Source: an uncultured virus (IMG/VR IMGVR_UViG_3300042502_001066) (taxonomy: Duplodnaviria; Heunggongvirae; Uroviricota; Caudoviricetes). Taken from it: a stretch of 64,000 nucleotides of DNA. How positions within the stretch are numbered: position 1 is the stretch's first letter; each line of letters starts with the position of its first letter. The stretch lies in the IMG/VR virus record IMGVR_UViG_3300042502_001066; one strand, given 5' to 3'. Positions 1-64,000 of this stretch are shown in pieces. The notes under the pieces were generated by a model, which saw only the letters and a list, made by a program, of their open reading frames with translations, did not search any database and was not told the DNA's origin. A program made the position numbers and the translations under genes.

Positions 1-1
1 T

Positions 2-196
2 GGGGCAAGTGGTATTTTTATAAACTTACCTTTTTTCTCATTAGGAGGAGCTGGTGGTGGTTCTTTTGCTCTTGGAACTGCTGGTAATGGTGGAAAAGGT
101 GAAATTGGTTGTGGAGGAGGAGGTGGGGGTTCAGGAACCACACGTGGTAGTGGTGGAGATGGAGGACCTGGGATGGTAATAATAACTTGTTGGTAA
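2..196 (+). CDS. Glycine-rich virion protein, 3' part (truncated by window start)
   Basis: Open frame of GGN codons ending ...GMVIITCW-TAA, the same C-terminus type as the next two genes; absent from the ORF track. Confidence 0.8.
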   Translation, partial: GASGIFINLPFFSLGGAGGGSFALGTAGNGGKGEIGCGGGGGGSGTTRGSGGDGGPGMVIITCW

Positions 197-208
197 TTTG
201 TATGTAAT

Positions 209-1081
209 ATGAGTTTTGTATATGATTTAGCTGATTATAGTTATAAAACACAAGTGTTTTATCAGTCAGGAACTTGGATAAAACCTCAAGGTATAACTAT
301 GATATCCATTACTGCTATTAGTGCTGGTGGTGGGGGAGCTGGTGGTGCTACTAACTCATCTGCAAATAATAGGTCAGGAGGTGGAGGTGGTGGAGGTGGA
401 TGTTTAACTAGATTAATTATTCCTGAAATTTTTATAACAGATTCTTTGATAATAAATGTAGGTACTGGAGGTGCTGGGGGAGTATCGAGTGGAGGAGCTG
501 GAAATAATGGAGGTCCTACATTTGTTGATATGCCTGTTCCTGGTAATACTGATATATATACACGTATTATAACCACTTCAGGTGGTACTGGAGGTAATGG
601 AGCAACTGCTGGTAATGGAGGTTCCGCCGCTAACGTTGCAGACGCATTATACTCAACGATTGGAGTTTGGACAACAATTGCAGGCCTTGGTGGAGCTGCA
701 GGGACAACAACTAATGGAACTTCACTTACATGGGGTTCTCTTGGTATGTTATATGGGGGTGCTGGTGGAGGGGGTATGGCGGGAGGAGCTACCACACCAA
801 CAAATGGAGGAAATTTAACAGGTGCAGGTATAGTCCCTACAAATACTGGTGGACAGTCAGGTGGTAATGGTAGTAAAGGGGTATTTTCATTAACACCATT
901 CTATTCTCTAGGAGGAAGTGGTGGTGGAGGAGGTGGTACTACACCTGCTTCAGGTGGAGCAGGTGGTGATGGAAACATTGGTACTGGTGGTGGAGGTGGT
1001 GGTGCTGGTACCACACCTACAGGTGTTGGAGGGACAGGAGGACGTGGAGGTGATGGTTTAGTAATAATACAGTGTTGGTAA
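209..1081 (+). CDS. Glycine-rich putative tail/virion protein
   Basis: W-x-K-P-x-G-I-T-M N-terminus, GGGG runs, GxGGDGLVIIQCW end typical of phage glycine-rich domain proteins. Confidence 0.75.
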   Translation: MSFVYDLADYSYKTQVFYQSGTWIKPQGITMISITAISAGGGGAGGATNSSANNRSGGGGGGGGCLTRLIIPEIFITDSLIINVGTGGAGGVSSGGAGNNGGPTFVDMPVPGNTDIYTRIITTSGGTGGNGATAGNGGSAANVADALYSTIGVWTTIAGLGGAAGTTTNGTSLTWGSLGMLYGGAGGGGMAGGATTPTNGGNLTGAGIVPTNTGGQSGGNGSKGVFSLTPFYSLGGSGGGGGGTTPASGGAGGDGNIGTGGGGGGAGTTPTGVGGTGGRGGDGLVIIQCW

Positions 1082-1091
1082 AAATTTAATT

Positions 1092-2000
1092 ATGGATTTT
1101 GCATATAATTTAACAAATAACGCTCACAAAACGCAAATATATTATACTGCGGGTCAATATGCTTACACTTTACCTAAAGGTATAACTATGGTCTATATCT
1201 TATGTATGGGTGCAGGAGGTGGAGGAGGAGGTGGATTTACTCGAGCCGCTGGTTCAGCTGGTGGTGGAGGTGGAGGTGGAGGAACAGGTGCTCTTACTCG
1301 TGTAGTTATACCTAAAATTTTTCTATCAGATAGTTTACTCATATTGGTTGGTACGGGAGGACCAGGTGGTGCTGGTGGTAATCCTGCAACTGCGGGTACT
1401 GCTGGTGGTCAATCAATTGTTAGTACTAACTTAGGTGGTACGGTGAGTTTAAATAATTTATATATTGCTCAGGCTAATGGAGGAGCGGCCGGAAATCCTG
1501 GAACAGGTGCTGCGGGTGGTACAGGAGGTGCGGGAGGTACCGCGACAACTAATACAGGTATGGGTATGGTGTCATTAGGAACATTTACAAATAGAATTGG
1601 TATAACAGGTGGAGATGGTAACGCAACTGCTTCACCACTTGCTGGTGTATATGGAACAGGTTCTATACCATTTTCTGCTGGACGAGGTGGAGGTGGTATA
1701 AATGCGGCAAACCCTGGTACAAGTGCAAATGGTGGGTCAATATCGGGTAGAGGTTTTGTTGTTGATGTTGTTGGAGGAGCCGCGGCTGGTGGGGCAGGTG
1801 TTAATGGAATGTTTATGATGAAACCATTTGTTAGTCTTGGAGGTACAGGTGGTGCTAGTAACAATGCTGGTGTGGGAGGTGTTGGTGGTAAAGGGGGTCC
1901 TGGGTGCGGAGGTGGGGGAGGAGGTGCTGGAACATCTCTATCTGCTGGTGGTGCTGGAGGTCCTGGTGGTGACGGTTTAGTAATCATAACTTGTTGGTAA
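1092..2000 (+). CDS. Glycine-rich putative tail/virion protein (paralog)
   Basis: Collinear similarity to 209..1081 (PKGITM, LTRVVIP, PFxSLGG, GGDGLVIITCW). Confidence 0.75.
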   Translation: MDFAYNLTNNAHKTQIYYTAGQYAYTLPKGITMVYILCMGAGGGGGGGFTRAAGSAGGGGGGGGTGALTRVVIPKIFLSDSLLILVGTGGPGGAGGNPATAGTAGGQSIVSTNLGGTVSLNNLYIAQANGGAAGNPGTGAAGGTGGAGGTATTNTGMGMVSLGTFTNRIGITGGDGNATASPLAGVYGTGSIPFSAGRGGGGINAANPGTSANGGSISGRGFVVDVVGGAAAGGAGVNGMFMMKPFVSLGGTGGASNNAGVGGVGGKGGPGCGGGGGGAGTSLSAGGAGGPGGDGLVIITCW

Positions 2001-2009
2001 TTATATAAT

Positions 2010-2288
2010 ATGGCTTATATACAAATATCTAATATTGATGGTACACCACCCTTTCAGTTTTATGTCTGTGATTATGGTGGAAATAATTGTGAATTAGTAC
2101 AAACAGAATACGACCCAATTTATTGGCCAATAAATGTTTATGTTCCATCAACATTTTATGGGATACAATCATTTATGTTAAAGATTGTCGATTCTAATTT
2201 ATGTGAAACTATGACAATTTATAATTGTCCAACCCCTACTCAGACACCTACTAACACACCAACACCAACACCGACACCTACTTCTTAA
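2010..2288 (+). CDS. Small beta-rich Cys-containing virion protein with PT tail
   Basis: Paralog of 12328..12549 (GxxPFxxYxC...C...xxDSxxC). Confidence 0.6.
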   Translation: MAYIQISNIDGTPPFQFYVCDYGGNNCELVQTEYDPIYWPINVYVPSTFYGIQSFMLKIVDSNLCETMTIYNCPTPTQTPTNTPTPTPTPTS

Positions 2289-2340
2289 TATATTTCGTTT
2301 TTAATATTCATAAAAATGAAAATCTTGTTATTTATAGTTA

Positions 2341-5300
2341 ATGGCTTTAGGATTTAAAAATTGTTGTGATAGTAATGAATATTTCTACTTAACTGGTATT
2401 CCTGGTTATGTGTCTGAGTTTGAGATATATTATATTGAAACTCTTGAAGGCGAAATATTTTGTGGTGAATACGTTGAGATTCCCGCATTAAATTATCAAC
2501 CAACCACATATAATTTAGTTGGAATGACTGGACAAACAAGTTGTACAACTTGTAATTTATTAAATCCATGTCCTACAGGTATTACCGTTGATTTAAATGC
2601 TCAGTATTCAACAACCGCATTAGTCAATGATTGCTCGTTAAAAACAATTTTTCCAATGGAGGTTACTTGTATAAGAACTTTTCCTTCAGCGACCGATTCA
2701 TTGGACGGGCAAGTAGGTTTATATATTGTAGGGGGAACTCCTCCTTATTCTATTTTTACAGGTACAAGTACAACTGCGGTTGGACAAAGCACTAATGGAC
2801 AAACATTTCAAGTTTATAGTAATGTTTCAGCTGGAACATATACATCTATTGTTTATGATTTTTATGGTGATTATATTGAAACTGTTGATTGTATATTACT
2901 TGACGCTCCTAGGTCAATAATTGCTTATTGTTCATCAACATCACCGACTTATTATGGTGGAAATAATGGGTCAATTTACATTACTGTTGTAGATGGTACA
3001 CAACCATTTTCCTACACATTTAATGGTGTTACTACAACAGGTAATGACTCGTTTAGCGCGGTTGGATTAACTGCTGGTACATATACTATTTTAGTTACTG
3101 ATAGCGGTGAAGGAGTGTTCCAACAAAGTCAAACAGTGACTTGTATTGTAACTAACCCAATGCCGGTTAATAGTCAAACTCCTACTCAGACACCTACTCA
3201 AACACCTACTCAAACACCAACACCTACACCATCAGTTACTCCTACTAATAATCCAACACCGACACAAACGTCTACTCCAAGTGTTACGCCAACTTTAACA
3301 TCTACCCCAACTGTTACATCTACTCCAACAAATACTCAAACTCCTACACCAACTGCTTGGTCGTTTAGAAGATTAATTTCATGTTGTGGTGGTACAAATG
3401 GTAAAGGTTATGTTCCAAATAATTTAGTTGTTGGTGATATAATTGTTGCAACAAATAATCTATGTTATACAGTTGGAACAATCGATATTGACGTTGCTAC
3501 ATTAGTATATCAATCACAGTTTATTGGAGATTGTGATACATGTAACTCAGCACACCCGTGTCCTAGTCCAACTCCAACGGCAACATTAACACCAACACCA
3601 ACGGTTACACCAACATTTACACCAACTCCAACAACGACACCGACGTTAACACCAACTCCAACAACGACAACAACATTAACCCCAACGGCAACAACAACAT
3701 TAACACCAACACCAACTCTTACTCCAACTCAAACAGCGGTTCTTCCAATTGGACCTTATTTCCAAGTACAAAATATTATTGATACGAATCCATTAATATC
3801 GACCTTTATAACTGCACCTGATAGTAGTTTTAATATTAATTGGGGTGATGCATCAACACTTCCTGTTAATATTACGAATCCACCATATTCACCATCATAT
3901 TCTGCATATTCGTACAATCATACGTATGATTCTAACCTATACACTGCAACATTTGATAATTTCCAACTTTCATCCGTAACGTCTACTAATAATATTCAGG
4001 AAATTAGATTATTTAATATCTCAGATATCATTGAAAATGTTTACACTTTTAGTGCATTTACTGCTGCGACTGATATATGGTTATCAGGTACGACTCTAAC
4101 TGATTTCAGTTCTAGTTTACCTAACTCACTTGTTGATTTTTATATCTATAATACAAATGCTCCAGGGTCTCAAAATTTCCAATTTAGTCCTACAACTAAT
4201 TTGGCGACATTACCCGTATTTAGGGAACTATTAATTCAGAATACTGATATATCAGGGTTTACCTACAATTTTTCAGGAAGTAGTTCATTTAGAACTTTAA
4301 CTTTAATTGGTAATAATAGTTTAACTAACTTGAATGTGACGGTACCAACTGGCTCAACATTCAATCAAATATACATTGTACTTAATACATCATTACCAAT
4401 ACTTAATGTGACCAATAATTTATCGGGTTGTACAGGTCTTGAATTAATAAATGTTTTTTCTAATACATCATTATCAGGATGGACCTATACATTACCAGTA
4501 TCTGCTGAAATTGCCAATCTTAGTGGTAACAGAATCCGTAATTTTGATATTGATTTATCAGCAAATACGAATTTAACTGATTTAAATTTAAATAGTAATC
4601 TTGTTTTAAGTTCATTCACAAATACTATCTCAGCTTGTACATCGTTAACAACGTTAAGGTTAGATAGTAATAATTTGACATCATTACCACCTATATTCCC
4701 TAATAGTATACAAACTTTGAGATTGGATTCAAATGATATAACAGGATATACAAGTAACTTCCCGACTAGTTGTGTGACTTTTAATATGAGTGATGTTTCA
4801 GCAACTTTACAGACTGTTCCTCAATGGTCGGTAGATTTAACGGGAGCAACGTCATTACAAACTTTCAATTTAAATAGTGTTGGTTTATCAGGATGGACAA
4901 CACTATTCCCAACGTCTATTAGAACAATAAATTTTGAAAGTAATATTTTACAGAATTTTGATTTTAATTACACTCAAGGGGCAACATCAATTAGTCTATA
5001 TGATAATATATTAACAGGTACAACAAATTTATCCGCACATACCTCAGTAGTTACATTAGATATTGGAAGTAATAATTTCATAGATAGTACACAAATAATA
5101 CAAGGTAATTTCCCATCAACTTTGAGAACATTTAGTGTGGGAATCCCAACATTAACAGGATGGACATCAACATTCTCAGCAATGACCAATATGTTATCAT
5201 TAGATTTTAGAGGTAGTGACCTTAAAACCGCGGCGGTAGATTATATTTTACAAGATGTTGCGACTATTGCGACGGCAAATACTTTGTACAATAAGACTTT

Positions 5301-5418
5301 ATTGTTTACAGGAACCACATTCCCACAACCTGAATCACCGACGGGAGGTTTAACTAATCCATATTATTTATTACTTAAAAATTCTCCATACAATTGGAAT
5401 ATTACGGTAAAACCATAA
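2341..5418 (+). CDS. Large virion surface/adhesin-like protein: Cys modules, SprB-like repeats, Thr-Pro linkers, C-terminal LRR
   Basis: GGTPPYS / GLTAGTYTILVTDS SprB-like motifs, TPT repeats, LxxLxLxxNxLxxLP repeats. Confidence 0.65.
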   Translation: MALGFKNCCDSNEYFYLTGIPGYVSEFEIYYIETLEGEIFCGEYVEIPALNYQPTTYNLVGMTGQTSCTTCNLLNPCPTGITVDLNAQYSTTALVNDCSLKTIFPMEVTCIRTFPSATDSLDGQVGLYIVGGTPPYSIFTGTSTTAVGQSTNGQTFQVYSNVSAGTYTSIVYDFYGDYIETVDCILLDAPRSIIAYCSSTSPTYYGGNNGSIYITVVDGTQPFSYTFNGVTTTGNDSFSAVGLTAGTYTILVTDSGEGVFQQSQTVTCIVTNPMPVNSQTPTQTPTQTPTQTPTPTPSVTPTNNPTPTQTSTPSVTPTLTSTPTVTSTPTNTQTPTPTAWSFRRLISCCGGTNGKGYVPNNLVVGDIIVATNNLCYTVGTIDIDVATLVYQSQFIGDCDTCNSAHPCPSPTPTATLTPTPTVTPTFTPTPTTTPTLTPTPTTTTTLTPTATTTLTPTPTLTPTQTAVLPIGPYFQVQNIIDTNPLISTFITAPDSSFNINWGDASTLPVNITNPPYSPSYSAYSYNHTYDSNLYTATFDNFQLSSVTSTNNIQEIRLFNISDIIENVYTFSAFTAATDIWLSGTTLTDFSSSLPNSLVDFYIYNTNAPGSQNFQFSPTTNLATLPVFRELLIQNTDISGFTYNFSGSSSFRTLTLIGNNSLTNLNVTVPTGSTFNQIYIVLNTSLPILNVTNNLSGCTGLELINVFSNTSLSGWTYTLPVSAEIANLSGNRIRNFDIDLSANTNLTDLNLNSNLVLSSFTNTISACTSLTTLRLDSNNLTSLPPIFPNSIQTLRLDSNDITGYTSNFPTSCVTFNMSDVSATLQTVPQWSVDLTGATSLQTFNLNSVGLSGWTTLFPTSIRTINFESNILQNFDFNYTQGATSISLYDNILTGTTNLSAHTSVVTLDIGSNNFIDSTQIIQGNFPSTLRTFSVGIPTLTGWTSTFSAMTNMLSLDFRGSDLKTAAVDYILQDVATIATANTLYNKTLLFTGTTFPQPESPTGGLTNPYYLLLKNSPYNWNITVKP

Positions 5419-5475
5419 TGATATTTATTTCATTTTTAAAAAACATTAGTACTATTATTTATAGTATAGTAAATT

Positions 5476-6951
5476 ATGATTGTGACTCCTTATAATTATT
5501 TAGTATCAGATTGTTGTAGTGGTAACCAGTACATCGTTAATATGCCAAGTGGTGCATTAGTTGGTGAGATGTGGTATATTCAATCAGTTGGTGGGTATAA
5601 TTTCTGTTGTATAATTGAACAGATATTAGGGTTGAGTATGTCAGGATTTGATTATATTGCGGACACTGCGACATTAGTATCAAGTGACGTTAATACATGT
5701 TCATCGGCACCTTCATATTGTTGTTCAATATCAAGTCCTACACCAATTTATTATTCTCCTGAATTGTGTTTAACATTTGAATTATGTGGTACACCAATAT
5801 TTTTGAATTTTATAAGTGCGTCAACTCAAAATTACCATCCCGTTTATTCATTAGTTAATATTTCGGACATTGGAGTTACAGGAATGACATTGTCTTATGG
5901 TAGTAACGGTTGGGTTTCATCAGTTGAAAACCAAAACACATTTTCTATAACAAATGATTGTTCAATAGGGATTATTTCATTTACTAAAAACCCAAGTCCA
6001 TTAAATGACCAGCCGACAGGTATTTGGATTGGAGGTGGGATTGGAAATATTGTTGGAGTATCTGCAAATTTTTTAGAAGGTGCGTGTAGTGCTAATACCC
6101 AATCTACAGTTGTTGATTTACAATATCAAACAGAACCTGGATGTTCATTTATAAATGAAAATAATGGCTCTGTTACATTAATTGCTACATCAAACTCAGG
6201 TGGACCATTTACATATTATGTTGATGGGCAATTGAAGAATTCAAACGTTATATTTGGATTATCTGTGGGTTCACATACCGCACAAGCTATTGATTCTAAT
6301 GGTAATATTAGTGACTCAGTAAGTTTTGAAATTATAAATACAGAACCTGTTGAAATTAATTATTCTACACAAGTTAATAATGTAATATCTAATACCTATC
6401 CAGTTGTTTCAAATTTAACTTATACTTCAAACGTAACTTATCCTTCATTACCACAAGGTTCTCAAATAACGACATACCTAACTTTTAATCCACAAGTTGA
6501 ATTAATTCAGTTGATAAATAATTCTATCAATTACACCATTTCATTTAATGTAATTCAAACTTTTCAAAATGGTACGCAACAAACAATACCATTTACATTA
6601 GGTTCGTCACTATCAAACATTGTTGATAATAGTCCTTGTGGGTCAATTAAAAATGATAATTATATATACACAAGTAACAATCAATTAACTATTAATAGAG
6701 GTGACCAATTAGATATTGAATTAACATTTAGTTGGTCATTTGATGGAACACCACAACTTACAACATGTTATGATATGATAAAATTATCTGGTGGTTTTGT
6801 ACATACAAATTCTGAAACTACAAATATTTGTGGTTATTTATCAACAGGATTTGATGTAAATTATCTCCTTAGAATAATAACTTTAGATATTCAAAAATCT
6901 GTTGGGCAACCTGTTAGTGGGTCGGTTCTTTTAAATTCATATGGGCCTTAA
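5476..6951 (+). CDS. Putative virion structural protein (Cys module, SprB-like repeat)
   Basis: N-terminal DCC module; GGPFTYYVDG...GLSVGSHT motif; structural gene context. Confidence 0.55.
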   Translation: MIVTPYNYLVSDCCSGNQYIVNMPSGALVGEMWYIQSVGGYNFCCIIEQILGLSMSGFDYIADTATLVSSDVNTCSSAPSYCCSISSPTPIYYSPELCLTFELCGTPIFLNFISASTQNYHPVYSLVNISDIGVTGMTLSYGSNGWVSSVENQNTFSITNDCSIGIISFTKNPSPLNDQPTGIWIGGGIGNIVGVSANFLEGACSANTQSTVVDLQYQTEPGCSFINENNGSVTLIATSNSGGPFTYYVDGQLKNSNVIFGLSVGSHTAQAIDSNGNISDSVSFEIINTEPVEINYSTQVNNVISNTYPVVSNLTYTSNVTYPSLPQGSQITTYLTFNPQVELIQLINNSINYTISFNVIQTFQNGTQQTIPFTLGSSLSNIVDNSPCGSIKNDNYIYTSNNQLTINRGDQLDIELTFSWSFDGTPQLTTCYDMIKLSGGFVHTNSETTNICGYLSTGFDVNYLLRIITLDIQKSVGQPVSGSVLLNSYGP

Positions 6952-6986
6952 TAGAATAAAATATAAATAATAGATAATTATTAGAA

Positions 6987-9173
6987 ATGGGTTATATAAT
7001 AAAAGAAAATCAAGGATTACTTGTAACAAGATTAACGGATGTTGGGAGAAGAAAAATATCCGAAGGTAATTTCAACGTGGCTTATTTTCAAATAGGTGAT
7101 AGTGAAGTTAATTACACCGCTTTATCTAATTACGATAATTCTGATTATATGGTTTTGGAACCGCCATACAATGCTCAAAACAATGTTGGTATTCCACAAT
7201 CTACAAGAACGGATATTAAATACCCATTTTATTTACAAGGATTTAATGGTATAACTTACGGTATTCCATTTATGGCATCTGCGGATGATTCAGTTTATAA
7301 CACTGCGGCACCTAGTGGTTTTTTTGTAACAGCTACTACTGCGTCTACTTGTTTTATGCCATATCATACAAGTGCTTATACCTACAACTCACAATATGTT
7401 GTTAATTTATCTGGTTCATCATTTAATGGTGGAAGTACGATTTTAACTATGAGTTCAAGTCCTTGTTCTGATTCAGCATCAGGTACCACTATTTCAGCAG
7501 GTACTTTTGTTACCATCTATATGAGTGGAGGGTCATCTTGTGGTTGTATTGATTCGTGTCATCCTATATTAACATACAAAGTTATAAGTGTTAATGGATT
7601 AAACATTACTTTAGATAGATTTTTACCTGATTTAAATACTATTGGATATACGGGTAATGCTCGTTTATTCTTTTACCCATCAGGTATGACTGGTTATGAT
7701 TTACCAACACCGATGAACTATTGGAATGATAGTGTTATTAATTACGAATCAGTTTGTACACCTGAAGATGGTTTAGTTAAAGTTTGGAATATGAATATTC
7801 CTTGGTCGGTTAATCCTGCTGGTTTAATAACACCTTACAGACAATTTAATGACTTTGGTTCAAAAGATTACATTAGTTCAAAAGAGTATTTTGGTTACAT
7901 GTCCTCAAGTGGACAAAGTGGTACTTCTAATGTTTATTATTATAACTCATTTAATGAGGAAATTATAGTGACACCTGAAGAACAAAAGGCGGTTGCGATA
8001 GTACATTATACTAACAATACGATTATTAATTTTTATGGTGAAAAGTTTGCTTGTGAAGCTTATGACACCACAAATCCTGGAGCGACAGGACAGGCAAGGA
8101 ACTTTAGTATTAATTTACCTTGGTTAATGTGGCATAAAAACCCAACAACTTGTTGTAGTGGAGAGACATTTTGGATAGACCCTGCAGGATTTAATAACTA
8201 CGATTTATTAACACCTTATTATTTAAAATCACTTAAGAACTCAGACATGAATTCACCTGGTATGAGATATTATCATTTATATGATACTCATCCAAATCCA
8301 AAAAATGGATTACCAAATAGAGTTGGAAAAGTTTTTCCTGATGATAAAGTTATTATTTTTGATGATGAGGAAATCGTTGCGGTAATGAATAATATCTCTA
8401 ATAGAAATTACACATTACCTGCACCTAAATTAGGATTGGTTACACCTGGTTCTTGTGGTGATAATACCACAGATGGTTTACTTGATAATGACCAACAATG
8501 TGCTTGGGTGACTTACTCATTCCAAGGACCATGGCAAGGACTTCATTGTAATTATTATCAAAAAATTATTGGACCAGTAACAGGTGTTAGTACAACAGAA
8601 CAAAATGTTATTGTTAGATTTGGGGATGAGTTTGGATGTATGACGACAGGTGCAACTAATGGGTTTTTTGCAACAGGTTTTACAATGTTGGTGCAAACAG
8701 GTACGACATCACAAGTCACTCCCGACCCGACAAAATGGGTTTCAATTGATTTTACTAATTCTTTATCAGGTTATACAGTTGGTGGTTATATTAATCCTGT
8801 TGGATTAAGTGCGATAACATATACAATTACACCTACAATATATAATAATGGTAGTTCATATAATTTAAGTAATCAGATTGAAATTCCATTGGCGACTGAG
8901 ACAAATTATTTAGGGTTTGGTGATGAATATTCATTCTATGGTAATGTTAATACTGATATTCAGGCAACAATTTATGAGATGAGATATATAATTAATCTAC
9001 CTAATACTCAATTTGTTAATACATCTAACCCAACTTGGACTGCGGGTAACACACCTTATATGTCTGAAATAGGTTTATATGATGTTAATAAAAACTTATT
9101 AGTACTGACTAAATTCCAATCACCTCAAATAAGACAAGGTGTTCAACAAGCAGTTGTTAAGTTAGATTTTTAA
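6987..9173 (+). CDS. Putative baseplate/tail-collar structural protein
   Basis: LTDxGR N-terminus and SEIGLYD...LL...K...VKLDF C-terminus resembling tail-fibre/collar attachment domains. Confidence 0.55.
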   Translation: MGYIIKENQGLLVTRLTDVGRRKISEGNFNVAYFQIGDSEVNYTALSNYDNSDYMVLEPPYNAQNNVGIPQSTRTDIKYPFYLQGFNGITYGIPFMASADDSVYNTAAPSGFFVTATTASTCFMPYHTSAYTYNSQYVVNLSGSSFNGGSTILTMSSSPCSDSASGTTISAGTFVTIYMSGGSSCGCIDSCHPILTYKVISVNGLNITLDRFLPDLNTIGYTGNARLFFYPSGMTGYDLPTPMNYWNDSVINYESVCTPEDGLVKVWNMNIPWSVNPAGLITPYRQFNDFGSKDYISSKEYFGYMSSSGQSGTSNVYYYNSFNEEIIVTPEEQKAVAIVHYTNNTIINFYGEKFACEAYDTTNPGATGQARNFSINLPWLMWHKNPTTCCSGETFWIDPAGFNNYDLLTPYYLKSLKNSDMNSPGMRYYHLYDTHPNPKNGLPNRVGKVFPDDKVIIFDDEEIVAVMNNISNRNYTLPAPKLGLVTPGSCGDNTTDGLLDNDQQCAWVTYSFQGPWQGLHCNYYQKIIGPVTGVSTTEQNVIVRFGDEFGCMTTGATNGFFATGFTMLVQTGTTSQVTPDPTKWVSIDFTNSLSGYTVGGYINPVGLSAITYTITPTIYNNGSSYNLSNQIEIPLATETNYLGFGDEYSFYGNVNTDIQATIYEMRYIINLPNTQFVNTSNPTWTAGNTPYMSEIGLYDVNKNLLVLTKFQSPQIRQGVQQAVVKLDF

Positions 9174-9229
9174 ATTATTTACTATTAAGTTAATTAATTT
9201 AATATTAAATCTAATAACTAACATTAGAT

Positions 9230-9823
9230 ATGGCAAAAAGTATTAAGAATTCTCCTAAGATTTTGGGATTGGATGTTTCAACTAAAACTATTGGTGTTGC
9301 ATTGTTTGATTTATCTTCAAGAGATTTATTGGAGTTGACACATGTTTCACCACAACCAAAACCGACACCTGAAACCAAGATTGAAGAAATGTTATTAAAA
9401 TCTGCGACATTCAGAAAGAAGTTGGAGGAATACAAAGGTGTTGGTGTTGTTAGATGTGTAATTGAAGAACCTTTGTTGAATAGTAATAATGCTTATACTA
9501 TCGGAACACTATTAAGATACAACACATTAATTACTAAAGAAGTTTATGATGTATTAGGTATCGTTCCTGAATACGTCTCAACATATAACTCAAGAAAAGA
9601 AGCTTGGCCTGAATTGGTTAAAAAAAACGAGAAAGGTAAGTTTGTATTATTTGGGGGGTATCCAAAAGATTGTGATAAGAAGATGATTATATGGGAACTT
9701 GTTGCGAAGAGAGAACCTCAAATTAATTGGTTATATACAAGAAACAATACTTTAAAGAAAGAGAATTTTGATATGACAGATGCTTATACTGTTGTATTAA
9801 GTTATCTAAATTCTAAAAAATAA
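9230..9823 (+). CDS. RuvC-like Holliday junction resolvase
   Basis: ILGLDVSTKTIG, VIEEP and DMTDA RNase H-fold acidic motifs. Confidence 0.75.
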   Translation: MAKSIKNSPKILGLDVSTKTIGVALFDLSSRDLLELTHVSPQPKPTPETKIEEMLLKSATFRKKLEEYKGVGVVRCVIEEPLLNSNNAYTIGTLLRYNTLITKEVYDVLGIVPEYVSTYNSRKEAWPELVKKNEKGKFVLFGGYPKDCDKKMIIWELVAKREPQINWLYTRNNTLKKENFDMTDAYTVVLSYLNSKK

Positions 9824-9844
9824 TAAGATTTTTAATTTAAAATT

Positions 9845-9868
9845 AAGGTGTCGTTTGACACCTTTTTT
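9845..9868. terminator. Intrinsic terminator between convergent genes
   Basis: AAGGTGTC-GTTT-GACACCTT followed by T-run. Confidence 0.75.
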
Positions 9869-9869
9869 G

Positions 9870-12323
9870 TTATGTACACAATACCGATACTGTATTGTCT
9901 AAACTATTTTCAACGTAGATTCTATCATATTTAGTGTCATATGCTACACCTCTTGGGAAATTACCAACATTAATTGTTTTAATAACTGTATTAGTTAATA
10001 CATCTATCACACTAATATTATCTGTTGTTGCATTACTTACATATAGTGTGTTACTGTTAGTGTCAAATGCCATACCTATTGGATTTGTACCAACAGTTAT
10101 TGTTGTTCCTGTTGTGTTAGTTATTGGGTTAATTGTTATGACTTTATCAGTACCATTTAAAAGTGTATATACAGTATTGTTTATTGGTACATATAAACAG
10201 TATCTAGGTAAAGACCCGGAAGGCATTGTTATAGTTGATGCGGTAATTCCTTTTATAGTGTCAATTGATACCACAGTACTACTTATTGTGTTTGGTACAT
10301 ATACTTGTGAATTATTTTCATTAAACGCTGGTTGAAGTGGTCGAGTTCCTGTTGAGTATGTATTAATTATTGTACCACCTTTTATTGAACTTACAGTACC
10401 ATTATTGTATTCTGCAACGTATAATACATCTTGAATATTATCATACGTTAAGCCGTATGGGCCACTATTTACAGATATAGTTGTTCCTGTTGAAAGCGTT
10501 GATGTGTTAATTACTGATATTGTATTATCTGAGAAATTACCAACATATAATATTGTATTATCGTTATTCAATACACCACCTAAAGGTTGATTCCCCACAG
10601 GTATTGTTGTGACAATTGAATAATCGTTAATGTTAATAACTGTAACATTATCACTTGTTTGATTAATTACATACATGTATTCATTAACATCGTCAAATAC
10701 TATAAAGAATGGACCTGTTCCCACTGATATTGTTTGTATTATATTTGGACATGGTTGTGTTGGGGTTGGGGTAATTGTCGGTGTTGGTGTAGGTGTTGAA
10801 GTTAATACTGGATTACAAAATCTACAATCAAATAAGTTACCACTTTCAATTGATTGTAAAACATGTGTTGGTGCGTTTAGAACATCACTATTATAAGTTA
10901 CACAAACTGAATTATTATTAATAACAACACTAAATGTTGCGCCTGTGTTAAATGGTATTTCTCCATAAACTAAATATTTGTTATATCCATCACAGTCTAA
11001 TAGTAGTTTTGAATATGGACTTGAAAATTTGTTTGAGAATGTTAAGAATTCACTAATACCTGTTATTGATACTCCTTTAACTGCGTTTGTTGGAGTTACA
11101 GATGGTGTCGGGCTTGGTCCTGGTAATGGATAACTTACACCTGAGAAAATAACAGATTTACCATTACATAATGGTGTTGGTGTTGGGGTTGGGGTTGGAG
11201 TAGTTGTTGGTGTTAAACTTAAAGTTGGGGTTGGAGTTGCTCCTGAAGTAATATTACAATCAAACACTGCTGTAAAGTCAAATACATTACAAGGGTCAGT
11301 ATTTGTTGGAGTTGGTGTTGGACAATTTGTAAAAAATAAAGTTTCGTCTAAATCAGGACATAAACTAATACTACCTGTTGGACCAAACAATACACATGTT
11401 CCACCACTTGTTTCGGATAAACACCACCTTGTTTCAACAGTATTGTAATAAATGTATGATGGTGTTAATGAGTCGGGTGAATAAAATAAAGCGTAACTAT
11501 TAAAATTACCATAATTGTAATATGTTCCATTATATTCATTATAACCTGATAGATTAATAGAAACACAAAAACTATTTTGTTCACATTGGTATGGTGTACT
11601 TGGACTTGGTGTTGGTGTTTGAGTAACGCTAACACTTGGTGTTGCAGTTTGAGTTACAGCAAATGTTGGTAATGGGGTTTTGGTAACAGTTGGTGTTGGA
11701 GTATTGGTTGAAGTTATTGATGGTGTTGGTGTGTTAGTTGATGTTACGGTATTAGTTGGTGTGTTAGTAGGTGTTACCGTTGATGTTGGTGTTGATGTTC
11801 TTGTAGGTGTGTGTGTTGCGGTAATTGATGGTGTTGGAGTAAGAGTTCCGGTATTTGTAGGTGTTGGTGTTAATGTTGGAGTTTGTGTTAACGTAGGTGT
11901 GTTTGTTTTTGTAACTGAAGGTGTTGGTGTCTTTGTCGAAGTATTTGTAGGTGTTGGTGTTTTAGTGCTAGTTGGTGTTTTAGTGATTGTTGGTGTGTTT
12001 GTTGGAGTTATACTTGGTGTAACTGTTGGTGTAGATGTAGGTGCGGGTGTTGACGTTGGAGTTGGACTAGGATTTGGTACACAAGGATATGTTGAAATAC
12101 ATTGAGTACAACTAGTAAATGATAATGTACTACCACTCTCCAAATTATATACTGTAGTCCCTGAGGCATATCCTGAACTTAAATATTGAGAACAACCCGT
12201 GTATTGGTCAGTTATCAGATAATATGTGTTACCTGAAGAAAAGTTATAAGGAGGTTTTGGAGCTTCAACCTGAAAGGTAGTACCACTACAACAACCCGAA
12301 AATGAATACCAATTTAGTGCCAA
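9870..12323 (-). CDS. Thr/Pro-rich virion protein with C-terminal YVTN/YncE-like beta-propeller
   Basis: N-terminal CC module, long TPT tracts, repeated I-x-V-G-x-x-P...Y-V-x-N...D-x-V-S-V-I blades. Confidence 0.7.
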
Positions 12324-12327
12324 TTTT

Positions 12328-12549
12328 TTAAATACTTGTTGTTCCTGTTATTATACAACCAACTGAATCAGTTACCCTTAAATCATATCCGTTTAATTCT
12401 TGGATAGGAGTTGGGACAGTGAAATTATACGGAAGGTCACCTGTAGTTATTCTATCAATAAAATAACAAGGAGTTCCACCAGTCATACATAAATAAATGT
12501 CAAATGGAGTTGAACCTGTAATACTACTAACCGTAATTGTTGTTGGCAT
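12328..12549 (-). CDS. Small beta-rich Cys-containing virion protein
   Basis: Paralog of 2010..2288; TATTTATA upstream on minus strand (12554-12561). Confidence 0.6.
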
Positions 12550-12623
12550 ATGATATAAATATAAAAGGGTTTAAAACTTTGTGAAGTTTGACAACAATAA
12601 GTTTTTATCTTATTATTAAGGTA

Positions 12624-13520
12624 ATGGATGAAGATGAAATTTTACTTGAAATTATTAGGGACTTATTTGGTAAAGAGAAACATTATTATGCTTCCAAAGG
12701 TCAGATTTCAATAAATTGTCCGTATTGTGATGAAGGTAGAAACAAAGGAAACCTTGAAATTAATATTAACGAACACGTATATAAATGTTGGTCGTGTTCA
12801 GACTCAAATGGAACACACGGGGTTTTAGGTAAGTTAATTGATATTTTTGGAACCAAAAACCAAAAGAAAACTTACGACATATTCAAACCCGAAGAACACA
12901 AGTCAAAACATGTTGAATTAAAAAAGTTAAAACTCCCCAAAGAATTTATTTCAATTAAGGATGCTAACCCCCTTCACATCCCACACAGAGAAGTTTTAAA
13001 ATATATTAAGACACGTGGTATTACTGATGAGATGATTGAAAAGTTTAATATTGGTTTTGCTACCGATGGTGACTACGGAGGTAGGATTATCATACCGTCA
13101 TATGGTATGGACGATGAGATTAACTACTTCATATCAAGAGCATGGTTTAAAACGAAGAACAAGTATAAAAATCCTGAATACCCGAAGGAGACAATTATAT
13201 TCAATGAGAGGTTGATTGATTGGGAAAAACCAATTTACTTATGTGAAGGTGCGATTGACGGGTTCTTCACACCCAACCCAGTTGTTTTACTTGGGAAGGT
13301 ATTACATGAATTGTTGTTTGAAACAATATATACCAAAGCTAAGTCAGATGTTATTATATGTTTGGACGCTGATGCTTGGAAAGACGCTCAAAAACTTTAC
13401 AACCAACTAAATGGAGGGAAGTTAAGGGGAAGAGTGAAGATTCTAAAACTACCAAAAGATTCTGACATTGCAGATTTGAAAGGTAAGATAGATGATTATT
13501 TTTATGAAATGAGTTATTAA
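12624..13520 (+). CDS. DNA primase (zinc finger + TOPRIM)
   Basis: CPYC...CWSC, YLCEGAID, CLDADA; start moved to ATG 12624 because the track's TTG lies in the TTGACA promoter element. Confidence 0.85.
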   Translation: MDEDEILLEIIRDLFGKEKHYYASKGQISINCPYCDEGRNKGNLEININEHVYKCWSCSDSNGTHGVLGKLIDIFGTKNQKKTYDIFKPEEHKSKHVELKKLKLPKEFISIKDANPLHIPHREVLKYIKTRGITDEMIEKFNIGFATDGDYGGRIIIPSYGMDDEINYFISRAWFKTKNKYKNPEYPKETIIFNERLIDWEKPIYLCEGAIDGFFTPNPVVLLGKVLHELLFETIYTKAKSDVIICLDADAWKDAQKLYNQLNGGKLRGRVKILKLPKDSDIADLKGKIDDYFYEMSY

Positions 13521-13521
13521 A

Positions 13522-14379
13522 ATGGAATTAAAAGAAATTGCTTTAGAATTACGAGAAATTTTAGAGAACAAAAGACAAGAGTTGGAGTTAACCTTTATTG
13601 AGGATACCCACACGTATTTTATGAAAGATGTTGATGGGGTTGTTAAAAATAATTTCCCATCGGTATCAAAGGTGTTGAAGAAGTTCTACCCTGAGTTTCC
13701 GACTGACGAAGCGGCTGAAAGGAAATCAAAAGGAAATCCTGTAATTAAACAATCACTGATTAAAGAGTGGGCTGCCGCTGGTGATTATTCTACCAATATG
13801 GGTAGTAGGGTTCACTTCTTTTTGGAGAAGAAGTTGATTGAAAGTAGTGGAAGTTATAAAGAAGTCCGTCAACCAATTTTTGATTGTGATGTTACACAGA
13901 TTTTAAAGGGTGATAGTATGATTACTGCTGGTTCTAAGTTTCTAAAACTAATGAAGGAACGTGAAGTTGTTTTGTTAGACACGGAGATTGTTTTGGGTCA
14001 TCCTGAATTAGGATATACAGGACAACCCGATAAGGTGTGGTTGGTTATAAACAAGAAGAAAGACGGGTTTGGATTATTGATAACTGACTGGAAAACAAAC
14101 AAACCTAAAAACTTTGAAAGTAATAACTTTACAAAACCTATGTATAAACCATTCCAAAACCTACCAAATACCGCTCTTGGACACTACTATGTTCAATTAC
14201 CTTTATACGGTAAGTTAATCTTAAAAATGTTGGAAGGGACAAAATACGAAAACATGAAATTATATGGATGTATTGTTGTATTATTGCAAGAGGATTCAGA
14301 GTTCAAAGAGTTCAGAGTACCACAAGATGTGATTGATACGGTGATGAATATGAATGTGAAAGATTATTTGGTAAGTTAG
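13522..14379 (+). CDS. PD-(D/E)XK exonuclease
   Basis: SVSKVLK, GSRVH, GQPD, ITDWKT, QLPLY motifs. Confidence 0.75.
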   Translation: MELKEIALELREILENKRQELELTFIEDTHTYFMKDVDGVVKNNFPSVSKVLKKFYPEFPTDEAAERKSKGNPVIKQSLIKEWAAAGDYSTNMGSRVHFFLEKKLIESSGSYKEVRQPIFDCDVTQILKGDSMITAGSKFLKLMKEREVVLLDTEIVLGHPELGYTGQPDKVWLVINKKKDGFGLLITDWKTNKPKNFESNNFTKPMYKPFQNLPNTALGHYYVQLPLYGKLILKMLEGTKYENMKLYGCIVVLLQEDSEFKEFRVPQDVIDTVMNMNVKDYLVS

Positions 14380-14397
14380 AATTTTGTTATATATTTG
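14367..14397 (+). promoter_or_regulatory. Bacteroidota-type promoter
   Basis: TTTG-N19-TATATTTG, 4 nt before ATG 14402. Confidence 0.7.
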
Positions 14398-14401
14398 TTA
14401 T

Positions 14402-15235
14402 ATGAAAAAAAATTATCAAAAAGTTATTGATTTTTTAAAAATCATCACAAAACCTTGGGGTGAAAAAATAAAATATGGTATTGAACTTAATTTACCAATC
14501 GGTGTAGAAATTGCACAAACAGATTATGAAGCTCTTAGTTGTTTGATTTATGATTTGAAAGGTACTGGAAAAACATCTGGTGACAATGACCATAGTAATG
14601 GTGATGAAACAAAAGGGGCTAATAAAATAAAACCTAAAGAATGTAACTGTGGTAAAATATGTCATTGGTTTTCTGAAAAATGTGAATGTGGTTCATCTGA
14701 ATTTTTGTATGGTGATGATGAGAATAGAACTGATATTCGTTGGGGTATTGACACTATTGCTCATTTTAAATATAAAGTACCAAACTATCATTTTTGGATT
14801 TTAGAGGCAAGTGAGTATGTGTCTACAAATAAAATATTTTATTTAAAACTTTTTACTGTTTCAAGTAAAAATAGAATGTTTAATGAAATATTAAAAGTTC
14901 AAAATGATTCTAAAAGTAAAAGTAAAAATTTTTTACCTTACTCGAAAGATTTTTACGCTAGTAATCCAAAATACGAGGCTTGCTTCAAATTAAAATTTAA
15001 TAAAAAAAATTCTAATTTATCAATTAGTGTAAAAAATGTTTCAAGTATAGTTTTAACAAAAAAAATACTTACACAACCAAAAGGTATTAAAAGATACCTC
15101 CCTAAAGATTTTATTGTTAAAAAAGATATTTATCAATACGATGAAATTGAGTCATTATTAAATGTTAAAAATTTTAAAACCGCACATGGAAAAAAAAGAG
15201 GTGAAACAAAACGTAGAAGTGAACAAAATTTATAA
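14402..15235 (+). CDS. Putative restriction endonuclease-like protein
   Basis: D-x4-D-E-T-K (PD-(D/E)xK-like) motif, Cys cluster, overlaps a DNA methyltransferase gene. Confidence 0.4.
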   Translation: MKKNYQKVIDFLKIITKPWGEKIKYGIELNLPIGVEIAQTDYEALSCLIYDLKGTGKTSGDNDHSNGDETKGANKIKPKECNCGKICHWFSEKCECGSSEFLYGDDENRTDIRWGIDTIAHFKYKVPNYHFWILEASEYVSTNKIFYLKLFTVSSKNRMFNEILKVQNDSKSKSKNFLPYSKDFYASNPKYEACFKLKFNKKNSNLSISVKNVSSIVLTKKILTQPKGIKRYLPKDFIVKKDIYQYDEIESLLNVKNFKTAHGKKRGETKRRSEQNL

Positions 15236-16112
15236 TCAAGATTGTATTTCTTTTCTTAAAAACTTATCTGACGAATGTTGTGATGCATGTATAACTGACC
15301 CTCCATATTGGGGGGTAGTAGATGAGGAATGGGATAAACAATGGAAAAGTATTGAAGAATACAAAGATTGGTGTTCGGAGTGGTTAAAAGAAATTAGTAG
15401 AGTTACAAAAAAAAGTGGAAGTTTTTTTCTATTTGGATATAGTTATCAGTTATCTCATTTACTTCCTATTATAGAATCTTACGGATTCAAATTCAGACAA
15501 CAAATTGTTGTTTGGAAGGGAATGAAAAGTGCTGCTGGTAGGGTATCTTCAAAATTAAAAATGTTCCCAACAACGACTGAATATATTTATTATTTTGTAA
15601 AAGATAGTACAAGTTATATTCGTGATTTATTACAAATTAAGGCTGAAGAGAAAAACTTAACGTCTAAAGAAATTAATGAATATTTAGGTAAATCATCAAA
15701 CGGGGGCGGCACATGGTCCTCAATTGCAGGTAAAAAACAAAAAAAATTACAAGAACCAACAAAAGAAGATTGGGAAAAGTTAAGCGTTTTATTTGGTGGA
15801 TTACCCAAGTACGAAGATTTAGTTTATACTTTTAATTTACCTATGGGTGTTACAGATGTTTTTGATGATATAAATTTTTATATCCCGAAAGAAAACAAAA
15901 TTCATCCTACTGAAAAACCTTTAAAACTAATTGACAGGTTAGTATTATCCTGTACAAATGAATTAGATATTATAGTTGACCCTTTTATGGGTAGCGGTTC
16001 TTTAGCAATATCTTGTATAAATAACAACAGACTTTTTTTAGGTTGTGAGATAGATGAAAATTACTTTAACCAATCAATATTTAAAATTGAAAAATTATTA
16101 AACAATCATTAA
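15162..16112 (+). CDS. Beta-class N6A/N4C DNA methyltransferase
   Basis: DPPY, HPTEKP, DPFMGSGS in beta-class order; true start probably ATG 15186. Confidence 0.9.
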   Translation: MLKILKPHMEKKEVKQNVEVNKIYNQDCISFLKNLSDECCDACITDPPYWGVVDEEWDKQWKSIEEYKDWCSEWLKEISRVTKKSGSFFLFGYSYQLSHLLPIIESYGFKFRQQIVVWKGMKSAAGRVSSKLKMFPTTTEYIYYFVKDSTSYIRDLLQIKAEEKNLTSKEINEYLGKSSNGGGTWSSIAGKKQKKLQEPTKEDWEKLSVLFGGLPKYEDLVYTFNLPMGVTDVFDDINFYIPKENKIHPTEKPLKLIDRLVLSCTNELDIIVDPFMGSGSLAISCINNNRLFLGCEIDENYFNQSIFKIEKLLNNH

Positions 16113-16189
16113 ACCTTAAATTTATCAATTAAAAGGTTTTATATCCCCAAATTTGACAATCACCTTAAAAAGTTATATATTTAAAAATT

Positions 16190-16387
16190 ATGATAAAACT
16201 AACATTTAACACAACAGAAAAAACAGTAAGCGTTGATTTAGGTCAACTTCATTTTGAGGATTACTTAAACGTATCAACAGTACAGGTGAGAGAAGGTTAC
16301 TACGAAGTAATGACTAAAACTGATGAGAAATCTAAACCAGTACTTAGAGTACCGATTAGTAATACAATAATGTTTATAGAAGAATAA
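16190..16387 (+). CDS. Hypothetical protein
   Basis: ORF preceded by TTGACA-N17-TATATTTA. Confidence 0.6.
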   Translation: MIKLTFNTTEKTVSVDLGQLHFEDYLNVSTVQVREGYYEVMTKTDEKSKPVLRVPISNTIMFIEE

Positions 16388-16388
16388 T

Positions 16389-16622
16389 ATGCAATTAGAA
16401 AAACCAAAAATTAATTTAAGAGACATGGACTTTATTGTCTGTGACAAATGTGAACATAACGAGTTCAAAGAAATTACGTATCTAAAACGAGTACCAAAGT
16501 TATTAACTGGTTCACCTGACGATACCGTTGTTCCATTCCCAACATACGCTTGTTTGGCTTGTGGTAATGTTAATGAAGAATTAAACCCATTTCACATTGA
16601 ATCTCCGAAATTAGAACTATGA
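16389..16622 (+). CDS. Small zinc-ribbon protein
   Basis: CDKC...CLAC. Confidence 0.65.
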   Translation: MQLEKPKINLRDMDFIVCDKCEHNEFKEITYLKRVPKLLTGSPDDTVVPFPTYACLACGNVNEELNPFHIESPKLEL

Positions 16623-17398
16623 TAAAAAAGTTAGTTCATTTCTCTGATTTACACGTTAGGTTGTTTAAAGACCACCAACTATATAAGTCAATTTTAGAAG
16701 AAGCTTTTAAACAATGGAAAGATATTGCTCCTGATAGAATTGTATTCACGGGGGATTTGGTTCACTCAAAAAATCAAATGACACCTGAACTTGTTGAGTT
16801 CATCGCTTGGGTATTGACGGAGTGTTCAAAGATTGCTAAAACAATATTAATACCTGGTAATCACGACTTCCTTGAAAACAATATGGAACGATTGGACGCT
16901 TTAACACCTGTGGTTGACTCACTTAAAAATGATATGGTGGTTTACTACAAGAACAGAGGTGTATATCAGGATGAAAATATTGATTGGTGTGTGTATTCAC
17001 TTATGGACCATAACATCCCACCTACGATTGAAAAATCTGATAGAGTTAAAATTGGATTATTTCACGGACCAGTTCAGGGACTTACAACCAACTTAGGATT
17101 TAAGTTTGAAGATGGGTTTGAAACATCAAAGTTTGATGGATGTGACTTGGTATTATGTGGTGATATTCACAAGAGACAAATCTTTGATATACCTGGTGGT
17201 AAGAAGGCTTATATGATTGGTTCAACCATTGGGCAGAATTATGGTGAAACGGTAACCAAACACGGATATGGAATTTATGATGTGGAAAAAGATGAGTATA
17301 CAACCGTGGATTTATTCAACCCAAAACCTTTCATATCATTTAGAATAAACTCATACGAAGATATTGAAAATGGAACAGAAAAATTCGTTAACTATTGA
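16619..17398 (+). CDS. SbcD/Mre11-like metallophosphoesterase (gp47-like)
   Basis: SDLH, GD, GNHD, FHG, GDIH motifs. Confidence 0.8.
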   Translation: MIKKLVHFSDLHVRLFKDHQLYKSILEEAFKQWKDIAPDRIVFTGDLVHSKNQMTPELVEFIAWVLTECSKIAKTILIPGNHDFLENNMERLDALTPVVDSLKNDMVVYYKNRGVYQDENIDWCVYSLMDHNIPPTIEKSDRVKIGLFHGPVQGLTTNLGFKFEDGFETSKFDGCDLVLCGDIHKRQIFDIPGGKKAYMIGSTIGQNYGETVTKHGYGIYDVEKDEYTTVDLFNPKPFISFRINSYEDIENGTEKFVNY

Positions 17399-17822
17399 GT
17401 TATCTAAACAGGATGTTGAGGATTTCAACTCGTTCTGTAAGATTAATGAAATAACTGACCCTAATGGTTTTGTTAAACTATGTTTCCGTAAAGGATACTA
17501 TATTGAAAAATATGGATTACTTAACCAAGGGAACTTACCTGATGTAATTGACAGAGAATTTGAGAAGGAAGTTATTGTTGAAGATAACTCAAAGATTGAA
17601 GAACTACAAAATGAAATTTACATTCTTAAAGGTAAATTGGAAGATAAAAAGGAAGTGGAGTGTGGAAAACTACAAGAAACCCTTTTTGAACTAAACAGAC
17701 AATTAAGTGATAAAAATAACACAATAAAAGAATTAACAAGAAAGGTAAATGAGCTTGAAGATATGACAAAAACTTCTTATGCTTTCTACCTACAGAATTC
17801 AAACTTAAAAAACAGAATATGA
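17364..17822 (+). CDS. Hypothetical coiled-coil protein
   Basis: ORF coupled to neighbours; heptad-like C-terminal half. Confidence 0.6.
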   Translation: MKMEQKNSLTIELSKQDVEDFNSFCKINEITDPNGFVKLCFRKGYYIEKYGLLNQGNLPDVIDREFEKEVIVEDNSKIEELQNEIYILKGKLEDKKEVECGKLQETLFELNRQLSDKNNTIKELTRKVNELEDMTKTSYAFYLQNSNLKNRI

Positions 17823-18169
17823 CACAGTTAGTATTATTTATGATTTTAGCCTACGGGTTTTCAACAATTATGGTTTATGGAACCATCTTCAAAGGAATGA
17901 GAGATTTCATCAAAGCTTATGGAAACTCCGATTTAATTTTTTCAAACACATTCAATTTCATTTCAGGTATTTTATCCTGTATGATGTGTTGTTCCACTTG
18001 GATAGGGTTCTTCTTAGGAACAGTTTTATTCTCACCGACTTATCAGTTTTTCGGAACAAGTCCATACATTTCATGGTTCTTTGATGGGTTATTTGCATCA
18101 GGGGCAGTATGGGCTATCAACGCTTTCATTGAATGGTTTGAAGTAAACCGACCAGCTAAAATAGATTAA
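17819..18169 (+). CDS. Small membrane protein (DUF1360-like)
   Basis: Hydrophobic segments with C-x-x-C-x-S-T-W-I-G motif. Confidence 0.5.
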   Translation: MTQLVLFMILAYGFSTIMVYGTIFKGMRDFIKAYGNSDLIFSNTFNFISGILSCMMCCSTWIGFFLGTVLFSPTYQFFGTSPYISWFFDGLFASGAVWAINAFIEWFEVNRPAKID

Positions 18170-18189
18170 TTTAAAAACCAAATAAATAT

Positions 18190-18372
18190 ATGCCAAAGTC
18201 AAGATTAAGACCAAACCACAAGCAGAAGGTTGCTGCGTGGAAATTAAGAAACATCCATGCTGAAAGACGCTATCAAAGAACAATGTCAGATTTGTTTGAA
18301 AAGATGAGACAAACCGCTTCTGAAAAGACAGAAGAAGTAGAAACAAATGAACCTGTTCAGCCCGCAAATTAA
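18190..18372 (+). CDS. Small protein with basic N-terminus
   Basis: MPKSRLRPNHK start; A-rich leader. Confidence 0.55.
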   Translation: MPKSRLRPNHKQKVAAWKLRNIHAERRYQRTMSDLFEKMRQTASEKTEEVETNEPVQPAN

Positions 18373-20716
18373 TTTCACAAAAGTTAGAATGATAAAAGAT
18401 TTAGATTTTTCAAAACTTGAGAATCCTTACGTACAAGTAGTATGGGAAGATACCCCAGAGAATTTTACACAAGAAAAGTTAAAAAGTGTGAAAGCGTACT
18501 TTCAAAAAAAGTATTCAACTACAAGCGTAAATGTTATTACCAAGTTAAAAAAAACAGAAGAGGTACAAGACAATGTTGATGTAACTATCAACATTATGGA
18601 CGAGAACTATCAACACGATTTGATTAAGTCCATCCTTCAATCTAAATCCCAAGAAAACCTTTACGAAGATATACTGAAGATTGACTCAGCGGTGAACAAT
18701 AAGATGATTGCCGAACAAGATGAGATTGCTTCATTTAAGAAGTGGTATATTAAGAAGATTGAGTTTTCTAACTTTCTATCTTATGGTGAAAACCAACATA
18801 TAAACTTTGAAAAGTTGGGTGGGATTACCGTAATTGAATCGGACCCACCTAACTTTGGAGGTAAGACTGTGTTGTCGGTGGATTTGTTAATGTTCTTGTT
18901 TTTCAATACAACAACAAAGACAAACAAAGCTGAGGAGATATTCAACAGATATTCTGACAAAGATAAAGTATCTGTTAGAGGAGAGATTATTATTGATGGT
19001 GAAGATTACATTATTGTTCGTGAACTTGAACGTAAGAAATCTAAATCAGGTGAATGGAATGTTAAAACAGAGTTAGACTTCTTTAAGAAGTTTCCTGATG
19101 GTTCATTGGTTAAATTTACGGGTGAACAACGACGTGAAACTGAAAAGTTTATTAAGACATCCATTGGTAGTTATGAAGACTTCTTGATGACGATATTAAC
19201 CACTGGTACTAACCTTGAGGACTTGTTGGAAGCAAAACCAACAGCTCGTGGACAAGTCTTATCAAGATTTTTAGGATTAGATTTTCTTAAAAGAAAAGAA
19301 GAGACTGGTAAAGAAATCTATTCAGAGTTCTCCAAGTCAATGATTTCAAACATTTACAATACTGAAACATTGAAGAATGAGAACGAAGAACTATTGGTTA
19401 AAAACCAAGAGTTTGATAAGAATATTGTAGAAAGTGAATTTAAAATTGAAGATGTTAGAGGTAGGATTGTTAAAGGACAAGAATATCGTGATAACCTTTT
19501 GAAATCAAAAGTTGTCGTTGATAGAGAAATTTCATTACTTAATCCTGAAAACACAAAAAAAGAAGTTGAAACTTTTGAATATCAAATCAAACAGAATGTT
19601 CAGTTAAGAGATGGTGTTAAGATTGTTGAACCTTCTGAGTTTTATTATGAAAATGAACATGATAAGGTTAAGGAAGAGTACCAAAAGACTTACAAACAAA
19701 AGGTTGAGTTAGATACTAACATATCATCCATCCAAAAGTTAAAGAGTTCAGTAAGTGGTGGTATAAAGTGTGAGCACTGTGGTATTGAACTTATGAATGC
19801 GGCAATTACACAATCAAGAATTGCTGAACTTGACGGACTTATTGGGCAAAAAACCAAGATTGAAGGTTTAATACAAGAATTATCGGACAAAGAACAAGGT
19901 TTTGTTAAACTTAAAAAAGACTTTGATGAGTACGAAAGAAACAAACTTGTCTATGAAAAATACCAAGCTACAATTGAAAACTTTGAGTTAAAAAAGGAAA
20001 GTTTATTAGATAAGTTGAAAAGATATGATGATGTACAAGATGTTATTAAATCTAACGAACAGATTGAAAGTCAAATCATTAAGGCTAACTTACGATTGGA
20101 AGATTTAAAACGAGAGGAACAACTTGTTCAACAGGAAATAACCAATTCAAGATTTAAGATAACTAATAACCTTGAAAAGATTAATTCTAATAACAGTTTA
20201 ATCATTAAGATTTCTGAGGAACAACAAAAGGAAGTTAAGTATAAAGTTTATTTAGAGTTGTTTGGTAAGAACGGTATTTCAAAAAGAATTATGAAGAGTA
20301 TGATGCCTTTGATTAACTCTGAACTTCAACGACTATTACAGGACTCATGTTATTTTAGATTGGAAATTCGTATTAGTGAAAAGAATGAGGTAGAATTTTG
20401 GATGATAGACAATAATACTCAAATTGAAAAGTTAATGACTTCAGGTTCGGGATATGAGAAGACAATTGCTTCACTGGCACTAAGAGCGGTGATGGCTAAA
20501 GTGTGTTCATTACCTAAACCAAATATTACAGTATTTGATGAAGTATTTGGTAAGATTTCTAACGATAACTTGGAAATGGTTTATGAGTTCTTTATTAAGA
20601 TTAAAGAATACTTTGAAAACATACTTGTTATTACTCACAACCCTATGATTTCAAACTGGTCTGATAACATTATCAAGATTACGAAAACTGACAACATTTC
20701 AAAAATTTCACATTAA
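18347..20716 (+). CDS. SbcC/Rad50-like ATPase (gp46-like)
   Basis: FSNFLSYG, Walker A GGKT, CEHC zinc hook, SGSGYE signature, VFDE Walker B, ITHN H-loop; probable start ATG 18389. Confidence 0.85.
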   Translation: MNLFSPQINFTKVRMIKDLDFSKLENPYVQVVWEDTPENFTQEKLKSVKAYFQKKYSTTSVNVITKLKKTEEVQDNVDVTINIMDENYQHDLIKSILQSKSQENLYEDILKIDSAVNNKMIAEQDEIASFKKWYIKKIEFSNFLSYGENQHINFEKLGGITVIESDPPNFGGKTVLSVDLLMFLFFNTTTKTNKAEEIFNRYSDKDKVSVRGEIIIDGEDYIIVRELERKKSKSGEWNVKTELDFFKKFPDGSLVKFTGEQRRETEKFIKTSIGSYEDFLMTILTTGTNLEDLLEAKPTARGQVLSRFLGLDFLKRKEETGKEIYSEFSKSMISNIYNTETLKNENEELLVKNQEFDKNIVESEFKIEDVRGRIVKGQEYRDNLLKSKVVVDREISLLNPENTKKEVETFEYQIKQNVQLRDGVKIVEPSEFYYENEHDKVKEEYQKTYKQKVELDTNISSIQKLKSSVSGGIKCEHCGIELMNAAITQSRIAELDGLIGQKTKIEGLIQELSDKEQGFVKLKKDFDEYERNKLVYEKYQATIENFELKKESLLDKLKRYDDVQDVIKSNEQIESQIIKANLRLEDLKREEQLVQQEITNSRFKITNNLEKINSNNSLIIKISEEQQKEVKYKVYLELFGKNGISKRIMKSMMPLINSELQRLLQDSCYFRLEIRISEKNEVEFWMIDNNTQIEKLMTSGSGYEKTIASLALRAVMAKVCSLPKPNITVFDEVFGKISNDNLEMVYEFFIKIKEYFENILVITHNPMISNWSDNIIKITKTDNISKISH

Positions 20717-20717
20717 G

Positions 20718-20748
20718 TTTGGTAAATTAAAAAATTGTATTATCTTTG
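20718..20748 (+). promoter_or_regulatory. Bacteroidota-type promoter of the sigma-factor operon
   Basis: TTTG-N19-TATCTTTG. Confidence 0.7.
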
Positions 20749-20755
20749 TAAGACT

Positions 20756-21310
20756 ATGATTATGAATTATATATTATTTGCATTCGGGGAATATAAAGAA
20801 AACCCACAGGCTTTAAACCTTTTAACTGAAACGGTATCACAAATATCAAAAGGTGAGATAAAATTCCAACATGGAGACAGTGGTGTCATAATAACATTTG
20901 GCACGAAGTTGGATTGGGAAGATATAGACGACTATATGAAAAAAAATATTGTTAAATTAACGGCAATGTATTTTGTTTTCCCTATTGAATCTGACATGAT
21001 ATATTCTATGGACGAAGATATTAAAAAACATTTGTTTGAAAACACTGACATTTTGACAGAAAAAGAAGAATTAAATCAGACTAGATACGTAAGTGATAAT
21101 ACAGGAGTTCCTGAATTTTTAAAGGGTATACATATTCACAGGGGTAGTCCTTTTGATGATATTCTTAAAATTCTTAATGAAGAAGTTATTCAAGATGTAC
21201 CAGTTATGACACTTAATGATTTATTGGATAAGATAAAAGAAAAAGGTATAGATAGTTTGTCAGAAATTCAATTAAAACAATTAGAAATTTACTCAAAACA
21301 AATAATATGA
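20756..21310 (+). CDS. Hypothetical protein with C-terminal DUF6576-like helix pair
   Basis: LNDLLDKIKEKGIDSLS motif; start moved to the ATG after the promoter. Confidence 0.5.
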   Translation: MIMNYILFAFGEYKENPQALNLLTETVSQISKGEIKFQHGDSGVIITFGTKLDWEDIDDYMKKNIVKLTAMYFVFPIESDMIYSMDEDIKKHLFENTDILTEKEELNQTRYVSDNTGVPEFLKGIHIHRGSPFDDILKILNEEVIQDVPVMTLNDLLDKIKEKGIDSLSEIQLKQLEIYSKQII

Positions 21311-22107
21311 TGGAAAAAAACCAAGTTATCCCGATTAATCAAGACGAAGTACAAATCTACCTTAAAGAACTTAGACGTATTAAGGTAATGACTCCTGAAA
21401 GAGAAAGGGAACTGTCAGCTACGATGCAAAACCCAGAGACACCTGATAGTGAAAAGGCTGGCATCTGTAAAGAATTGTTAGAGGGTAACCTACGATTTGT
21501 CATTACTGTCGCTAAACAGTATCAGGGACAAGGTGTTGATTTTAGTGATTTAGTTGCGGAAGGGAATATAGGGCTTATGAAGGCAATTCAGAGTTTTGAT
21601 TGGACAAAGAACCTTCGTTTTATATCATATGCAGTGTGGTGGATTAGACAATCTATTCTACAGTCTTTGAATGAACACTCAAGAACAATCCGTATCCCTG
21701 TGAATGTTATCCAAGATTTATATAAAGAAAAGAAACGTACAGACAAGACAGGTGAGAGAATTGATGACCGATTTGCTAACCTACCATCAACGATTAACCT
21801 ACAAACTCAGATTAATGAGGATGGTGATACATTGATTGATTTGATTGTGAACAAAGACAGTGATATGCCTGATGAGATATTCAATAATGGGGAACAACTT
21901 AAAGACGGATTATTCAGTATTATGAATATTTTGGATGAACGTGAAAGACAGATTATTGAAGACTATTATGGTATCTCAGGAACCCCAAGAACACTTGAAG
22001 ATATTGGTTCAGATTTCAGTTTAACTAAGGAAAGAGTAAGACAAATTAAAGAAAAAGCTCTTCGTAAGTTACGAAATGAAAGTGTTACCTTGTTTGATTA
22101 TATGTAA
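21307..22107 (+). CDS. RNA polymerase sigma factor, RpoD-family, Bacteroidota type
   Basis: NLRFVITVAKQY, EGNIGLMKA, FISYAVWWIRQSILQ, TLEDIG...TKERVRQIKEKALRKLR; no region 1.1. Confidence 0.92.
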   Translation: MMEKNQVIPINQDEVQIYLKELRRIKVMTPERERELSATMQNPETPDSEKAGICKELLEGNLRFVITVAKQYQGQGVDFSDLVAEGNIGLMKAIQSFDWTKNLRFISYAVWWIRQSILQSLNEHSRTIRIPVNVIQDLYKEKKRTDKTGERIDDRFANLPSTINLQTQINEDGDTLIDLIVNKDSDMPDEIFNNGEQLKDGLFSIMNILDERERQIIEDYYGISGTPRTLEDIGSDFSLTKERVRQIKEKALRKLRNESVTLFDYM

Positions 22108-22157
22108 TCAACTATTTATTGTTATAAATTTAATTTTAAATTAGATAAAAAAACATT

Positions 22158-22436
22158 ATGGAAAAATTACAGAAATACTTTATCCCCGCGATTTTGGTAA
22201 TCGTATTATTATCCTTCTTTAAAGGATGTGGAACCTCAACCCAAGTCAAAACGACTGAAAAACAGATTGAGTTATTAACAAAGAAAGTTGACTCTTTAAG
22301 TACTATCGTAGTATCTCAGGATAAACTAATTACTATCATTAAAGAAACTCCAAGTTGGAAGACTTTAGAAATTGAAGAATTGTCGGATAAGAACCATATG
22401 CCCATAAACCATTACAAGAATGAGTTGGGACAATGA
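22158..22436 (+). CDS. Putative lipoprotein / membrane-anchored coiled-coil protein
   Basis: Hydrophobic N-terminus ending FFKGC. Confidence 0.5.
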   Translation: MEKLQKYFIPAILVIVLLSFFKGCGTSTQVKTTEKQIELLTKKVDSLSTIVVSQDKLITIIKETPSWKTLEIEELSDKNHMPINHYKNELGQ

Positions 22437-23377
22437 AAAATTGGTTTAGTAGAAATTTAACAAACATAATTTCTTTAGCCTTTGTTATTCCAATATTACT
22501 CGTAGCGTTTGTGTCAATATCACACGTTACGAGTTTTTATGGTTTATCTAATCCTTTTACTTGGGCTATATATCTTTCAGTAGGTATTGAAATTGCTGCA
22601 TTATCTGCCTTAGCTGCCGTATCAGTTAACATGGGTAGATTTGTTTATTTTCCGTTTTTAATCGTAACATTTATTCAAATGTTGGGAAACATATTCTTTT
22701 CGTTTACATACATTGATGAAACATCACAGACATTCCAAGATTGGATTTCAATGGTTGGTGGATTACTTGAAAATATGGGTATTGAAAAGACTGATTTAAA
22801 CAGTCATAAAACAGTTTTAGCATTCCTAACTGGCGGATTACTACCAATCATCTCTCTTACATTTGCTCACATGTTGGTTAAGTTCACTGAAAAGAACAAA
22901 GAAGTTATTGAGAAAGATGTTGAAACTATTCCGGTGAGAGAAGAAATTAAAATAGTTTTTGATGAAACGAAAAAAACTGAGGAACCTAAAAAATGGGAAC
23001 CTAATCAAGAACAACTAAATCAGTTAGAGGAAATATTAAAAAATAATTATCCGGTTAAAGAGGAACCTAAAAATGACCCATATCGACCATCAGAAGAAGA
23101 TTTACGTAAGATTGAAGAAGTTTTAAATGGTTATACTGAAATTGTTAAAGAAAATATTAATGAGAACAATGAGGTAATAACTGAAGACGTTGTTGAAGAA
23201 CCTGTAGAAGAAGTTAAAACAATTACTGAGGAAAATCAGTATGACAATACGGTTTATATGGGTTTACTTAAAAAAGAAGAAGAAATACAACCTGAAGAGG
23301 TTGAAAAAAAAAATGATGAAAATGTCGAATCGACTCAAGATTACAAGGTTTTAAACTATTTGAAAAGGGATGCTTAA
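22433..23377 (+). CDS. Multi-pass membrane protein with acidic C-terminal tail
   Basis: About four hydrophobic helices, then an E/K-rich region. Confidence 0.6.
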   Translation: MKNWFSRNLTNIISLAFVIPILLVAFVSISHVTSFYGLSNPFTWAIYLSVGIEIAALSALAAVSVNMGRFVYFPFLIVTFIQMLGNIFFSFTYIDETSQTFQDWISMVGGLLENMGIEKTDLNSHKTVLAFLTGGLLPIISLTFAHMLVKFTEKNKEVIEKDVETIPVREEIKIVFDETKKTEEPKKWEPNQEQLNQLEEILKNNYPVKEEPKNDPYRPSEEDLRKIEEVLNGYTEIVKENINENNEVITEDVVEEPVEEVKTITEENQYDNTVYMGLLKKEEEIQPEEVEKKNDENVESTQDYKVLNYLKRDA

Positions 23378-23969
23378 TATTAAAAAATATGGTAAATTTC
23401 CTAAGTTTGAAAAAAACAAAAACAAAAAGCAAATAATTCTTTGTCATAGTTTTAGGCCTCAGAATGAATATCTAACGTCATTAAAGAATCGAAATAATGG
23501 TAATTTTGATAGAATACCAAACTATTTTATAAATAAAAAAGGTGATATCATAAGTCTAATACCTGACGATTCTTATTCAAATATTTTTACTGATACGGAG
23601 ATAAATAGAAATTCTATTGTCATTTGTTTGGAGAATTTAGGATGGTTAAAAAAAACTCCTTTAGGAATATCATATTCTAATTGGATTGGTGATATTTATA
23701 GTAAAGATATTTTTGAAAAAAAATGGAGAGATAAGATTTGGTGGGAACCATACCCATTAGAACAGATTGATTCTCTTGTTGGATTATCAAAAAAACTTTT
23801 GAGTAAGTTTTCAATAGATAATAGATTTATTGGACACAACACAAAAGTTGAGGGTGTAAAATTGTTTAATGGGATTGTTTGTAAAAGTAATTTCAACAAT
23901 CGATTTACTGATTTAAGCCCATCTTTTAATTATGAATATTTTAAAAACAATATAGAAAATGAAGGATAA
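23370..23969 (+). CDS. N-acetylmuramoyl-L-alanine amidase-like protein
   Basis: IILCHS, YFINKKG.I, SIVICLENLG, FIGH, DLSP pattern; some catalytic residues look divergent. Confidence 0.65.
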   Translation: MLNIKKYGKFPKFEKNKNKKQIILCHSFRPQNEYLTSLKNRNNGNFDRIPNYFINKKGDIISLIPDDSYSNIFTDTEINRNSIVICLENLGWLKKTPLGISYSNWIGDIYSKDIFEKKWRDKIWWEPYPLEQIDSLVGLSKKLLSKFSIDNRFIGHNTKVEGVKLFNGIVCKSNFNNRFTDLSPSFNYEYFKNNIENEG

Positions 23970-24564
23970 CCAAGACATCAAAAATCAGATTAATATAATT
24001 AGAGATTTAATTAATAGTAAAAATCCTAATATATCTGAACACATTAGTGAAATAAAGAAAACTTATTTAGTTGAGGACGCAATTAGAGATACTCCTAATA
24101 TTAATGATAGGTATAATGTACCAGGTGCGGTTGAAGATGAAATTGAAGACACTGATGGTAAAAGTAGTGAATTTGAACAGGGATATCGTATTTCAGGTGG
24201 ATTATTAGTTTTACATGGTAATAGCACTCAAGATGTTGAATTAACAACTGATGATAAGAAAAATTTCCAAGAAACGATGGACGAGTTTGTTTCCGAAGTT
24301 TCTGATTTGGTGAATTTTGGTCAATTAAATGTTTATCAGAGTAATGTTGATTGGAGTGGTAAGATTGTTGATTTTGATTTAAATTTTTATTTCACTATAG
24401 GTGAAAGTAATGGTATCTACATTTCAGGTGATATGGTAAAAGTTGATGAAAACTTTTTAGATGGTATTAATAAACTTCAAACTTTCTATGAGAAATTTAA
24501 GTCAAAATGGGCTAAAGTTCTTGCTAGTAGAAAGAAAACAAAACCTGAGACAAATGAACAATAA
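23959..24564 (+). CDS. Hypothetical protein
   Basis: ORF overlapping both neighbours. Confidence 0.6.
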   Translation: MKDNQDIKNQINIIRDLINSKNPNISEHISEIKKTYLVEDAIRDTPNINDRYNVPGAVEDEIEDTDGKSSEFEQGYRISGGLLVLHGNSTQDVELTTDDKKNFQETMDEFVSEVSDLVNFGQLNVYQSNVDWSGKIVDFDLNFYFTIGESNGIYISGDMVKVDENFLDGINKLQTFYEKFKSKWAKVLASRKKTKPETNEQ

Positions 24565-24898
24565 GAATAATATAATTGGAATTTTATTTTTAATTATTAT
24601 CGGTTTGTTTGTGTATAATATTATTACAACAAATCAAATTAAAACTGATGTTAAAAAATATCAAACATCAATTGATAGTATCCAAACAAAGATTGATTCA
24701 GTCTCAATTTTGAATAAAGAATTAGATAATAAATTAGCGGAACTCGATACAAATATATTAGAAATAACCCAAGAAATACAATTGGTTGATAACAACATAA
24801 ACGTAATTAAAAAGAAAACAAATGAAAAAGTTGCTTCTGTTGATAATCTCGGTAATGATGACCTTCAACATTTTTTCACAGACAAATACGGTAAGTAA
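24554..24898 (+). CDS. N-anchored coiled-coil membrane protein (i-spanin-like)
   Basis: TM helix then heptad repeats; start moved to ATG 24554. Confidence 0.45.
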   Translation: MNNKNNIIGILFLIIIGLFVYNIITTNQIKTDVKKYQTSIDSIQTKIDSVSILNKELDNKLAELDTNILEITQEIQLVDNNINVIKKKTNEKVASVDNLGNDDLQHFFTDKYGK

Positions 24899-25244
24899 AG
24901 ACACTACTAAGGTTGTTATCAGTTCTGAGGTTGCTAGAAAGATTGCTAAAGATTTGATTAGGTTGGATGGTTGTATTGAAGAAAACCAACAATTATATTC
25001 TAAAATTTCTTTATTGGAAAAGAGGGAAGGTGATAAAGATAAGAAAATTGAAATTTTAGAAGAGAAAGATAAAAACAATCAAATTATTATTGGTGAGAAA
25101 GACAAACAAATTGGTTTATATGTTGATATGACTGATGATTTAAAGGATGAGATTAAAACCAATAACGATAAAACTAAATGGTGGAAAGTCGGAACCTATG
25201 CTGGTGGAGGATTAACACTTTTATTATTAATACTTGCGTTTTAA
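24822..25244 (+). CDS. Secreted coiled-coil protein with C-terminal TM helix
   Basis: Signal peptide ending IFS-Q; C-terminal hydrophobic helix; overlaps previous gene by 77 bp. Confidence 0.5.
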   Translation: MKKLLLLIISVMMTFNIFSQTNTVSKDTTKVVISSEVARKIAKDLIRLDGCIEENQQLYSKISLLEKREGDKDKKIEILEEKDKNNQIIIGEKDKQIGLYVDMTDDLKDEIKTNNDKTKWWKVGTYAGGGLTLLLLILAF

Positions 25245-25245
25245 A

Positions 25246-25488
25246 ATGGCTTTCAATCAATCTGAAAAAAACGAAATAGAAAAAATTGTTAAAAAAGAAG
25301 TGAAAGGATTTCTTGAATCAAACACTTTAAAACAATTTGAAACTAAACTTATTGATATTATATCATCTGAAGTTAAGAAGGGTGGTATAAATAAAGATAT
25401 AAAATTAATTGTAACCAAATCATTACAAGATTTTTATGAGTATTTATTTACATCAAGAAATATTTGGGGAGATAGATTAAAAAGATAA
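25246..25488 (+). CDS. Hypothetical protein
   Basis: ORF; ATG start chosen. Confidence 0.6.
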   Translation: MAFNQSEKNEIEKIVKKEVKGFLESNTLKQFETKLIDIISSEVKKGGINKDIKLIVTKSLQDFYEYLFTSRNIWGDRLKR

Positions 25489-25491
25489 AAT

Positions 25492-26037
25492 ATGAACTTA
25501 GGACAATCTTTAATGAATAGTATTAGAAAACAGTATGGACAACTTGGTCAATCAGGTGCAGATGCTGCGGAAGATTTGAATAAGTATTCAAAAGCATTAG
25601 AAACTAAAGAAGCAACTAGTTCAGGCTCAGTAGGAGCGTTTGTTGGACCGTTATCAGAAGAAGAACATTGTGATGTTTGTGATAAAACTAAATCTGAATG
25701 TAGTTGTGATGGTATTAAAAAAGTTGAAGCAACTGAAGCGACAGGTTCTAGCTCATCTGGTTCATATGAAGGACCTTCATTTTTGGCTAAGTCATCAAGT
25801 AAGAAAGATTGGAGAGGTGCGTCAAAACCTTTATATAAAGGTGGAAAGTTTGTTAAAATTAAAAAGAAATGTCAAAAGTACCCTTACTGTAACCAAGGTG
25901 ATATTAATGCTTTAAAACTTTCTGAAACTGATATATTTGAAAATATTGTTGGTAAATTATCTAAAGAATATAATTTAAGTGAAACAACAATTACTAAAAT
26001 GATTAATGAAGAAATACTAAAAAATCTAAAAAAATAA
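25492..26037 (+). CDS. Hypothetical head-associated protein
   Basis: Two EAT-x-S-x-S-x-G-x-(F/Y)-x-GP motifs; KKC..YPYCNQG. Confidence 0.45.
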   Translation: MNLGQSLMNSIRKQYGQLGQSGADAAEDLNKYSKALETKEATSSGSVGAFVGPLSEEEHCDVCDKTKSECSCDGIKKVEATEATGSSSSGSYEGPSFLAKSSSKKDWRGASKPLYKGGKFVKIKKKCQKYPYCNQGDINALKLSETDIFENIVGKLSKEYNLSETTITKMINEEILKNLKK

Positions 26038-26059
26038 GTATTTATTATAAAAAACAAAA

Positions 26060-27559
26060 ATGAACCAAAACCAAAAATTATTCAGTAAAATTTTAAATGA
26101 AAGTTTAAATGAAAAGGCTGAAGAAATTACAAAAAAAATTAAGGAAAAGGTTGAAACAATGGAAGACGTTGATAAGTACGACTTAGAAGTTGGTACTGAT
26201 TATGGTTTTGATGATGAGGATGAGGATTATACGTTTATGAGAAGAGGTAAACATTCATCACATGGACCGTTTCATTTTAAAAGAAATAAACAAGGTGGTG
26301 ATGTCGCCTTTGGAGAAAAAAAAATAGCAAATATGAAAAAAAGAATTAAAGAAGATGATAATGCAGGTCTTGAAGATTTGGCATTAGCGATGGGTTCTAA
26401 AGATGCGAGAAGTGAAACAACTGAAAGACTACATGGTGGTCAAAAAAAATTAGATGTTGCAGAACCTAAAGGTAAACTGACTAAAGCGGATTTTTTAAAA
26501 TTACAAAAAATGGAAGAAGAAGTAGAAGAAGGTAACGCTTTTACTAAAAAATTAAAAGACACGCCAAAAGGTGGTAAATTTAAATTAGGTGGTAAAACTT
26601 ATACTGATAACTCTGAACTTGATGAAGATTTAGGTGGTATGGGTTTAGGTATGGGACATGATGAATTTGAAGATATTAATCTATCTGACGATGAAAATCC
26701 AAGAGTTCAATCACTAAAGAAAAAGTATATGAGAAACTATCCAGAAATTGACCAAGAGGTTGATTTTGTTTCTGATAATGAAGAACCTATTAATTATCGA
26801 GTTAAAATGTCTGATGGTGATTTTCTTGATTTATCTGAATCTGAATTAGTTGATATGATTGAAGAACTTGTCACTGAAGAAAAAGTTAAAGATAATTTAA
26901 AAAAGACAGGTAAACCGGCTGGTTTGGTTCAATACGATAGAGTTTCTAAAAAAGATAAAGAACAGAACTCAAAGGCAAATAAAGAATCTTTTAAAAAGAT
27001 GTCTGAATATGTTAAAGCGGGTTCTAAAGATACGTTTAAATCTAATCCTGTTATGTTCCCAAAAGGTAATGGAGAACTTGCAAAAATGGATAAAAAGGCT
27101 TATACTGCATCTGAGTATGTTGATGAGTATGTTGACGCATTTGCATACCCAGGTCAAACTAATATAGTATTTGATGAGATTAAACCTGATGATAAAAAAA
27201 TTGAGATGTACCTTAAAGGTAATAAACTAACAGGTAACGCTGAATTAGATGAGGACGGAAACCCACTAGGTAATGTTGTTCCAAGTAAGTTAGGTGAAAA
27301 GATGTATAAGAACTACAAGGATAATTTATATGGTGCAGAACAGTTAGAGGCGTCTTATAAGAGACAATCACAACCTGTTGAGGTTGCTGGTGAAGTAACT
27401 CAAAAGGGTGGATTAAAAAGTAAGAAAAGTTCATCAGCCGCTAAAGCTCAAAAAGTTTTAGATAATGTTGACGAATCAATTTTAAATGAAAAAAGTTCGT
27501 TGCTTAATGAGGAAATGGAAAACATGAAAAAACTTATTGGGTATCAATACAAAAAATAA
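26060..27559 (+). CDS. Highly charged putative prohead core/internal protein
   Basis: Many (I/L/V)xE sites, K/E/D-rich, TATTTAT upstream. Confidence 0.45.
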   Translation: MNQNQKLFSKILNESLNEKAEEITKKIKEKVETMEDVDKYDLEVGTDYGFDDEDEDYTFMRRGKHSSHGPFHFKRNKQGGDVAFGEKKIANMKKRIKEDDNAGLEDLALAMGSKDARSETTERLHGGQKKLDVAEPKGKLTKADFLKLQKMEEEVEEGNAFTKKLKDTPKGGKFKLGGKTYTDNSELDEDLGGMGLGMGHDEFEDINLSDDENPRVQSLKKKYMRNYPEIDQEVDFVSDNEEPINYRVKMSDGDFLDLSESELVDMIEELVTEEKVKDNLKKTGKPAGLVQYDRVSKKDKEQNSKANKESFKKMSEYVKAGSKDTFKSNPVMFPKGNGELAKMDKKAYTASEYVDEYVDAFAYPGQTNIVFDEIKPDDKKIEMYLKGNKLTGNAELDEDGNPLGNVVPSKLGEKMYKNYKDNLYGAEQLEASYKRQSQPVEVAGEVTQKGGLKSKKSSSAAKAQKVLDNVDESILNEKSSLLNEEMENMKKLIGYQYKK

Positions 27560-27603
27560 TTAGTTACTTTATAATAATTTAATTTATAATTCTCTATAGA
27601 AAT

Positions 27604-28077
27604 ATGGAGAATTTTTTTTTATATATATCTAAACCCGTTGACGACGAAGAGTTTGATTTTTGGGTTGATTCAAATAATATATGTTATTTGAAAATGGAGT
27701 TGTTCCAAGATTTTGTTATATCCTTAGTAAATTTGGTTTACAGTACATATCTTGGTCATGAAACAACTATGGAAACAAATATTAAAATAACTGAAGAAGA
27801 TGATTTAAAACACTTTGATTGGTGTTGGGAAAAAACCATTAAAAATTTTAATAAAGAAGGTGTATTTTTTGAATATGATGGTGAACACAAAACTTTTATA
27901 AGAAGTTTTTTAGATGAAACTTTTTATTCTCAAAAAGTTACTGAGGTTAGAATGTCTTTAGTTAAGTTTTTCTCTGAAGTTTTTAATATGGATACAATCT
28001 TTACTAAATCTGATTTAGATTTGTTAACTACTTTGTATAAATCATTAGAAAAAAATGTCAAAGTAAATTTACAATAA
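27604..28077 (+). CDS. Hypothetical protein
   Basis: ORF. Confidence 0.6.
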   Translation: MENFFLYISKPVDDEEFDFWVDSNNICYLKMELFQDFVISLVNLVYSTYLGHETTMETNIKITEEDDLKHFDWCWEKTIKNFNKEGVFFEYDGEHKTFIRSFLDETFYSQKVTEVRMSLVKFFSEVFNMDTIFTKSDLDLLTTLYKSLEKNVKVNLQ

Positions 28078-28131
28078 TTTAAAAACCTTTATTCTTGATA
28101 TTATAATAAACAATTTTTAATTTTTAATTAA

Positions 28132-28308
28132 ATGGAGACTGTAGAAAAAATCAAAGAATTAACTGAATTACTTTCTGTTGATGCCGGAAAATTCTATAAC
28201 GGTAATAAAAGTGCTGGAACTCGAGCTAGAAAAAGTGCTCAAGAGTTAAAGGCGTTATTACAACAATTTAGAGGAGAAATTTTAGAAGGTAAAAAGAAGG
28301 ATGCTTAA
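28132..28308 (+). CDS. Histone H1-like protein (Hc1 family), 58 aa
   Basis: Hand translation METVEKIKEL...GNKSAGTRARKSAQELKALLQQFR; GNKxAGTRARK is the Hc1-family motif; below the ORF-track cutoff. Confidence 0.8.
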   Translation: METVEKIKELTELLSVDAGKFYNGNKSAGTRARKSAQELKALLQQFRGEILEGKKKDA

Positions 28309-28492
28309 TATAACGTCAATATTTTTATTTTTCTTTGTTCTTAGCATTTTAAATGTGTTTAGAATTTCATTTATTTTTTTAAGAGCCCTACTACAAACTT
28401 CACCCGAAAGGTTAAAGTTAAGTGGTAGGGACCTCTTAACTTTCTATTTAACTTTAAGTTATATTATAACCTACATTATTGATTTATCATGA
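28301..28492 (+). CDS. Small two-TM membrane protein
   Basis: Two hydrophobic segments; coupled to neighbours. Confidence 0.5.
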   Translation: MLNITSIFLFFFVLSILNVFRISFIFLRALLQTSPERLKLSGRDLLTFYLTLSYIITYIIDLS

Positions 28493-28932
28493 GTATATAT
28501 AAAGAATTAACACCAATTATAAATTATTTAACACAAATTAGGAAATTAGAAAATTACTTAGTTTTTGATGTTGCTTTCCCGATGACTTGGAAAATGTTAA
28601 AAAAACACATAATTGAGGATAAGTTTGTTAATAACGGTACTGCAAATGACTTATTGAATTTATCATTTGTTAGTGAATATGATGAAAAAAATATTAATCT
28701 TATTCAGGAAAACATCTTGAATATTATTAATTATAATTTAGAGCGAGAGGAGAAAGAAAGACTATTGGAATCTAAGATTAATGAATTAAAAACTATTTTT
28801 GATAAAGAGTCATTAGATAATCTTAAAAATTTTAAATTTGATATTAATAAAAAAATAAGTTTAAACGATGTTAAATCTAGACCAAACTCAGAAGTTATTG
28901 AACTCCCTAGCATCATCGCAGAAGAAGGATAA
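28489..28932 (+). CDS. Hypothetical protein
   Basis: ORF. Confidence 0.6.
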   Translation: MSIYKELTPIINYLTQIRKLENYLVFDVAFPMTWKMLKKHIIEDKFVNNGTANDLLNLSFVSEYDEKNINLIQENILNIINYNLEREEKERLLESKINELKTIFDKESLDNLKNFKFDINKKISLNDVKSRPNSEVIELPSIIAEEG

Positions 28933-29059
28933 AGATGATTTAGAAAGACAAAAAAAAGAAATGGCGGAATTGTTCAAACAGTTCAAAAAAGAAGATTTCT
29001 TTAAACCTGAAAAAAAATTAACATTATGGCAGAGAATAAGGAAAGTGATGAATTTCTAA
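28868..29059 (+). CDS. Small basic hypothetical protein
   Basis: ORF ending in amphipathic LWQRIRKVM. Confidence 0.5.
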   Translation: MLNLDQTQKLLNSLASSQKKDKDDLERQKKEMAELFKQFKKEDFFKPEKKLTLWQRIRKVMNF

Positions 29060-29247
29060 GTAAATTGGCGATTATTGCTGACGCTTCACAGACTTTATTA
29101 AAAGGTAAAGTTACAATTATATTTGAGTTACCTTTGGAAGAATTTGAAACATCGTTATCAACATTTAATACTGGTAAAGATAGCGAGGCTGAACAATTTA
29201 AAGTAGATATTTCAGGGACTGATTTTATTTTTATCTTGGATAAGTAG
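29026..29247 (+). CDS. Hypothetical protein
   Basis: ORF. Confidence 0.5.
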   Translation: MAENKESDEFLSKLAIIADASQTLLKGKVTIIFELPLEEFETSLSTFNTGKDSEAEQFKVDISGTDFIFILDK

Positions 29248-29860
29248 TAAAACTTGTATACAAGAACTTTTTATTAAATCCTTTCTCAATCAATAAGTTG
29301 TATAGGTATTTTCTCTGTGACTGAGAGACATCTCTAACAATCATTAGTTTTGATTTAACTTCCAAAGTACTCAGTATTGTTAAAAATCTTTCACAATCTT
29401 CTTCATTCTTTAAACTAAATAATGAAAAATCGTCATCATTTTGTAAAACAAATTTATTTTTAATTTGTGAGATAAGATACAATTTATCTTTTATATAATT
29501 CTTAATAAAGTAGTCGACACTAATCTTATTATCATTTTTTACATCAAAAAGACTTTCTTCTAATCTATACACGTTAATTTTTTGTATATAGTTGTTATTG
29601 TCAATCTTAGGGTCGATTGATTTATTCCTACCAAACTCATCTAAATAATGAATATTATTATCGACATATTTGTCAGATACAATACCAAGGAAAAACTGAC
29701 ACTCATAACCATTTTCAAATTTCTTATCAAAAATAATTTCATTTGACTTTGATATTAAATTTTTATAATATTCATTTGCAAGATTTTCTCTAACAAAGGA
29801 TTTAAGTTTCTTTTTTTTCTTGTTATTTTTAAATAAAATTATATGGTATTTTGAATCCAT
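29231..29860 (-). CDS. Hypothetical protein
   Basis: 209-aa ORF convergent with previous gene. Confidence 0.6.
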   Translation of the reverse strand: MDSKYHIILFKNNKKKKKLKSFVRENLANEYYKNLISKSNEIIFDKKFENGYECQFFLGIVSDKYVDNNIHYLDEFGRNKSIDPKIDNNNYIQKINVYRLEESLFDVKNDNKISVDYFIKNYIKDKLYLISQIKNKFVLQNDDDFSLFSLKNEEDCERFLTILSTLEVKSKLMIVRDVSQSQRKYLYNLLIEKGFNKKFLYTSFTTYPR

Positions 29861-29897
29861 AGAGTAATGATAATAAATTTATAAAAAATTAAAATAG

Positions 29898-30818
29898 TTG
29901 GAAAATTTTTACGAAATACTTGGAGTCGATAGGTCATCAACACAAGATGAAATTAAAAAGGCGTATCGAAAATTAGCAGTTGAACATCACCCTGATAAAG
30001 GTGGTAATGAAGAGACATTTAAGAAAATTTCTCAAGCGTATGATACTTTGGGTGATGATGAAAAAAGAAGACAATATGATTTAGGTGGTAGTAATCCGTT
30101 TGGAGGGTTTGACTCAGACCCATTTAGTATGTTTAACGATTTGTTTAATAATATGGCGGGTCCAAAACAGAAAAGAGCACCTGATAAAGTAGTTGATTTA
30201 AATATAGGTACAATTGATTCTTTTTTAGCTCATAATATAGATGTTCAGTTTAGTCGAAAAGTTAATTGTAACACCTGTAATGGACAGGGTGGGGATAGAA
30301 TTACTTGTAACACTTGTAATGGTTCAGGTAGAATAGTACAAAGAGTTGGTAATTCTTTCTTCTCAAATATTTTACAGACAACATGTAACTCATGTCAAGG
30401 TAAGGGATATTCATTAAAGAATGTTTGTTTCTCCTGTGCTGGTGAAGGTAAAAATAATAAGTTTGAAACTATTAATATCAATTTACCTCATGGTATATCT
30501 GATGGTCAATTGATTAAAGCATCATCTATGGGTGATTATCATAATGGTTTGTTTGGTGATTTAATATTAAAAGTTAAAATAACACCACAGGATGGTTTTG
30601 ATAAGGTAAACAACGACTTAGTATACAATTATCAAATGTCGTTAGATGATTTTAATAAAGATACTTTAGATGTCCCACATCCATCAGGTAGTCTAAATAT
30701 TAAATTACCTGAAGAGATAGATACAACAAAACCCCTACGTGTTAAAGGTAAGGGTTTTAAAAATGACGGTATTGGTGATTTCTATGTTAATATGTACGTT
30801 AAACACAAGAGGGGGTAG
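29898..30818 (+). CDS. dnaJ: DnaJ co-chaperone
   Basis: J-domain with HPD, four CxxCxGxG repeats, C-terminal GKG...GD domain. Confidence 0.92.
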
Positions 30819-30820
30819 AT

Positions 30821-31207
30821 TTATTCGTCTATCTCTGTTAGATACATCCAAGCATAATCGTTGTATTCAATTGCGATGAATATATAACCTTGAGTTTCAG
30901 ATGGACCCATATGGAAGTTACAGTTACCACCTTGTGAATCTAACATTCTGTAAGTGATATATGAATCTTCGTCACTTAGTTTGGTTACTACACGATATAC
31001 TTGGGTTTGTTGACTAAAGATGGTTACTTTGTCGTCTTCTAACTTGATTAGAATATCCACTGATGTTGGTGAACCATTCCATACGATTTCGTTATTTGTG
31101 TCTCTATAACCTGTATAGAGTTCTACGGCTTTAGCAAAACCTACTTCTTGAGAGAATGATAATAGTGTTGAAAGAACTAAAAAGACTGATAAGATAAATT
31201 TTTTCAT
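30821..31207 (-). CDS. Secreted hypothetical protein
   Basis: Signal peptide MKKFILSVFLVLSTLLSFS followed by Gln. Confidence 0.6.
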   Translation of the reverse strand: MKKFILSVFLVLSTLLSFSQEVGFAKAVELYTGYRDTNNEIVWNGSPTSVDILIKLEDDKVTIFSQQTQVYRVVTKLSDEDSYITYRMLDSQGGNCNFHMGPSETQGYIFIAIEYNDYAWMYLTEIDE

Positions 31208-31278
31208 TGTGTATATTTTTTTGTAAAGATACTATATTCTATGGATTTATGAAATAAATATTGTTATTTTTTTTAGGT

Positions 31279-33885
31279 ATGAAGAAAATATTATTTATAG
31301 TCCCACACCTATCTACTGGGGGACTACCACAGGTTACTACGAATAAGATTCAACTTCTTAAAGACGATTATATTATAAAGTGTGTTGAATACGGGTGTTA
31401 TTCTTGGGATTTTGTTGTTCAGAAGAACAGAATTAAAAATATGATTGGTGAGGACAATCTTATTACTCTATGGGATGATAAGAATGTTTTAATTGATGTT
31501 ATTAACGATTTCCAACCTGACATTATATCAATGGAGGAGTTCCCTGAATTTTTCATGGATAATAACATTACAAGACAAATTTATAGACAAAATCGTCCAT
31601 ATAAAATATTTGAAACCACGCACGATTCAAGTTTTAAACCAACATCTAAGGTTTGGTTTCCTGACAAGTTTATCTTTGTTAGTGTGTTTAATGCTATTCA
31701 GTATTCAATGTTTGACATACCTTATGAGGTAATTGAGTATCCTATTGAAAACAGAGAAAAAAGAAAGAACATGCTCCAAGAAAAACTTGGGTTCGATAAA
31801 GGGTGGAAACATGTTGTTAATGTTGGGTTATTCACTGAAAGAAAAAATCAAAAATACATTTTTGAAATTGCTCGTAAGTTAGAAAATAGTAAAATTAAAT
31901 TTCATTTCATTGGAAATCAGGCAGATAACTTTAGAAGTTATTGGGAACCACTGATGAATAACAAACCTGAAAACTGTATTATTTGGGGTGAAAAGGATAA
32001 TGTAAATGAATTTTTGGAAGCGTCCGATTTGTTTATGTTCCCATCAAAAGGGGATAGAAATAATAAAGAATTAAATCCAATTGCCATTAAGGAGGCTATT
32101 GAATATGGTATTCCTATGATGATGTATAATTTGGATGTGTATTGTGGAAAATATGATAAACTACCTCAAGTTACATTTTTAACTGGAGATATAGATAAAG
32201 ATGTAAATAATATGATGGATGTATTAAATGTTGGGGGTATTGACTCTCTTTTCAGTTTTGATTTTAATGGTGATAATAATCAGATTACCATTAACTATAC
32301 CGGCAATAAAAAGTTTGATTTTAATGTTAGTATTAGAGACATAACTTCAAAGGCTCCGATGTATTGGTTTAATTTACCTTTGGAATACCCAATATTTTAT
32401 TGGACAATGCCTATCCCAATTCATATTAAAAAATTCAAAGACAATCCTAACTTTAGAGGATTTTTAGTTGAGTTCTATGATGTGGAAACAAACGAATTAG
32501 TTTTTGGTCAAGAGTTAATTGTTAATCCTAATTTCTACCCAAGAATACCTGAATTTAAATTTAAACCTTTGGATTGTAATTACATTAACTATTATGAGTT
32601 TTTTGTTGATAGATGTTTTGATGATTTAAAGTTAGAAAATCTTGATACTGTAATTGATATTGGTGCTAATGTTGGGTTATTCGCTAAGTACATGTATACC
32701 ATAAATGCTAAAAAAGTTATTTTAGTTGAGGCAAATCCATACCTAAGGGAAAGTATTGAATATCATTTAGATGGTGATTTATCTAAATCAACCATTTATA
32801 TGAACCCTGTTTACAAGGAACATACCAAGATTGATTTCAGATTTTCAAAAGAAAATTCAACTATTGGGTCAAATGTTTTTGACGGTAATGTGGGAGAATA
32901 TGGTCAACTTAACAATTTAATTAGTTGTGACACTATTACTATTGATGATATCTACAAAGATAATGACTATGGTAGAATATCATTATTTAAATGTGATATT
33001 GAGGGTGGTGAATACCCAATTTTTGAATCAATTACTGATGAACAGATTGGATTGGTGGATAGATTTATGATTGAGTTTCATGAAAATACCAATGGACAAA
33101 TTAATATCATACTTGAAAAACTTGAAAAAAATGATTTTGAATATGATATTATCATTTATGAAATGGGACGTAAAACTAAAGCGGATAAAAACGCTAAACA
33201 TGGAGTAATCTTTGCTAAACCTAAAAATAAAGTTAACAATGACATTTTAGATTTTTCACAAAACAATGAACAGGAAATAATTCTATCATTTTTTGATGGG
33301 GAAGACCCAAAAACAAATAAATTTTTAGATATTGGTGCGAATGACGGTAAAACATTTTCAAATACACACGCGCTTGCATTATTAGGATGGGATGGAGTTT
33401 GTGTTGAACCTACCCAAACTGCTTTTTTAAAATTACAGAATTTATATAAAAAAAATAAAAATATTAAATGTATTAATGCGGGTGTTTCAAATAAAACAGA
33501 TGTGATAAATATACATGAAAGTTTGAACTGGGATGTGAGCGATGCTCCGCAGGGAATATTATCTACTATACATCCTGAAAATAAAGAAAGATTTATTGGA
33601 ATGAGTTGGAAAGAAAATCAAATAATAGTATACAATTTTAATGATATTGTTGAATATTATGATTTAGAAAAAGATACCTATGATTTCATTAATATTGACG
33701 TTGAAGGGCATGAATTAATTGTAATAGATGAAATACAAAATAAATTAAAAAAATGTAGATTATTGTGTGTTGAAAAAACTAATGATGAAAATAGTAATCA
33801 AAAAATAATACAAAAACTACATGAATTTGGATTTACAATTACGCATACAACAACTGATAATTATATTGCTAAAAAAATAAAATAA
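31279..33885 (+). CDS. GT4-type glycosyltransferase fused to two FkbM-family methyltransferase domains
   Basis: VGLFTERKNQ...FMFPS...EAIEYG; DIGANVG...KCDIEGGE; DIGANDG...NIDVEGHE. Confidence 0.8.
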   Translation: MKKILFIVPHLSTGGLPQVTTNKIQLLKDDYIIKCVEYGCYSWDFVVQKNRIKNMIGEDNLITLWDDKNVLIDVINDFQPDIISMEEFPEFFMDNNITRQIYRQNRPYKIFETTHDSSFKPTSKVWFPDKFIFVSVFNAIQYSMFDIPYEVIEYPIENREKRKNMLQEKLGFDKGWKHVVNVGLFTERKNQKYIFEIARKLENSKIKFHFIGNQADNFRSYWEPLMNNKPENCIIWGEKDNVNEFLEASDLFMFPSKGDRNNKELNPIAIKEAIEYGIPMMMYNLDVYCGKYDKLPQVTFLTGDIDKDVNNMMDVLNVGGIDSLFSFDFNGDNNQITINYTGNKKFDFNVSIRDITSKAPMYWFNLPLEYPIFYWTMPIPIHIKKFKDNPNFRGFLVEFYDVETNELVFGQELIVNPNFYPRIPEFKFKPLDCNYINYYEFFVDRCFDDLKLENLDTVIDIGANVGLFAKYMYTINAKKVILVEANPYLRESIEYHLDGDLSKSTIYMNPVYKEHTKIDFRFSKENSTIGSNVFDGNVGEYGQLNNLISCDTITIDDIYKDNDYGRISLFKCDIEGGEYPIFESITDEQIGLVDRFMIEFHENTNGQINIILEKLEKNDFEYDIIIYEMGRKTKADKNAKHGVIFAKPKNKVNNDILDFSQNNEQEIILSFFDGEDPKTNKFLDIGANDGKTFSNTHALALLGWDGVCVEPTQTAFLKLQNLYKKNKNIKCINAGVSNKTDVINIHESLNWDVSDAPQGILSTIHPENKERFIGMSWKENQIIVYNFNDIVEYYDLEKDTYDFINIDVEGHELIVIDEIQNKLKKCRLLCVEKTNDENSNQKIIQKLHEFGFTITHTTTDNYIAKKIK

Positions 33886-33886
33886 T

Positions 33887-34540
33887 ATGAAATTAAGAAC
33901 ACCTGGTACATTGTCATCATCGGTTTACGATGTCACAAAAAAATTTGAAGAACAATTAGCTGAATATGCTGGTGCACCATATGCTGTTACAGTTGATAAT
34001 CAAAGTAACGCTTTATTTTTAGCGTTGTATTATGAGAAAATTAATGGTAAAACAATTAAAATACCAAGTAGAACATACCCGTCAGTACCTTGCGAGATTA
34101 TCCACGCTGGAGGTAAAGTCGAGTTTGAACCTGTTTATGGGTCAACATTAAAAGGAGCGTATCAACTATCACCAACAAATGTTTGGGATTCGGCATTAAG
34201 ATTTACAAGTGATATGTATATACCAGGAACACATATGTGTTTATCATTTACAGGCCCATATAAACACTTAAAACTTGGTAAAGGTGGTGCAATCTTAACT
34301 GACGATTTTGAGGCTTACAAGTGGTTTAAACGAGCGAGATATTCAGGTAGGAATGAAGTATCGTATCATGATGATAATTTTGATATGTTAGGATGGAATT
34401 TTTACATGATGCCTGAAATTGCTTCAAGAGGTTTATTACTTATGAATCAATTTTATAACATGGATGGTACACCTAAACATAATGAAGATTTGGAACTACC
34501 ATATCCTGACTTATCAAAATTTGAAATATATAAAAAATAA
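33887..34540 (+). CDS. Short DegT/DnrJ/EryC1/StrS-family PLP-dependent sugar aminotransferase
   Basis: FEEQLAEY.G...AVTV, DSA, SF..PYKHL..GKGGAILTDD; only 217 aa. Confidence 0.75.
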   Translation: MKLRTPGTLSSSVYDVTKKFEEQLAEYAGAPYAVTVDNQSNALFLALYYEKINGKTIKIPSRTYPSVPCEIIHAGGKVEFEPVYGSTLKGAYQLSPTNVWDSALRFTSDMYIPGTHMCLSFTGPYKHLKLGKGGAILTDDFEAYKWFKRARYSGRNEVSYHDDNFDMLGWNFYMMPEIASRGLLLMNQFYNMDGTPKHNEDLELPYPDLSKFEIYKK

Positions 34541-35103
34541 TGGGATTTTATAGTAAAAATGAGTTGGTCGAAATAGGTTTCAAATCTATTGGGGATAATG
34601 TTTTAATTTCTAATAGATGTTCAATTTATAATCCTAAAAATATTGAATTGGGTAATAATGTTAGAATTGATGATTTTTGTGTGATAAGTGCTGGTAATGG
34701 AGGAATTAAGTTAGGTAATAATGTCCATATTGCAATTTTCTGTAGTTTAATGGGTAATGAAGAAATTGTAATGAAAGATTTTTCAGGACTATCTTCTAGA
34801 GTATCCATATATACATCAACAGATGATTATAGTGGGGAATTCATGACAAATCCCACAGTTAATAAAGAATTTACAAATGTGATTTCAGGTAAAGTCATAT
34901 TAGGTAAACATGTTATTATTGGTGCGGGTACTATAATATTACCAAATGTTGAGATTGAAGATTATAGTGCTATAGGTAGTTTATCATTAGTAAATAAAAA
35001 CATATCTGAGTCTAAAATTGCGGTTGGAATACCGGCTAAAGAAATAAAGGATAGAAAAAAAAATATAATAAATTTAGAATGCGAGTATCTGAAAAAATTT
35101 TAA
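34540..35103 (+). CDS. Hexapeptide-repeat sugar acyltransferase
   Basis: IGDNVLIS, LGNNVRID, VIIGAGTIILP, GIPAK. Confidence 0.8.
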   Translation: MGFYSKNELVEIGFKSIGDNVLISNRCSIYNPKNIELGNNVRIDDFCVISAGNGGIKLGNNVHIAIFCSLMGNEEIVMKDFSGLSSRVSIYTSTDDYSGEFMTNPTVNKEFTNVISGKVILGKHVIIGAGTIILPNVEIEDYSAIGSLSLVNKNISESKIAVGIPAKEIKDRKKNIINLECEYLKKF

Positions 35104-35447
35104 TTTCTGAAGATATGGTTAAAGATTTCTCTGAGTTATCAGGAGATAAAAACCCAATACACTTAGATGAGGAATACGCTAAATCAACTATTTTTGGTAA
35201 AAGAGTTGCTCACGGGATGTTATTAAGTTCCTTTTTTTCAAGATTGATATCTGAAGTATATCCTGGTAAGGGTTCAATATATCTACAACAAAATTTGATT
35301 TTTAAAAACCCTTGTTTTATTAATGATGAAATTGAGGTGATTGTAGAACTTGATAAAAAAGACGGAAATAAGTTTTTTTTAAAAACAATAATTTTTAAAG
35401 ATGATGAAATTTTAATTGAGGGGAATGCAATAATTCTAAAAAAATAA
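35079..35447 (+). CDS. MaoC-family dehydratase
   Basis: SGDKNPIHLD...FGKRVAHGML hotdog motif. Confidence 0.88.
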   Translation: MRVSEKILISEDMVKDFSELSGDKNPIHLDEEYAKSTIFGKRVAHGMLLSSFFSRLISEVYPGKGSIYLQQNLIFKNPCFINDEIEVIVELDKKDGNKFFLKTIIFKDDEILIEGNAIILKK

Positions 35448-35459
35448 TAGGGATAAATA

Positions 35460-37196
35460 ATGAAAAAAATACTTACGGTAGTAGTACCATCTTATAATTT
35501 TGAAAAATATATTGAAGAGTGTATTGATTCAATATACTCTCAAAAAATTAATTATGGGTTTGATGTGATAGTAAGGGATGATGGGTCGACAGATAATACT
35601 AAAGATGTTTTAATTAAATTAAAAGAAAAATACCCTAATTTAATAATTTTAAATGGTGATACTAATTTAGGAGGTTTTGAAAATATTAGAACTTTATTAA
35701 ATTACTGTAAAACAAAATACATTGCTTATATTGACGGAGATGATTATTTTGATAATTATACAATCTTAAATGAAGAAGTTGAATTTTTAGAGAACAGTCC
35801 AAATTATAGTATGGTTTGTACAGGAACAAGATATTTGCATCCCGATGGTACCAAGATACCTACAGTTCCTGAATTGTTTATTAGTTCATTTCTTGACGAT
35901 ATAACTACAGATGATTTATTAACTATTAATCATGCATCTTTTGCGAGGGTATTTAGAAACATACCAAATTTAATTAAAGATTATTTTACAAATTTACCTT
36001 ATGTTGATTGGCCGCTTAATTATGAAATTAGTAAACACGGTTTAATTAAGTGTATTCATAAATGTGGGGGAATTTATCGAATATCAAATGATGGTATGTT
36101 TTCAAATATTTCGGAAGAAGAAAAAAACAAAAAAAACATAATAGTTTCTAATGAACTCAAAAGACAAAATATTAAAGATGAATTTAAAACAATAACAATA
36201 GTCGATTGTTTTATCCATAATGAAAATGTTTTAAATAAGTTGGAGTTATGTATTAATAACTTAAAAAAGTATAACCATACAATACTTCTTGTGTCTAATA
36301 CTATTGTTCCTGAACATATATTAAAAATTGTTGATTATCATTTATATAACTCAAATAACATTCTTTTTGAAGGTGAATACACTAATTCCGAACCAGTTAT
36401 TTTTTGGAAAAACCTTGGTTCATTAACAACTCATGAAGTTACAAATACAATACAAAAACATGGATTACCTGTTATGGTTAATTTGTTTAACTCATTAGAT
36501 TTGTGTAAGTCATTTGGGTTTACACATTTCCAAAGAATTGAAGTTGATGATTTATATAGTGAAGAAGGTTATGAATATATGACAACTGTACCAGTGATTT
36601 GTTCTACTCAAAACAAAAAGGGAATGTTTTATTTTAATGAAGGTAGAGATGTTTCGTTCCATTATTTTTATTGTGAAATAGAATACTTCCAACAGATAAT
36701 TAATAGGATTAATTGTGAGGAAGATTATAAAAATTATTTACAAAATAATGGATTTGGTACTGATTTTATTAATGTTGAAAAATATCTTTATCACAATATT
36801 AATCAAAAAGATAATGGATTTTTGATTAGAAAAAATGGTGAAATATCCATGAATGAAGATTTTGTGGGTACGATTTGGAATACTGAAACGACAGTTAGTA
36901 ATATATCATCAAAGTTTAACGGATGCTCAATTAAAATTTATAATATTTTAGGACAAGATTCTAAAATGGTATTATCGTATAATTACAATAATTTTAAATC
37001 AGAAAGAAAAATAATTGTTAATTTTTTAGATGATAGTAATGAAACTTATTATTATACTTTGGAAAATTATGGTCATTGGTCATTTAATATTTTTAATAGT
37101 GAAATTAAAAAAGTATCGGTATATGACACTCAGACAAATGAATTTTTATACGATATTATAAATGAAAATATTCTTGATTATGTGGTATTTTCTTAA
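35460..37196 (+). CDS. GT2 glycosyltransferase, multidomain
   Basis: VVVPSYN, DDGSTD, YIDGDD. Confidence 0.8.
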   Translation: MKKILTVVVPSYNFEKYIEECIDSIYSQKINYGFDVIVRDDGSTDNTKDVLIKLKEKYPNLIILNGDTNLGGFENIRTLLNYCKTKYIAYIDGDDYFDNYTILNEEVEFLENSPNYSMVCTGTRYLHPDGTKIPTVPELFISSFLDDITTDDLLTINHASFARVFRNIPNLIKDYFTNLPYVDWPLNYEISKHGLIKCIHKCGGIYRISNDGMFSNISEEEKNKKNIIVSNELKRQNIKDEFKTITIVDCFIHNENVLNKLELCINNLKKYNHTILLVSNTIVPEHILKIVDYHLYNSNNILFEGEYTNSEPVIFWKNLGSLTTHEVTNTIQKHGLPVMVNLFNSLDLCKSFGFTHFQRIEVDDLYSEEGYEYMTTVPVICSTQNKKGMFYFNEGRDVSFHYFYCEIEYFQQIINRINCEEDYKNYLQNNGFGTDFINVEKYLYHNINQKDNGFLIRKNGEISMNEDFVGTIWNTETTVSNISSKFNGCSIKIYNILGQDSKMVLSYNYNNFKSERKIIVNFLDDSNETYYYTLENYGHWSFNIFNSEIKKVSVYDTQTNEFLYDIINENILDYVVFS

Positions 37197-37212
37197 TTTT
37201 AAAATTTAAAAA

Positions 37213-38010
37213 ATGTATAATAATAAAAAAATATCTTTAACAATAATGTCTTGTAAAAGACTACATTTCTTAAGACGTGTTATTAAAGCATTTTCTGTTT
37301 TTTGTTTAGATACGGAAATAATAGATGATATAATTTTCTTTGACGACTCATCTAATAATGACGATAAAAGAGAAATGGAAAAATTACTAAATGATTATTT
37401 TCCAAATACAAACAAAATCATCACTCACTTTTACCCGAATTCATTTCCTGATAATTTTAGACACGCTAGAGTATTAAATTCTTGGAGAGATAAATTAATC
37501 GAGACTGATTCTGATTATTGTTTTTTATTGGAGGATGATTATCTTTTTATGGATTTATTCAAGATTACTGAAGCGATAGATGCGTTAAGTTTAAATAATG
37601 GTTATGCTTATTTTGGATATTCTCAGAGTTTTAAAAAATTTCCTGATAATATCAAACCTGTTGAATATGAAAATTATTGGGAGTGGTACTATGACCCAAA
37701 TTTACCATTGAATTGTAATTTATTTTATGATGATGTTTCGGCATTACAAGTAGTTCAAACACCTGACTTATGGTTAACATATATTAACTGGCCAAGTTTT
37801 TCATTAAGACCTGGTGTTCATAATGTCAAAAAACTATTGTCAATAGGGGAATTTTCAACAACATTCAATCCAAATGAAACTAAAGTTGAATTGGAATTTG
37901 CTGAAAGGTGGTCAAAAAAATATAAATCTTTATGTCATAAAAGATTCCACATTATCAATTTAGGTTTTGAACCATCAACAAGTGCTTATACAATAAATAA
38001 ATCAGAATAA
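37213..38010 (+). CDS. GT-A fold glycosyltransferase
   Basis: SCKR, FFDDSS, LLEDDY. Confidence 0.65.
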   Translation: MYNNKKISLTIMSCKRLHFLRRVIKAFSVFCLDTEIIDDIIFFDDSSNNDDKREMEKLLNDYFPNTNKIITHFYPNSFPDNFRHARVLNSWRDKLIETDSDYCFLLEDDYLFMDLFKITEAIDALSLNNGYAYFGYSQSFKKFPDNIKPVEYENYWEWYYDPNLPLNCNLFYDDVSALQVVQTPDLWLTYINWPSFSLRPGVHNVKKLLSIGEFSTTFNPNETKVELEFAERWSKKYKSLCHKRFHIINLGFEPSTSAYTINKSE

Positions 38011-38014
38011 TAAT

Positions 38015-39610
38015 ATGAAGTTTAATTTAATTAGATTGGAAGAAAAACGATTAATTACAGAATCTGTTTGTGAAATACATTATAGTGTTGAAAATCCAAT
38101 CAGTAATGAAAGTACTATAAAATTAACTATACTAGACCCATTTTTTAATATCGAATACATACCAGGTTCGGACACTGTTACAATTCCAAATAATATTAAT
38201 TTTTGGACTCGATTTAGTGTTGATGAAATTGATAATAATGAAAAACCTAATTTAAAATTTGGTGTTAGAATTAAAGTTGAAGATTTAAGTACTAATCAAA
38301 TAATATATGATGAGGTAATTAAGACTCACCATAAATCTTTTGAAATGCGTAATCATTCTTTATCTAATCCTGAATATCTTAAAAGAGCTTGGATTATAGG
38401 GGATTCAAACGCTTGGGCTAGTTTTGGCGATACTAATAATAAATTTGATAGGGTAGGGAGACATGTACCTATAAGGGTTAGTCAGACTTCATTAAGTTTA
38501 AATCGATTTGTTAATGGTGACTTCTTAGGGTTACTTGATTCTCTTCCGATACAAGAAAAAGATGTTTTAGTGTTCTATTTGGGTGAGATAGATTTCAGAT
38601 ACACAATTCATAAACATTGTGAAAACAAGAACATTACTTTAAAAGAAGCTTGTTTAGAGTTGATGGATAGTTACTTTAATTCAATTTTAAAAATTAAAGA
38701 AATTTATAATAATCGTATTGTTATATTGTCACCTAATCCACCGATGAGAGATGGATTTTTATATGAATATATATTAGGAACTGAAGATGATAGAAAACTT
38801 TGTTTTAAATTATTCGATACATATTGGAAAAATAAAATTGGTTTTATTGAATATTTGGATTGGACTAAAGACTATACACTACCTGATGGATTAGTTGACA
38901 CATCTAAACTATGTAATAATAATCACCATATTCGTTATTACGATTCAATAGTGAATTTATTATCTAAACAACTTTCTAAATCAACAAAAACAAATATTAT
39001 AAAAACTAATGAACCAAAAGAGTTAGTGGATTATTGTTTGGATTTTGATTTGATGGAAAAATGTATTTTCATGCAGGTGTATGAAGAAATATTAACATTA
39101 TCCTATTGGCTAGGAGGGTTTAAACCTCATAATATATTAGAAATTGGGACAATGGGTAGTACCTTTTGGTTGATGTCAAAACTATCAACGGGTAAGAAAG
39201 TTTCAGTAGATATTGAACCAAGACAATCAATTATACATCATTTTATGCACGGAGAAGATTGGAAATTCTTCCAAGGGGACTCACATACTAAAGATATGTT
39301 TGAACAAGTAAAAGATTTTTGTCCAAAATACGATTTTATTTTTATTGATGGTGACCACACATATGATGGTGTTAAACATGATTTTGAATTATATAAAAAT
39401 TTATTATCACCACGTGGTGTGATTGGTTTCCACGACATTGACCCTAACCATATATTCGCCGATAGTTACGCCGGTCAGGTTTATAAATTTTGGCAAGATT
39501 TAGATGAAGGTACAAAAATTAATTTAGTATGTACTAAGTCATCTGGTAATGTTAAATTAAATGGTCAACACTCACAAGGGTTTGGTGGTATTGGATTATG
39601 GAGACCGTAA
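38015..39610 (+). CDS. SGNH-like domain fused to class I SAM methyltransferase
   Basis: IIGDSN...GEIDFR; ILEIGT...FIDGDHTY...FHDI. Confidence 0.7.
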   Translation: MKFNLIRLEEKRLITESVCEIHYSVENPISNESTIKLTILDPFFNIEYIPGSDTVTIPNNINFWTRFSVDEIDNNEKPNLKFGVRIKVEDLSTNQIIYDEVIKTHHKSFEMRNHSLSNPEYLKRAWIIGDSNAWASFGDTNNKFDRVGRHVPIRVSQTSLSLNRFVNGDFLGLLDSLPIQEKDVLVFYLGEIDFRYTIHKHCENKNITLKEACLELMDSYFNSILKIKEIYNNRIVILSPNPPMRDGFLYEYILGTEDDRKLCFKLFDTYWKNKIGFIEYLDWTKDYTLPDGLVDTSKLCNNNHHIRYYDSIVNLLSKQLSKSTKTNIIKTNEPKELVDYCLDFDLMEKCIFMQVYEEILTLSYWLGGFKPHNILEIGTMGSTFWLMSKLSTGKKVSVDIEPRQSIIHHFMHGEDWKFFQGDSHTKDMFEQVKDFCPKYDFIFIDGDHTYDGVKHDFELYKNLLSPRGVIGFHDIDPNHIFADSYAGQVYKFWQDLDEGTKINLVCTKSSGNVKLNGQHSQGFGGIGLWRP

Positions 39611-40338
39611 AAAATCATATGAATTATAAGATTAAATTAGTTCATTTACAGACAACACAGAATGAACATAGAGAAAAAGAATCAAGAAAATCTGTACAAC
39701 AGGTAATCCCTTATGGTATTGAATATGTTTTACATCAGAACGAGTTATATGCTTCTTTACCTCCAATTCATACTAGTGTTAGACCACATAATGTTAGAAT
39801 GGGTAAGTATGAAGATGTTAATGACCCTGAATATGGTAACGCTTTAACACCGGCTCACTACGGATGTTTTGAAGCATTTAAAATAGGTATCTTATCTGAA
39901 TTTGATAATGATTTAGATTTCTTAATTGTCTGTGAAGGTGATTGTATTATAGAAGTTCCGATTGAGGAGTTTATAGATAAAGTTAATCAGGTGTGTAGTA
40001 TTGTTAATCAGGAAGACATTTCTTATTTTTCATTCGGTGATACTAAAACCTTAGATTATGGATGGCACCAATCTGATGTGGTTAGGGAAATACCAAATCA
40101 AGATTTATTGTTTATTACAAATAAAATAATTGGTTTACAATGTATAATGTTTTCAAAGAAATCACGTAAAACAATAATGAACCAGTTGAGAACACATAGA
40201 TGGGATTGTGCTGACACGTTTTTCAATATAATATGTTCAGAACAAAGATTGACCATGGGTGTTTTAAATAAAAGAATAACAACTCAAGTAGATGGTGAGT
40301 CATTTATAGATAAAGAATATAAAGTTTTTACAAAATAG
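39598..40338 (+). CDS. GT25-like glycosyltransferase
   Basis: HYGCFEAF...LIVCEGD pattern. Confidence 0.55.
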   Translation: METVKNHMNYKIKLVHLQTTQNEHREKESRKSVQQVIPYGIEYVLHQNELYASLPPIHTSVRPHNVRMGKYEDVNDPEYGNALTPAHYGCFEAFKIGILSEFDNDLDFLIVCEGDCIIEVPIEEFIDKVNQVCSIVNQEDISYFSFGDTKTLDYGWHQSDVVREIPNQDLLFITNKIIGLQCIMFSKKSRKTIMNQLRTHRWDCADTFFNIICSEQRLTMGVLNKRITTQVDGESFIDKEYKVFTK

Positions 40339-40339
40339 T

Positions 40340-41026
40340 ATGAAAAATTTAAAAATCCTATTTAATTTTGCAACAAGGAGTAGACCTAAAAAATTTATTA
40401 ATGTAATTAATGAGTTATGTGATAAATTATACGATTATGAAAATTGTATAATTTTAGTCTCAATAGATAATGACGATGATACAATGAATTCAGATGAAAT
40501 TAAAAATTTTATTTTAAATCATAGATATTCAAGTATTATAAAAGTATTTTCATCGGACTCTAAAGGTAAAATAATTGCCACAAATTATAATATTAATAAA
40601 ATATCTGATTGGGATATTGTTATGAATATTGCTGACGATTTTGAATTTCCTAAAGAAAATATTGATTTACATATTAGAAAATATATGTTAGAGTTTTACC
40701 CTGATTTAGACGGTATTTTACATTTTCCTGATGGTATACAAAATGAATTAATTTGTACACATCCTGTTATGGGTAGAAAATATTATGAAAGATTTGGTTA
40801 TATATTTAACCCTATTTATTATTCTTTTTACTGTGATGATGAACTTACTCAAGTCGGTAAAATTTTAAATAAAATAACATATATTGGTGATTTTATTTAT
40901 TTACATAAACATTATTATTTTAACCCAGGGTCAATGGATGAACTAGATATTGAGAATGAAAAATATGCTTCAACAGATAGGGAAACTTATGATAAAAGAA
41001 AAAATGAAAATTTTAGTTTAATATGA
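40340..41026 (+). CDS. GT-A fold glycosyltransferase
   Basis: ATRSRP, IDNDD, IADDF, FYCDDE. Confidence 0.65.
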   Translation: MKNLKILFNFATRSRPKKFINVINELCDKLYDYENCIILVSIDNDDDTMNSDEIKNFILNHRYSSIIKVFSSDSKGKIIATNYNINKISDWDIVMNIADDFEFPKENIDLHIRKYMLEFYPDLDGILHFPDGIQNELICTHPVMGRKYYERFGYIFNPIYYSFYCDDELTQVGKILNKITYIGDFIYLHKHYYFNPGSMDELDIENEKYASTDRETYDKRKNENFSLI

Positions 41027-43155
41027 GAATTACACAAGTAACACCTGGAATTATTACAATACCACCAAATGGTTGGGGGGCGGTTGAAAAAGTAATATGG
41101 GAATATTACAACAATATTAAAGAGTTAGGACACCAATGTGATATAAAATATCTTAATGAGGTAGATACTAACAGTAGTGATATTATTCATATTCATATGG
41201 CTAATTTGGCTATTGAAGCGGCAAATAGAGGTATCCCTTATATCTTCTCATTACATGACCACCACGTTGTTTATTACGGTAAGGAGTCATCTAACTACCA
41301 ACAAAATTTAGAAGCAATTAAAAGGTCTGTGATATCTTTCACCCACGCTGAGTTTTTAGTTGATTACTTTGATGAGACAGATAAGTTGTTCTATCTATCA
41401 CATGGTGTTAATACTGATTTCTTTAAAAATGACAATCCAAAAAGAACTGAACATAAATTATTGTGTTTAGCAAACAATGGTATTGGTGGTGATTCAACCT
41501 ACGATAGAAAAGGATTTAGATATGCGATTGAATCCGCAATCAAATTAGATTTACCTATTACTGTTGCTGGTCCTGAAAATAACAGAATATTCTTTGAACA
41601 TCACAATGACTTATTAAATTACGATAAGTTAACTTTAATGTTCTCAAATCCAAATGAAGAACAAATATTAGAACTATATAAAAGTCATTCAATCTTCTTA
41701 CATCCATCTATGTTGGAAGCCGGACATCCAAACCTAACATTATTAGAGGCGGTATCTTGTAATATACCCGTTGTTGGTACTTATTTGGGTTCACAAACAA
41801 TAGAAGGAATGGTTATAGTTGAAAGAGATGTAAATCAAATAGTTAGTGGTATTAAACAAGTAATTGACAATTATGATTTATATTTAAATAACACTGAATT
41901 AGATAGACAAAAATACGATTGGAGTGTTATTACTAAAAGGATGGTTAGAATTTATGAAGACCTTATTAACAGTAGAAAAAATTTGAATAGTCTTGAGACA
42001 AAACAAAGATTTGATAAAGTATTTGAAAATACTGAAATAAAACCAAAAGAGATGGTTGAAAAAATTGAAGTAATTAATCATTATATCAACGGAGCGTTAG
42101 TTGAAATTAAGGGTAATAGTGATAAACGATATTTGGTTGAGTTTTGGAATCAGAGTGGTGACTGTGAATATCGTGAGGAGATTGGTTGTAATATGTGGGT
42201 CAGATTAAGTAAGAAATATTTTGATGAGTATACTTTAAAAATTTACTCTGAAGGTAATTTAATTAGTGAAAAGAAATATAATGCGGAGAACAAACGAGTA
42301 TATATCGCTTTAGATTCTAAATCTTTAGGTGATACATTCGCTTGGGCACCTTACGCTGAGGAATTTAGAAAAAAACATAATTGTAAGGTTATCTGTTCAA
42401 CATTCTTTAACGATTTGTTTGTAAAACAATATCCTGAAATACAATTTGTCCCCCCTGGCAGTACGGTTGATAACCTATACGCAATGTATGAGATAGGTTG
42501 GTTTTACGATGGTGATAATGTTAAAACTGATAGACACCCAAGTGACTTTAAATTAGGTCCATTACAAAAAACCGCGACAGACATTTTAGGTTTGGAATAT
42601 AAGGAAGTAAAACCTTTAATTAAAAACCCTAACAAGTTAAAGAAAAAACGAGTTGGATTGGGTATTCATTCAACCGCTCAATCCAAATATTGGAATAACC
42701 CAAAAGGATGGCAAGAAATTACTGATTATCTTATATCTCTTGGTTATGAGGTAATCATTTATTCAAAAGAGGAAGATGGGTATATGGGTAATTTTTATCC
42801 TAAAGGTGCTAAACAAAACCCTTCTGGCTCAATCTATAAACTGATTGAAGAGTTATCTACCTGTGAATTCTTTATTGGAATATCAAGTGGTATTTCATGG
42901 GTTACTTGGGCTTTGGATATCCCAACAGTATTGATTTCAGGATTTACTGAAGAGTTTAACGAACCTTATGATAATGTTTATAAAGTTAGTGCACCTGAAA
43001 ATACTTGTAGAGGATGTGCAAATAAGTTTAGATTAGACCCAGGTGATTGGAATTGGTGTCCAATAAATAAGGGGAATGATAAAATGTTTGAATGTTCTAA
43101 AAAGATAACATCTGAGATGGTAAAAGATAAAATTATTGAATTACTTGGTAAGTAA
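41023..43155 (+). CDS. GT4 domain fused to autotransporter O-heptosyltransferase (TibC/Aah-like, GT9-related)
   Basis: PPNGWGAVEK, HPSMLE..LLEA; SKKYF barrel, SLGDT.AW.PY, STAQSKYWNN, FFIGISSGISW, CRGC...WCP...FEC iron-finger cysteines. Confidence 0.85.
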   Translation: MRITQVTPGIITIPPNGWGAVEKVIWEYYNNIKELGHQCDIKYLNEVDTNSSDIIHIHMANLAIEAANRGIPYIFSLHDHHVVYYGKESSNYQQNLEAIKRSVISFTHAEFLVDYFDETDKLFYLSHGVNTDFFKNDNPKRTEHKLLCLANNGIGGDSTYDRKGFRYAIESAIKLDLPITVAGPENNRIFFEHHNDLLNYDKLTLMFSNPNEEQILELYKSHSIFLHPSMLEAGHPNLTLLEAVSCNIPVVGTYLGSQTIEGMVIVERDVNQIVSGIKQVIDNYDLYLNNTELDRQKYDWSVITKRMVRIYEDLINSRKNLNSLETKQRFDKVFENTEIKPKEMVEKIEVINHYINGALVEIKGNSDKRYLVEFWNQSGDCEYREEIGCNMWVRLSKKYFDEYTLKIYSEGNLISEKKYNAENKRVYIALDSKSLGDTFAWAPYAEEFRKKHNCKVICSTFFNDLFVKQYPEIQFVPPGSTVDNLYAMYEIGWFYDGDNVKTDRHPSDFKLGPLQKTATDILGLEYKEVKPLIKNPNKLKKKRVGLGIHSTAQSKYWNNPKGWQEITDYLISLGYEVIIYSKEEDGYMGNFYPKGAKQNPSGSIYKLIEELSTCEFFIGISSGISWVTWALDIPTVLISGFTEEFNEPYDNVYKVSAPENTCRGCANKFRLDPGDWNWCPINKGNDKMFECSKKITSEMVKDKIIELLGK

Positions 43156-43302
43156 TTCAATAATGTCTTTAACAAATTCAACTATACCATAGATAGTGAA
43201 ACTAAATACTAACACCCCAATTGCGACTTGAGGAACGATACTTTGTTTCATTTTATCACATTTAGTACATTTTTTTTCTTCGGTTTTTTTTAAATTTTCC
43301 AT
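43141..43302 (-). CDS. Small CxxC + TM protein, 53 aa
   Basis: Hand translation MENLKKTEEKKCTKCDKMKQSIVPQVAIGVLVFSFTIYGIVEFVKDIIELLTK; fills an otherwise empty gap. Confidence 0.6.
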   Translation of the reverse strand: MENLKKTEEKKCTKCDKMKQSIVPQVAIGVLVFSFTIYGIVEFVKDIIELLTK

Positions 43303-43322
43303 ATTCTGTGTTATTTATAATT

Positions 43323-43709
43323 ATGAACCTTTTAAGTTGTATAGTAAAAATAATAAATGAAGAAAGGATTGGAAAGCTTTTTGGAGATATTAAAGTTAAA
43401 GTATCTATTGAAAACTCGGCGCACGGAAATACACAAAGGTATAGACATGGTAAAGATGAAGTAATTACTAATGATGAAATCTTAAGTTTATTAAACCTTG
43501 GACTACCTGAAATATTAAGAGGTATTAAAGAGGGAGAGTTAGGACAAGATTCATCAATAGTAGTTTCACAAAAAGATTATCCATTCCTGAATGTTATTAC
43601 CAATTTAGAAGAACAAGATTGTTATAATTTTCAAATTAATATTGTCACTACCATACGTAAGAAAAGATTTTACACAACTGGTAAAAACGATTTCCAAATT
43701 TACGTATAA
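43323..43709 (+). CDS. Hypothetical protein, possible RelE/BECR-like RNase fold
   Basis: H-x4-R..RH...ITxxEI and terminal IVTT strand; TATTTATA 3 nt before ATG. Confidence 0.4.
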   Translation: MNLLSCIVKIINEERIGKLFGDIKVKVSIENSAHGNTQRYRHGKDEVITNDEILSLLNLGLPEILRGIKEGELGQDSSIVVSQKDYPFLNVITNLEEQDCYNFQINIVTTIRKKRFYTTGKNDFQIYV

Positions 43710-43710
43710 A

Positions 43711-43855
43711 TAAAAACCCCCAAAACATCCGATGTAATGAGGGTTTCTATCTTTTTCACCTAACGGTTGAGGCTTTTGCCTTTGAACACACCGGGGTTCA
43801 ATTCCGACTTAATGATTTGGTTGGGTTATTAAGTTGACCCCATTCGTTTAACTTG
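43711..43855 (-). ncRNA. Candidate small structured RNA
   Basis: Minus-strand TATATTTG at 43867-43860, stems GGGGTCAA/TTGAACCCC, ACTTAAT/ATTAAGT, AGGC/GCCT, terminator hairpin plus T-run, no ORF. Confidence 0.45.
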
Positions 43856-43926
43856 AATACAAATATAAATAGAATATCCCGAATAAAAAAATATATTTTA
43901 AACTTTTTTTGACATATCTTTGTCGT

Positions 43927-44064
43927 ATGAAACAGGAAATACTACCACTTAACTTACGTCACGTCGCTCAAATTGTGAGACGAAATATGATTACAAAAGT
44001 TGTACCATGCGGCAAGGAGTATTCGCGTAAAAAACTTAAGAAGGTTGATATCTACCAAGATTAG
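43927..44064 (+). CDS. Small basic protein, 45 aa
   Basis: MKQEILPLNLRHVAQIVRRNMITKVVPCGKEYSRKKLKKVDIYQD; TATCTTTG 4 nt upstream. Confidence 0.6.
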   Translation: MKQEILPLNLRHVAQIVRRNMITKVVPCGKEYSRKKLKKVDIYQD

Positions 44065-44090
44065 AATTATATTTAGATAAAAATTATTTT

Positions 44091-44933
44091 ATGGCATTAT
44101 CATATATTGGAGGTAAGAGTAAGATAGGTAAGTGGATTGTCCCATTCTACCCAACAGATATGGAAACGTATGTTGAAACATTTGGTGGTATGTTTTGGTG
44201 TTTCTTCAACATGGATTTAAAACAATATCCTAATTTAAAAAGAGTTGTTTATAACGACTTTAATCCTTTGAACTATAATTTGTTTATGTGTCTTCAGGAC
44301 CCTGAGACTCTGTTATCCTCAATTAATAGTATCCCATGTCAACAACAAGGTGTGGAAGTAACACCACCAGTTTATAAAGAACAATTTAATGAGTTTCAAA
44401 AGGAAATTTTCTCTCATGGTTTAACAATTAACTATCCTGATTATGGTGTTGCTGCGAAGTATGCTTATGTTCTGACACAGGTTTTCAGTGGTTCAAAACC
44501 TGAGACATCAAGTTTTATTGATTTAAAGGGAAAGTATAAGTCAAAATATCTTACCTTTAGAGATAAATTATCTAAACCTGAATGGGTGGAACATTTCAAT
44601 AGAATATCAGAGTTTAGATTGGGTGATTTTGAAGATGTTATTAAAGAGTTTGATAGTCCAACAACATACTTTTATGTTGACCCGCCGTACTGGAAAACCG
44701 AGAACTATTACTCAAACCACGATTTTGATAGGGAAGACCACGAAAGATTGGCTGATTGTTTGAAAGGTATTAAAGGTAAGTTTAGTTTATCTTACTACGA
44801 TTTTCAGTTGTTGAATGAGTGGTTCCCAAAGGAGGAATACAAATGGGAGAAGAAAGAATTTGCTAAAGCCGCGGCAGCAAAGAAAGGAAAGGTACAAAAT
44901 ATGGGGGAAGAACTATTAATTATGAATTATTGA
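44091..44933 (+). CDS. Dam-like (D12-class) DNA adenine methyltransferase
   Basis: YIGGKS, YVETFGG, YNDFN, YVDPPY, ELLIMNY. Confidence 0.88.
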   Translation: MALSYIGGKSKIGKWIVPFYPTDMETYVETFGGMFWCFFNMDLKQYPNLKRVVYNDFNPLNYNLFMCLQDPETLLSSINSIPCQQQGVEVTPPVYKEQFNEFQKEIFSHGLTINYPDYGVAAKYAYVLTQVFSGSKPETSSFIDLKGKYKSKYLTFRDKLSKPEWVEHFNRISEFRLGDFEDVIKEFDSPTTYFYVDPPYWKTENYYSNHDFDREDHERLADCLKGIKGKFSLSYYDFQLLNEWFPKEEYKWEKKEFAKAAAAKKGKVQNMGEELLIMNY

Positions 44934-44957
44934 TATATTTATATAAAAACTTTAGAA

Positions 44958-46310
44958 ATGAAATTTACTAATATCTTAAAAAACATTATCTTAGAAGATT
45001 CAAGATTTAATCTTCTATATGATAAATTAGTTGACAAAGGTGGTAGAAAACCTGAACCTGGTAAAATCCCTTTTGAAACATTGAGAACTATTATCTTTGC
45101 TGACCCTACTACAAGAGCTCCGCAAAGCTTACTTCAAAATATTGATAGTCTAACACCTGAACAAATGGAAATTGTTAAGGTTGGTAAGTATACTAACTGG
45201 ATATTAAAGAATTTCTTGAAACCATCATTTAGTGATGAAAGAGCGGATGTTGAAGTTGGTTCACCTGAATATAAACAATTAGTTAAAAGATATCGTGACT
45301 TATACCTTGAGGATTTATACAAGGTTACTGACGACTTAAAGAAGTTTGAGAGATTCAAAGGTCAATTAGAAGCTGACAAAAGAGATATTAATAAATTGAC
45401 TGTTGATACATTATTTGATGCGGTTAAGGACTTTAAGTTAGAAAAAACAAAAGGAACAAAACAAGAAAAAGAAGAAGCTAAATCAACTTACCAATACCCT
45501 GGTTCAACGATTGCATTTAAAGGACCAAACTGGACTGTTGTTAAAATTGAAGACCAAACTGAACTTGGTAAAAACGCGGCTTGTTTCTTTGGTGGTTATC
45601 ACGAACCTGATATGGGTGAAACAAGATGGTGTACATCTTCACCTGGTTTAAGTTACTTTAACACTTATATCAAACAAGGACCATTATATGTAATTCTACC
45701 TAATCAAAGTTCTGATTTGGGTAAGAAATCAGGTCTACCTGTTGAAAGATACCAATGGCACTTTCAGTCTAATCAGTTTATGGATAGAAACGATAGAAAT
45801 GTGAATATTGTTGAAATGTTACAAGGTAAGTTGGCGGAACTTAAAGAATTCTTCAAACCTGAATTTGCTAAAGGATTGGCAAAAGAGAATGGTAAGAGAG
45901 TTGATATTGTTTATCCTGAATCTTCAGCAGGTAAGTTCGTTGGATTATATGGATTTAAAGAATTATTTGACAACCTACCAGATGACTTGGAGCAATTAAT
46001 TATCCAAACTTCAAAAAACATTAAAGAAACAATTGCTCTTGAGGTTCCTGAAAGTATTGGAAGATTTGATAAGTTACAAACACTTTTATTAGGTGGTATG
46101 GTTAAATCTGTTCCTGATAGTATTTGTAATTTGACAAGTTTACTATTACTTGCTTTACCAAACAACCCTCAGTTAACGACTATCCCAACGTGTATTAAAG
46201 ATTTACCTATGTTAGGTTTCTTAAATGTAAGTGGAAGTAATGTTAAACTTCCTGAAGAACTTAAAGATGTTTTACATGAGGAAGGTGATGGTTATTATTA
46301 TGTAGTTTAA
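44958..46310 (+). CDS. Protein with TRWCT domain and C-terminal leucine-rich repeats
   Basis: VPESIGRFDKLQTLLL, VPDSICNLTSL, IPTCIKDLPML repeats. Confidence 0.65.
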   Translation: MKFTNILKNIILEDSRFNLLYDKLVDKGGRKPEPGKIPFETLRTIIFADPTTRAPQSLLQNIDSLTPEQMEIVKVGKYTNWILKNFLKPSFSDERADVEVGSPEYKQLVKRYRDLYLEDLYKVTDDLKKFERFKGQLEADKRDINKLTVDTLFDAVKDFKLEKTKGTKQEKEEAKSTYQYPGSTIAFKGPNWTVVKIEDQTELGKNAACFFGGYHEPDMGETRWCTSSPGLSYFNTYIKQGPLYVILPNQSSDLGKKSGLPVERYQWHFQSNQFMDRNDRNVNIVEMLQGKLAELKEFFKPEFAKGLAKENGKRVDIVYPESSAGKFVGLYGFKELFDNLPDDLEQLIIQTSKNIKETIALEVPESIGRFDKLQTLLLGGMVKSVPDSICNLTSLLLLALPNNPQLTTIPTCIKDLPMLGFLNVSGSNVKLPEELKDVLHEEGDGYYYVV

Positions 46311-46348
46311 TAAATTAGTTATATCTTTGTTTCCTAATCTTACTGCCT

Positions 46349-46639
46349 ATGAAAAATGTAGATGCGGAAATTTACTTAAATCAGTTGATAGGGTTCTTCG
46401 AAAAGAACCCCAACGATTTGATTGACTTAATCGGGAAACTTAAGAAAAATACTTTCTACGAAAGGGTTAAAGAAAAAGTTTACGAAAACCTTGATAATGG
46501 TTTGGAACTTATCCTTACCCAGCAACAACTTATTGATATTGTTGTAGGTATGTACGATGAGACAAACAAAACTGTTAAACCATTAGAAATAAAAACACCT
46601 GTTATCAAAACAAATTACGGAATTATTTGGCTTAACTAA
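46349..46639 (+). CDS. Hypothetical protein
   Basis: ORF with TATCTTTG upstream. Confidence 0.6.
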   Translation: MKNVDAEIYLNQLIGFFEKNPNDLIDLIGKLKKNTFYERVKEKVYENLDNGLELILTQQQLIDIVVGMYDETNKTVKPLEIKTPVIKTNYGIIWLN

Positions 46640-46657
46640 GAAAGTGTTGTATATTTG
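46626..46657 (+). promoter_or_regulatory. Bacteroidota-type promoter
   Basis: TTTG-N20-TATATTTG. Confidence 0.7.
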
Positions 46658-46679
46658 TAGTCATAAACAAATAAACACT

Positions 46680-47426
46680 ATGAACCTACAAGATTTAAAA
46701 ACAACAGTACCAGCATTATTCCAAACTGAAAAACTTTCAAAATTATCTGACCGTTACACCATGGTTCCTACCATTGATGTAGTTGACAAGTTCATCCAAA
46801 ACGGATGGCAAGTAAGTGGAGCAAAACAAGTGGGTAAGAGCTCATTTGGTAAACACCAAGTTCGTCTTCGTAACGCAGAACTTCCACAAGTAGGTGACTC
46901 GTTATTAGAGGCGGTAATCACCAACTCACACAACGGAAGTTCAACTCTTCAAGTAGGTGCAGGTTTATTCCGACTTGTATGTAGTAACGGTTTGACTGTT
47001 CCTGTATCAACTTTCGGAGATATGAAACAAACACACTTGAACTTGAGTATGAGTGATGTTGAATTGATTACTGAGCAGTTCGTATTAAACACTCCAAAAA
47101 TCCAAAAGTCAGTAACCCGTATGATGGAAGTTACTATGGATACTGAAAGAAAGATTGACTTCGTATCTAAGGCGGTTGGTATCCGTTGGAAGAACACCGA
47201 GGATATTTCAACTCTAACTTTGGAGACAATCATTGACCCACTTCGTGATGGTGATAGTGATGATAACCTTTGGACAACCTTCAACGTAGTACAAGAGAAG
47301 TTAATCCGTGGAGGGTTCATCAAACAACAAGGACGTAACACTCGTTCAGTAAAGGGTATCCAATCCTTGAATATGGATAACATGATTAACACAAAACTTT
47401 GGGAACTAGCTGAAACATTTTGCTAA
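46680..47426 (+). CDS. DUF932/DUF945-family phage/plasmid protein
   Basis: SDRY..VPT, NSHNGSS, GLFRLVCSNGL, LWTTFNVVQE. Confidence 0.8.
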   Translation: MNLQDLKTTVPALFQTEKLSKLSDRYTMVPTIDVVDKFIQNGWQVSGAKQVGKSSFGKHQVRLRNAELPQVGDSLLEAVITNSHNGSSTLQVGAGLFRLVCSNGLTVPVSTFGDMKQTHLNLSMSDVELITEQFVLNTPKIQKSVTRMMEVTMDTERKIDFVSKAVGIRWKNTEDISTLTLETIIDPLRDGDSDDNLWTTFNVVQEKLIRGGFIKQQGRNTRSVKGIQSLNMDNMINTKLWELAETFC

Positions 47427-49105
47427 TGGACAACCTATTCACACTCATCAACGAAAAATATTATGTCGGTCACTATCTCCCCTACAATTCGGTGGGGGAG
47501 ATTACTGATAGTATTCTTGTAGAACCATTTGGTTTGAAAAATAAATATCATGCGAGAGAGTCTTTTGACGGTAAGCATTATGTTTATACATTTGATAAAT
47601 CAGTTAATAACGATAAAGAGGAGTTTGAAAAAAATTATGGTAATCCTCTTTGTGATGTAACTGTTTTTAGAAGTACTTTTGTTGTTGAGGAGAATGAAGA
47701 TAAGGTTTGTTTAAAAGTATTCTATTGTGGAAAACACAGAAAGGCTGGTGAAGTATTTTTTCGTAAAAGTACCAAACTGAACTACATTACATTTAATAAG
47801 AAAACCAATATTTTTACGGTTGGTAAAAACACTGAATACCATAAGAAAAGAGGTAAGGGTAAAGGTAGTGTTGTTAGAAGAAACTCATTTCCGATATCGT
47901 TAACTACGGATGGTTATCATTCATTTATGAATGGGTTAGATGATACCAAAACATATAATTTAAAAATTACCGAAGGTATTAATGTGTTTTTATCTAAAAT
48001 TGGAGCTGAAAAAGTTTTAAACTACATTGAGTTACCGATGTCTTTATTTGGATGCTTGTTGGACAAACAAGGGGTTAAGAAACCTGATAATTGGAGAGGG
48101 TATTACAATGTATATCCAAAACCAATTAAAAAAGACTATAAGAAATACGGATTTAAGATGGTTGATGCTTATATGAAATTAAACGATGTAAGTTCAGAGA
48201 AAATTAAAAAAGTATTACATAAAGTCCAAAATCCTTGTTTCAAAAGTATTAAAATGTTGATGGATGTCTTTGGGAGAGATTTTATTTTACAAAGACCTGA
48301 AGAAGAATTGTGTATTATTTTTAACACTAAAATTGACGAATCACCATTTCAACCTGTAAGACATTATTTTGAAAATTTCGGTAAAAGGGATATGAGTAAT
48401 TGTTATCAGATTTACTTATTATCTAAAACCGACCATAATTTATCTACTCATACTTTTTACGACCACGTAAGATTTTTTGATATTCTATCAAGAAACGAGC
48501 CGATTAAATGGATGTCTAAAACTTTGAAAGAATTTAATGCTGAACATAGTACTTGGTCAGATAAAGTTGACTTTTACACCACAGGGAAATACTCAAGACA
48601 ATACTCTAATGAATTTGTTGAACAAGTATCAAAACCAATCATAACAAGTGATAAAATGGTATTTAACCCTCTTGTACTACAAAGTAGTGAAGAATATGTT
48701 GATGAGTCAGTACACCAATCTAATTGTGTAAGAACTTATCAAGATAGACCTTCATCATTAATTATATCACTTCGTAAGGAAGATGGGGAGAGAGCGTCAA
48801 TTGAATACAGACCTTCAATCGGTACGAATAATAATCAACCTGTTATATTCAAACGAGTTCAGACACTTGGAAGATTTAATGGTTTATTGGATGATAGTTG
48901 GGATGATGCGATTTCTATATTGGATAATAGATTAAAAAGTATCTCTAATGAAGTGTGGGGTAATCCTATAGCTGAGTTTGTTACTGGTGGTGGAAGAAAA
49001 GAATACAACTTTATTTTTGATAAAGACGGACAACTTAACTGGGGACATTTAACAAATTCAATTGACATTGGAGATGATTTACCTTACATTGACTTTGAAT
49101 GGTAA
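47420..49105 (+). CDS. PcfJ-like domain protein
   Basis: L.SSEEY..ES.HQSNCV.TY...I.SLR...R.SIEY; probable start ATG 47426. Confidence 0.65.
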   Translation: MLMDNLFTLINEKYYVGHYLPYNSVGEITDSILVEPFGLKNKYHARESFDGKHYVYTFDKSVNNDKEEFEKNYGNPLCDVTVFRSTFVVEENEDKVCLKVFYCGKHRKAGEVFFRKSTKLNYITFNKKTNIFTVGKNTEYHKKRGKGKGSVVRRNSFPISLTTDGYHSFMNGLDDTKTYNLKITEGINVFLSKIGAEKVLNYIELPMSLFGCLLDKQGVKKPDNWRGYYNVYPKPIKKDYKKYGFKMVDAYMKLNDVSSEKIKKVLHKVQNPCFKSIKMLMDVFGRDFILQRPEEELCIIFNTKIDESPFQPVRHYFENFGKRDMSNCYQIYLLSKTDHNLSTHTFYDHVRFFDILSRNEPIKWMSKTLKEFNAEHSTWSDKVDFYTTGKYSRQYSNEFVEQVSKPIITSDKMVFNPLVLQSSEEYVDESVHQSNCVRTYQDRPSSLIISLRKEDGERASIEYRPSIGTNNNQPVIFKRVQTLGRFNGLLDDSWDDAISILDNRLKSISNEVWGNPIAEFVTGGGRKEYNFIFDKDGQLNWGHLTNSIDIGDDLPYIDFEW

Positions 49106-49440
49106 ACGAAAAAAAGATATTTCTATTTGAGGATAGACTGTTGGATAAAGAAGGACTTTTATCAATTCTTCAGTTATCTGATGGACACAATCTTTTACCT
49201 AATGATTTTTTGAAAAGAGATAACATAGAAAAAGTTTTTATCAACTCAATCATGTATAGTGATGGTGAGGTTTACTCCGATTTAATATGTAAACTACCCA
49301 ACGGTAGTTTTATTTATTTATCTAAAGCAGATGGGGTTGAGTATAAAGTAAAATTATATTATAACGCTGACAAGTTGAGTGAGGTTAAGTTCTTCTTAAC
49401 TCAACTTTTGAAACAAAAAAAGGAAAGTAAAAATATTTAA
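49099..49440 (+). CDS. Hypothetical protein
   Basis: ORF. Confidence 0.6.
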   Translation: MVNEKKIFLFEDRLLDKEGLLSILQLSDGHNLLPNDFLKRDNIEKVFINSIMYSDGEVYSDLICKLPNGSFIYLSKADGVEYKVKLYYNADKLSEVKFFLTQLLKQKKESKNI

Positions 49441-49444
49441 AAGT

Positions 49445-49750
49445 ATGGAACAATTAACAAGTAGTCAGATACAGGAAAAAATTAACAACGGGGAAGATTT
49501 TATATTAAAGATGTATGCCACATGGTGTGGTCCCTGTAAACAATTAACAGAAGAATTAAAGAAAATCACAACTGATGTGTCAATCTATGAGTTTGATGTT
49601 GAGAGTGATATTAATTTCTCAAAGAGTTTGGGTGTTAGAAATGTACCAGTTTTAAAATTCTATAAAGAAGGTGTTGATACTCACACGATGGTTGGTTTAA
49701 AACCTGCTGATATGGTATCATCATTAATCACTGAACACATTGAGAACTAA
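49445..49750 (+). CDS. Thioredoxin
   Basis: WCGPC, VRNVP. Confidence 0.88.
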   Translation: MEQLTSSQIQEKINNGEDFILKMYATWCGPCKQLTEELKKITTDVSIYEFDVESDINFSKSLGVRNVPVLKFYKEGVDTHTMVGLKPADMVSSLITEHIEN

Positions 49751-50022
49751 TGGCTAATTTATTGGTTGCATATACAATGAAAGGTTGTCATTGGTGTACG
49801 GAGTTTAAAAAACAACTTAAAGAAAATAAGATTAAGTTTAAGGAACGAGACATTGAAAAATACGAAGAGGAGTATAACCTTTTTGTTGAAGTCACTGGTA
49901 ATGATTTTGTTCCGGCATTTATGATTGTGGATACTGTAACAGAAGATGCTAAGTTATTCGCTCCCGACAGAGATTTCCAAGATATAAACGAAGCTGTTGG
50001 AATTATAAAAAATATTTTGTAG
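49750..50022 (+). CDS. Glutaredoxin-like protein
   Basis: YT..GCHWC, FVP. Confidence 0.8.
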   Translation: MANLLVAYTMKGCHWCTEFKKQLKENKIKFKERDIEKYEEEYNLFVEVTGNDFVPAFMIVDTVTEDAKLFAPDRDFQDINEAVGIIKNIL

Positions 50023-50031
50023 TTTTGTTCC

Positions 50032-50559
50032 ATGAAGGAACTAACATTTAAAAAGAAAGGGGTAGTTCATACCCCTTTGACATTTTGGCAAGTTGACCCA
50101 ACATCAAAGATTGCTATCTATCAAGGTGGAAGAGGGGCTCGTCCTGATTTGGATTTCATAGTAAAACATAAGGAGGAAGGTAAGAGATTACGGACACCAT
50201 CACATACACATTGGATTGTTGATTTGATTGCTAAGAAACAATGTGCTCCGAATGTTATTAAGGGTTTTATTGATGACCTGATAAAAATCTATGATGAGAC
50301 CGAACCATTTAATTGTGAGACATCAAGGGATACCTACAAGTTACAGTATGTTAATAAACTCACATCAAAGTATCTTGAGTTACAAGGATGTGGTTATTAT
50401 TCTGTTGAAGTTTTAATTTCTTTTGTTGAGTTGTTCTCCAAGTGTGAAAAACAAACACCAGATGCGTTCATGTTTAGAAACCTATTGGTGATGGTTAAGG
50501 GGTATATTGATGGTGATAGAGACTTCTACCAAATCGTTGGTTATTCTAAACGTGTTTAA
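50032..50559 (+). CDS. Hypothetical protein
   Basis: ORF; TAGTTTTG 4 nt upstream. Confidence 0.6.
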   Translation: MKELTFKKKGVVHTPLTFWQVDPTSKIAIYQGGRGARPDLDFIVKHKEEGKRLRTPSHTHWIVDLIAKKQCAPNVIKGFIDDLIKIYDETEPFNCETSRDTYKLQYVNKLTSKYLELQGCGYYSVEVLISFVELFSKCEKQTPDAFMFRNLLVMVKGYIDGDRDFYQIVGYSKRV

Positions 50560-51188
50560 ATAACGTTCAGGAACAATTTGGACGGTAGTTGGTAGTCATC
50601 TGATACCTTACCTTCAAAGTTGTCGTTTAATATCGATAGGAGAAGTTCTGAACTATAGTAACTATCTGATTTTACCTTTGTGAATTTCAGGTTACCTTCA
50701 TTACTTTCAAATTCCAATTTAATGTTTCTGAACTTAAAGTACGGTTGTGATTTCTCCGAGATTTTATAAAGGTAAGAATAAAGATTACCTAAATAGTTTT
50801 TAGAATAACCGTGAGGGAATGTTGATTGTATGGTTATTGATGATAGATTGTTTGTTGTGAAAGTTTCAGGATATTCAAATACGAATTTTGTATCCTCAAA
50901 GTTTGTGTCTTTGGTATCATAATCTATGATGTCCAATGTTTTAAGATTAAGAGCTGTTAAATCAGAATAGTTATTTTGTTCTTGTTCTATGAACTTATCT
51001 GTCAGATTGTAACATCCATATATTTTTGGATTCTTTGTATAACCTTTGATAATAAATAAACTATTACAATCAACAACTGATAGTTTTGTTTTATAAGTGT
51101 TATTATCACTTATTTCTTGACATAAGAAATCTGCAAACTTATTAACAAATTCTTGATTTAAAATACAACTCTCTTTTTCCATGTCCAA
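50556..51188 (-). CDS. Hypothetical protein, weak resemblance to MetK N-terminal/central domains
   Basis: VNKFADFL...IIKGYT and FPHGYS segments; MetK catalytic motifs absent. Confidence 0.35.
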   Translation of the reverse strand: MDMEKESCILNQEFVNKFADFLCQEISDNNTYKTKLSVVDCNSLFIIKGYTKNPKIYGCYNLTDKFIEQEQNNYSDLTALNLKTLDIIDYDTKDTNFEDTKFVFEYPETFTTNNLSSITIQSTFPHGYSKNYLGNLYSYLYKISEKSQPYFKFRNIKLEFESNEGNLKFTKVKSDSYYSSELLLSILNDNFEGKVSDDYQLPSKLFLNVI

Positions 51189-51238
51189 TTTTAGAACTAA
51201 AATTTTAAAGGTTAAAGTGTAAATAATTTTTTGTGTTA

Positions 51239-52351
51239 TTAGAAATAACTATTAAATTCAATATTAAGACATTTTTTAACGTCACCTAAATCGGGGTAGT
51301 CAGGAACTCTTCCAGAACTCAACCAATTTAAATCACCATTTTCAAATAAACTTTTAAGTAGGTTGATGTAACCTCCGTAATAATTTAAATTTTCATATGG
51401 GTTATTTACGTTACTTTCAAACCAAAGTTTAATATTATTATGAGCAGTTTTTGTAACTTCATATCTTACACCCCATCTTTCTGTTGATGTACTTTTATTG
51501 TAGTCGTGTTTTTTGTATTTATACTCTTCTGATTTTTTACTATCAATAACCTCACCGACTAATTGTCCTATAAGTGAGTCATACAATTCGTTAGCATAAA
51601 CCGACCCATAACAATTTGAGTATAATGAATATAATTCACTTCTTATATCTAATCCTAAGTTCATTATAAAGTATTCAACACAATCATTATCTTGTAAAAG
51701 TTTAGTGATTATCTCTTCATTTAATTTTAAATTCGACTCATCACCTTGTTCTATTGCTAAATCTTCTATTAATTCAGGAGTTAGATGTTCGATAGATAAA
51801 TTACCAATTTTAAGTAAATCTTCTTTGATATAACCTCTAATTTCTTCTTGGTATTTTGGTTCTAGTTCTTCATAAATATCTTTGAACTCATCACCTGTTA
51901 CGTCATCATATAAATAACCATCATAATCCCCATTTAATATTTCGGCAATTCTATCTTCACTAATATCGTTTCTACCACTACTAAAGAATTGTGCCAGTTC
52001 ACCAGAATCTTCTAAATCAACATAATATTTCCCATCAATTTCAGTTATATCTGAAAATTCCATTTCCATCATCTTATAGATGTAATTTGGGTCTTTTTGT
52101 ATTAACTGATAAATTATTTTATTTTGATAATCCGACCAGTCATTATTAAAAGGGTCAATGTAATGTGTTAAATTATTTTTAATTATTAACTCAAAAAATT
52201 TATCAAAACCACCTATGGTGTTTTCAATATCCTCTTCAGTAACATCTCCGTTTTGGAATAGAGTAATAAGTTTTACTAACTTATTTTGGAAAGCTGTTAG
52301 TACGGGTTTTTCCTCTTCTTCGTTTAAGTTTTTGAAAATTTTAAATTCCAT
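51239..52351 (-). CDS. Acidic hypothetical protein (candidate internal virion protein)
   Basis: MEFKIFKNLNE N-terminus; TATTTAT upstream. Confidence 0.55.
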   Translation of the reverse strand: MEFKIFKNLNEEEEKPVLTAFQNKLVKLITLFQNGDVTEEDIENTIGGFDKFFELIIKNNLTHYIDPFNNDWSDYQNKIIYQLIQKDPNYIYKMMEMEFSDITEIDGKYYVDLEDSGELAQFFSSGRNDISEDRIAEILNGDYDGYLYDDVTGDEFKDIYEELEPKYQEEIRGYIKEDLLKIGNLSIEHLTPELIEDLAIEQGDESNLKLNEEIITKLLQDNDCVEYFIMNLGLDIRSELYSLYSNCYGSVYANELYDSLIGQLVGEVIDSKKSEEYKYKKHDYNKSTSTERWGVRYEVTKTAHNNIKLWFESNVNNPYENLNYYGGYINLLKSLFENGDLNWLSSGRVPDYPDLGDVKKCLNIEFNSYF

Positions 52352-52363
52352 AATGATAAATAT

Positions 52364-52389
52364 AAAAAAAGGGGAAAAATTCCCCTTTT
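52364..52389. terminator. Intrinsic terminator
   Basis: A-run AAGGGGAA-AAA-TTCCCCTTTT; gives hairpin plus T-run on the minus strand. Confidence 0.65.
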
Positions 52390-52413
52390 AGTTTTCTTAT
52401 GTTGCGGGAAAGA

Positions 52414-52455
52414 TTATTTTCCACATCCGCAACCACCACCGTTGTTGTTCTTCAT
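52414..52455 (-). CDS. Micropeptide MKNNNGGGCGCGK, 13 aa
   Basis: ATG with A-rich leader; shares GCGC with the upstream ORF; terminator follows. Confidence 0.4.
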   Translation of the reverse strand: MKNNNGGGCGCGK

Positions 52456-52479
52456 TGTTTTTAATTTATTAGAGGTTTA

Positions 52480-52605
52480 TTACTTTTTCTTGTTTTTGTT
52501 GTAGTACTTATCAATAGTACTTTGAATTGCTGTTCTGATACTCTCAGTTCTTAACTTTTTCACCTGTTCAGGTGACGCACTTTGTTTTTTACATCCACAT
52601 CCCAT
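52480..52605 (-). CDS. Small basic peptide with MGCGC N-terminus, 41 aa
   Basis: MGCGCKKQSASPEQVKKLRTESIRTAIQSTIDKYYNKNKKK; TATTTATA upstream (52622-52629). Confidence 0.65.
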   Translation of the reverse strand: MGCGCKKQSASPEQVKKLRTESIRTAIQSTIDKYYNKNKKK

Positions 52606-52695
52606 ATTGTTGGTATTTTATTATAAATATTTACCACATGTGATTTAATAGTAAATAATATAGTTATTTTAATATTTATTAATATAATTTTTATC

Positions 52696-53994
52696 ATGAG
52701 AGTTAATATAGATATATCACAAATACAAAAGGTTGTTCAGATGTTGGTTGAGGAAGAAGGACAAGAGAGTGTTGTTATAACACCTGAGCAATATATTGAC
52801 TTATTAAAGTTTACTAACTATAACGGTAAATTGGTTCAAAATATGAAACAATTCAGAGGTAAACGAATTGTTATTGATGGTGACTTAAGTTTGAGAAATA
52901 CGGATGCTAATAACATTACAAATATCACAGTTAATGGTGGTTTAGATTTATCATACACTCAAATTAACTCTCTTGAGGGTCTTATATACAATAATATTTC
53001 AACATATGGAACACCGTATGAAAAAATTCAAATCAAAAAACAAAGACAGATTGAATTAGCCAAACAAAACGATTTACGACAAGAGGACGAATGGAATTTA
53101 GAAACTGCGACTAGTGAGATTGCGATTTTGGCAAATGTTTTATTTGAGTATCTGACTTCATCTTTTGGTCTTTATGAGGCTAAAGAACCTAATCATGATG
53201 CAAGGTTACAGGAACTTTATACTGCAAAAGAAAGAATGGAGGAAATTGAGAAAGAAACAGAAGATAATGAAAATCTGATGGATTTAGAAGCGGTTGAAGA
53301 AGAAATTGAAGAACTTGAAAAAAGAATTGACTTATATAATTTGGTTTATGATTACAAATATTATAGTATGAGAACTTTTTATTTGTTAACTGACGAATTA
53401 GAAGAATCAAAAGAAAGATGGGCGGTTGGTGATAATTATAGAACCCACATGTCGGCATATGAAAGAATTGATGAATTGATTGATGATATCGGAATAAAAG
53501 GTTTTAATTCTAGTTTTGTTGAAGATTATATTGATATTGAAGAACTTAAGGAAACTTTTAGAGACGATGAAGAAAATAATGTTAGAGAAAACCTTGAAGA
53601 CTTTTTTGACGAGGAAGATTTTGAATATTCCGACCCGGCAGTTCAAGAAAGGATTGATGAAATTGAATTGTTTTTAGAAGATTCTGAAATAGACCAAGAA
53701 AAAAAAGATGAATTAAATGAAGAACTTGATGAGTTAAGAGATAGTGATAAAACTGTCCCTGAAAATTTAATTGAGGAAAAGGTTGAAGATTTAATTAATG
53801 ATTTGGTTGATGACCCTGCGAACGTAATTGAAGAATATGGTTTGAATATTGAAAACTTTATAGATATAAAAGGATTTAAAGAAGGGTTAATTCAAACTGA
53901 CGGTATTGGTCACACACTGAACTCTTACGATGGTGATTACGATACTATTGAATTTAATGATGAAACATATTACATTTTACAAATAGAAGGGTAA
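52696..53994 (+). CDS. Very acidic hypothetical protein (candidate internal virion protein)
   Basis: IQKVVQMLVE N-terminus; GDLSL/GGLDLS short repeats; GHTLNSYDG. Confidence 0.55.
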   Translation: MRVNIDISQIQKVVQMLVEEEGQESVVITPEQYIDLLKFTNYNGKLVQNMKQFRGKRIVIDGDLSLRNTDANNITNITVNGGLDLSYTQINSLEGLIYNNISTYGTPYEKIQIKKQRQIELAKQNDLRQEDEWNLETATSEIAILANVLFEYLTSSFGLYEAKEPNHDARLQELYTAKERMEEIEKETEDNENLMDLEAVEEEIEELEKRIDLYNLVYDYKYYSMRTFYLLTDELEESKERWAVGDNYRTHMSAYERIDELIDDIGIKGFNSSFVEDYIDIEELKETFRDDEENNVRENLEDFFDEEDFEYSDPAVQERIDEIELFLEDSEIDQEKKDELNEELDELRDSDKTVPENLIEEKVEDLINDLVDDPANVIEEYGLNIENFIDIKGFKEGLIQTDGIGHTLNSYDGDYDTIEFNDETYYILQIEG

Positions 53995-53995
53995 A

Positions 53996-54757
53996 ATGGA
54001 AACCAAATCAAGAAAAAGAAGAACGAAAAAAAATAATCATTTCAGATTAACAACCGACTGGTTATTAACAGAACCAATTGACTACGAACACAAATATTAT
54101 ATGTTGATGGACTTTTTAAAGTTCTGTGACGATAAGATTGAGAAGTTTGAGTTATATCCATTATTTAGTGAAATGTCATTACACTTGGCTAATCTACAAG
54201 TGATGTCTTCGGAATTCAAATACATCGTTGTTAATAAGAAGTTTGAAGTTATTGATGATGAAATACTAATCAATGAACTTAAATTCACACCCATCCCAAA
54301 ATTAAATGATGATGAGTTGGAAGAATTAAATAAGGTATTAAAATATGCCGGACCAAAGTTTTTTGAATATTTCAATGTCATCAAAGCTCTTTGGACATTA
54401 ACATACGACTCGGTTTCAATCAAACACACCAACGAAAATAAGAAACAGGATTTAGAAAGAGGTTACTTCTTCACACTTAACGGGAACAACAAAAGGATTT
54501 GGAAGTATACAACTGGTGGTATTGATACGGTTAAACACGACAGTAAATTTGCGGTTCAGTTGATATTTGATGGGGAAAGTAAAAAGGTAATTAGAACAAT
54601 ATTAAATGAATTAACACAAGATATAAGTTTACCCATCTTTGAATTAATGTCTTCCAACGACCTACCATTTGAAAATACACTCCTACCAATCTTTAAAAGA
54701 AAGGTATTAAGTTACATAGTTCAGAAAAAAACAATTGTAAATCTAAAAAAAGATTAA
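53996..54757 (+). CDS. Conserved hypothetical protein
   Basis: W...PIDYEHKYY.L..FL, LYP, TLLPIFKRK motifs resembling a Bacteroidota hypothetical family (from memory). Confidence 0.55.
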   Translation: METKSRKRRTKKNNHFRLTTDWLLTEPIDYEHKYYMLMDFLKFCDDKIEKFELYPLFSEMSLHLANLQVMSSEFKYIVVNKKFEVIDDEILINELKFTPIPKLNDDELEELNKVLKYAGPKFFEYFNVIKALWTLTYDSVSIKHTNENKKQDLERGYFFTLNGNNKRIWKYTTGGIDTVKHDSKFAVQLIFDGESKKVIRTILNELTQDISLPIFELMSSNDLPFENTLLPIFKRKVLSYIVQKKTIVNLKKD

Positions 54758-54769
54758 TATATTTGTTAT

Positions 54770-54931
54770 ATGGGATTCAACAAAAAAATAATAGGAGAAG
54801 AACAAATCAAAAGTTTAGAAAAAGATTTAACTATTATTAATCATTATCTCAAAGCCGATTCAATCATTTTCACAAATAACGACGTTGCCAAAAAATTTAA
54901 AGAGTATGAGAAACAATATAGACCCGTATGA
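54770..54931 (+). CDS. Small hypothetical protein, 53 aa (MGFNKK...)
   Basis: Hand translation; TATATTTG 4 nt upstream; missed by track. Confidence 0.6.
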   Translation: MGFNKKIIGEEQIKSLEKDLTIINHYLKADSIIFTNNDVAKKFKEYEKQYRPV

Positions 54932-55106
54932 AGTTCTGTTAAGAAAACTTGAAAAACCAGTTCATATCAATTACATTTGTGATTATATCCTACGAGTTGG
55001 AATCGACGAAACAAGAAAACGAATTGAAAAACTTGTAAGTGAGGGTATACTTGAAGAAAGTAAATATGGAAAAGAATATTATGTCAGAACAAAAAGAAAT
55101 GGTTAA
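54906..55106 (+). CDS. Small winged-helix-like protein
   Basis: ETRKRIEKLVSEGILEE..YG..YYV pattern; ATG start 54906. Confidence 0.45.
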   Translation: MRNNIDPYEVLLRKLEKPVHINYICDYILRVGIDETRKRIEKLVSEGILEESKYGKEYYVRTKRNG

Positions 55107-55308
55107 TCACCCATCACACTATGGTGGTGAAGATAATCCATATGAAGCTATCAAAGTCATTGATGCTTGGGGTTTAGATAAAGATTTTTATTTGGGTAAT
55201 GCGGTCAAATACCTATCACGTGCTGGTAAGAAAGACAATGTGGTTCAGGACCTGAAGAAAGCTATATGGTATATTGAAAAAAAGATAGAAAAATTACAGA
55301 ATGATTGA
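55081..55308 (+). CDS. DUF3310-family protein
   Basis: VNHPSHY, EAIKVI, GNAVKY..RAGKK, DLKKAIWY. Confidence 0.85.
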   Translation: MSEQKEMVNHPSHYGGEDNPYEAIKVIDAWGLDKDFYLGNAVKYLSRAGKKDNVVQDLKKAIWYIEKKIEKLQND

Positions 55309-56158
55309 GAATTATATTAATAAGGTAATCAATGGTGACACCATTGATGTAATGAAAGAGATGCCTGAAGGTTGGGTTGATTTAGTTGTAACGTCACCAC
55401 CATATAATGTGGGTATCCAATACGACACACATAATGATGAGATTGTTATGGATGAATATTGGGATTGGTCTGAAAAATGGTTAACGGAGGCTTATCGTTT
55501 ACTTAAAGACGATGGAAGAATGGCTATTAACATACCATATGAGGTAAATGTACAAGCTCGTGGTGGTAGAGTATTCTTTGCCTCTGAGATATATCAGGTG
55601 ATGAAAAAAGTTGGGTTTAAGTTCTACGGTATTGTTGACCTTGAAGAAGACTCGCCACATAGAAGTAAGACAACTGCTTGGGGTTCTTGGATGAGTCCAT
55701 CGGCACCTTACATTTATAACCCAAAAGAGTGTGTTATTCTTGCTTATAAGAAAGTTCATATTAAGAAAATTAAAGGTGAACCACAATGGAAAGGTGAACC
55801 TTATCTAACTGAAGAGGGAAAGAACAAAGTTGCTTATTCTGAACAAGATAAGAAAGAGTTCATGGAATTGGTGTTTGGACAATGGAAATACTTTGCTGAC
55901 ACTCGTTCATTAACAAAGGCAACGTTCTCGATGGATATTCCCGAAAAGGCAATTAAGATATTATCATATAGAAATGATATTGTTTTAGACCCTTTCAATG
56001 GTTCAGGAACCAGTTGTGTGGCAGCAGTTGTTCATGACAGAAGATGGGTTGGTATTGAATTGAGTGAAAACTATTGTGAAATTGCTAAACAACGAATACA
56101 AAGTTTTGTTGACCAAAAGAACCAACAGAAGTTACAATTTGAAAACGGAGTCCAATAA
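55301..56158 (+). CDS. Beta-class DNA methyltransferase (N4C-type SPPY)
   Basis: TSPPYN, DPFNGSGTS, GIELS. Confidence 0.9.
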   Translation: MIENYINKVINGDTIDVMKEMPEGWVDLVVTSPPYNVGIQYDTHNDEIVMDEYWDWSEKWLTEAYRLLKDDGRMAINIPYEVNVQARGGRVFFASEIYQVMKKVGFKFYGIVDLEEDSPHRSKTTAWGSWMSPSAPYIYNPKECVILAYKKVHIKKIKGEPQWKGEPYLTEEGKNKVAYSEQDKKEFMELVFGQWKYFADTRSLTKATFSMDIPEKAIKILSYRNDIVLDPFNGSGTSCVAAVVHDRRWVGIELSENYCEIAKQRIQSFVDQKNQQKLQFENGVQ

Positions 56159-56171
56159 ACTCCGTTTTTTT
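56142..56171 (+). terminator. Intrinsic terminator
   Basis: AAAACGGAG...CTCCGTTTTTTT. Confidence 0.7.
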
Positions 56172-56203
56172 ATTTATTTGTATATTTATAATTAAATGTT
56201 ATT

Positions 56204-56575
56204 ATGAAAAATTCGGAAGTTGTTAAATTTTTACTAGAAACACAAACTCAGTTTAGAATACTACACTGGCAAACAAAATCATTCTCAAGACATGAGGCTT
56301 ATGGGCGTATTTATGATTCACTTGATGATTTGATTGATAAGTTTGTTGAAGTTTGTATGGGTAAACACGGAAGACCTAGTTTTACAGGCGGTTATACATT
56401 AGCGGGTAGAGATATTGAAGAACTTGAGTTAACTGAGTTTATTAATTTAGTATGTGAATACTTGGTGGGATTGTCTGAAAGCTACGACCCAAAGATGGAC
56501 TCAGATTTATTAAACATTAGAGACGAAATGTTAGCGGAAATTAACCAGTTGAAATACTTGTTAACTTTAAAATAG
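56204..56575 (+). CDS. Ferritin/Dps-like protein (DUF5856-like)
   Basis: LHWQT.S...HEA....YD.L..LID.FVE...G, NIRDEM....N..KYLL. Confidence 0.75.
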   Translation: MKNSEVVKFLLETQTQFRILHWQTKSFSRHEAYGRIYDSLDDLIDKFVEVCMGKHGRPSFTGGYTLAGRDIEELELTEFINLVCEYLVGLSESYDPKMDSDLLNIRDEMLAEINQLKYLLTLK

Positions 56576-56597
56576 AGGTATATTACTTTTTTACTTT

Positions 56598-56630
56598 AAA
56601 AGGTTCATCGTAATGATGAACTTTTTTTTT
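56598..56630 (+). terminator. Intrinsic terminator
   Basis: AAAAGGTTCATC-GTAAT-GATGAACTTTT plus T-run. Confidence 0.75.
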
Positions 56631-56649
56631 GTTATAATATTTATTATTA

Positions 56650-58056
56650 ATGAAAAAGATAATTTCTGAAGGTGGTATTAGAAACATAAAAGAACTTTCT
56701 AATAGATACAGCAAAGCGAAGATATACTTTCACCAAGATTTAGATGGTGTTGCAACTGCATTAGCAATGAAAAAGTATTTGGAAGACAATGGAATTAAAG
56801 TTGTTGATGTTGAAGTAATCCAATACGGAGATAAAGAATTTGCGGTTAAGAAGGCGGATGCTGAAGGTGAAATTATGCCAGTTCTTGTTGACTTTGCTCA
56901 CGGAAAACCAATGTTCGTGGTTCATACCGACCACCACGACAGACAAGCCGGAGCTGACGAAACTAAGTCAACTCAGTTCAGAGGGGCTCGTTCAAATGTT
57001 GAAACTCTTTCACAGATTGTCCCGGCTTCTGAAATTTTCACACCAGAAGATGTTGCGACAATATCTATGGTTGATAGTGCTGATTACGCTTCCAAAAACA
57101 TTACACCTGAAATGGTGATGAATTATGTTTATGGTACATCAAAAGAAAAGAGTGCTAAAGAAAATAGAATGTTATTAGGTTTGGTTACCAACAAATTATT
57201 GTTGGCTTTCAAAAGTAAACCAGGATTTTTAGAGACATTAGTATTAGATTGTAAACCTTCACTTCTTTCAATCTTCAATAAGATTAAGGAATTAATGAAG
57301 ACAAACAGATATGCTGATATATCTTCATTAGAGAAAAACAAAGAAGATTACGTTCAGACAATGAAAGGACATAAGAATGTTCAGGTTAAAGATAATATCA
57401 TCGTTCAGTATGGTGGTGGAAGTATGATGAGACCTGGTTCATATGATAGATATACCCCATTTAGAAACAACCCTGATGCTGACTTCCTTGTTATTGCTTG
57501 GCCACTTGGTTTATTACAGGCATCATGTAACCCTTTTAAAAAAGAAAGAGAACTTAAAGGTGTTAACTTGGGAGAGATTGCTCAAGAAGTATTGGGACAT
57601 TGGGAATCACAATTAAAAGAAAAACAAGTCCCATTATCAACAATCAAGTGGGTTTCTGAAACTGCTGCGAAAGAAGAATCAGTTGGATTTACCTTTAAGG
57701 ATTTTGCTGCAATATACGGAGACAAATACTTGGATGAGAAAGATGGTGTTAAAACACTTATGGATATTAAATCTTTGATGGAAAAGAAATCAACTGAACT
57801 GACTGAAGAAGAATGGAGTGTTTTAGATGGTGTTACCGTTCCTGTATGGGAAGTTATCCAAGCCAATTCAGGTGGACACAAGTGTATTACAAATATATCA
57901 GGATTAAACTATATTGGAAGAAGTAAGAGACCACCACAAGGTAAGTACAAGTATGAGTCTGAAAAAGAAGATTCACCTTATATTAAATTCTTAAAGATGT
58001 TACAGAATAGATTTGTTAGTGTCCTACAAGAAAAAATTGAGTCTTCAAAGAATTGA
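56650..58056 (+). CDS. DHH-family phosphoesterase
   Basis: HQDLDG, VDF, TDHH, SGGH motifs. Confidence 0.7.
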   Translation: MKKIISEGGIRNIKELSNRYSKAKIYFHQDLDGVATALAMKKYLEDNGIKVVDVEVIQYGDKEFAVKKADAEGEIMPVLVDFAHGKPMFVVHTDHHDRQAGADETKSTQFRGARSNVETLSQIVPASEIFTPEDVATISMVDSADYASKNITPEMVMNYVYGTSKEKSAKENRMLLGLVTNKLLLAFKSKPGFLETLVLDCKPSLLSIFNKIKELMKTNRYADISSLEKNKEDYVQTMKGHKNVQVKDNIIVQYGGGSMMRPGSYDRYTPFRNNPDADFLVIAWPLGLLQASCNPFKKERELKGVNLGEIAQEVLGHWESQLKEKQVPLSTIKWVSETAAKEESVGFTFKDFAAIYGDKYLDEKDGVKTLMDIKSLMEKKSTELTEEEWSVLDGVTVPVWEVIQANSGGHKCITNISGLNYIGRSKRPPQGKYKYESEKEDSPYIKFLKMLQNRFVSVLQEKIESSKN

Positions 58057-58061
58057 GTTAT

Positions 58062-58553
58062 TCACAATTTTTTATAGAAAAAATCCTTAAACCCATTTGT
58101 TTGGTGTACTTTGTACCCATGTTTTTTGTTTAACTCTTGTGATGCCTCATTTTTTAAACTGACTATTGAAGTTGCGTAATCAAAACCCCTAGATTTGGCA
58201 ATTTCATGACATTCATTTTTTAGAATGTCGGCATATCCTCTGTTTCTATGATTTTCATCCACAAATAAACTATGTAAATAAACGGAGTTTTTACCATTAA
58301 AAAAATTATCGTCACACATCTCTCTACAATATTCCGTCTTTTTATTATTAAATCTATTAATATCAGGGTCCAACCCAATTGATGAATCATAGTCAAGTAC
58401 ATTAGTACTACCAATCATATTTTTGTCCTTATCGTAAAGACATATTCTTAAACCTGGACTTACACTCAAATCGCCCTCAAAAATAATTTCAGGTTGGTTA
58501 ATCGACTCAAGAACCAATTTTTTTAAAATAGAAATTTGAGAAAGTCTTTTCAT
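58062..58553 (-). CDS. GNAT-family acetyltransferase
   Basis: YLHSLFVDENHRNRGYA motif A; NEAS..L.KKHGY motif B. Confidence 0.8.
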   Translation of the reverse strand: MKRLSQISILKKLVLESINQPEIIFEGDLSVSPGLRICLYDKDKNMIGSTNVLDYDSSIGLDPDINRFNNKKTEYCREMCDDNFFNGKNSVYLHSLFVDENHRNRGYADILKNECHEIAKSRGFDYATSIVSLKNEASQELNKKHGYKVHQTNGFKDFFYKKL

Positions 58554-58589
58554 TAGTTAGTTTTCACCTATTTATAAATATAAGTATAT

Positions 58590-58623
58590 ATGAAACAAAG
58601 TGCGGGAATAATTGTAAAAGTAA
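58590..58623 (+). repeat. 34-bp copy of the Nudix gene 5' end
   Basis: ATGAAACAAAGTGCGGGAATAATTGTAAAAGTAA vs 59004-59037, one mismatch. Confidence 0.9.
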
Positions 58624-58629
58624 GAAAGT

Positions 58630-58983
58630 TTAAACTTTAATTAAAAACTTACAGATATCACCTTCTTCAATATTTTCATCTTGACAACGACCACCTTCTA
58701 TTTCTAAAACATAGGTTCCAGAACCTTCGTAACTTTGACAAAGTTCATCTTCACATGGTTCACAGTTGTGGTGTATTTTTGTTATCTTATAGTTTTCATC
58801 TATAAAGATAATATCCAAAGGAATAATACAGTTCATCATCCAAAAACTGTGTTCACCTTTACCCATTAAAAATAGCATACCATCAAATCCGATAAATTCA
58901 CGACCTATCATCCCTCTTTGAGTTTCAGATTTGGTTTTACAAACTTTGACTTTAAAAATTTCTTTATTTATTATTACAAACAT
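58630..58983 (-). CDS. DUF192-family protein
   Basis: RGM, GMLF, FWMMNC.IPLDIIFID, YVLEI.GG. Confidence 0.85.
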   Translation of the reverse strand: MFVIINKEIFKVKVCKTKSETQRGMIGREFIGFDGMLFLMGKGEHSFWMMNCIIPLDIIFIDENYKITKIHHNCEPCEDELCQSYEGSGTYVLEIEGGRCQDENIEEGDICKFLIKV

Positions 58984-59003
58984 AGTTATATATAAATAGT
59001 ATT

Positions 59004-59414
59004 ATGAAACAAAGTGCAGGAATAATTGTAAAAGTAAATAACAGATGTTTAGTTTGTAAGAGAGCTGTCGAAATTAATGAACCATCAAAATGGGCAATAC
59101 CTATGGGTGGTATAGAAGAAGGTGAAGACCCAAAGGATGCTGCGTATAGAGAGTTCTATGAAGAGATGGGTGTTAGTGTTGATGGTGTCATTAAACCTTT
59201 ATCTAGAATTAATCGTTATAATAAGTTAGGACAGGTAAAAACAATTTTACATGTCTTTATTTTTAAAACCGATACTGAAATCATTCCGGATTTAGATGGA
59301 GCAGCGGATGGTTTTGAACACACAGAGTGCGCTTATATGACTTTAGAAGAAATTAAAGGACTTAATATGTCATCAGGTATTAAGGAAGTTTTAACTGATG
59401 TGTTAAACTTTTGA
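59004..59414 (+). CDS. Nudix hydrolase
   Basis: GGIEEGEDPKDAAYREFYEEMG Nudix box. Confidence 0.88.
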   Translation: MKQSAGIIVKVNNRCLVCKRAVEINEPSKWAIPMGGIEEGEDPKDAAYREFYEEMGVSVDGVIKPLSRINRYNKLGQVKTILHVFIFKTDTEIIPDLDGAADGFEHTECAYMTLEEIKGLNMSSGIKEVLTDVLNF

Positions 59415-59432
59415 TTTTTTTGATATATTTAT

Positions 59433-59463
59433 TTGACACTACGGAATATTCGCCGTAAGTTTG
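59433..59463 (+). promoter_or_regulatory. Promoter P1 of the giant RNA locus
   Basis: TTGACA-N17-TAAGTTTG. Confidence 0.8.
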
Positions 59464-59534
59464 TAAAAGATTTAACACTCATAGGGGATGAAAGATACTC
59501 GGTAGTTAAATCAAAAAAAAAGTTCACAAACTAC

Positions 59535-59565
59535 TTGACAGAAAGAAAAAAAAGTCGTAAGTTTG
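59535..59565 (+). promoter_or_regulatory. Promoter P2 of the giant RNA locus
   Basis: TTGACA-N17-TAAGTTTG; shares 20 identical bp (CGTAAGTTTGTAAAAGATTT) with P1. Confidence 0.8.
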
Positions 59566-59649
59566 TAAAAGATTTGAGATGAAGAGGTTGTAAAGATTCC
59601 TACTTCGGTAGGTTGTAAAGATTCCTCCTTCTTCTCTTTTTGAAAAAGC

Positions 59650-59661
59650 GTTCTTTGAAAC
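59650..59661 (+). promoter_or_regulatory. boxA-like antitermination element
   Basis: GTTCTTTGAAAC just after a leader hairpin, as in rrn leaders. Confidence 0.55.
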
Positions 59662-59669
59662 AAAAAGAT

Positions 59670-60557
59670 TATCCGTTCAGGAAACACAAAGTGTCGGTGA
59701 TATTATCCACCGAGTAAATGGCAGAAAGTCCGCAGCTTGAGTGTAACTGATAAACGATAATGGGCCGTGTATGGTCCTTAAATAAACTACGAAAGTAGGA
59801 TAAAGTGGTCTCCCCTGTGTTGAGGAGACTGCGGTTTGAAACCCCGTAAGGGGAATTGAACTCAAGTACACAAGTGGGATATCACCACACCGTAAGTACC
59901 GAGGATAACTTCGTAGGGAAAATGGTTGGGTGACTTGGGAAAGTAGATTCTCAAGTTGAGTTCGGAAGAACGATAAGAATAACCCATAGGAACTCTGTAA
60001 GAAATGTGACCATCCAGTTACACTATTGCGGGTCCCAATATGATAGAGGACTTAAAACCGAAAGGTAAGATGGAGAACGAGTGGTGTCGCTACTATCCCT
60101 AAGGAAGACCTACCAAGGTCTCTTTATGAAGTAATCTTGAAATATGGAGGTGGGGACACTTCACGGAGTAGTTTAGTATTCTGTCGCTCAAAAGGAGACA
60201 GAGCTTATGTTGGACCACTACTCTGACACATCTACAACACAACCCTAAAATTATTACAAAATAACAAAGGAAAAGTGTCCATCAGGTTTGAGTGAAAGGT
60301 GACTACATAGTAATGAGCCGTTCATTGCATACAGAGACCCCAAGTCAATGTGTATTGTTAAGAAAAACCTTTAGTCCCGCAAGGACGAACTGGGGTGGCA
60401 ACCTCGGAAAGAGTTAAGTACTGATAGAGTAATTCAAACCTCAAGGAGTGGTACACCTAAAATACCGTCACTAAGAAATACTACCCAAAAGGTGGTGGAT
60501 ACGAAGGGAAACAATAATCCTTCAAAAGTTTCTTAACATAAGCTGTAATCTCAGGCT
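59670..60557 (+). ncRNA. Large structured noncoding RNA, probably GOLLD-class (ends approximate)
   Basis: No credible ORF, GC-richer than flanks, many stems with GNRA loops (CTAC-GAAA-GTAG 59787, CCCC-GTAA-GGGG 59842, GTTC-GGAA-GAAC 59960, ACC-GAAA-GGT 60057), 3' TGTAATCTCAG hairpin, own promoters and terminator. Confidence 0.75.
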
Positions 60558-60567
60558 TTTCTAATCT

Positions 60568-60592
60568 GACCTGTCAATTGACGGGTTTTTTT
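60568..60592 (+). terminator. Intrinsic terminator of the giant RNA
   Basis: GACCTGTC-AATT-GACGGGTT plus T-run. Confidence 0.8.
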
Positions 60593-60613
60593 ATTTATAG
60601 ATACTTATAAACT

Positions 60614-60838
60614 ATGACAATATTAGAAAATCTTAAAGAGGTATTACCATCATGGGCGGTGGTAACACAAAAGGAACTACCATATAAGATGGAGTATGAG
60701 ATTAGACTTCAACCTACTTTGGATGAAGATGAACATTTTGCTTTAACACCAAAACTTAAAGAAGCTTGTCAGGGTAAGTTTATGGAAAGATACACTGTAG
60801 ATATTGGTGAACACTTTTATATTTATACAAAAAAGTAA
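60614..60838 (+). CDS. Hypothetical protein
   Basis: ORF with TATTTATA upstream. Confidence 0.55.
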   Translation: MTILENLKEVLPSWAVVTQKELPYKMEYEIRLQPTLDEDEHFALTPKLKEACQGKFMERYTVDIGEHFYIYTKK

Positions 60839-60840
60839 TC

Positions 60841-61026
60841 ATGATACCTAAAGAGATTAAAGAATTAGTTAACAAATACCCAAACAATTACGAGTTAGGT
60901 GAAGAAGTTAGAAAATATTATCACAAAAATAAACAGAAAGAAAATTTTAATTCTGGTGTTCTGTGGATTGGGGTTTTATTCTTTTTTATATTTGCTTCAC
61001 TCTTGACTTGGATTATAACCGTTTAA
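60841..61026 (+). CDS. Small protein with C-terminal TM helix
   Basis: YPNNYELGEEVR motif then hydrophobic tail. Confidence 0.55.
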   Translation: MIPKEIKELVNKYPNNYELGEEVRKYYHKNKQKENFNSGVLWIGVLFFFIFASLLTWIITV

Positions 61027-61066
61027 TTTCCTGACTTTAAACATATTTATAATAAAATTATAAATT

Positions 61067-61912
61067 ATGTTACTAAAAGTTGGGTCTAAAGGAGAAGACG
61101 TTAAACAACTCCAAGCAAAATTAGGATTAACTGCCGATGGTTCATTCGGTCCTAACACAGAGAAAAAAGTTAAAGAATGGCAAGCGGCTAACGGAATAAC
61201 CGCTGACGGAATCGTTGGGCCAGGAACTTGGTCTAAAATGTTCGGAGCGACAACTCAACCTGTTCAACCAGCACAAGTGGTTAAAGAAGATGTTGTTATT
61301 CCAACAAGTTCTGAGTTCAAATTACAAAATCTAAAAGGACATATTCCTGACGCAGTGATTGCTCAAATCCCTGAAACTGCTAAAAAATTCAATATCACTA
61401 ACCCATTAAGATTAGCTCATTTCTTGGCTCAGTGTGGACACGAGTCAGGTGGGTTTAAAGCTGTTTCTGAGAACCTTAACTATTCTGCTGACGGACTTAA
61501 GAAAATCTTTGGTAAGTATTTCCCTGGTAACTTAAACGAGTCATATGCTCGTCAACCTGAAAAGATTGCTTCACGTGTTTATGGAAGTAGAATGGGTAAT
61601 GGTGATGAGTCAACAGGTGAAGGTTTTAAATTCCGTGGAAGAGGATATATCCAGTTGACTGGTAAACAAAACTATACAAACTTCGCTAAGTTCATTGGTG
61701 AAGATACTGTGTCTAATCCTGATTTAGTTGCTACCAAATATCCTTTAGCCTCTGCGGCGTTCTTCTTTGATTCAAACAAACTTTGGTCAATCTGTGATAA
61801 GGGTTCTGATGTTGCAACTGTCACGGCAGTTACAAAACGAGTTAATGGCGGGGTTATAGGGCTCACTGACAGAATAAAACACTTCAACGAGTATTACAAC
61901 CTACTTAAATAA
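61067..61912 (+). CDS. Endolysin: peptidoglycan-binding domain + GH19 catalytic domain
   Basis: GSKGEDVKQLQ...ADGIVGPGT; AHFLAQCGHESG, FRGRGYIQLTG, TKRVNGG. Confidence 0.9.
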   Translation: MLLKVGSKGEDVKQLQAKLGLTADGSFGPNTEKKVKEWQAANGITADGIVGPGTWSKMFGATTQPVQPAQVVKEDVVIPTSSEFKLQNLKGHIPDAVIAQIPETAKKFNITNPLRLAHFLAQCGHESGGFKAVSENLNYSADGLKKIFGKYFPGNLNESYARQPEKIASRVYGSRMGNGDESTGEGFKFRGRGYIQLTGKQNYTNFAKFIGEDTVSNPDLVATKYPLASAAFFFDSNKLWSICDKGSDVATVTAVTKRVNGGVIGLTDRIKHFNEYYNLLK

Positions 61913-61915
61913 TCT

Positions 61916-61941
61916 AAGCCCCCTTGAAAAAGGGGGTTTTT
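61916..61941 (+). terminator. Intrinsic terminator
   Basis: AAGCCCCCTT-GAAA-AAGGGGGTTTTT. Confidence 0.8.
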
Positions 61942-62004
61942 GATTAATGTGTTGATTATGTAATTCAATTATTCTATTATTACCTAAACATAAAAAAACA
62001 AACT

Positions 62005-63057
62005 ATGAAAAAAATTAAATTATTTCTTTTAACCCTTTTCGCATTCATTGGAATGAGTGCATCATCACAAGTATTAACGTCTTTTAACGTTGATATAATT
62101 AACCTCGGAGGATGTCCATACACATTGTTCGGAAACTATTATGGAGGTGGTATTCAAGGTAGTATTACTTTAACACAACAACCTACAGGAAGTTATGTTG
62201 CAGTTGTACCAGCAATTGATAGTCTAAATGTTAGTATCTGTGCAATTTATACTTCACCATGTTTAGGTGAGACTTGTATAAATGAAACAATATATCTTGG
62301 GTCAGGACAAGGTGTTCAGACATTTACGATAGTACTTCAAAACCAAGACTCAGATTTTGATGGGTTCATGGATAACATTGACTGTAATCCATTTGACCCA
62401 TATATCTATCCAGGGGCACCTGAACTATGTTATGACGGTATTGATAACAACTGTGATGGTTTAATTGAGGCAATGCCGACAATTGATACTCTGTACTTTG
62501 TTCCTGATTCACTTGTATCTGAACCAAACACTATTTACGTGGTTTACCAAGGTTCAAATACTGTAGAATGGGAATGGTTTTTTGGAAATGGAGGAAATGG
62601 GACGAGTTCAAACGAACAATACCCAACCATTACATTCCCTACCTCAACGTTTACTTCACAAATGCTCCCGATTAACTTATACGCAATTTCCATTAATGGT
62701 TGTCAGGTTTATACTTCAATAAACTTTTCAATTGATAGTAATGGAGTTTGGACACCGGGTGGAATTTTAAATGATTATACCTTAAACGTTGTTCCTGAAT
62801 TTATAATTGGGGTTGAAGAAACAATGACTAATAACGTTAAAGTTTGGCCAAACCCTGTGTTAGGTATTGTTAATATTAACACACCATCAAATAGTGGAAC
62901 GTTAAGAGTTATGTCTATCGACGGAAGATGTGTTCACCAAGAAAAATATTTTACTAACAACATTCAGTTTGATTCTGAAACATTAAGTAATGGAACTTAT
63001 GTTATTACTCTTACTGACGATAGTGGTAAGTTTTACACAACAAGAATTATTAAATAA
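62005..63057 (+). CDS. Secreted protein with MopE-like Cys/Asp motif, PKD-like domain and T9SS type A C-terminal sorting domain
   Basis: Signal peptide ending SS-Q; DC...PGAPELC.DGIDNNCDG; VWPNP...DGR...L.NGTYVI...RIIK. Confidence 0.8.
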   Translation: MKKIKLFLLTLFAFIGMSASSQVLTSFNVDIINLGGCPYTLFGNYYGGGIQGSITLTQQPTGSYVAVVPAIDSLNVSICAIYTSPCLGETCINETIYLGSGQGVQTFTIVLQNQDSDFDGFMDNIDCNPFDPYIYPGAPELCYDGIDNNCDGLIEAMPTIDTLYFVPDSLVSEPNTIYVVYQGSNTVEWEWFFGNGGNGTSSNEQYPTITFPTSTFTSQMLPINLYAISINGCQVYTSINFSIDSNGVWTPGGILNDYTLNVVPEFIIGVEETMTNNVKVWPNPVLGIVNINTPSNSGTLRVMSIDGRCVHQEKYFTNNIQFDSETLSNGTYVITLTDDSGKFYTTRIIK

Positions 63058-63060
63058 TAA

Positions 63061-63084
63061 AATCCCCCTGAAACATGGGGGATT
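63061..63084. terminator. Terminator-like hairpin
   Basis: AATCCCCC-TGAAACAT-GGGGGATT. Confidence 0.6.
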
Positions 63085-63102
63085 ATAATTTTTATATCGG
63101 AT

Positions 63103-63366
63103 ATGAAAATTAAAATGGGTGTGGTTGAAAAACACCAATACGAAGGTGTTAGAGAATTTGAGGAAATTGACTTGGACAAATTTCCGATTATTAAACAATT
63201 TATGGATGTTAATCCAGATTGCACCGAACAGGAATTACTTTCTTATATTAAGAAAATCAAAGACGAAGAGTTCAAAAAATTCATAACAGAATTGAGTTGG
63301 AACTCTATCATTAAAGAAAACTTCAGTAAGAACAAAACTGAATTTAAAATAGAAATAGAGAAATGA
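63103..63366 (+). CDS. Hypothetical protein
   Basis: ORF coupled (ATGA) to rfbB. Confidence 0.55.
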   Translation: MKIKMGVVEKHQYEGVREFEEIDLDKFPIIKQFMDVNPDCTEQELLSYIKKIKDEEFKKFITELSWNSIIKENFSKNKTEFKIEIEK

Positions 63367-64000
63367 ATGTATTAATAACTGGTGGATTAGGTTTTATTGG
63401 TTCTAATTTTTATAATACCTTTAAAAAGAAATATCCTGACTATAATTTAGTCATCCTTGATAGTGGGACATATGCAGCGGATGAAGATAACATTGATGAT
63501 GTTAGAAGCTCTAGAATAATCAAATTTAGTATTACTGAACGAGAAAGATTATTTAAGTTATTTGAAAATTACAAGTTTGACTCGGTAATACACTTCGCGG
63601 CTGAATCACATGTTGATAACTCAATATTAAATCCGATGGAGTTTGTTCAAACAAATATTATTGGAACGTTGAATCTGTTGGACGCTTCAATTAAGTATGG
63701 TATTAAATTATTCTATCACATATCAACTGATGAGGTTTTTGGACATTTAGGTGCGGTGGGTTCTTTTGATGAGAAGACTGCTTATGACCCAAGAAGTCCT
63801 TACTCAGCATCAAAGGCATCATCCGACCACTTTGTTAGAGCTTACTACCACACTTATGGATTACCTGTTGTGATATCAAATTGTTCAAATAACTTTGGAC
63901 CAAACCAACATCAAGAAAAATTAATTCCAACAATCATTAAAAGTATCCTTAATGGGAAACCAATACCAGTTTATGGTAACGGACAGAATGTGAGGGACTG
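63363..64000 (+). CDS. rfbB: dTDP-glucose 4,6-dehydratase, truncated by window end
   Basis: Hand translation: ITGGLGFIGSN, HFAAESHVDNSI, ISTDEVFG, SPYSASKA, SNCSNNFGP. Confidence 0.9.
   Translation, partial: MNVLITGGLGFIGSNFYNTFKKKYPDYNLVILDSGTYAADEDNIDDVRSSRIIKFSITERERLFKLFENYKFDSVIHFAAESHVDNSILNPMEFVQTNIIGTLNLLDASIKYGIKLFYHISTDEVFGHLGAVGSFDEKTAYDPRSPYSASKASSDHFVRAYYHTYGLPVVISNCSNNFGPNQHQEKLIPTIIKSILNGKPIPVYGNGQNVRD

Follow-up and report, generated by a model that had tools for sequence, protein, structure and literature searches.

Antitermination mediated by boxA elements is already well known from ribosomal RNA (rrn) operons, the nut sites of phage lambda, suhB, and CRISPR arrays. In rrn operons, the signal is located in the leader and the spacer, consists of boxB, boxA, and boxC, and involves NusB, S10 (NusE), NusA, NusG, SuhB, and S4. 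In phage lambda, boxA comes first in the nut site and is followed by boxB, which binds the phage N protein. A published study (PMC13753749) places the rrn boxA of Bacillus subtilis, AUGAUCUUUGAAA, directly after a small hairpin on its 5′ side, shows by NMR that NusB binds it, and gives the E. coli boxA consensus as UGCUCUUUAACA. The same study reports that boxA elements outside rrn operons, in gammaproteobacterial suhB and in CRISPR operons, shield long untranslated transcripts from Rho (PMC13753749). Those elements belong to cellular genes of Proteobacteria, whereas the case described here is a non-coding RNA gene in phages of Bacteroidota.

The RNA in question, GOLLD, builds RNA-only nanocages (PMC12286853). 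The published descriptions consulted are silent on its promoter, its leader, or any boxA (PMC12286853), and the terms boxA and antitermination occur zero times in the text of that cryo-EM study. Our literature search, whose reach ended short of the original 2009 description of GOLLD, yielded no paper that joins GOLLD and boxA. In two papers containing both GOLLD and antitermination, the latter term stood only in reference lists. The value of the present case lies in the biogenesis of GOLLD and in a definition of the boxA of Bacteroidota.

The window analysed in this study is a stretch of 64,000 nucleotides (64 kb) from an uncultured freshwater virus of the Caudoviricetes (IMG/VR record IMGVR_UViG_3300042502_001066). 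It contains a gene-free gap of about 1.2 kb (59415-60613), in which the + strand has no open reading frame (ORF) of at least 50 amino acids and the − strand has two short ORFs only. The gap is bordered by a NUDIX gene (59004-59414) on one side, and by small ORFs followed by an endolysin-like gene on the other. An Rfam covariance search identified GOLLD (RF02032) with 322 bits versus a gathering score of 150, and the match comprised the full-length 3′ domain (window 60164-60557, model positions 1-416). The whole GOLLD RNA body extends from 59667 to 60557 on the + strand. It begins with a variable 5′ domain, alignable to relatives, whose first conserved helix (GATTATCC...) starts at 59667, and continues with the Rfam-modelled 3′ domain. 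An intrinsic terminator (60568-60596, + strand) follows, with an 8-bp stem at 60568-60587 and then a T run. As in published descriptions, this is a bona fide GOLLD in a phage, beside tRNAs in relatives; a tRNA search of the 64-kb window found none. Distant homologues were present inside the tRNA arrays of two uncultured phages with genomes of about 0.64 Mb. The region 59415-60613 is best explained as one non-coding transcription unit that makes the GOLLD RNA and is arranged like the leader of a Bacteroidota rRNA operon. The nearest record, a 46-kb viral fragment (G001), was identical over the locus and contained no 16S sequence, and the host rrn leaders were therefore taken from other genomes.

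An earlier note on this DNA had proposed that the giant RNA is transcribed like an rRNA operon, from two promoters 102 bp apart of the form TTGACA-N17-TAAGTTTG with a common 20-mer, followed by a leader hairpin and a boxA-like element, GTTCTTTGAAAC. Inspection of the window located all of these. Putative promoter P1 (59432-59463, + strand) consists of a TTTG/TTGACA element at 59432-59438 (TTGACA at 59433-59438), a 17-nt spacer, and the −7 box TAAGTTTG at 59456-59463. An A-tract together with putative promoter P2 occupies 59513-59565 on the same strand, with TTGACA at 59535-59540, again a 17-nt spacer, and TAAGTTTG at 59558-59565. The distance from P1 to P2 is indeed 102 bp, and the 20-mer CGTAAGTTTGTAAAAGATTT is identical at 59454-59473 and 59556-59575; it would span the predicted start sites. 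The leader hairpin lies at 59576-59636 and the boxA-like element at 59650-59661, both on the + strand.

What type of promoter P1 and P2 represent was judged from their −7 boxes. A scan for E. coli-type (sigma-70) promoters did not call either of them, because TAAGTT fits TATAAT at 3 of 6 positions only. They fit the Bacteroidota consensus, a −7 box TAnnTTTG with a −33 element TTG/TTTG about 19-21 bp upstream, and we read them as probable Bacteroidota-type promoters, not as matches to the sigma-70 consensus. By itself, TAnnTTTG occurred in the window at background level (116 versus 110). The composite TTGAC-N16-20-TAnnTTTG was found in 3 copies in 64 kb, P1 and P2 included, with 0.69 expected; 6 of 100 shuffled sequences reached 3 copies. 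The form CTTGACA-N17/18-TAnnTTTG is also present in 16S leaders of Spirosoma and Hymenobacter. A neighbouring + strand gene (62005-63057) encodes a protein that combines a metal-binding motif of the MopE type with a Por_Secre_tail domain at its C terminus; this domain is the sorting domain of the type IX secretion system (T9SS) and a marker of Bacteroidota. The TAnnTTTG promoters and the T9SS domain point to a probable Bacteroidota host, an assignment at the level of the phylum.

The tandem arrangement is common to GOLLD relatives and host leaders. The P1-type promoter unit recurs in GOLLD relatives, at least two promoters were found in 22 of 27 cluster representatives, mostly spaced 82-112 bp apart, and the end of the proximal −7 box lies 25-28 nt from boxA in 14 of the 27. 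Host 16S leaders contained at least two TAnnTTTG boxes within the 300 nt before boxA in 36 of 50 cases, versus 1 of 50 on the reverse strand, and the spacings of these boxes cluster at 93-119 bp. Besides boxA, the commonest words in the host leaders (L089-L209) were TACCTTTGCA-type −7 boxes and upstream AAAAAAGTT tracts. An A-tract followed by GTT, resembling the host tracts, is also located before the phage promoters (59513-59524).

The boxA-like element GTTCTTTGAAAC contains the 10-mer GTTCTTTGAA at 59650-59659 and would read GUUCUUUGAAAC in the leader RNA. One copy of GTTCTTTGAA is present in the window, with 0.39 expected and at least one copy in 36 of 100 shuffled sequences. Since a single copy is not significant alone, the significance of the motif comes from its conservation in related loci. 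A 21-nt anchor in the GOLLD 5′ domain retrieved 85 viral stretches, which together with the window and three earlier loci gave a first set of 89 sequences. On the RNA strand, 84 of the 89 have the word TTCTTTGA at a distance of 34-156 nt upstream of the anchor, as do 25 of the 28 clusters formed at 90% identity. One cluster (L011 and L036) has GTTCTTTAA in its place, and one GOLLD relative, L003 (LR756502), has no recognisable boxA motif. In L083 and L088, two putative GOLLD sequences that lack the motif, the anchor lies inside apparent coding DNA.

A pattern in the 3′ domain retrieved a second set of 119 stretches. With a minimum of 1300 nt of upstream sequence, 73 of these counted as full-length loci; 56 of the 73 lack the first anchor and are more divergent. 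GTTCTTT[GA]A was found at −900 to −650 in 54 of these 56 loci, representing 36 distinct contexts, and was missing from 2. In the controls (the reverse strand and two adjacent 250-nt windows) it was found in 0 of 56 each. The conservation upstream of homologous RNAs that the earlier note had named as a check on its proposal is therefore borne out by 84 of 89 and 54 of 56 loci; because the related loci share ancestry, these counts are not independent, and 28 clusters and 67 contexts are the fairer denominators. The flanks differ widely among loci while the boxA word stays constant. Since the motif is absent from L003 and from 2 of the 56 loci, boxA is not indispensable. An information-content profile used the motif as its own anchor, which makes it circular at positions 0-8, and it was given no weight. 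Across five large phage records the motif occurred genome-wide in 3-6 copies, versus 2-8 for the reversed control, and mostly inside ORFs.

Whether the host phylum uses the same word was determined from its own 16S leaders. A search with the 27F primer and a Bacteroidota 16S word gave 121 loci, including a few with non-Bacteroidota labels, all retained. Requiring at least 300 nt of upstream sequence left 104 different leaders (105 before de-duplication) for analysis. The most widespread 9-mer in these leaders was GTTCTTTGA, present in 47 of 104 and in 0 of 60 control stretches (−700 to −400). The 58 of 105 leaders that lack the exact 9-mer differ from the 10-mer by one (22 leaders), two (25), three (10), or four (1) mismatches. 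The close variants GTTCATTGAA, GATCTTTGAA, and GCTCTTTGAA are mostly located at a leader position similar to that of the exact copies. In each of the five genomes examined (5/5), the 16S-23S spacer contains a hairpin and, between it and 23S, a variant of the motif, namely GTTCTTTGAC in two, GTACATTGAC in two, and GATCTTTGAC in one. To occur in the leader and again in the spacer is characteristic of boxA. The host motif was named boxA for this position and for its resemblance to the elements of B. subtilis and E. coli, which makes the assignment a probable one; a single position separates GTTCTTTGA from GAUCUUUGAAA, which forms the core of the NusB-binding B. subtilis boxA. A scan of five whole Bacteroidota genomes for the 9-mer gave occurrences at chance level and was uninformative. 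After boxA, many host leaders and some GOLLD relatives have ATTGAA, a possible boxC-like element, where the window has ACAAAAAGATTA.

The phage motif is thus identical to the commonest motif of Bacteroidota 16S leaders and recurs as a variant in the 16S-23S spacer, which is how the comparison with Bacteroidota rrn leaders suggested by the earlier note turned out. The operon-like layout that it had drawn from the window, with two promoters in tandem at a distance of about 100 bp and a hairpin before boxA, likewise proved common to host rrn and GOLLD leaders. In both, the hairpin and a boxA predicted to be single-stranded precede a long structured untranslated RNA. Unlike an rrn operon, the GOLLD unit produces a phage-encoded RNA and not rRNA, the window has no identified GU-rich boxC, and the hairpin slot holds several unrelated modules; the function of the leader here is predicted from sequence.

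The hairpin slot was compared among loci. In the window, the leader hairpin encloses a smaller hairpin with UUCG, and its symmetric internal loops are made up of twin AGGTTGTAAAGATTCCT repeats (59585-59606 and 59610-59631). Folded alone, it has a predicted energy of −19.7 kcal/mol (z = −2.4; 4 of 200 shuffled sequences equally stable), and within a 135-nt context its z is just −0.81. It ends 13 nt before boxA. The same twin repeats, which can also be written GGTTGTAAAGATTCC or AGGTTGTAAAGATTCC, recur in L035 and L082, where an insert of about 100 nt stands between them and a covarying outer stem encloses the whole. This arrangement suggests either a self-contained RNA module or a site bound by a protein dimer.

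In most relatives a short hairpin of 4-7 bp takes the place of the long one. A perfect short hairpin ending 1-5 nt 5′ of boxA was found in 48 of 67 distinct GOLLD contexts, and its stems covary (TCGGA/TCCGA, TCAGG/CCTGA, CTTGGT/ACCAAG, and GTTACTC/GAGTAAC). A separate count gave a hairpin before boxA in 30 of 40 cases versus 72 of 800 control positions. Most of the other 19 contexts, the window included, have a larger stem-loop module before boxA. In host leaders a hairpin before boxA was only modestly enriched (27 of 76, versus 21% of control positions). The earlier note had set the window's hairpin beside the boxB-boxA leader of rrn operons. A hairpin does precede boxA in most loci, and to that extent the likeness holds; the long form in the window itself is one of several interchangeable modules.

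Stem-loop modules also occupy the space between the promoters. Module A (59469-59512, + strand), with the closing stem GATTTAAC...GTTAAATC, lies between P1 and P2 in the window and is kept in relatives, in some of them immediately 5′ of boxA. Inter-promoter modules are also present in L007, L015, L048, L072, L240, L245, L247, L248, L264, and L300. Three types can be told apart: A has GGTGATGAAAGATACTCGG in its closing stem, B has the form GAGA..AACGATTnAGATACAA..TCTC, and C is a longer GAGATTAAGG...AAATCTC. Their number and order vary, and in some loci they stand directly before boxA. Rfam gave no significant match for module A in the window's leader, and for the leaders of the window and its relatives taken together it returned only GOLLD, tRNA, and one group I intron. 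The intron (RF00028, 61 bits) is located at 624-811 of L039, beside tRNA genes and upstream of the GOLLD gene.

The phage leader also invites comparison with lambda nutL and nutR, where a phage transcript likewise carries a host-type boxA beside a hairpin and so obtains a termination-resistant host polymerase. Unlike in lambda, the GOLLD hairpin precedes boxA, as in rrn, and its sequence and loop are free to vary. A lambda-type nut site was considered and rejected on these two features, the hairpin being 5′ of boxA and variable in sequence and loop. The freedom of the hairpin sequence argues against a protein that binds the hairpin in a sequence-specific manner.

In some relatives the unit is repeated within larger arrays. 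In LR745206, a 634-kb phage, the tRNA array ahead of GOLLD opens with the same promoter-hairpin-boxA unit, and another hairpin-boxA stands between the final tRNA and GOLLD. By analogy, these two copies within a multi-RNA unit resemble the leader and spacer boxA of rrn operons. Two further arrangements were observed upstream of GOLLD. In L240, L257, and L033, the GOLLD unit follows in tandem on another promoter-hairpin-boxA unit, which belongs to a conserved non-coding stretch of about 150 nt beginning with GGTTACAGAAACAGTCTAGGTCCGTAGGGCTACTG. In L257, L243, L259, L290, L013, and L021, a promoter with a boxA-like word is followed first by a conserved, aromatic-rich ORF of about 50 amino acids (...YYY..G..Y.T...) and then by the GOLLD promoter. 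The presence of a boxA-like word before this small ORF indicates that its use is not limited to untranslated RNA.

The GOLLD body is abundant in RNA libraries. Fourteen runs recorded as RNA contain parts of the stretch, and contigs from four RNA-library studies cover 59672-60544 at a depth from tens to about 40,000, versus a depth of 0, or 3.7 in one run, at the flanking genes. The left edges of the contigs vary by run (59672, 59780, 59785, and 59786), with none upstream of 59672 in the four runs; these are assembled contigs and as such uninformative on transcript starts, transcript ends, or the presence of the leader. RNA contigs from relatives would not map to the variable 5′ domain. One contig has 13 adapter-like loose letters before 59672, from which nothing was inferred.

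The promoters, the hairpin, and boxA are present in the window, are conserved across GOLLD loci, and match host rrn leaders in sequence and order. Their overall layout suggests that the phage borrows the transcription machinery for host rRNA. We consider it likely that the 5′ end of the unit is a true boxA leader, a pre-rRNA-like end with which host Nus factors would make RNA polymerase processive over about 900 nt, possibly with a chaperoning effect. From these elements we infer the transcription starts, the binding of Nus factors, antitermination or chaperoning, and leader removal, as follows. Host RNA polymerase with the housekeeping sigma factor would initiate at the two strong promoters P1 and P2. 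In the nascent leader the hairpin would form, and single-stranded GUUCUUUGAA, a copy of the host rrn boxA, would then be exposed and could recruit host NusB-S10, along with NusG, NusA, and partners, to the polymerase during elongation. The complex so modified would withstand Rho-dependent and pause-driven termination across about 900 nt of untranslated RNA, and may also speed transcription and chaperone folding. Transcription would stop at the intrinsic terminator at 60568, and the leader would probably be removed like pre-rRNA leaders. Since a highly structured RNA is a poor substrate for Rho anyway, the need for antitermination is an argument and not a finding.

The main rival to a boxA leader is that the conserved word is a processing or stability signal shared with pre-rRNA, for example a ribonuclease site that sets the mature 5′ end of GOLLD. 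The motif lies just about 6 nt before the first GOLLD helix, and in LR745206, L017, and L045 it is located between tRNA and GOLLD, where cleavage must occur. The left-most RNA contig begins at 59672, right after the motif, a weak hint from one run, and contigs cannot show RNA ends. We regard this explanation as unlikely, as the same word occupies in rRNA leaders and spacers the characterised boxA position of E. coli and B. subtilis, and the B. subtilis version binds NusB directly (PMC13753749). Nor is processing exclusive with the loading of Nus factors, because rrn leaders do both. The word could also be thought of as a DNA site for a host or phage regulator, an operator or growth-rate control element of rrn and GOLLD promoters. 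In 14 of 27 cluster representatives the motif lies 25-28 bp past the −7 box, where an operator would typically be, and the promoter region is highly stereotyped. Elsewhere, however, the motif may be anywhere from 25 to more than 300 bp away from the promoter but keeps close to the GOLLD body, and it also stands after tRNAs with no nearby promoter (L002 and L017) and in 16S-23S spacers. Together with its strict strand specificity (0 of 56 on the reverse strand) and its non-palindromic sequence, this makes a DNA site very improbable.

Two further explanations place the conserved features within RNA structure. One holds that the word is a structural strand of GOLLD RNA, kept for pairing or tertiary contacts, as might be thought from its invariance and from its position adjoining the first helix of the 5′ domain. 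A complement of boxA in the GOLLD body or 3′ flank was found in 0 of 18 representatives, and duplex energies equalled those of shuffled boxes, which argues for a single-stranded element read by its sequence. Moreover, the word remains where the adjacent 5′ domain varies or is largely missing (L044 and L075), and is identical in host rRNA leaders, which are without GOLLD, so that a structural role is scarcely credible. The other explanation treats the long hairpin of the window and its U run (59576-59641) as a leader terminator or attenuator and not as a boxB-like element. TTTTT does follow the stem, but the terminator scan did not call this hairpin, the homologous module of L035 has no T run, and most relatives have a short hairpin followed by purine-rich spacers; an attenuator is accordingly very improbable. 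The operator, structural-strand, and attenuator explanations are each poorly supported.

The preferred reading, a true boxA leader, can be carried further. GOLLD and the RNAs transcribed with it (phage tRNAs and small modules) might constitute pseudo-rRNA operons, in which the rrn complex chaperones the folding of an RNA of about 900 nt and its assembly into the cage during transcription, and the very highly transcribed phage copies of boxA might titrate NusB-S10 from host rrn operons and so aid a late shutdown of ribosome synthesis. This extension is speculative, and we hold it to be quite unlikely.

The analysis yields a boxA consensus and a leader layout for Bacteroidota rRNA operons that are derived from data; no such description was found in the literature consulted. 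Of the roughly 110 related loci, more than 90% have kept a leader of the host type with its boxA. GOLLD is among the largest non-coding RNAs of bacteria and phages, and its boxA leader provides a testable handle on its biogenesis. If the boxA reading holds, the host polymerase and Nus factors would make GOLLD in the manner of an rRNA, which suggests host factors that may be added when the folding and assembly of GOLLD are reconstituted.

Follow-up and report, generated by a model that had tools for sequence, protein, structure and literature searches.

Does the long ORF-free stretch of this phage DNA encode a giant structured RNA, and does such an RNA belong to a known family? An earlier note, made from the letters of the window (the whole 64,000-nt stretch of viral DNA analysed here), had proposed a ~0.9-kb GOLLD-like RNA gene at 59670-60592, in the only long stretch free of ORFs, which is richer in GC than its flanks. 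The largest gap between ORFs of at least 90 aa indeed spans 59415-61066, followed by one at 54758-55300. The GC fraction is 0.41-0.44 over 59600-60500 versus 0.28-0.33 in the adjoining bins, while values of 0.39-0.42 are also reached at two other places within the profiled 56000-64000. The six perfect stems named in the note all lie where it put them (Table 1), and five of the six coincide with helices found either in the Rfam consensus or in the consensus supported by covariation, the exception being TCGGTG/CACCGA. GNRA loops occur as GAAA at 59791 and 60060 and as GGAA at 59964, and the noted sequence of the 3' hairpin, UGUAAUCUCAG, locates at 60544. The minimum free energy of 59645-60560 is -254 kcal/mol, compared with -229.6 +/- 6.0 kcal/mol for 20 shuffled sequences (z = -4.07).

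The short ORFs of the stretch, for example those on the minus strand at 59677-59871 (64 aa) and 60099-60242 (47 aa), could be taken to mean that it encodes small proteins and not an RNA. However, all ORFs inside 59415-60613 are 64 aa or shorter, and across the 57 homologs, variation clusters in paired columns and leaves the pairing intact. The conservation of the stretch is moreover explained by the Rfam match described below. We give the small-protein reading a vanishingly small chance.

The covariance-model search against Rfam identified the locus as GOLLD (RF02032). The match extends over 60164-60557 and scores 322 bits (E = 2e-91; gathering score 150); it covers positions 1-416 of the 416 model positions with no truncation. 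The nearest record and seven relatives also score above the threshold, at 278-322 bits. At E <= 1 in 59000-61000, no other Rfam family was found apart from a chance-level S15 match outside the region. Thus ROOL, OLE, HEARO, group I and II introns and RNase P RNA, which the note had listed for comparison, gave no match there, and none of them reached its gathering score anywhere in the 64-kb window. The GOLLD label of the note is therefore correct, and its fallback of a new giant-RNA class is unneeded. The window locus is a complete GOLLD gene, a new example of a known RNA family rather than a new kind of RNA, and it leaves the existing knowledge of the family unchanged. We put the probability at roughly 95% that it is a full-length GOLLD RNA gene of a freshwater jumbo phage (~290 kb) with a Bacteroidota host.

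The RF02032 model describes the 3' domain only, namely 394 nt of ~1000 nt, so that the 5' half lies outside the Rfam test. On this ground, one might argue for a new giant structured RNA class that merely resembles GOLLD. Yet the score of the 3' half, which fits the model from end to end, is more than double the gathering score, and in 122 full-length homologs the two halves directly adjoin. By eye, homology to the 5' region of env-38, a GOLLD of known structure, also extends along the entire 5' half. A separate class is thus extremely unlikely, and we retain the assignment of the entire locus to GOLLD. Many members of the family exceed 800 nt; here the conserved core measures 798 nt, and the distance from promoter to terminator is ~1,020 nt. 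The region proposed in the earlier note stands, but its start at 59670 falls inside the leader and not at the edge of the conserved core (Table 1).

Table 1. Coordinates of the GOLLD gene, its parts and its neighbours in the 64,000-nt window.
Feature	Position	Strand	Remarks
NUDIX hydrolase gene, conserved upstream neighbour	59004-59414	+	PF00293, 66.9 bits
Upstream promoter-like repeat (TTGACA, 17 nt, TAAGTTTG)	59430-59473	+	Reference copy of the 44-nt direct repeat D1
Proximal promoter-like repeat (CTTGACA, 17 nt, TAAGTTTG)	59532-59575	+	Copy 2 of D1, 77% identical to copy 1
Likely GOLLD transcription unit	~59570-60595	+	Promoter to terminator, ~1,020 nt
5' leader	59576-59759	+	Outside the published env-38 construct, which starts at the equivalent of 59760 (by eye)
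Repeat/hairpin insertion in leader	59585-59631	+	
Invariant leader element GTTCTTTGA	59650-59658	+	
Leader element GATTATCC	59668-59675	+	
Variable leader hairpin	59694-59713	+	
Stem TCGGTG/CACCGA	59694 / 59708		In the variable leader hairpin
GOLLD conserved core	59760-60557	+	798 nt
GOLLD 5' domain ('cap' of the solved cage)	59760-60163	+	18 helices, 98 pairs; covariation; env-38 1-420 by eye
Stem GTCTCC/GGAGAC	59808 / 59824		
Stem GACCT/AGGTC	60107 / 60116		
GOLLD 3' domain ('ring')	60164-60557	+	RF02032, 322 bits; helices also from RNAalifold, with covariation
Stem GAGTAGT/ACTACTC	60166 / 60217		
Stem TCTGTC/GACAGA	60180 / 60197		
A-rich linker in 3' domain	~60226-60268	+	Stops just before GG 60269-60270 (bridge B7)
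Stem TAAGAAA/TTTCTTA	60472 / 60529		
Terminal GUAAUCUCAG hairpin of 3' domain	60541-60557	+	
Intrinsic terminator	60568-60594	+	8-pair stem, 4-nt loop (hairpin 60568-60587), then T run
74-aa ORF, 61-aa ORF (C-terminal hydrophobic segment), endolysin	60614-61912	+	
Endolysin	61067-61912	+	PG_binding_1 and GH19; phrog_181 at 2.5e-68
Secreted-protein gene with T9SS type A C-terminal sorting domain	62005-63057	+	TIGR04183, 43.9 bits (cut-off 23); PF18962, 43.2 bits (gathering 27)

The earlier note had suggested that homologs be gathered and examined for covariation. By a profile search of the fetched viral-contig loci, we collected 122 full-length matches, 79 of them unique, and used 57 non-redundant sequences as the covariation set. 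RNAalifold predicted 192 pairs across these sequences, 130 of which show compensatory change. In the 3' domain, every annotated helix is paired in the cmscan alignment, including the long-range (pseudoknot) helix and the terminal hairpin. Directly upstream, a less conserved but structured domain of ~400 nt is present, as in other GOLLDs. In its 98 predicted pairs, 97.8% of the cells are paired, compared with 35-42% when the partners are slid. Both sides have changed in 67 of the 98 pairs, with at least one such pair in each helix, versus 19-28 pairs when slid. The observed pairing values were reached in none of 500 shuffles.

The claim that the gene has its own promoters and terminator agrees with two 44-nt promoter-like repeats upstream and a terminator-like hairpin with a T run downstream. 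An A tract directly precedes the proximal repeat. The upstream copy fits TTTG-N18-22-TAnnTTTG, which we take to be the promoter consensus for this comparison. Of the 57 sequences, 46 have TA..TTTG at most 75 nt before the GTTCTTT anchor, and in five of the other 11, including the window, the leader insertion puts it farther upstream (by eye). The anchor itself is invariant (57/57) and the next G is found in 54/57. On the other hand, the segment from the promoter to GTTCTTTGA and the hairpin after GATTATCC vary between relatives. The terminator region of the window differs from that of relatives with a tRNA-Met 16-22 nt after GOLLD.

We notice that the promoter motif can also be read as a sigma-70-like TTGACA-17-TAAGTT. 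Neither TTTG-N18-22-TAnnTTTG (nine in the window versus 4.7 +/- 2.3 expected, with nine reached in 4 of 100 shuffles) nor TAnnTTTG alone (116 versus 110 +/- 10) is significantly enriched in the window. The motif was therefore rejected as evidence for the host, and the host call is based on the T9SS domain instead.

In the leader, RNAalifold predicts a pairing of GUUCUUUGA (59651-59658) with UCAAGGAG (60441-60448), both sides of which are near-invariant, with no compensatory change. Another candidate helix, UUAUCC (59670-59675) with GGAUAA (59799-59804), was dropped, since its 3' side is invariant while its 5' side varies without compensation (by eye).

On the basis of these features, the window GOLLD would be transcribed on its own, from a conserved promoter that is duplicated in the window phage to the intrinsic terminator. 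The transcript would consist of a ~190-nt leader and a ~800-nt core, and the core is predicted to fold into separate cap and ring domains. A bolder proposal, to which we give a small but real chance, concerns the whole clade of lake jumbo phages. Here GOLLD would be an autonomous modular gene with its own promoter, terminator and ~190-nt leader, the GUUCUUUGA-UCAAGGAG pairing would tie the 5' end to the ring, and recombination at the boundary of the two domains would swap cap and ring among co-occurring phages. One related locus (L057) differs from the window by 0-1 positions per 40 nt over 59740-60180 and by 1-13 per 40 nt thereafter. If the proposal holds, cap/ring exchange could tune which GOLLD variants co-assemble in a co-infected cell.

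GOLLD is present in contigs of all four freshwater RNA libraries, from four studies, on 59725-60544; being assembled, these contigs do not show the ends, strand or level of a transcript, and they may include DNA carry-over. Several contig pieces of one library (X15) show no difference from the window. None of the RNA-library contigs falls on 58900-59655 and almost none lies past 60580 (low depth, library X18 only), a cover that permits no inference on transcript ends or on silence of the neighbouring genes. A single X15 contig stops near 59672-59680 at adapter-like letters, a weak hint of a fragment end. In 14 lake DNA runs, 85-93% of the sampled words of the GOLLD region are present.

These data also bear on whether the GOLLD of the phage is a remnant in decay that no longer functions. 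It has none of the tRNA neighbours that are typical of the family, and the duplicated promoter and the leader insertion can be read as disorder. A remnant is nevertheless at odds with the full-length, untruncated RF02032 match, with the compensatory substitutions among relatives, and with the occurrence of the region in the four RNA libraries and 14 DNA runs. In addition, GOLLD is 90-100% identical across aligned contigs, while the identity of their upstream flanks is only 27-60%. Decay is very unlikely, and we continue to regard the locus as an intact GOLLD gene.

The phage context is evident from PHROGs matches in the window (tail fibre, primase, SbcCD, sigma factor and endolysin) and from homologs in IMG/VR viral contigs. 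Together with the T9SS sorting domain in ORF 62005-63057, the PHROGs matches support the 'Bacteroidota phage' of the earlier note. A relative of 293,850 bp (G006; CheckV completeness 100%) contains one GOLLD, and the CheckV fractions of four partial records point to a genome of 288-295 kb. Another relative (G002, 86 kb), whose GOLLD is identical to that of the window, also has one copy. One 59-kb contig holds two copies (L012 and L047), which may reflect a strain-mixed assembly.

Of the 72 loci found with the 5' motif (not de-duplicated), 50 have a NUDIX hydrolase gene upstream in the same orientation, whereas it lies upstream in only 18 of the 77 found with the 3' motif. In a tblastn search that included 3-kb flanks, no NUDIX was seen near the GOLLDs of the huge phages LR745206 and LR756502 (best 60 of 71 loci). 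With these counts, NUDIX was rejected as a functional partner and is read as synteny of one lineage. Downstream, the genes at 60614-61912 look like a lysis cassette, in which the 61-aa ORF would be a putative holin. By title and abstract, the literature found on GOLLD and jumbo phages concerns ICP1 satellites and a Kayvirus, and that found on GOLLD and Bacteroidetes is unrelated. The readable supplements of Kretsch et al. contain no mention of Bacteroid-, Flavobacter-, jumbo, freshwater or lake.

GOLLD genes often adjoin tRNAs, a frequent but not a defining trait. The earlier note saw no adjacent tRNA, and ARAGORN found none in the entire 64 kb. Among 42 related loci, a tRNA adjoins GOLLD in 10 (tRNA-Met in nine) and a tmRNA call was obtained in two, whereas in the fetched flanks of 30, neither a tRNA nor a tmRNA was called. 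The missing tRNA is a trait of the window's lineage, not evidence against GOLLD membership.

This distribution matters for the idea that GOLLD is a cis-acting scaffold for processing or storage of co-transcribed or embedded tRNAs, which would require a linked tRNA. The nine tRNA-Met loci, with a distance of 16-22 nt past the GOLLD end where measured (L007 and L027), fit such a scaffold, as do the huge-phage relatives with flanking tRNAs and, according to the accessible text of a review (PMC12990946), the tRNAs that some GOLLDs carry within their linker. The window linker, in contrast, is short, A-rich and free of tRNA. Given that the window GOLLD ends at a terminator of its own, that no tRNA lies in the 64 kb, and that 30 of the 42 loci likewise lack a tRNA call, GOLLD is unlikely to act strictly in cis. 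It may still work with tRNAs in trans. Our best guess, a tentative one, is that, during infection, the GOLLD cage holds a translation-related macromolecule, either sequestering it or serving as its scaffold.

The locus places env-38-type aquatic GOLLDs in ~290-kb jumbo phages of T9SS-bearing Bacteroidota that are abundant in lakes. It indicates that a GOLLD gene can form a transcription unit of its own with no tRNA in it, and this speaks against a function that acts strictly in cis and depends on a linked tRNA. The 79 distinct natural full-length variants can serve structure and covariation work. For a genetic test, the locus points to freshwater Bacteroidota as hosts, a group with many culturable members.

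The first report of GOLLD dates from 2009, going by a reference list, and its large RNA-only cage has been known since 2025; the literature, as far as accessible, links its expression to cell lysis and phage production. In the available text of Kretsch et al. (2025; PMC12286853), the cryo-EM structure of the env-38 GOLLD, obtained from an 833-nt construct, is a D7 14-mer, and the review lists the structure as entry 9MEE (PMC12990946). The source of env-38 was sought by scanning viral contigs for the published reverse primer, which had no match; env-38 was therefore compared by eye. The window segment 59760-60557 is collinear with env-38, the 5'-domain type and the 3' domain are alike, and both RNAs come from aquatic metagenomes.

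To map the inter-subunit bridges, we aligned the window by eye to the env-38 sequence and its bridge table and then counted across the 57 sequences. Loop residues corresponding to all ten bridges, B1-B10, are present in the window (by eye). The following elements are invariant (57/57): the GAAA loop of B1, GAGG and its partner C in B2, the GGAA loop of B3, GUGGUG and CCAA of B5, CAAAA of B6 and AAAA of B10. B4 has its GGGA loop in 55/57 and the UCC partner in 56/57, B8 a self-complementary GC in 54 sequences and CG in three, and B9 a GC in 55/57. B7 forms Watson-Crick pairs in 57/57 through three combinations, GG:CC (40), GC:GC (15) and UC:GA (2). As env-38 shows a fourth, GA:UC, the window differs from it in a compensatory way. 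We notice that most bridge residues are invariant and thus give no covariation signal, and that conserved loops are no proof of assembly.

The window differs from env-38 in several respects. Its hairpin at the position matching env-38 ~296-325 is shorter (ACC-GAAA-GGU), its variable stems differ in sequence and, compared with the construct, it has in addition the ~190-nt leader with the invariant GUUCUUUGA. A tRNA next to GOLLD is missing too, while the text available describes env-38 as adjoining a Met-tRNA. The accessible part of the review reports that 5'-domain helix differences accompany a different subunit number (PMC12990946); given the shorter hairpin, the stoichiometry of the window GOLLD is not predictable from env-38. 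By homology with env-38, ~12-14 GOLLD copies would assemble into a hollow cage without protein, held together by kissing loops and A-minor contacts. Cage assembly by the window GOLLD is inferred, as are its stoichiometry, exact transcript ends and expression timing.

ROOL, another large phage-associated RNA, also forms an RNA-only cage and often lies near tRNAs, according to the text available (PMC12286853, PMC5737381). Its sequence and fold are unrelated to those of the window, in keeping with the Rfam search. We take ROOL to be RF03087, presumably with 8-mer or 6-mer cages.

In the GenBank phage collection, the only matches to the window GOLLD are in two uncultured huge phages, LR745206 (634,780 bp) and LR756502 (642,428 bp). 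The former is ~70% identical over window 59762-60568 and the latter ~70% over 59762-60005. Like the window, both match RF02032 (287 and 275 bits), and LR745206 also contains the invariant GTTCTTTGA. Unlike the window, their GOLLDs are flanked by tRNAs and have no promoter module.

The GOLLD of S. agalactiae is a 700-nt RNA that forms a 12-mer, and lacks P9, P11a-c and P21b, with P7 and P10 partly missing, as described in the accessible text of PMC12990946. As far as that description goes, the window shares with it the family, the 3' domain and the two-domain logic of cap and ring. The hosts differ, being Bacillota for S. agalactiae GOLLD and Bacteroidota for the window. In contrast to S. agalactiae GOLLD, the window retains both GC-containing loops, the equivalents of L21a and L21b, and is therefore closer to env-38.

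The locus holds a well-formed GOLLD RNA gene, carried by a lake jumbo phage of Bacteroidota and of the same structural type as env-38, the GOLLD RNA solved by cryo-EM as a 14-mer cage (Kretsch et al., PMC12286853). The whole window yielded a single gathering-score match against Rfam 15, GOLLD (RF02032) at 60164-60557 on the plus strand (322 bits, threshold 150; E = 2e-91; model 1-416 of 416). A permissive scan of 59000-61000 added S15 alone (16.8 bits, E = 0.71), a chance-level match outside the region, and therefore ROOL, OLE, HEARO, introns and RNase P RNA have no match there. This Rfam comparison, proposed in the earlier note, bears out its GOLLD label and makes the locus a new member of an already known RNA family.

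The earlier note had started from an ORF-free, GC-richer stretch tiled with stems. In 59415-60613 the longest ORF has at most 64 aa, and when ORFs of 90 aa or longer are considered, the widest gap between them in the window is 59415-61066, the runner-up being 54758-55300. GC content is 0.41-0.44 over 59600-60500 against about 0.30 in the flanks. The minimum free energy of 59645-60560 is -254 kcal/mol, compared with -229.6 +/- 6.0 for 20 shuffles (z = -4.07). All six stems named in that note are present at the positions it gave, and the 3' UGUAAUCUCAG motif is found at 60544. The observation of a structured ORF-free stretch is thus confirmed.

The RF02032 model represents the conserved 3' domain of GOLLD alone. 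For the 5' domain, similarity searching of the GenBank phage collection identified just two records, LR745206 (634,780 bp) and LR756502 (642,428 bp), both from uncultured phages. Both exceed the RF02032 threshold, have flanking tRNAs and share about 70% identity with the window, with similarity extending 5' to 59762. Pattern scans of IMG/VR found 74 loci with the 5'-domain motif and at least 119 with the 3'-domain motif. A profile of 59645-60560 matched 122 sequences in the retrieved loci at full length, 79 of them unique and 56 left after clustering at 96% identity; these and the window form the covariation alignment of 57 sequences. RNAalifold predicted 192 pairs, 130 with compensatory change. 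We limited the 5'-domain test to 98 pairs in 18 helices (59762-60162). Standard pairs fill 97.8% of the cells, and sliding the 3' partners by 1-3 columns lowers this to 35-42%; two-sided change occurs in 67 of the 98 pairs, compared with 19-28 in the slid controls. None of 500 shuffles reaches any observed pairing measure, and no helix lacks a compensatory pair. Because the tested structure derives from the same alignment, the test is somewhat biased towards it, but the difference from the controls is very large. The covariation expected of a structured RNA is present among homologs, as the earlier note had proposed to check.

In close relatives, the two domains are uncoupled in their identity to the window. 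In one related locus, L057, every 40 nt between 59740 and 60180 show only 0-1 differences, and past 60180 the successive counts are 8, 6, 5, 2, 3, 1, 3, 6, 3 and 13. Locus L043 has the L057-type 3' pattern but a different 5' domain, and L021 and L067 have another 3' pattern in common. Over 59740-60580 in these four loci, mismatch density shifts sharply near 60180, the boundary of the domains. The pattern suggests that recombination at this boundary may exchange domains between co-occurring phages, a reading that fits the separateness of the two GOLLD regions in three dimensions described in PMC12286853.

A promoter module upstream is kept in relatives, consisting of an A tract, (C/T)TTGACA, a spacer and TAAnTTTGTAAAAC. 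In 46 of the 57 sequences TA..TTTG lies at most 75 nt from the leader anchor GTTCTTT. In 5 of the remaining 11, window included, a leader insertion pushes it farther upstream, as judged by eye. The module fits the Bacteroidota -33/-7 consensus and is also compatible with a sigma-70-like -35/-10. The motif shows no enrichment across the window, and we treat the module as a conserved promoter of uncertain type. In relatives, a short hairpin with a compensatory stem (UCGGA...UCCGA vs UCUCA...UGAGA) follows the promoter, then GTTCTTTGA, GATTATCC and a variable hairpin. The GTTCTTT of GTTCTTTGA is invariant (57/57). In the window, an insertion of ~50 nt with a 22-nt tandem repeat replaces the short hairpin. 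RNAalifold predicts pairing of GUUCUUUGA with UCAAGGAG (60441-60448), both sides being nearly invariant. We notice a short conserved element, ATAGGnnATGAAAGATACTCGGTA, between the two promoter copies at 59483-59506 in the window and likewise in close relatives. In L154, L098, L091, L097, L095 and L115 it lies inside the GOLLD leader, between promoter and GTTCTTTGA, where it takes the place of the short hairpin at the 5' end. There are thus two alternative leader modules.

Sampled words of 59400-60620 are contained at 85-93% in 14 lake-water DNA runs and at 38-57% in six freshwater RNA-library runs. Within 58900-61400, RNA-library contigs, which give no ends, strand or level, fell on 59725-60544 in four of four runs from four studies. 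Several pieces from X15, one freshwater RNA-library run, show 0 differences from the window.

The nearest record is a 46-kb fragment (CheckV 16% complete). Four relatives with the window's GOLLD type, one copy each, measure 85,652 bp (29%), 110,526 bp (38%), 242,064 bp (82%) and 293,850 bp (100%), and their CheckV completeness points to phage genomes of about 290 kb. PHROGs matches include tail fibre proteins, primase, exonuclease, SbcCD, a sigma factor, several DNA methyltransferases, glycosyltransferases and endolysin. The ORF at 62005-63057 has a type A C-terminal sorting domain of the type IX secretion system (T9SS; TIGR04183, 43.9 bits, cut-off 23; PF18962, 43.2 bits, cut-off 27). T9SS is characteristic of Bacteroidota, and this domain is the best evidence for such a host; together with the PHROGs matches it supports the description 'Bacteroidota phage' in the earlier note. 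The same ORF carries a MopE-like metal-binding motif (PF11617, 47.1 bits), and its predicted product looks built for export by the host's T9SS.

Other genes were also observed. A large sugar-modification island (31261-43155 and 63363-63998) contains an FkbM-family methyltransferase fused to a glycosyltransferase-like region, several glycosyltransferases, an acetyltransferase, a TibC/Aah-type O-heptosyltransferase domain (TIGR04414, 258 bits, cut-off 200) and a dTDP-glucose 4,6-dehydratase. A DnaJ-like chaperone gene at 29898-30818 scores 240 bits with TIGR02349, whose cut-off is 377; a sigma-70 family factor is encoded at 21307-22107 (phrog_351, 5e-51). DNA methyltransferase genes have strong PHROGs matches at 15162-16112, 44091-44933 and 55301-56158, and a weaker one at 38015-39610. 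On the minus strand, against the direction of the genes around it, lies an ORF of 817 aa (9870-12323) that contains beta-propeller (YVTN-type) repeats.

A NUDIX hydrolase gene (59004-59414) lies upstream of GOLLD on the same strand, as in 50 of 72 5'-motif loci; a DUF192 gene on the opposite strand accompanies 46 of the 72 (loci not de-duplicated). Downstream follow a 74-aa ORF, another of 61 aa that has a hydrophobic segment at its C-terminal end, and an endolysin (PG_binding_1 + GH19), a probable lysis cassette. GOLLD expression has been linked to lysis or phage production in PMC12286853 and PMC6582537; the position of GOLLD just upstream fits this link, and is no proof of timing.

No tRNA occurs in the 64-kb window, extending the earlier remark that none is adjacent. 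Among 42 related 3-kb loci, nine have tRNA-Met, one tRNA-Gly, two a tmRNA call (one upheld by Rfam, 112.5 bits) and 30 none; tRNA-Met begins 16-22 nt past the GOLLD end, measured in L007 and L027. A self-terminated, tRNA-free GOLLD argues against a function requiring a tRNA in cis. One 58,992-bp IMG/VR contig (L012 and L047) carries two GOLLDs 16.5 kb apart (322 and 312 bits), one adjoining a tmRNA gene (Rfam 112.5 bits). It may be a strain-mixed assembly, since other relatives are single-copy. Around its GOLLD, the related locus L036 shows matches to a group I intron (61.3 bits) and to three tRNAs (625-812 and 1091-2860), which together form an RNA-gene island.

Transcription-unit features and residues corresponding to the env-38 inter-subunit bridges (B1-B10), in window coordinates, with counts across the 57 sequences
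Feature	Element	Coordinates	Count or remark
Direct repeats (two, 44 nt)	TTGACA, 17 nt, TAAGTTTG in each	59430-59473; 59532-59575	
B1	GAAA loop	59791-59794	57/57
B2	GAGG; partner C	59901-59904; 59910	57/57; 57/57
B3	GGAA loop	59964-59967	57/57
B4	GGGA loop; AUCC	60153-60156; 60012-60015	GGGA 55/57; UCC 56/57
B5	GUGGUG; CCAA	60081-60086; 60113-60116	57/57; 57/57
B6	CAAAA	60189-60193	57/57
B7	GG with CC, linker-to-loop kissing contact	60269-60270; 60340-60341	Watson-Crick 57/57
B8	GC	60379-60380	GC 54/57; CG 3/57
B9	GGCA loop	near 60397-60400	GC 55/57
B10	AAAA	60487-60490	57/57
Terminator-like hairpin	T run after it	60568-60587	

The env-38 RNA has 833 nt, with a 5' region of residues 1-420 and a 3' region of 421-833 (PMC12286853); its construct sequence and inter-subunit contacts appear in Supplemental Tables 4 and 2 of Kretsch et al. 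(PMC12286853). Aligned by eye, the construct runs from the equivalent of 59760 to that of 60557 and is recognisably collinear throughout, whereas the ~190-nt leader falls outside it. By analogy with this homolog, for which assembly has been shown, the GOLLD RNA of the window would most likely self-assemble into an RNA-only cage. At 60057-60066 the hairpin of the window RNA, ACC-GAAA-GGU, is shorter than the corresponding element of env-38. The review PMC12990946 links 12-mer versus 14-mer assembly to the presence or absence of 5'-domain helices; given this difference, the subunit number of the window RNA is not predictable. Residues corresponding to all ten env-38 bridges are present in the window, again by eye. 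A GC/CG switch, as seen here at B8, is taken in PMC12286853 to indicate a symmetric intermolecular kissing loop. At B7, the 57 sequences comprise GG:CC (40), GC:GC (15) and UC:GA (2), with a covariation score that no shuffle equals, and env-38 itself has a fourth combination, GA:UC.
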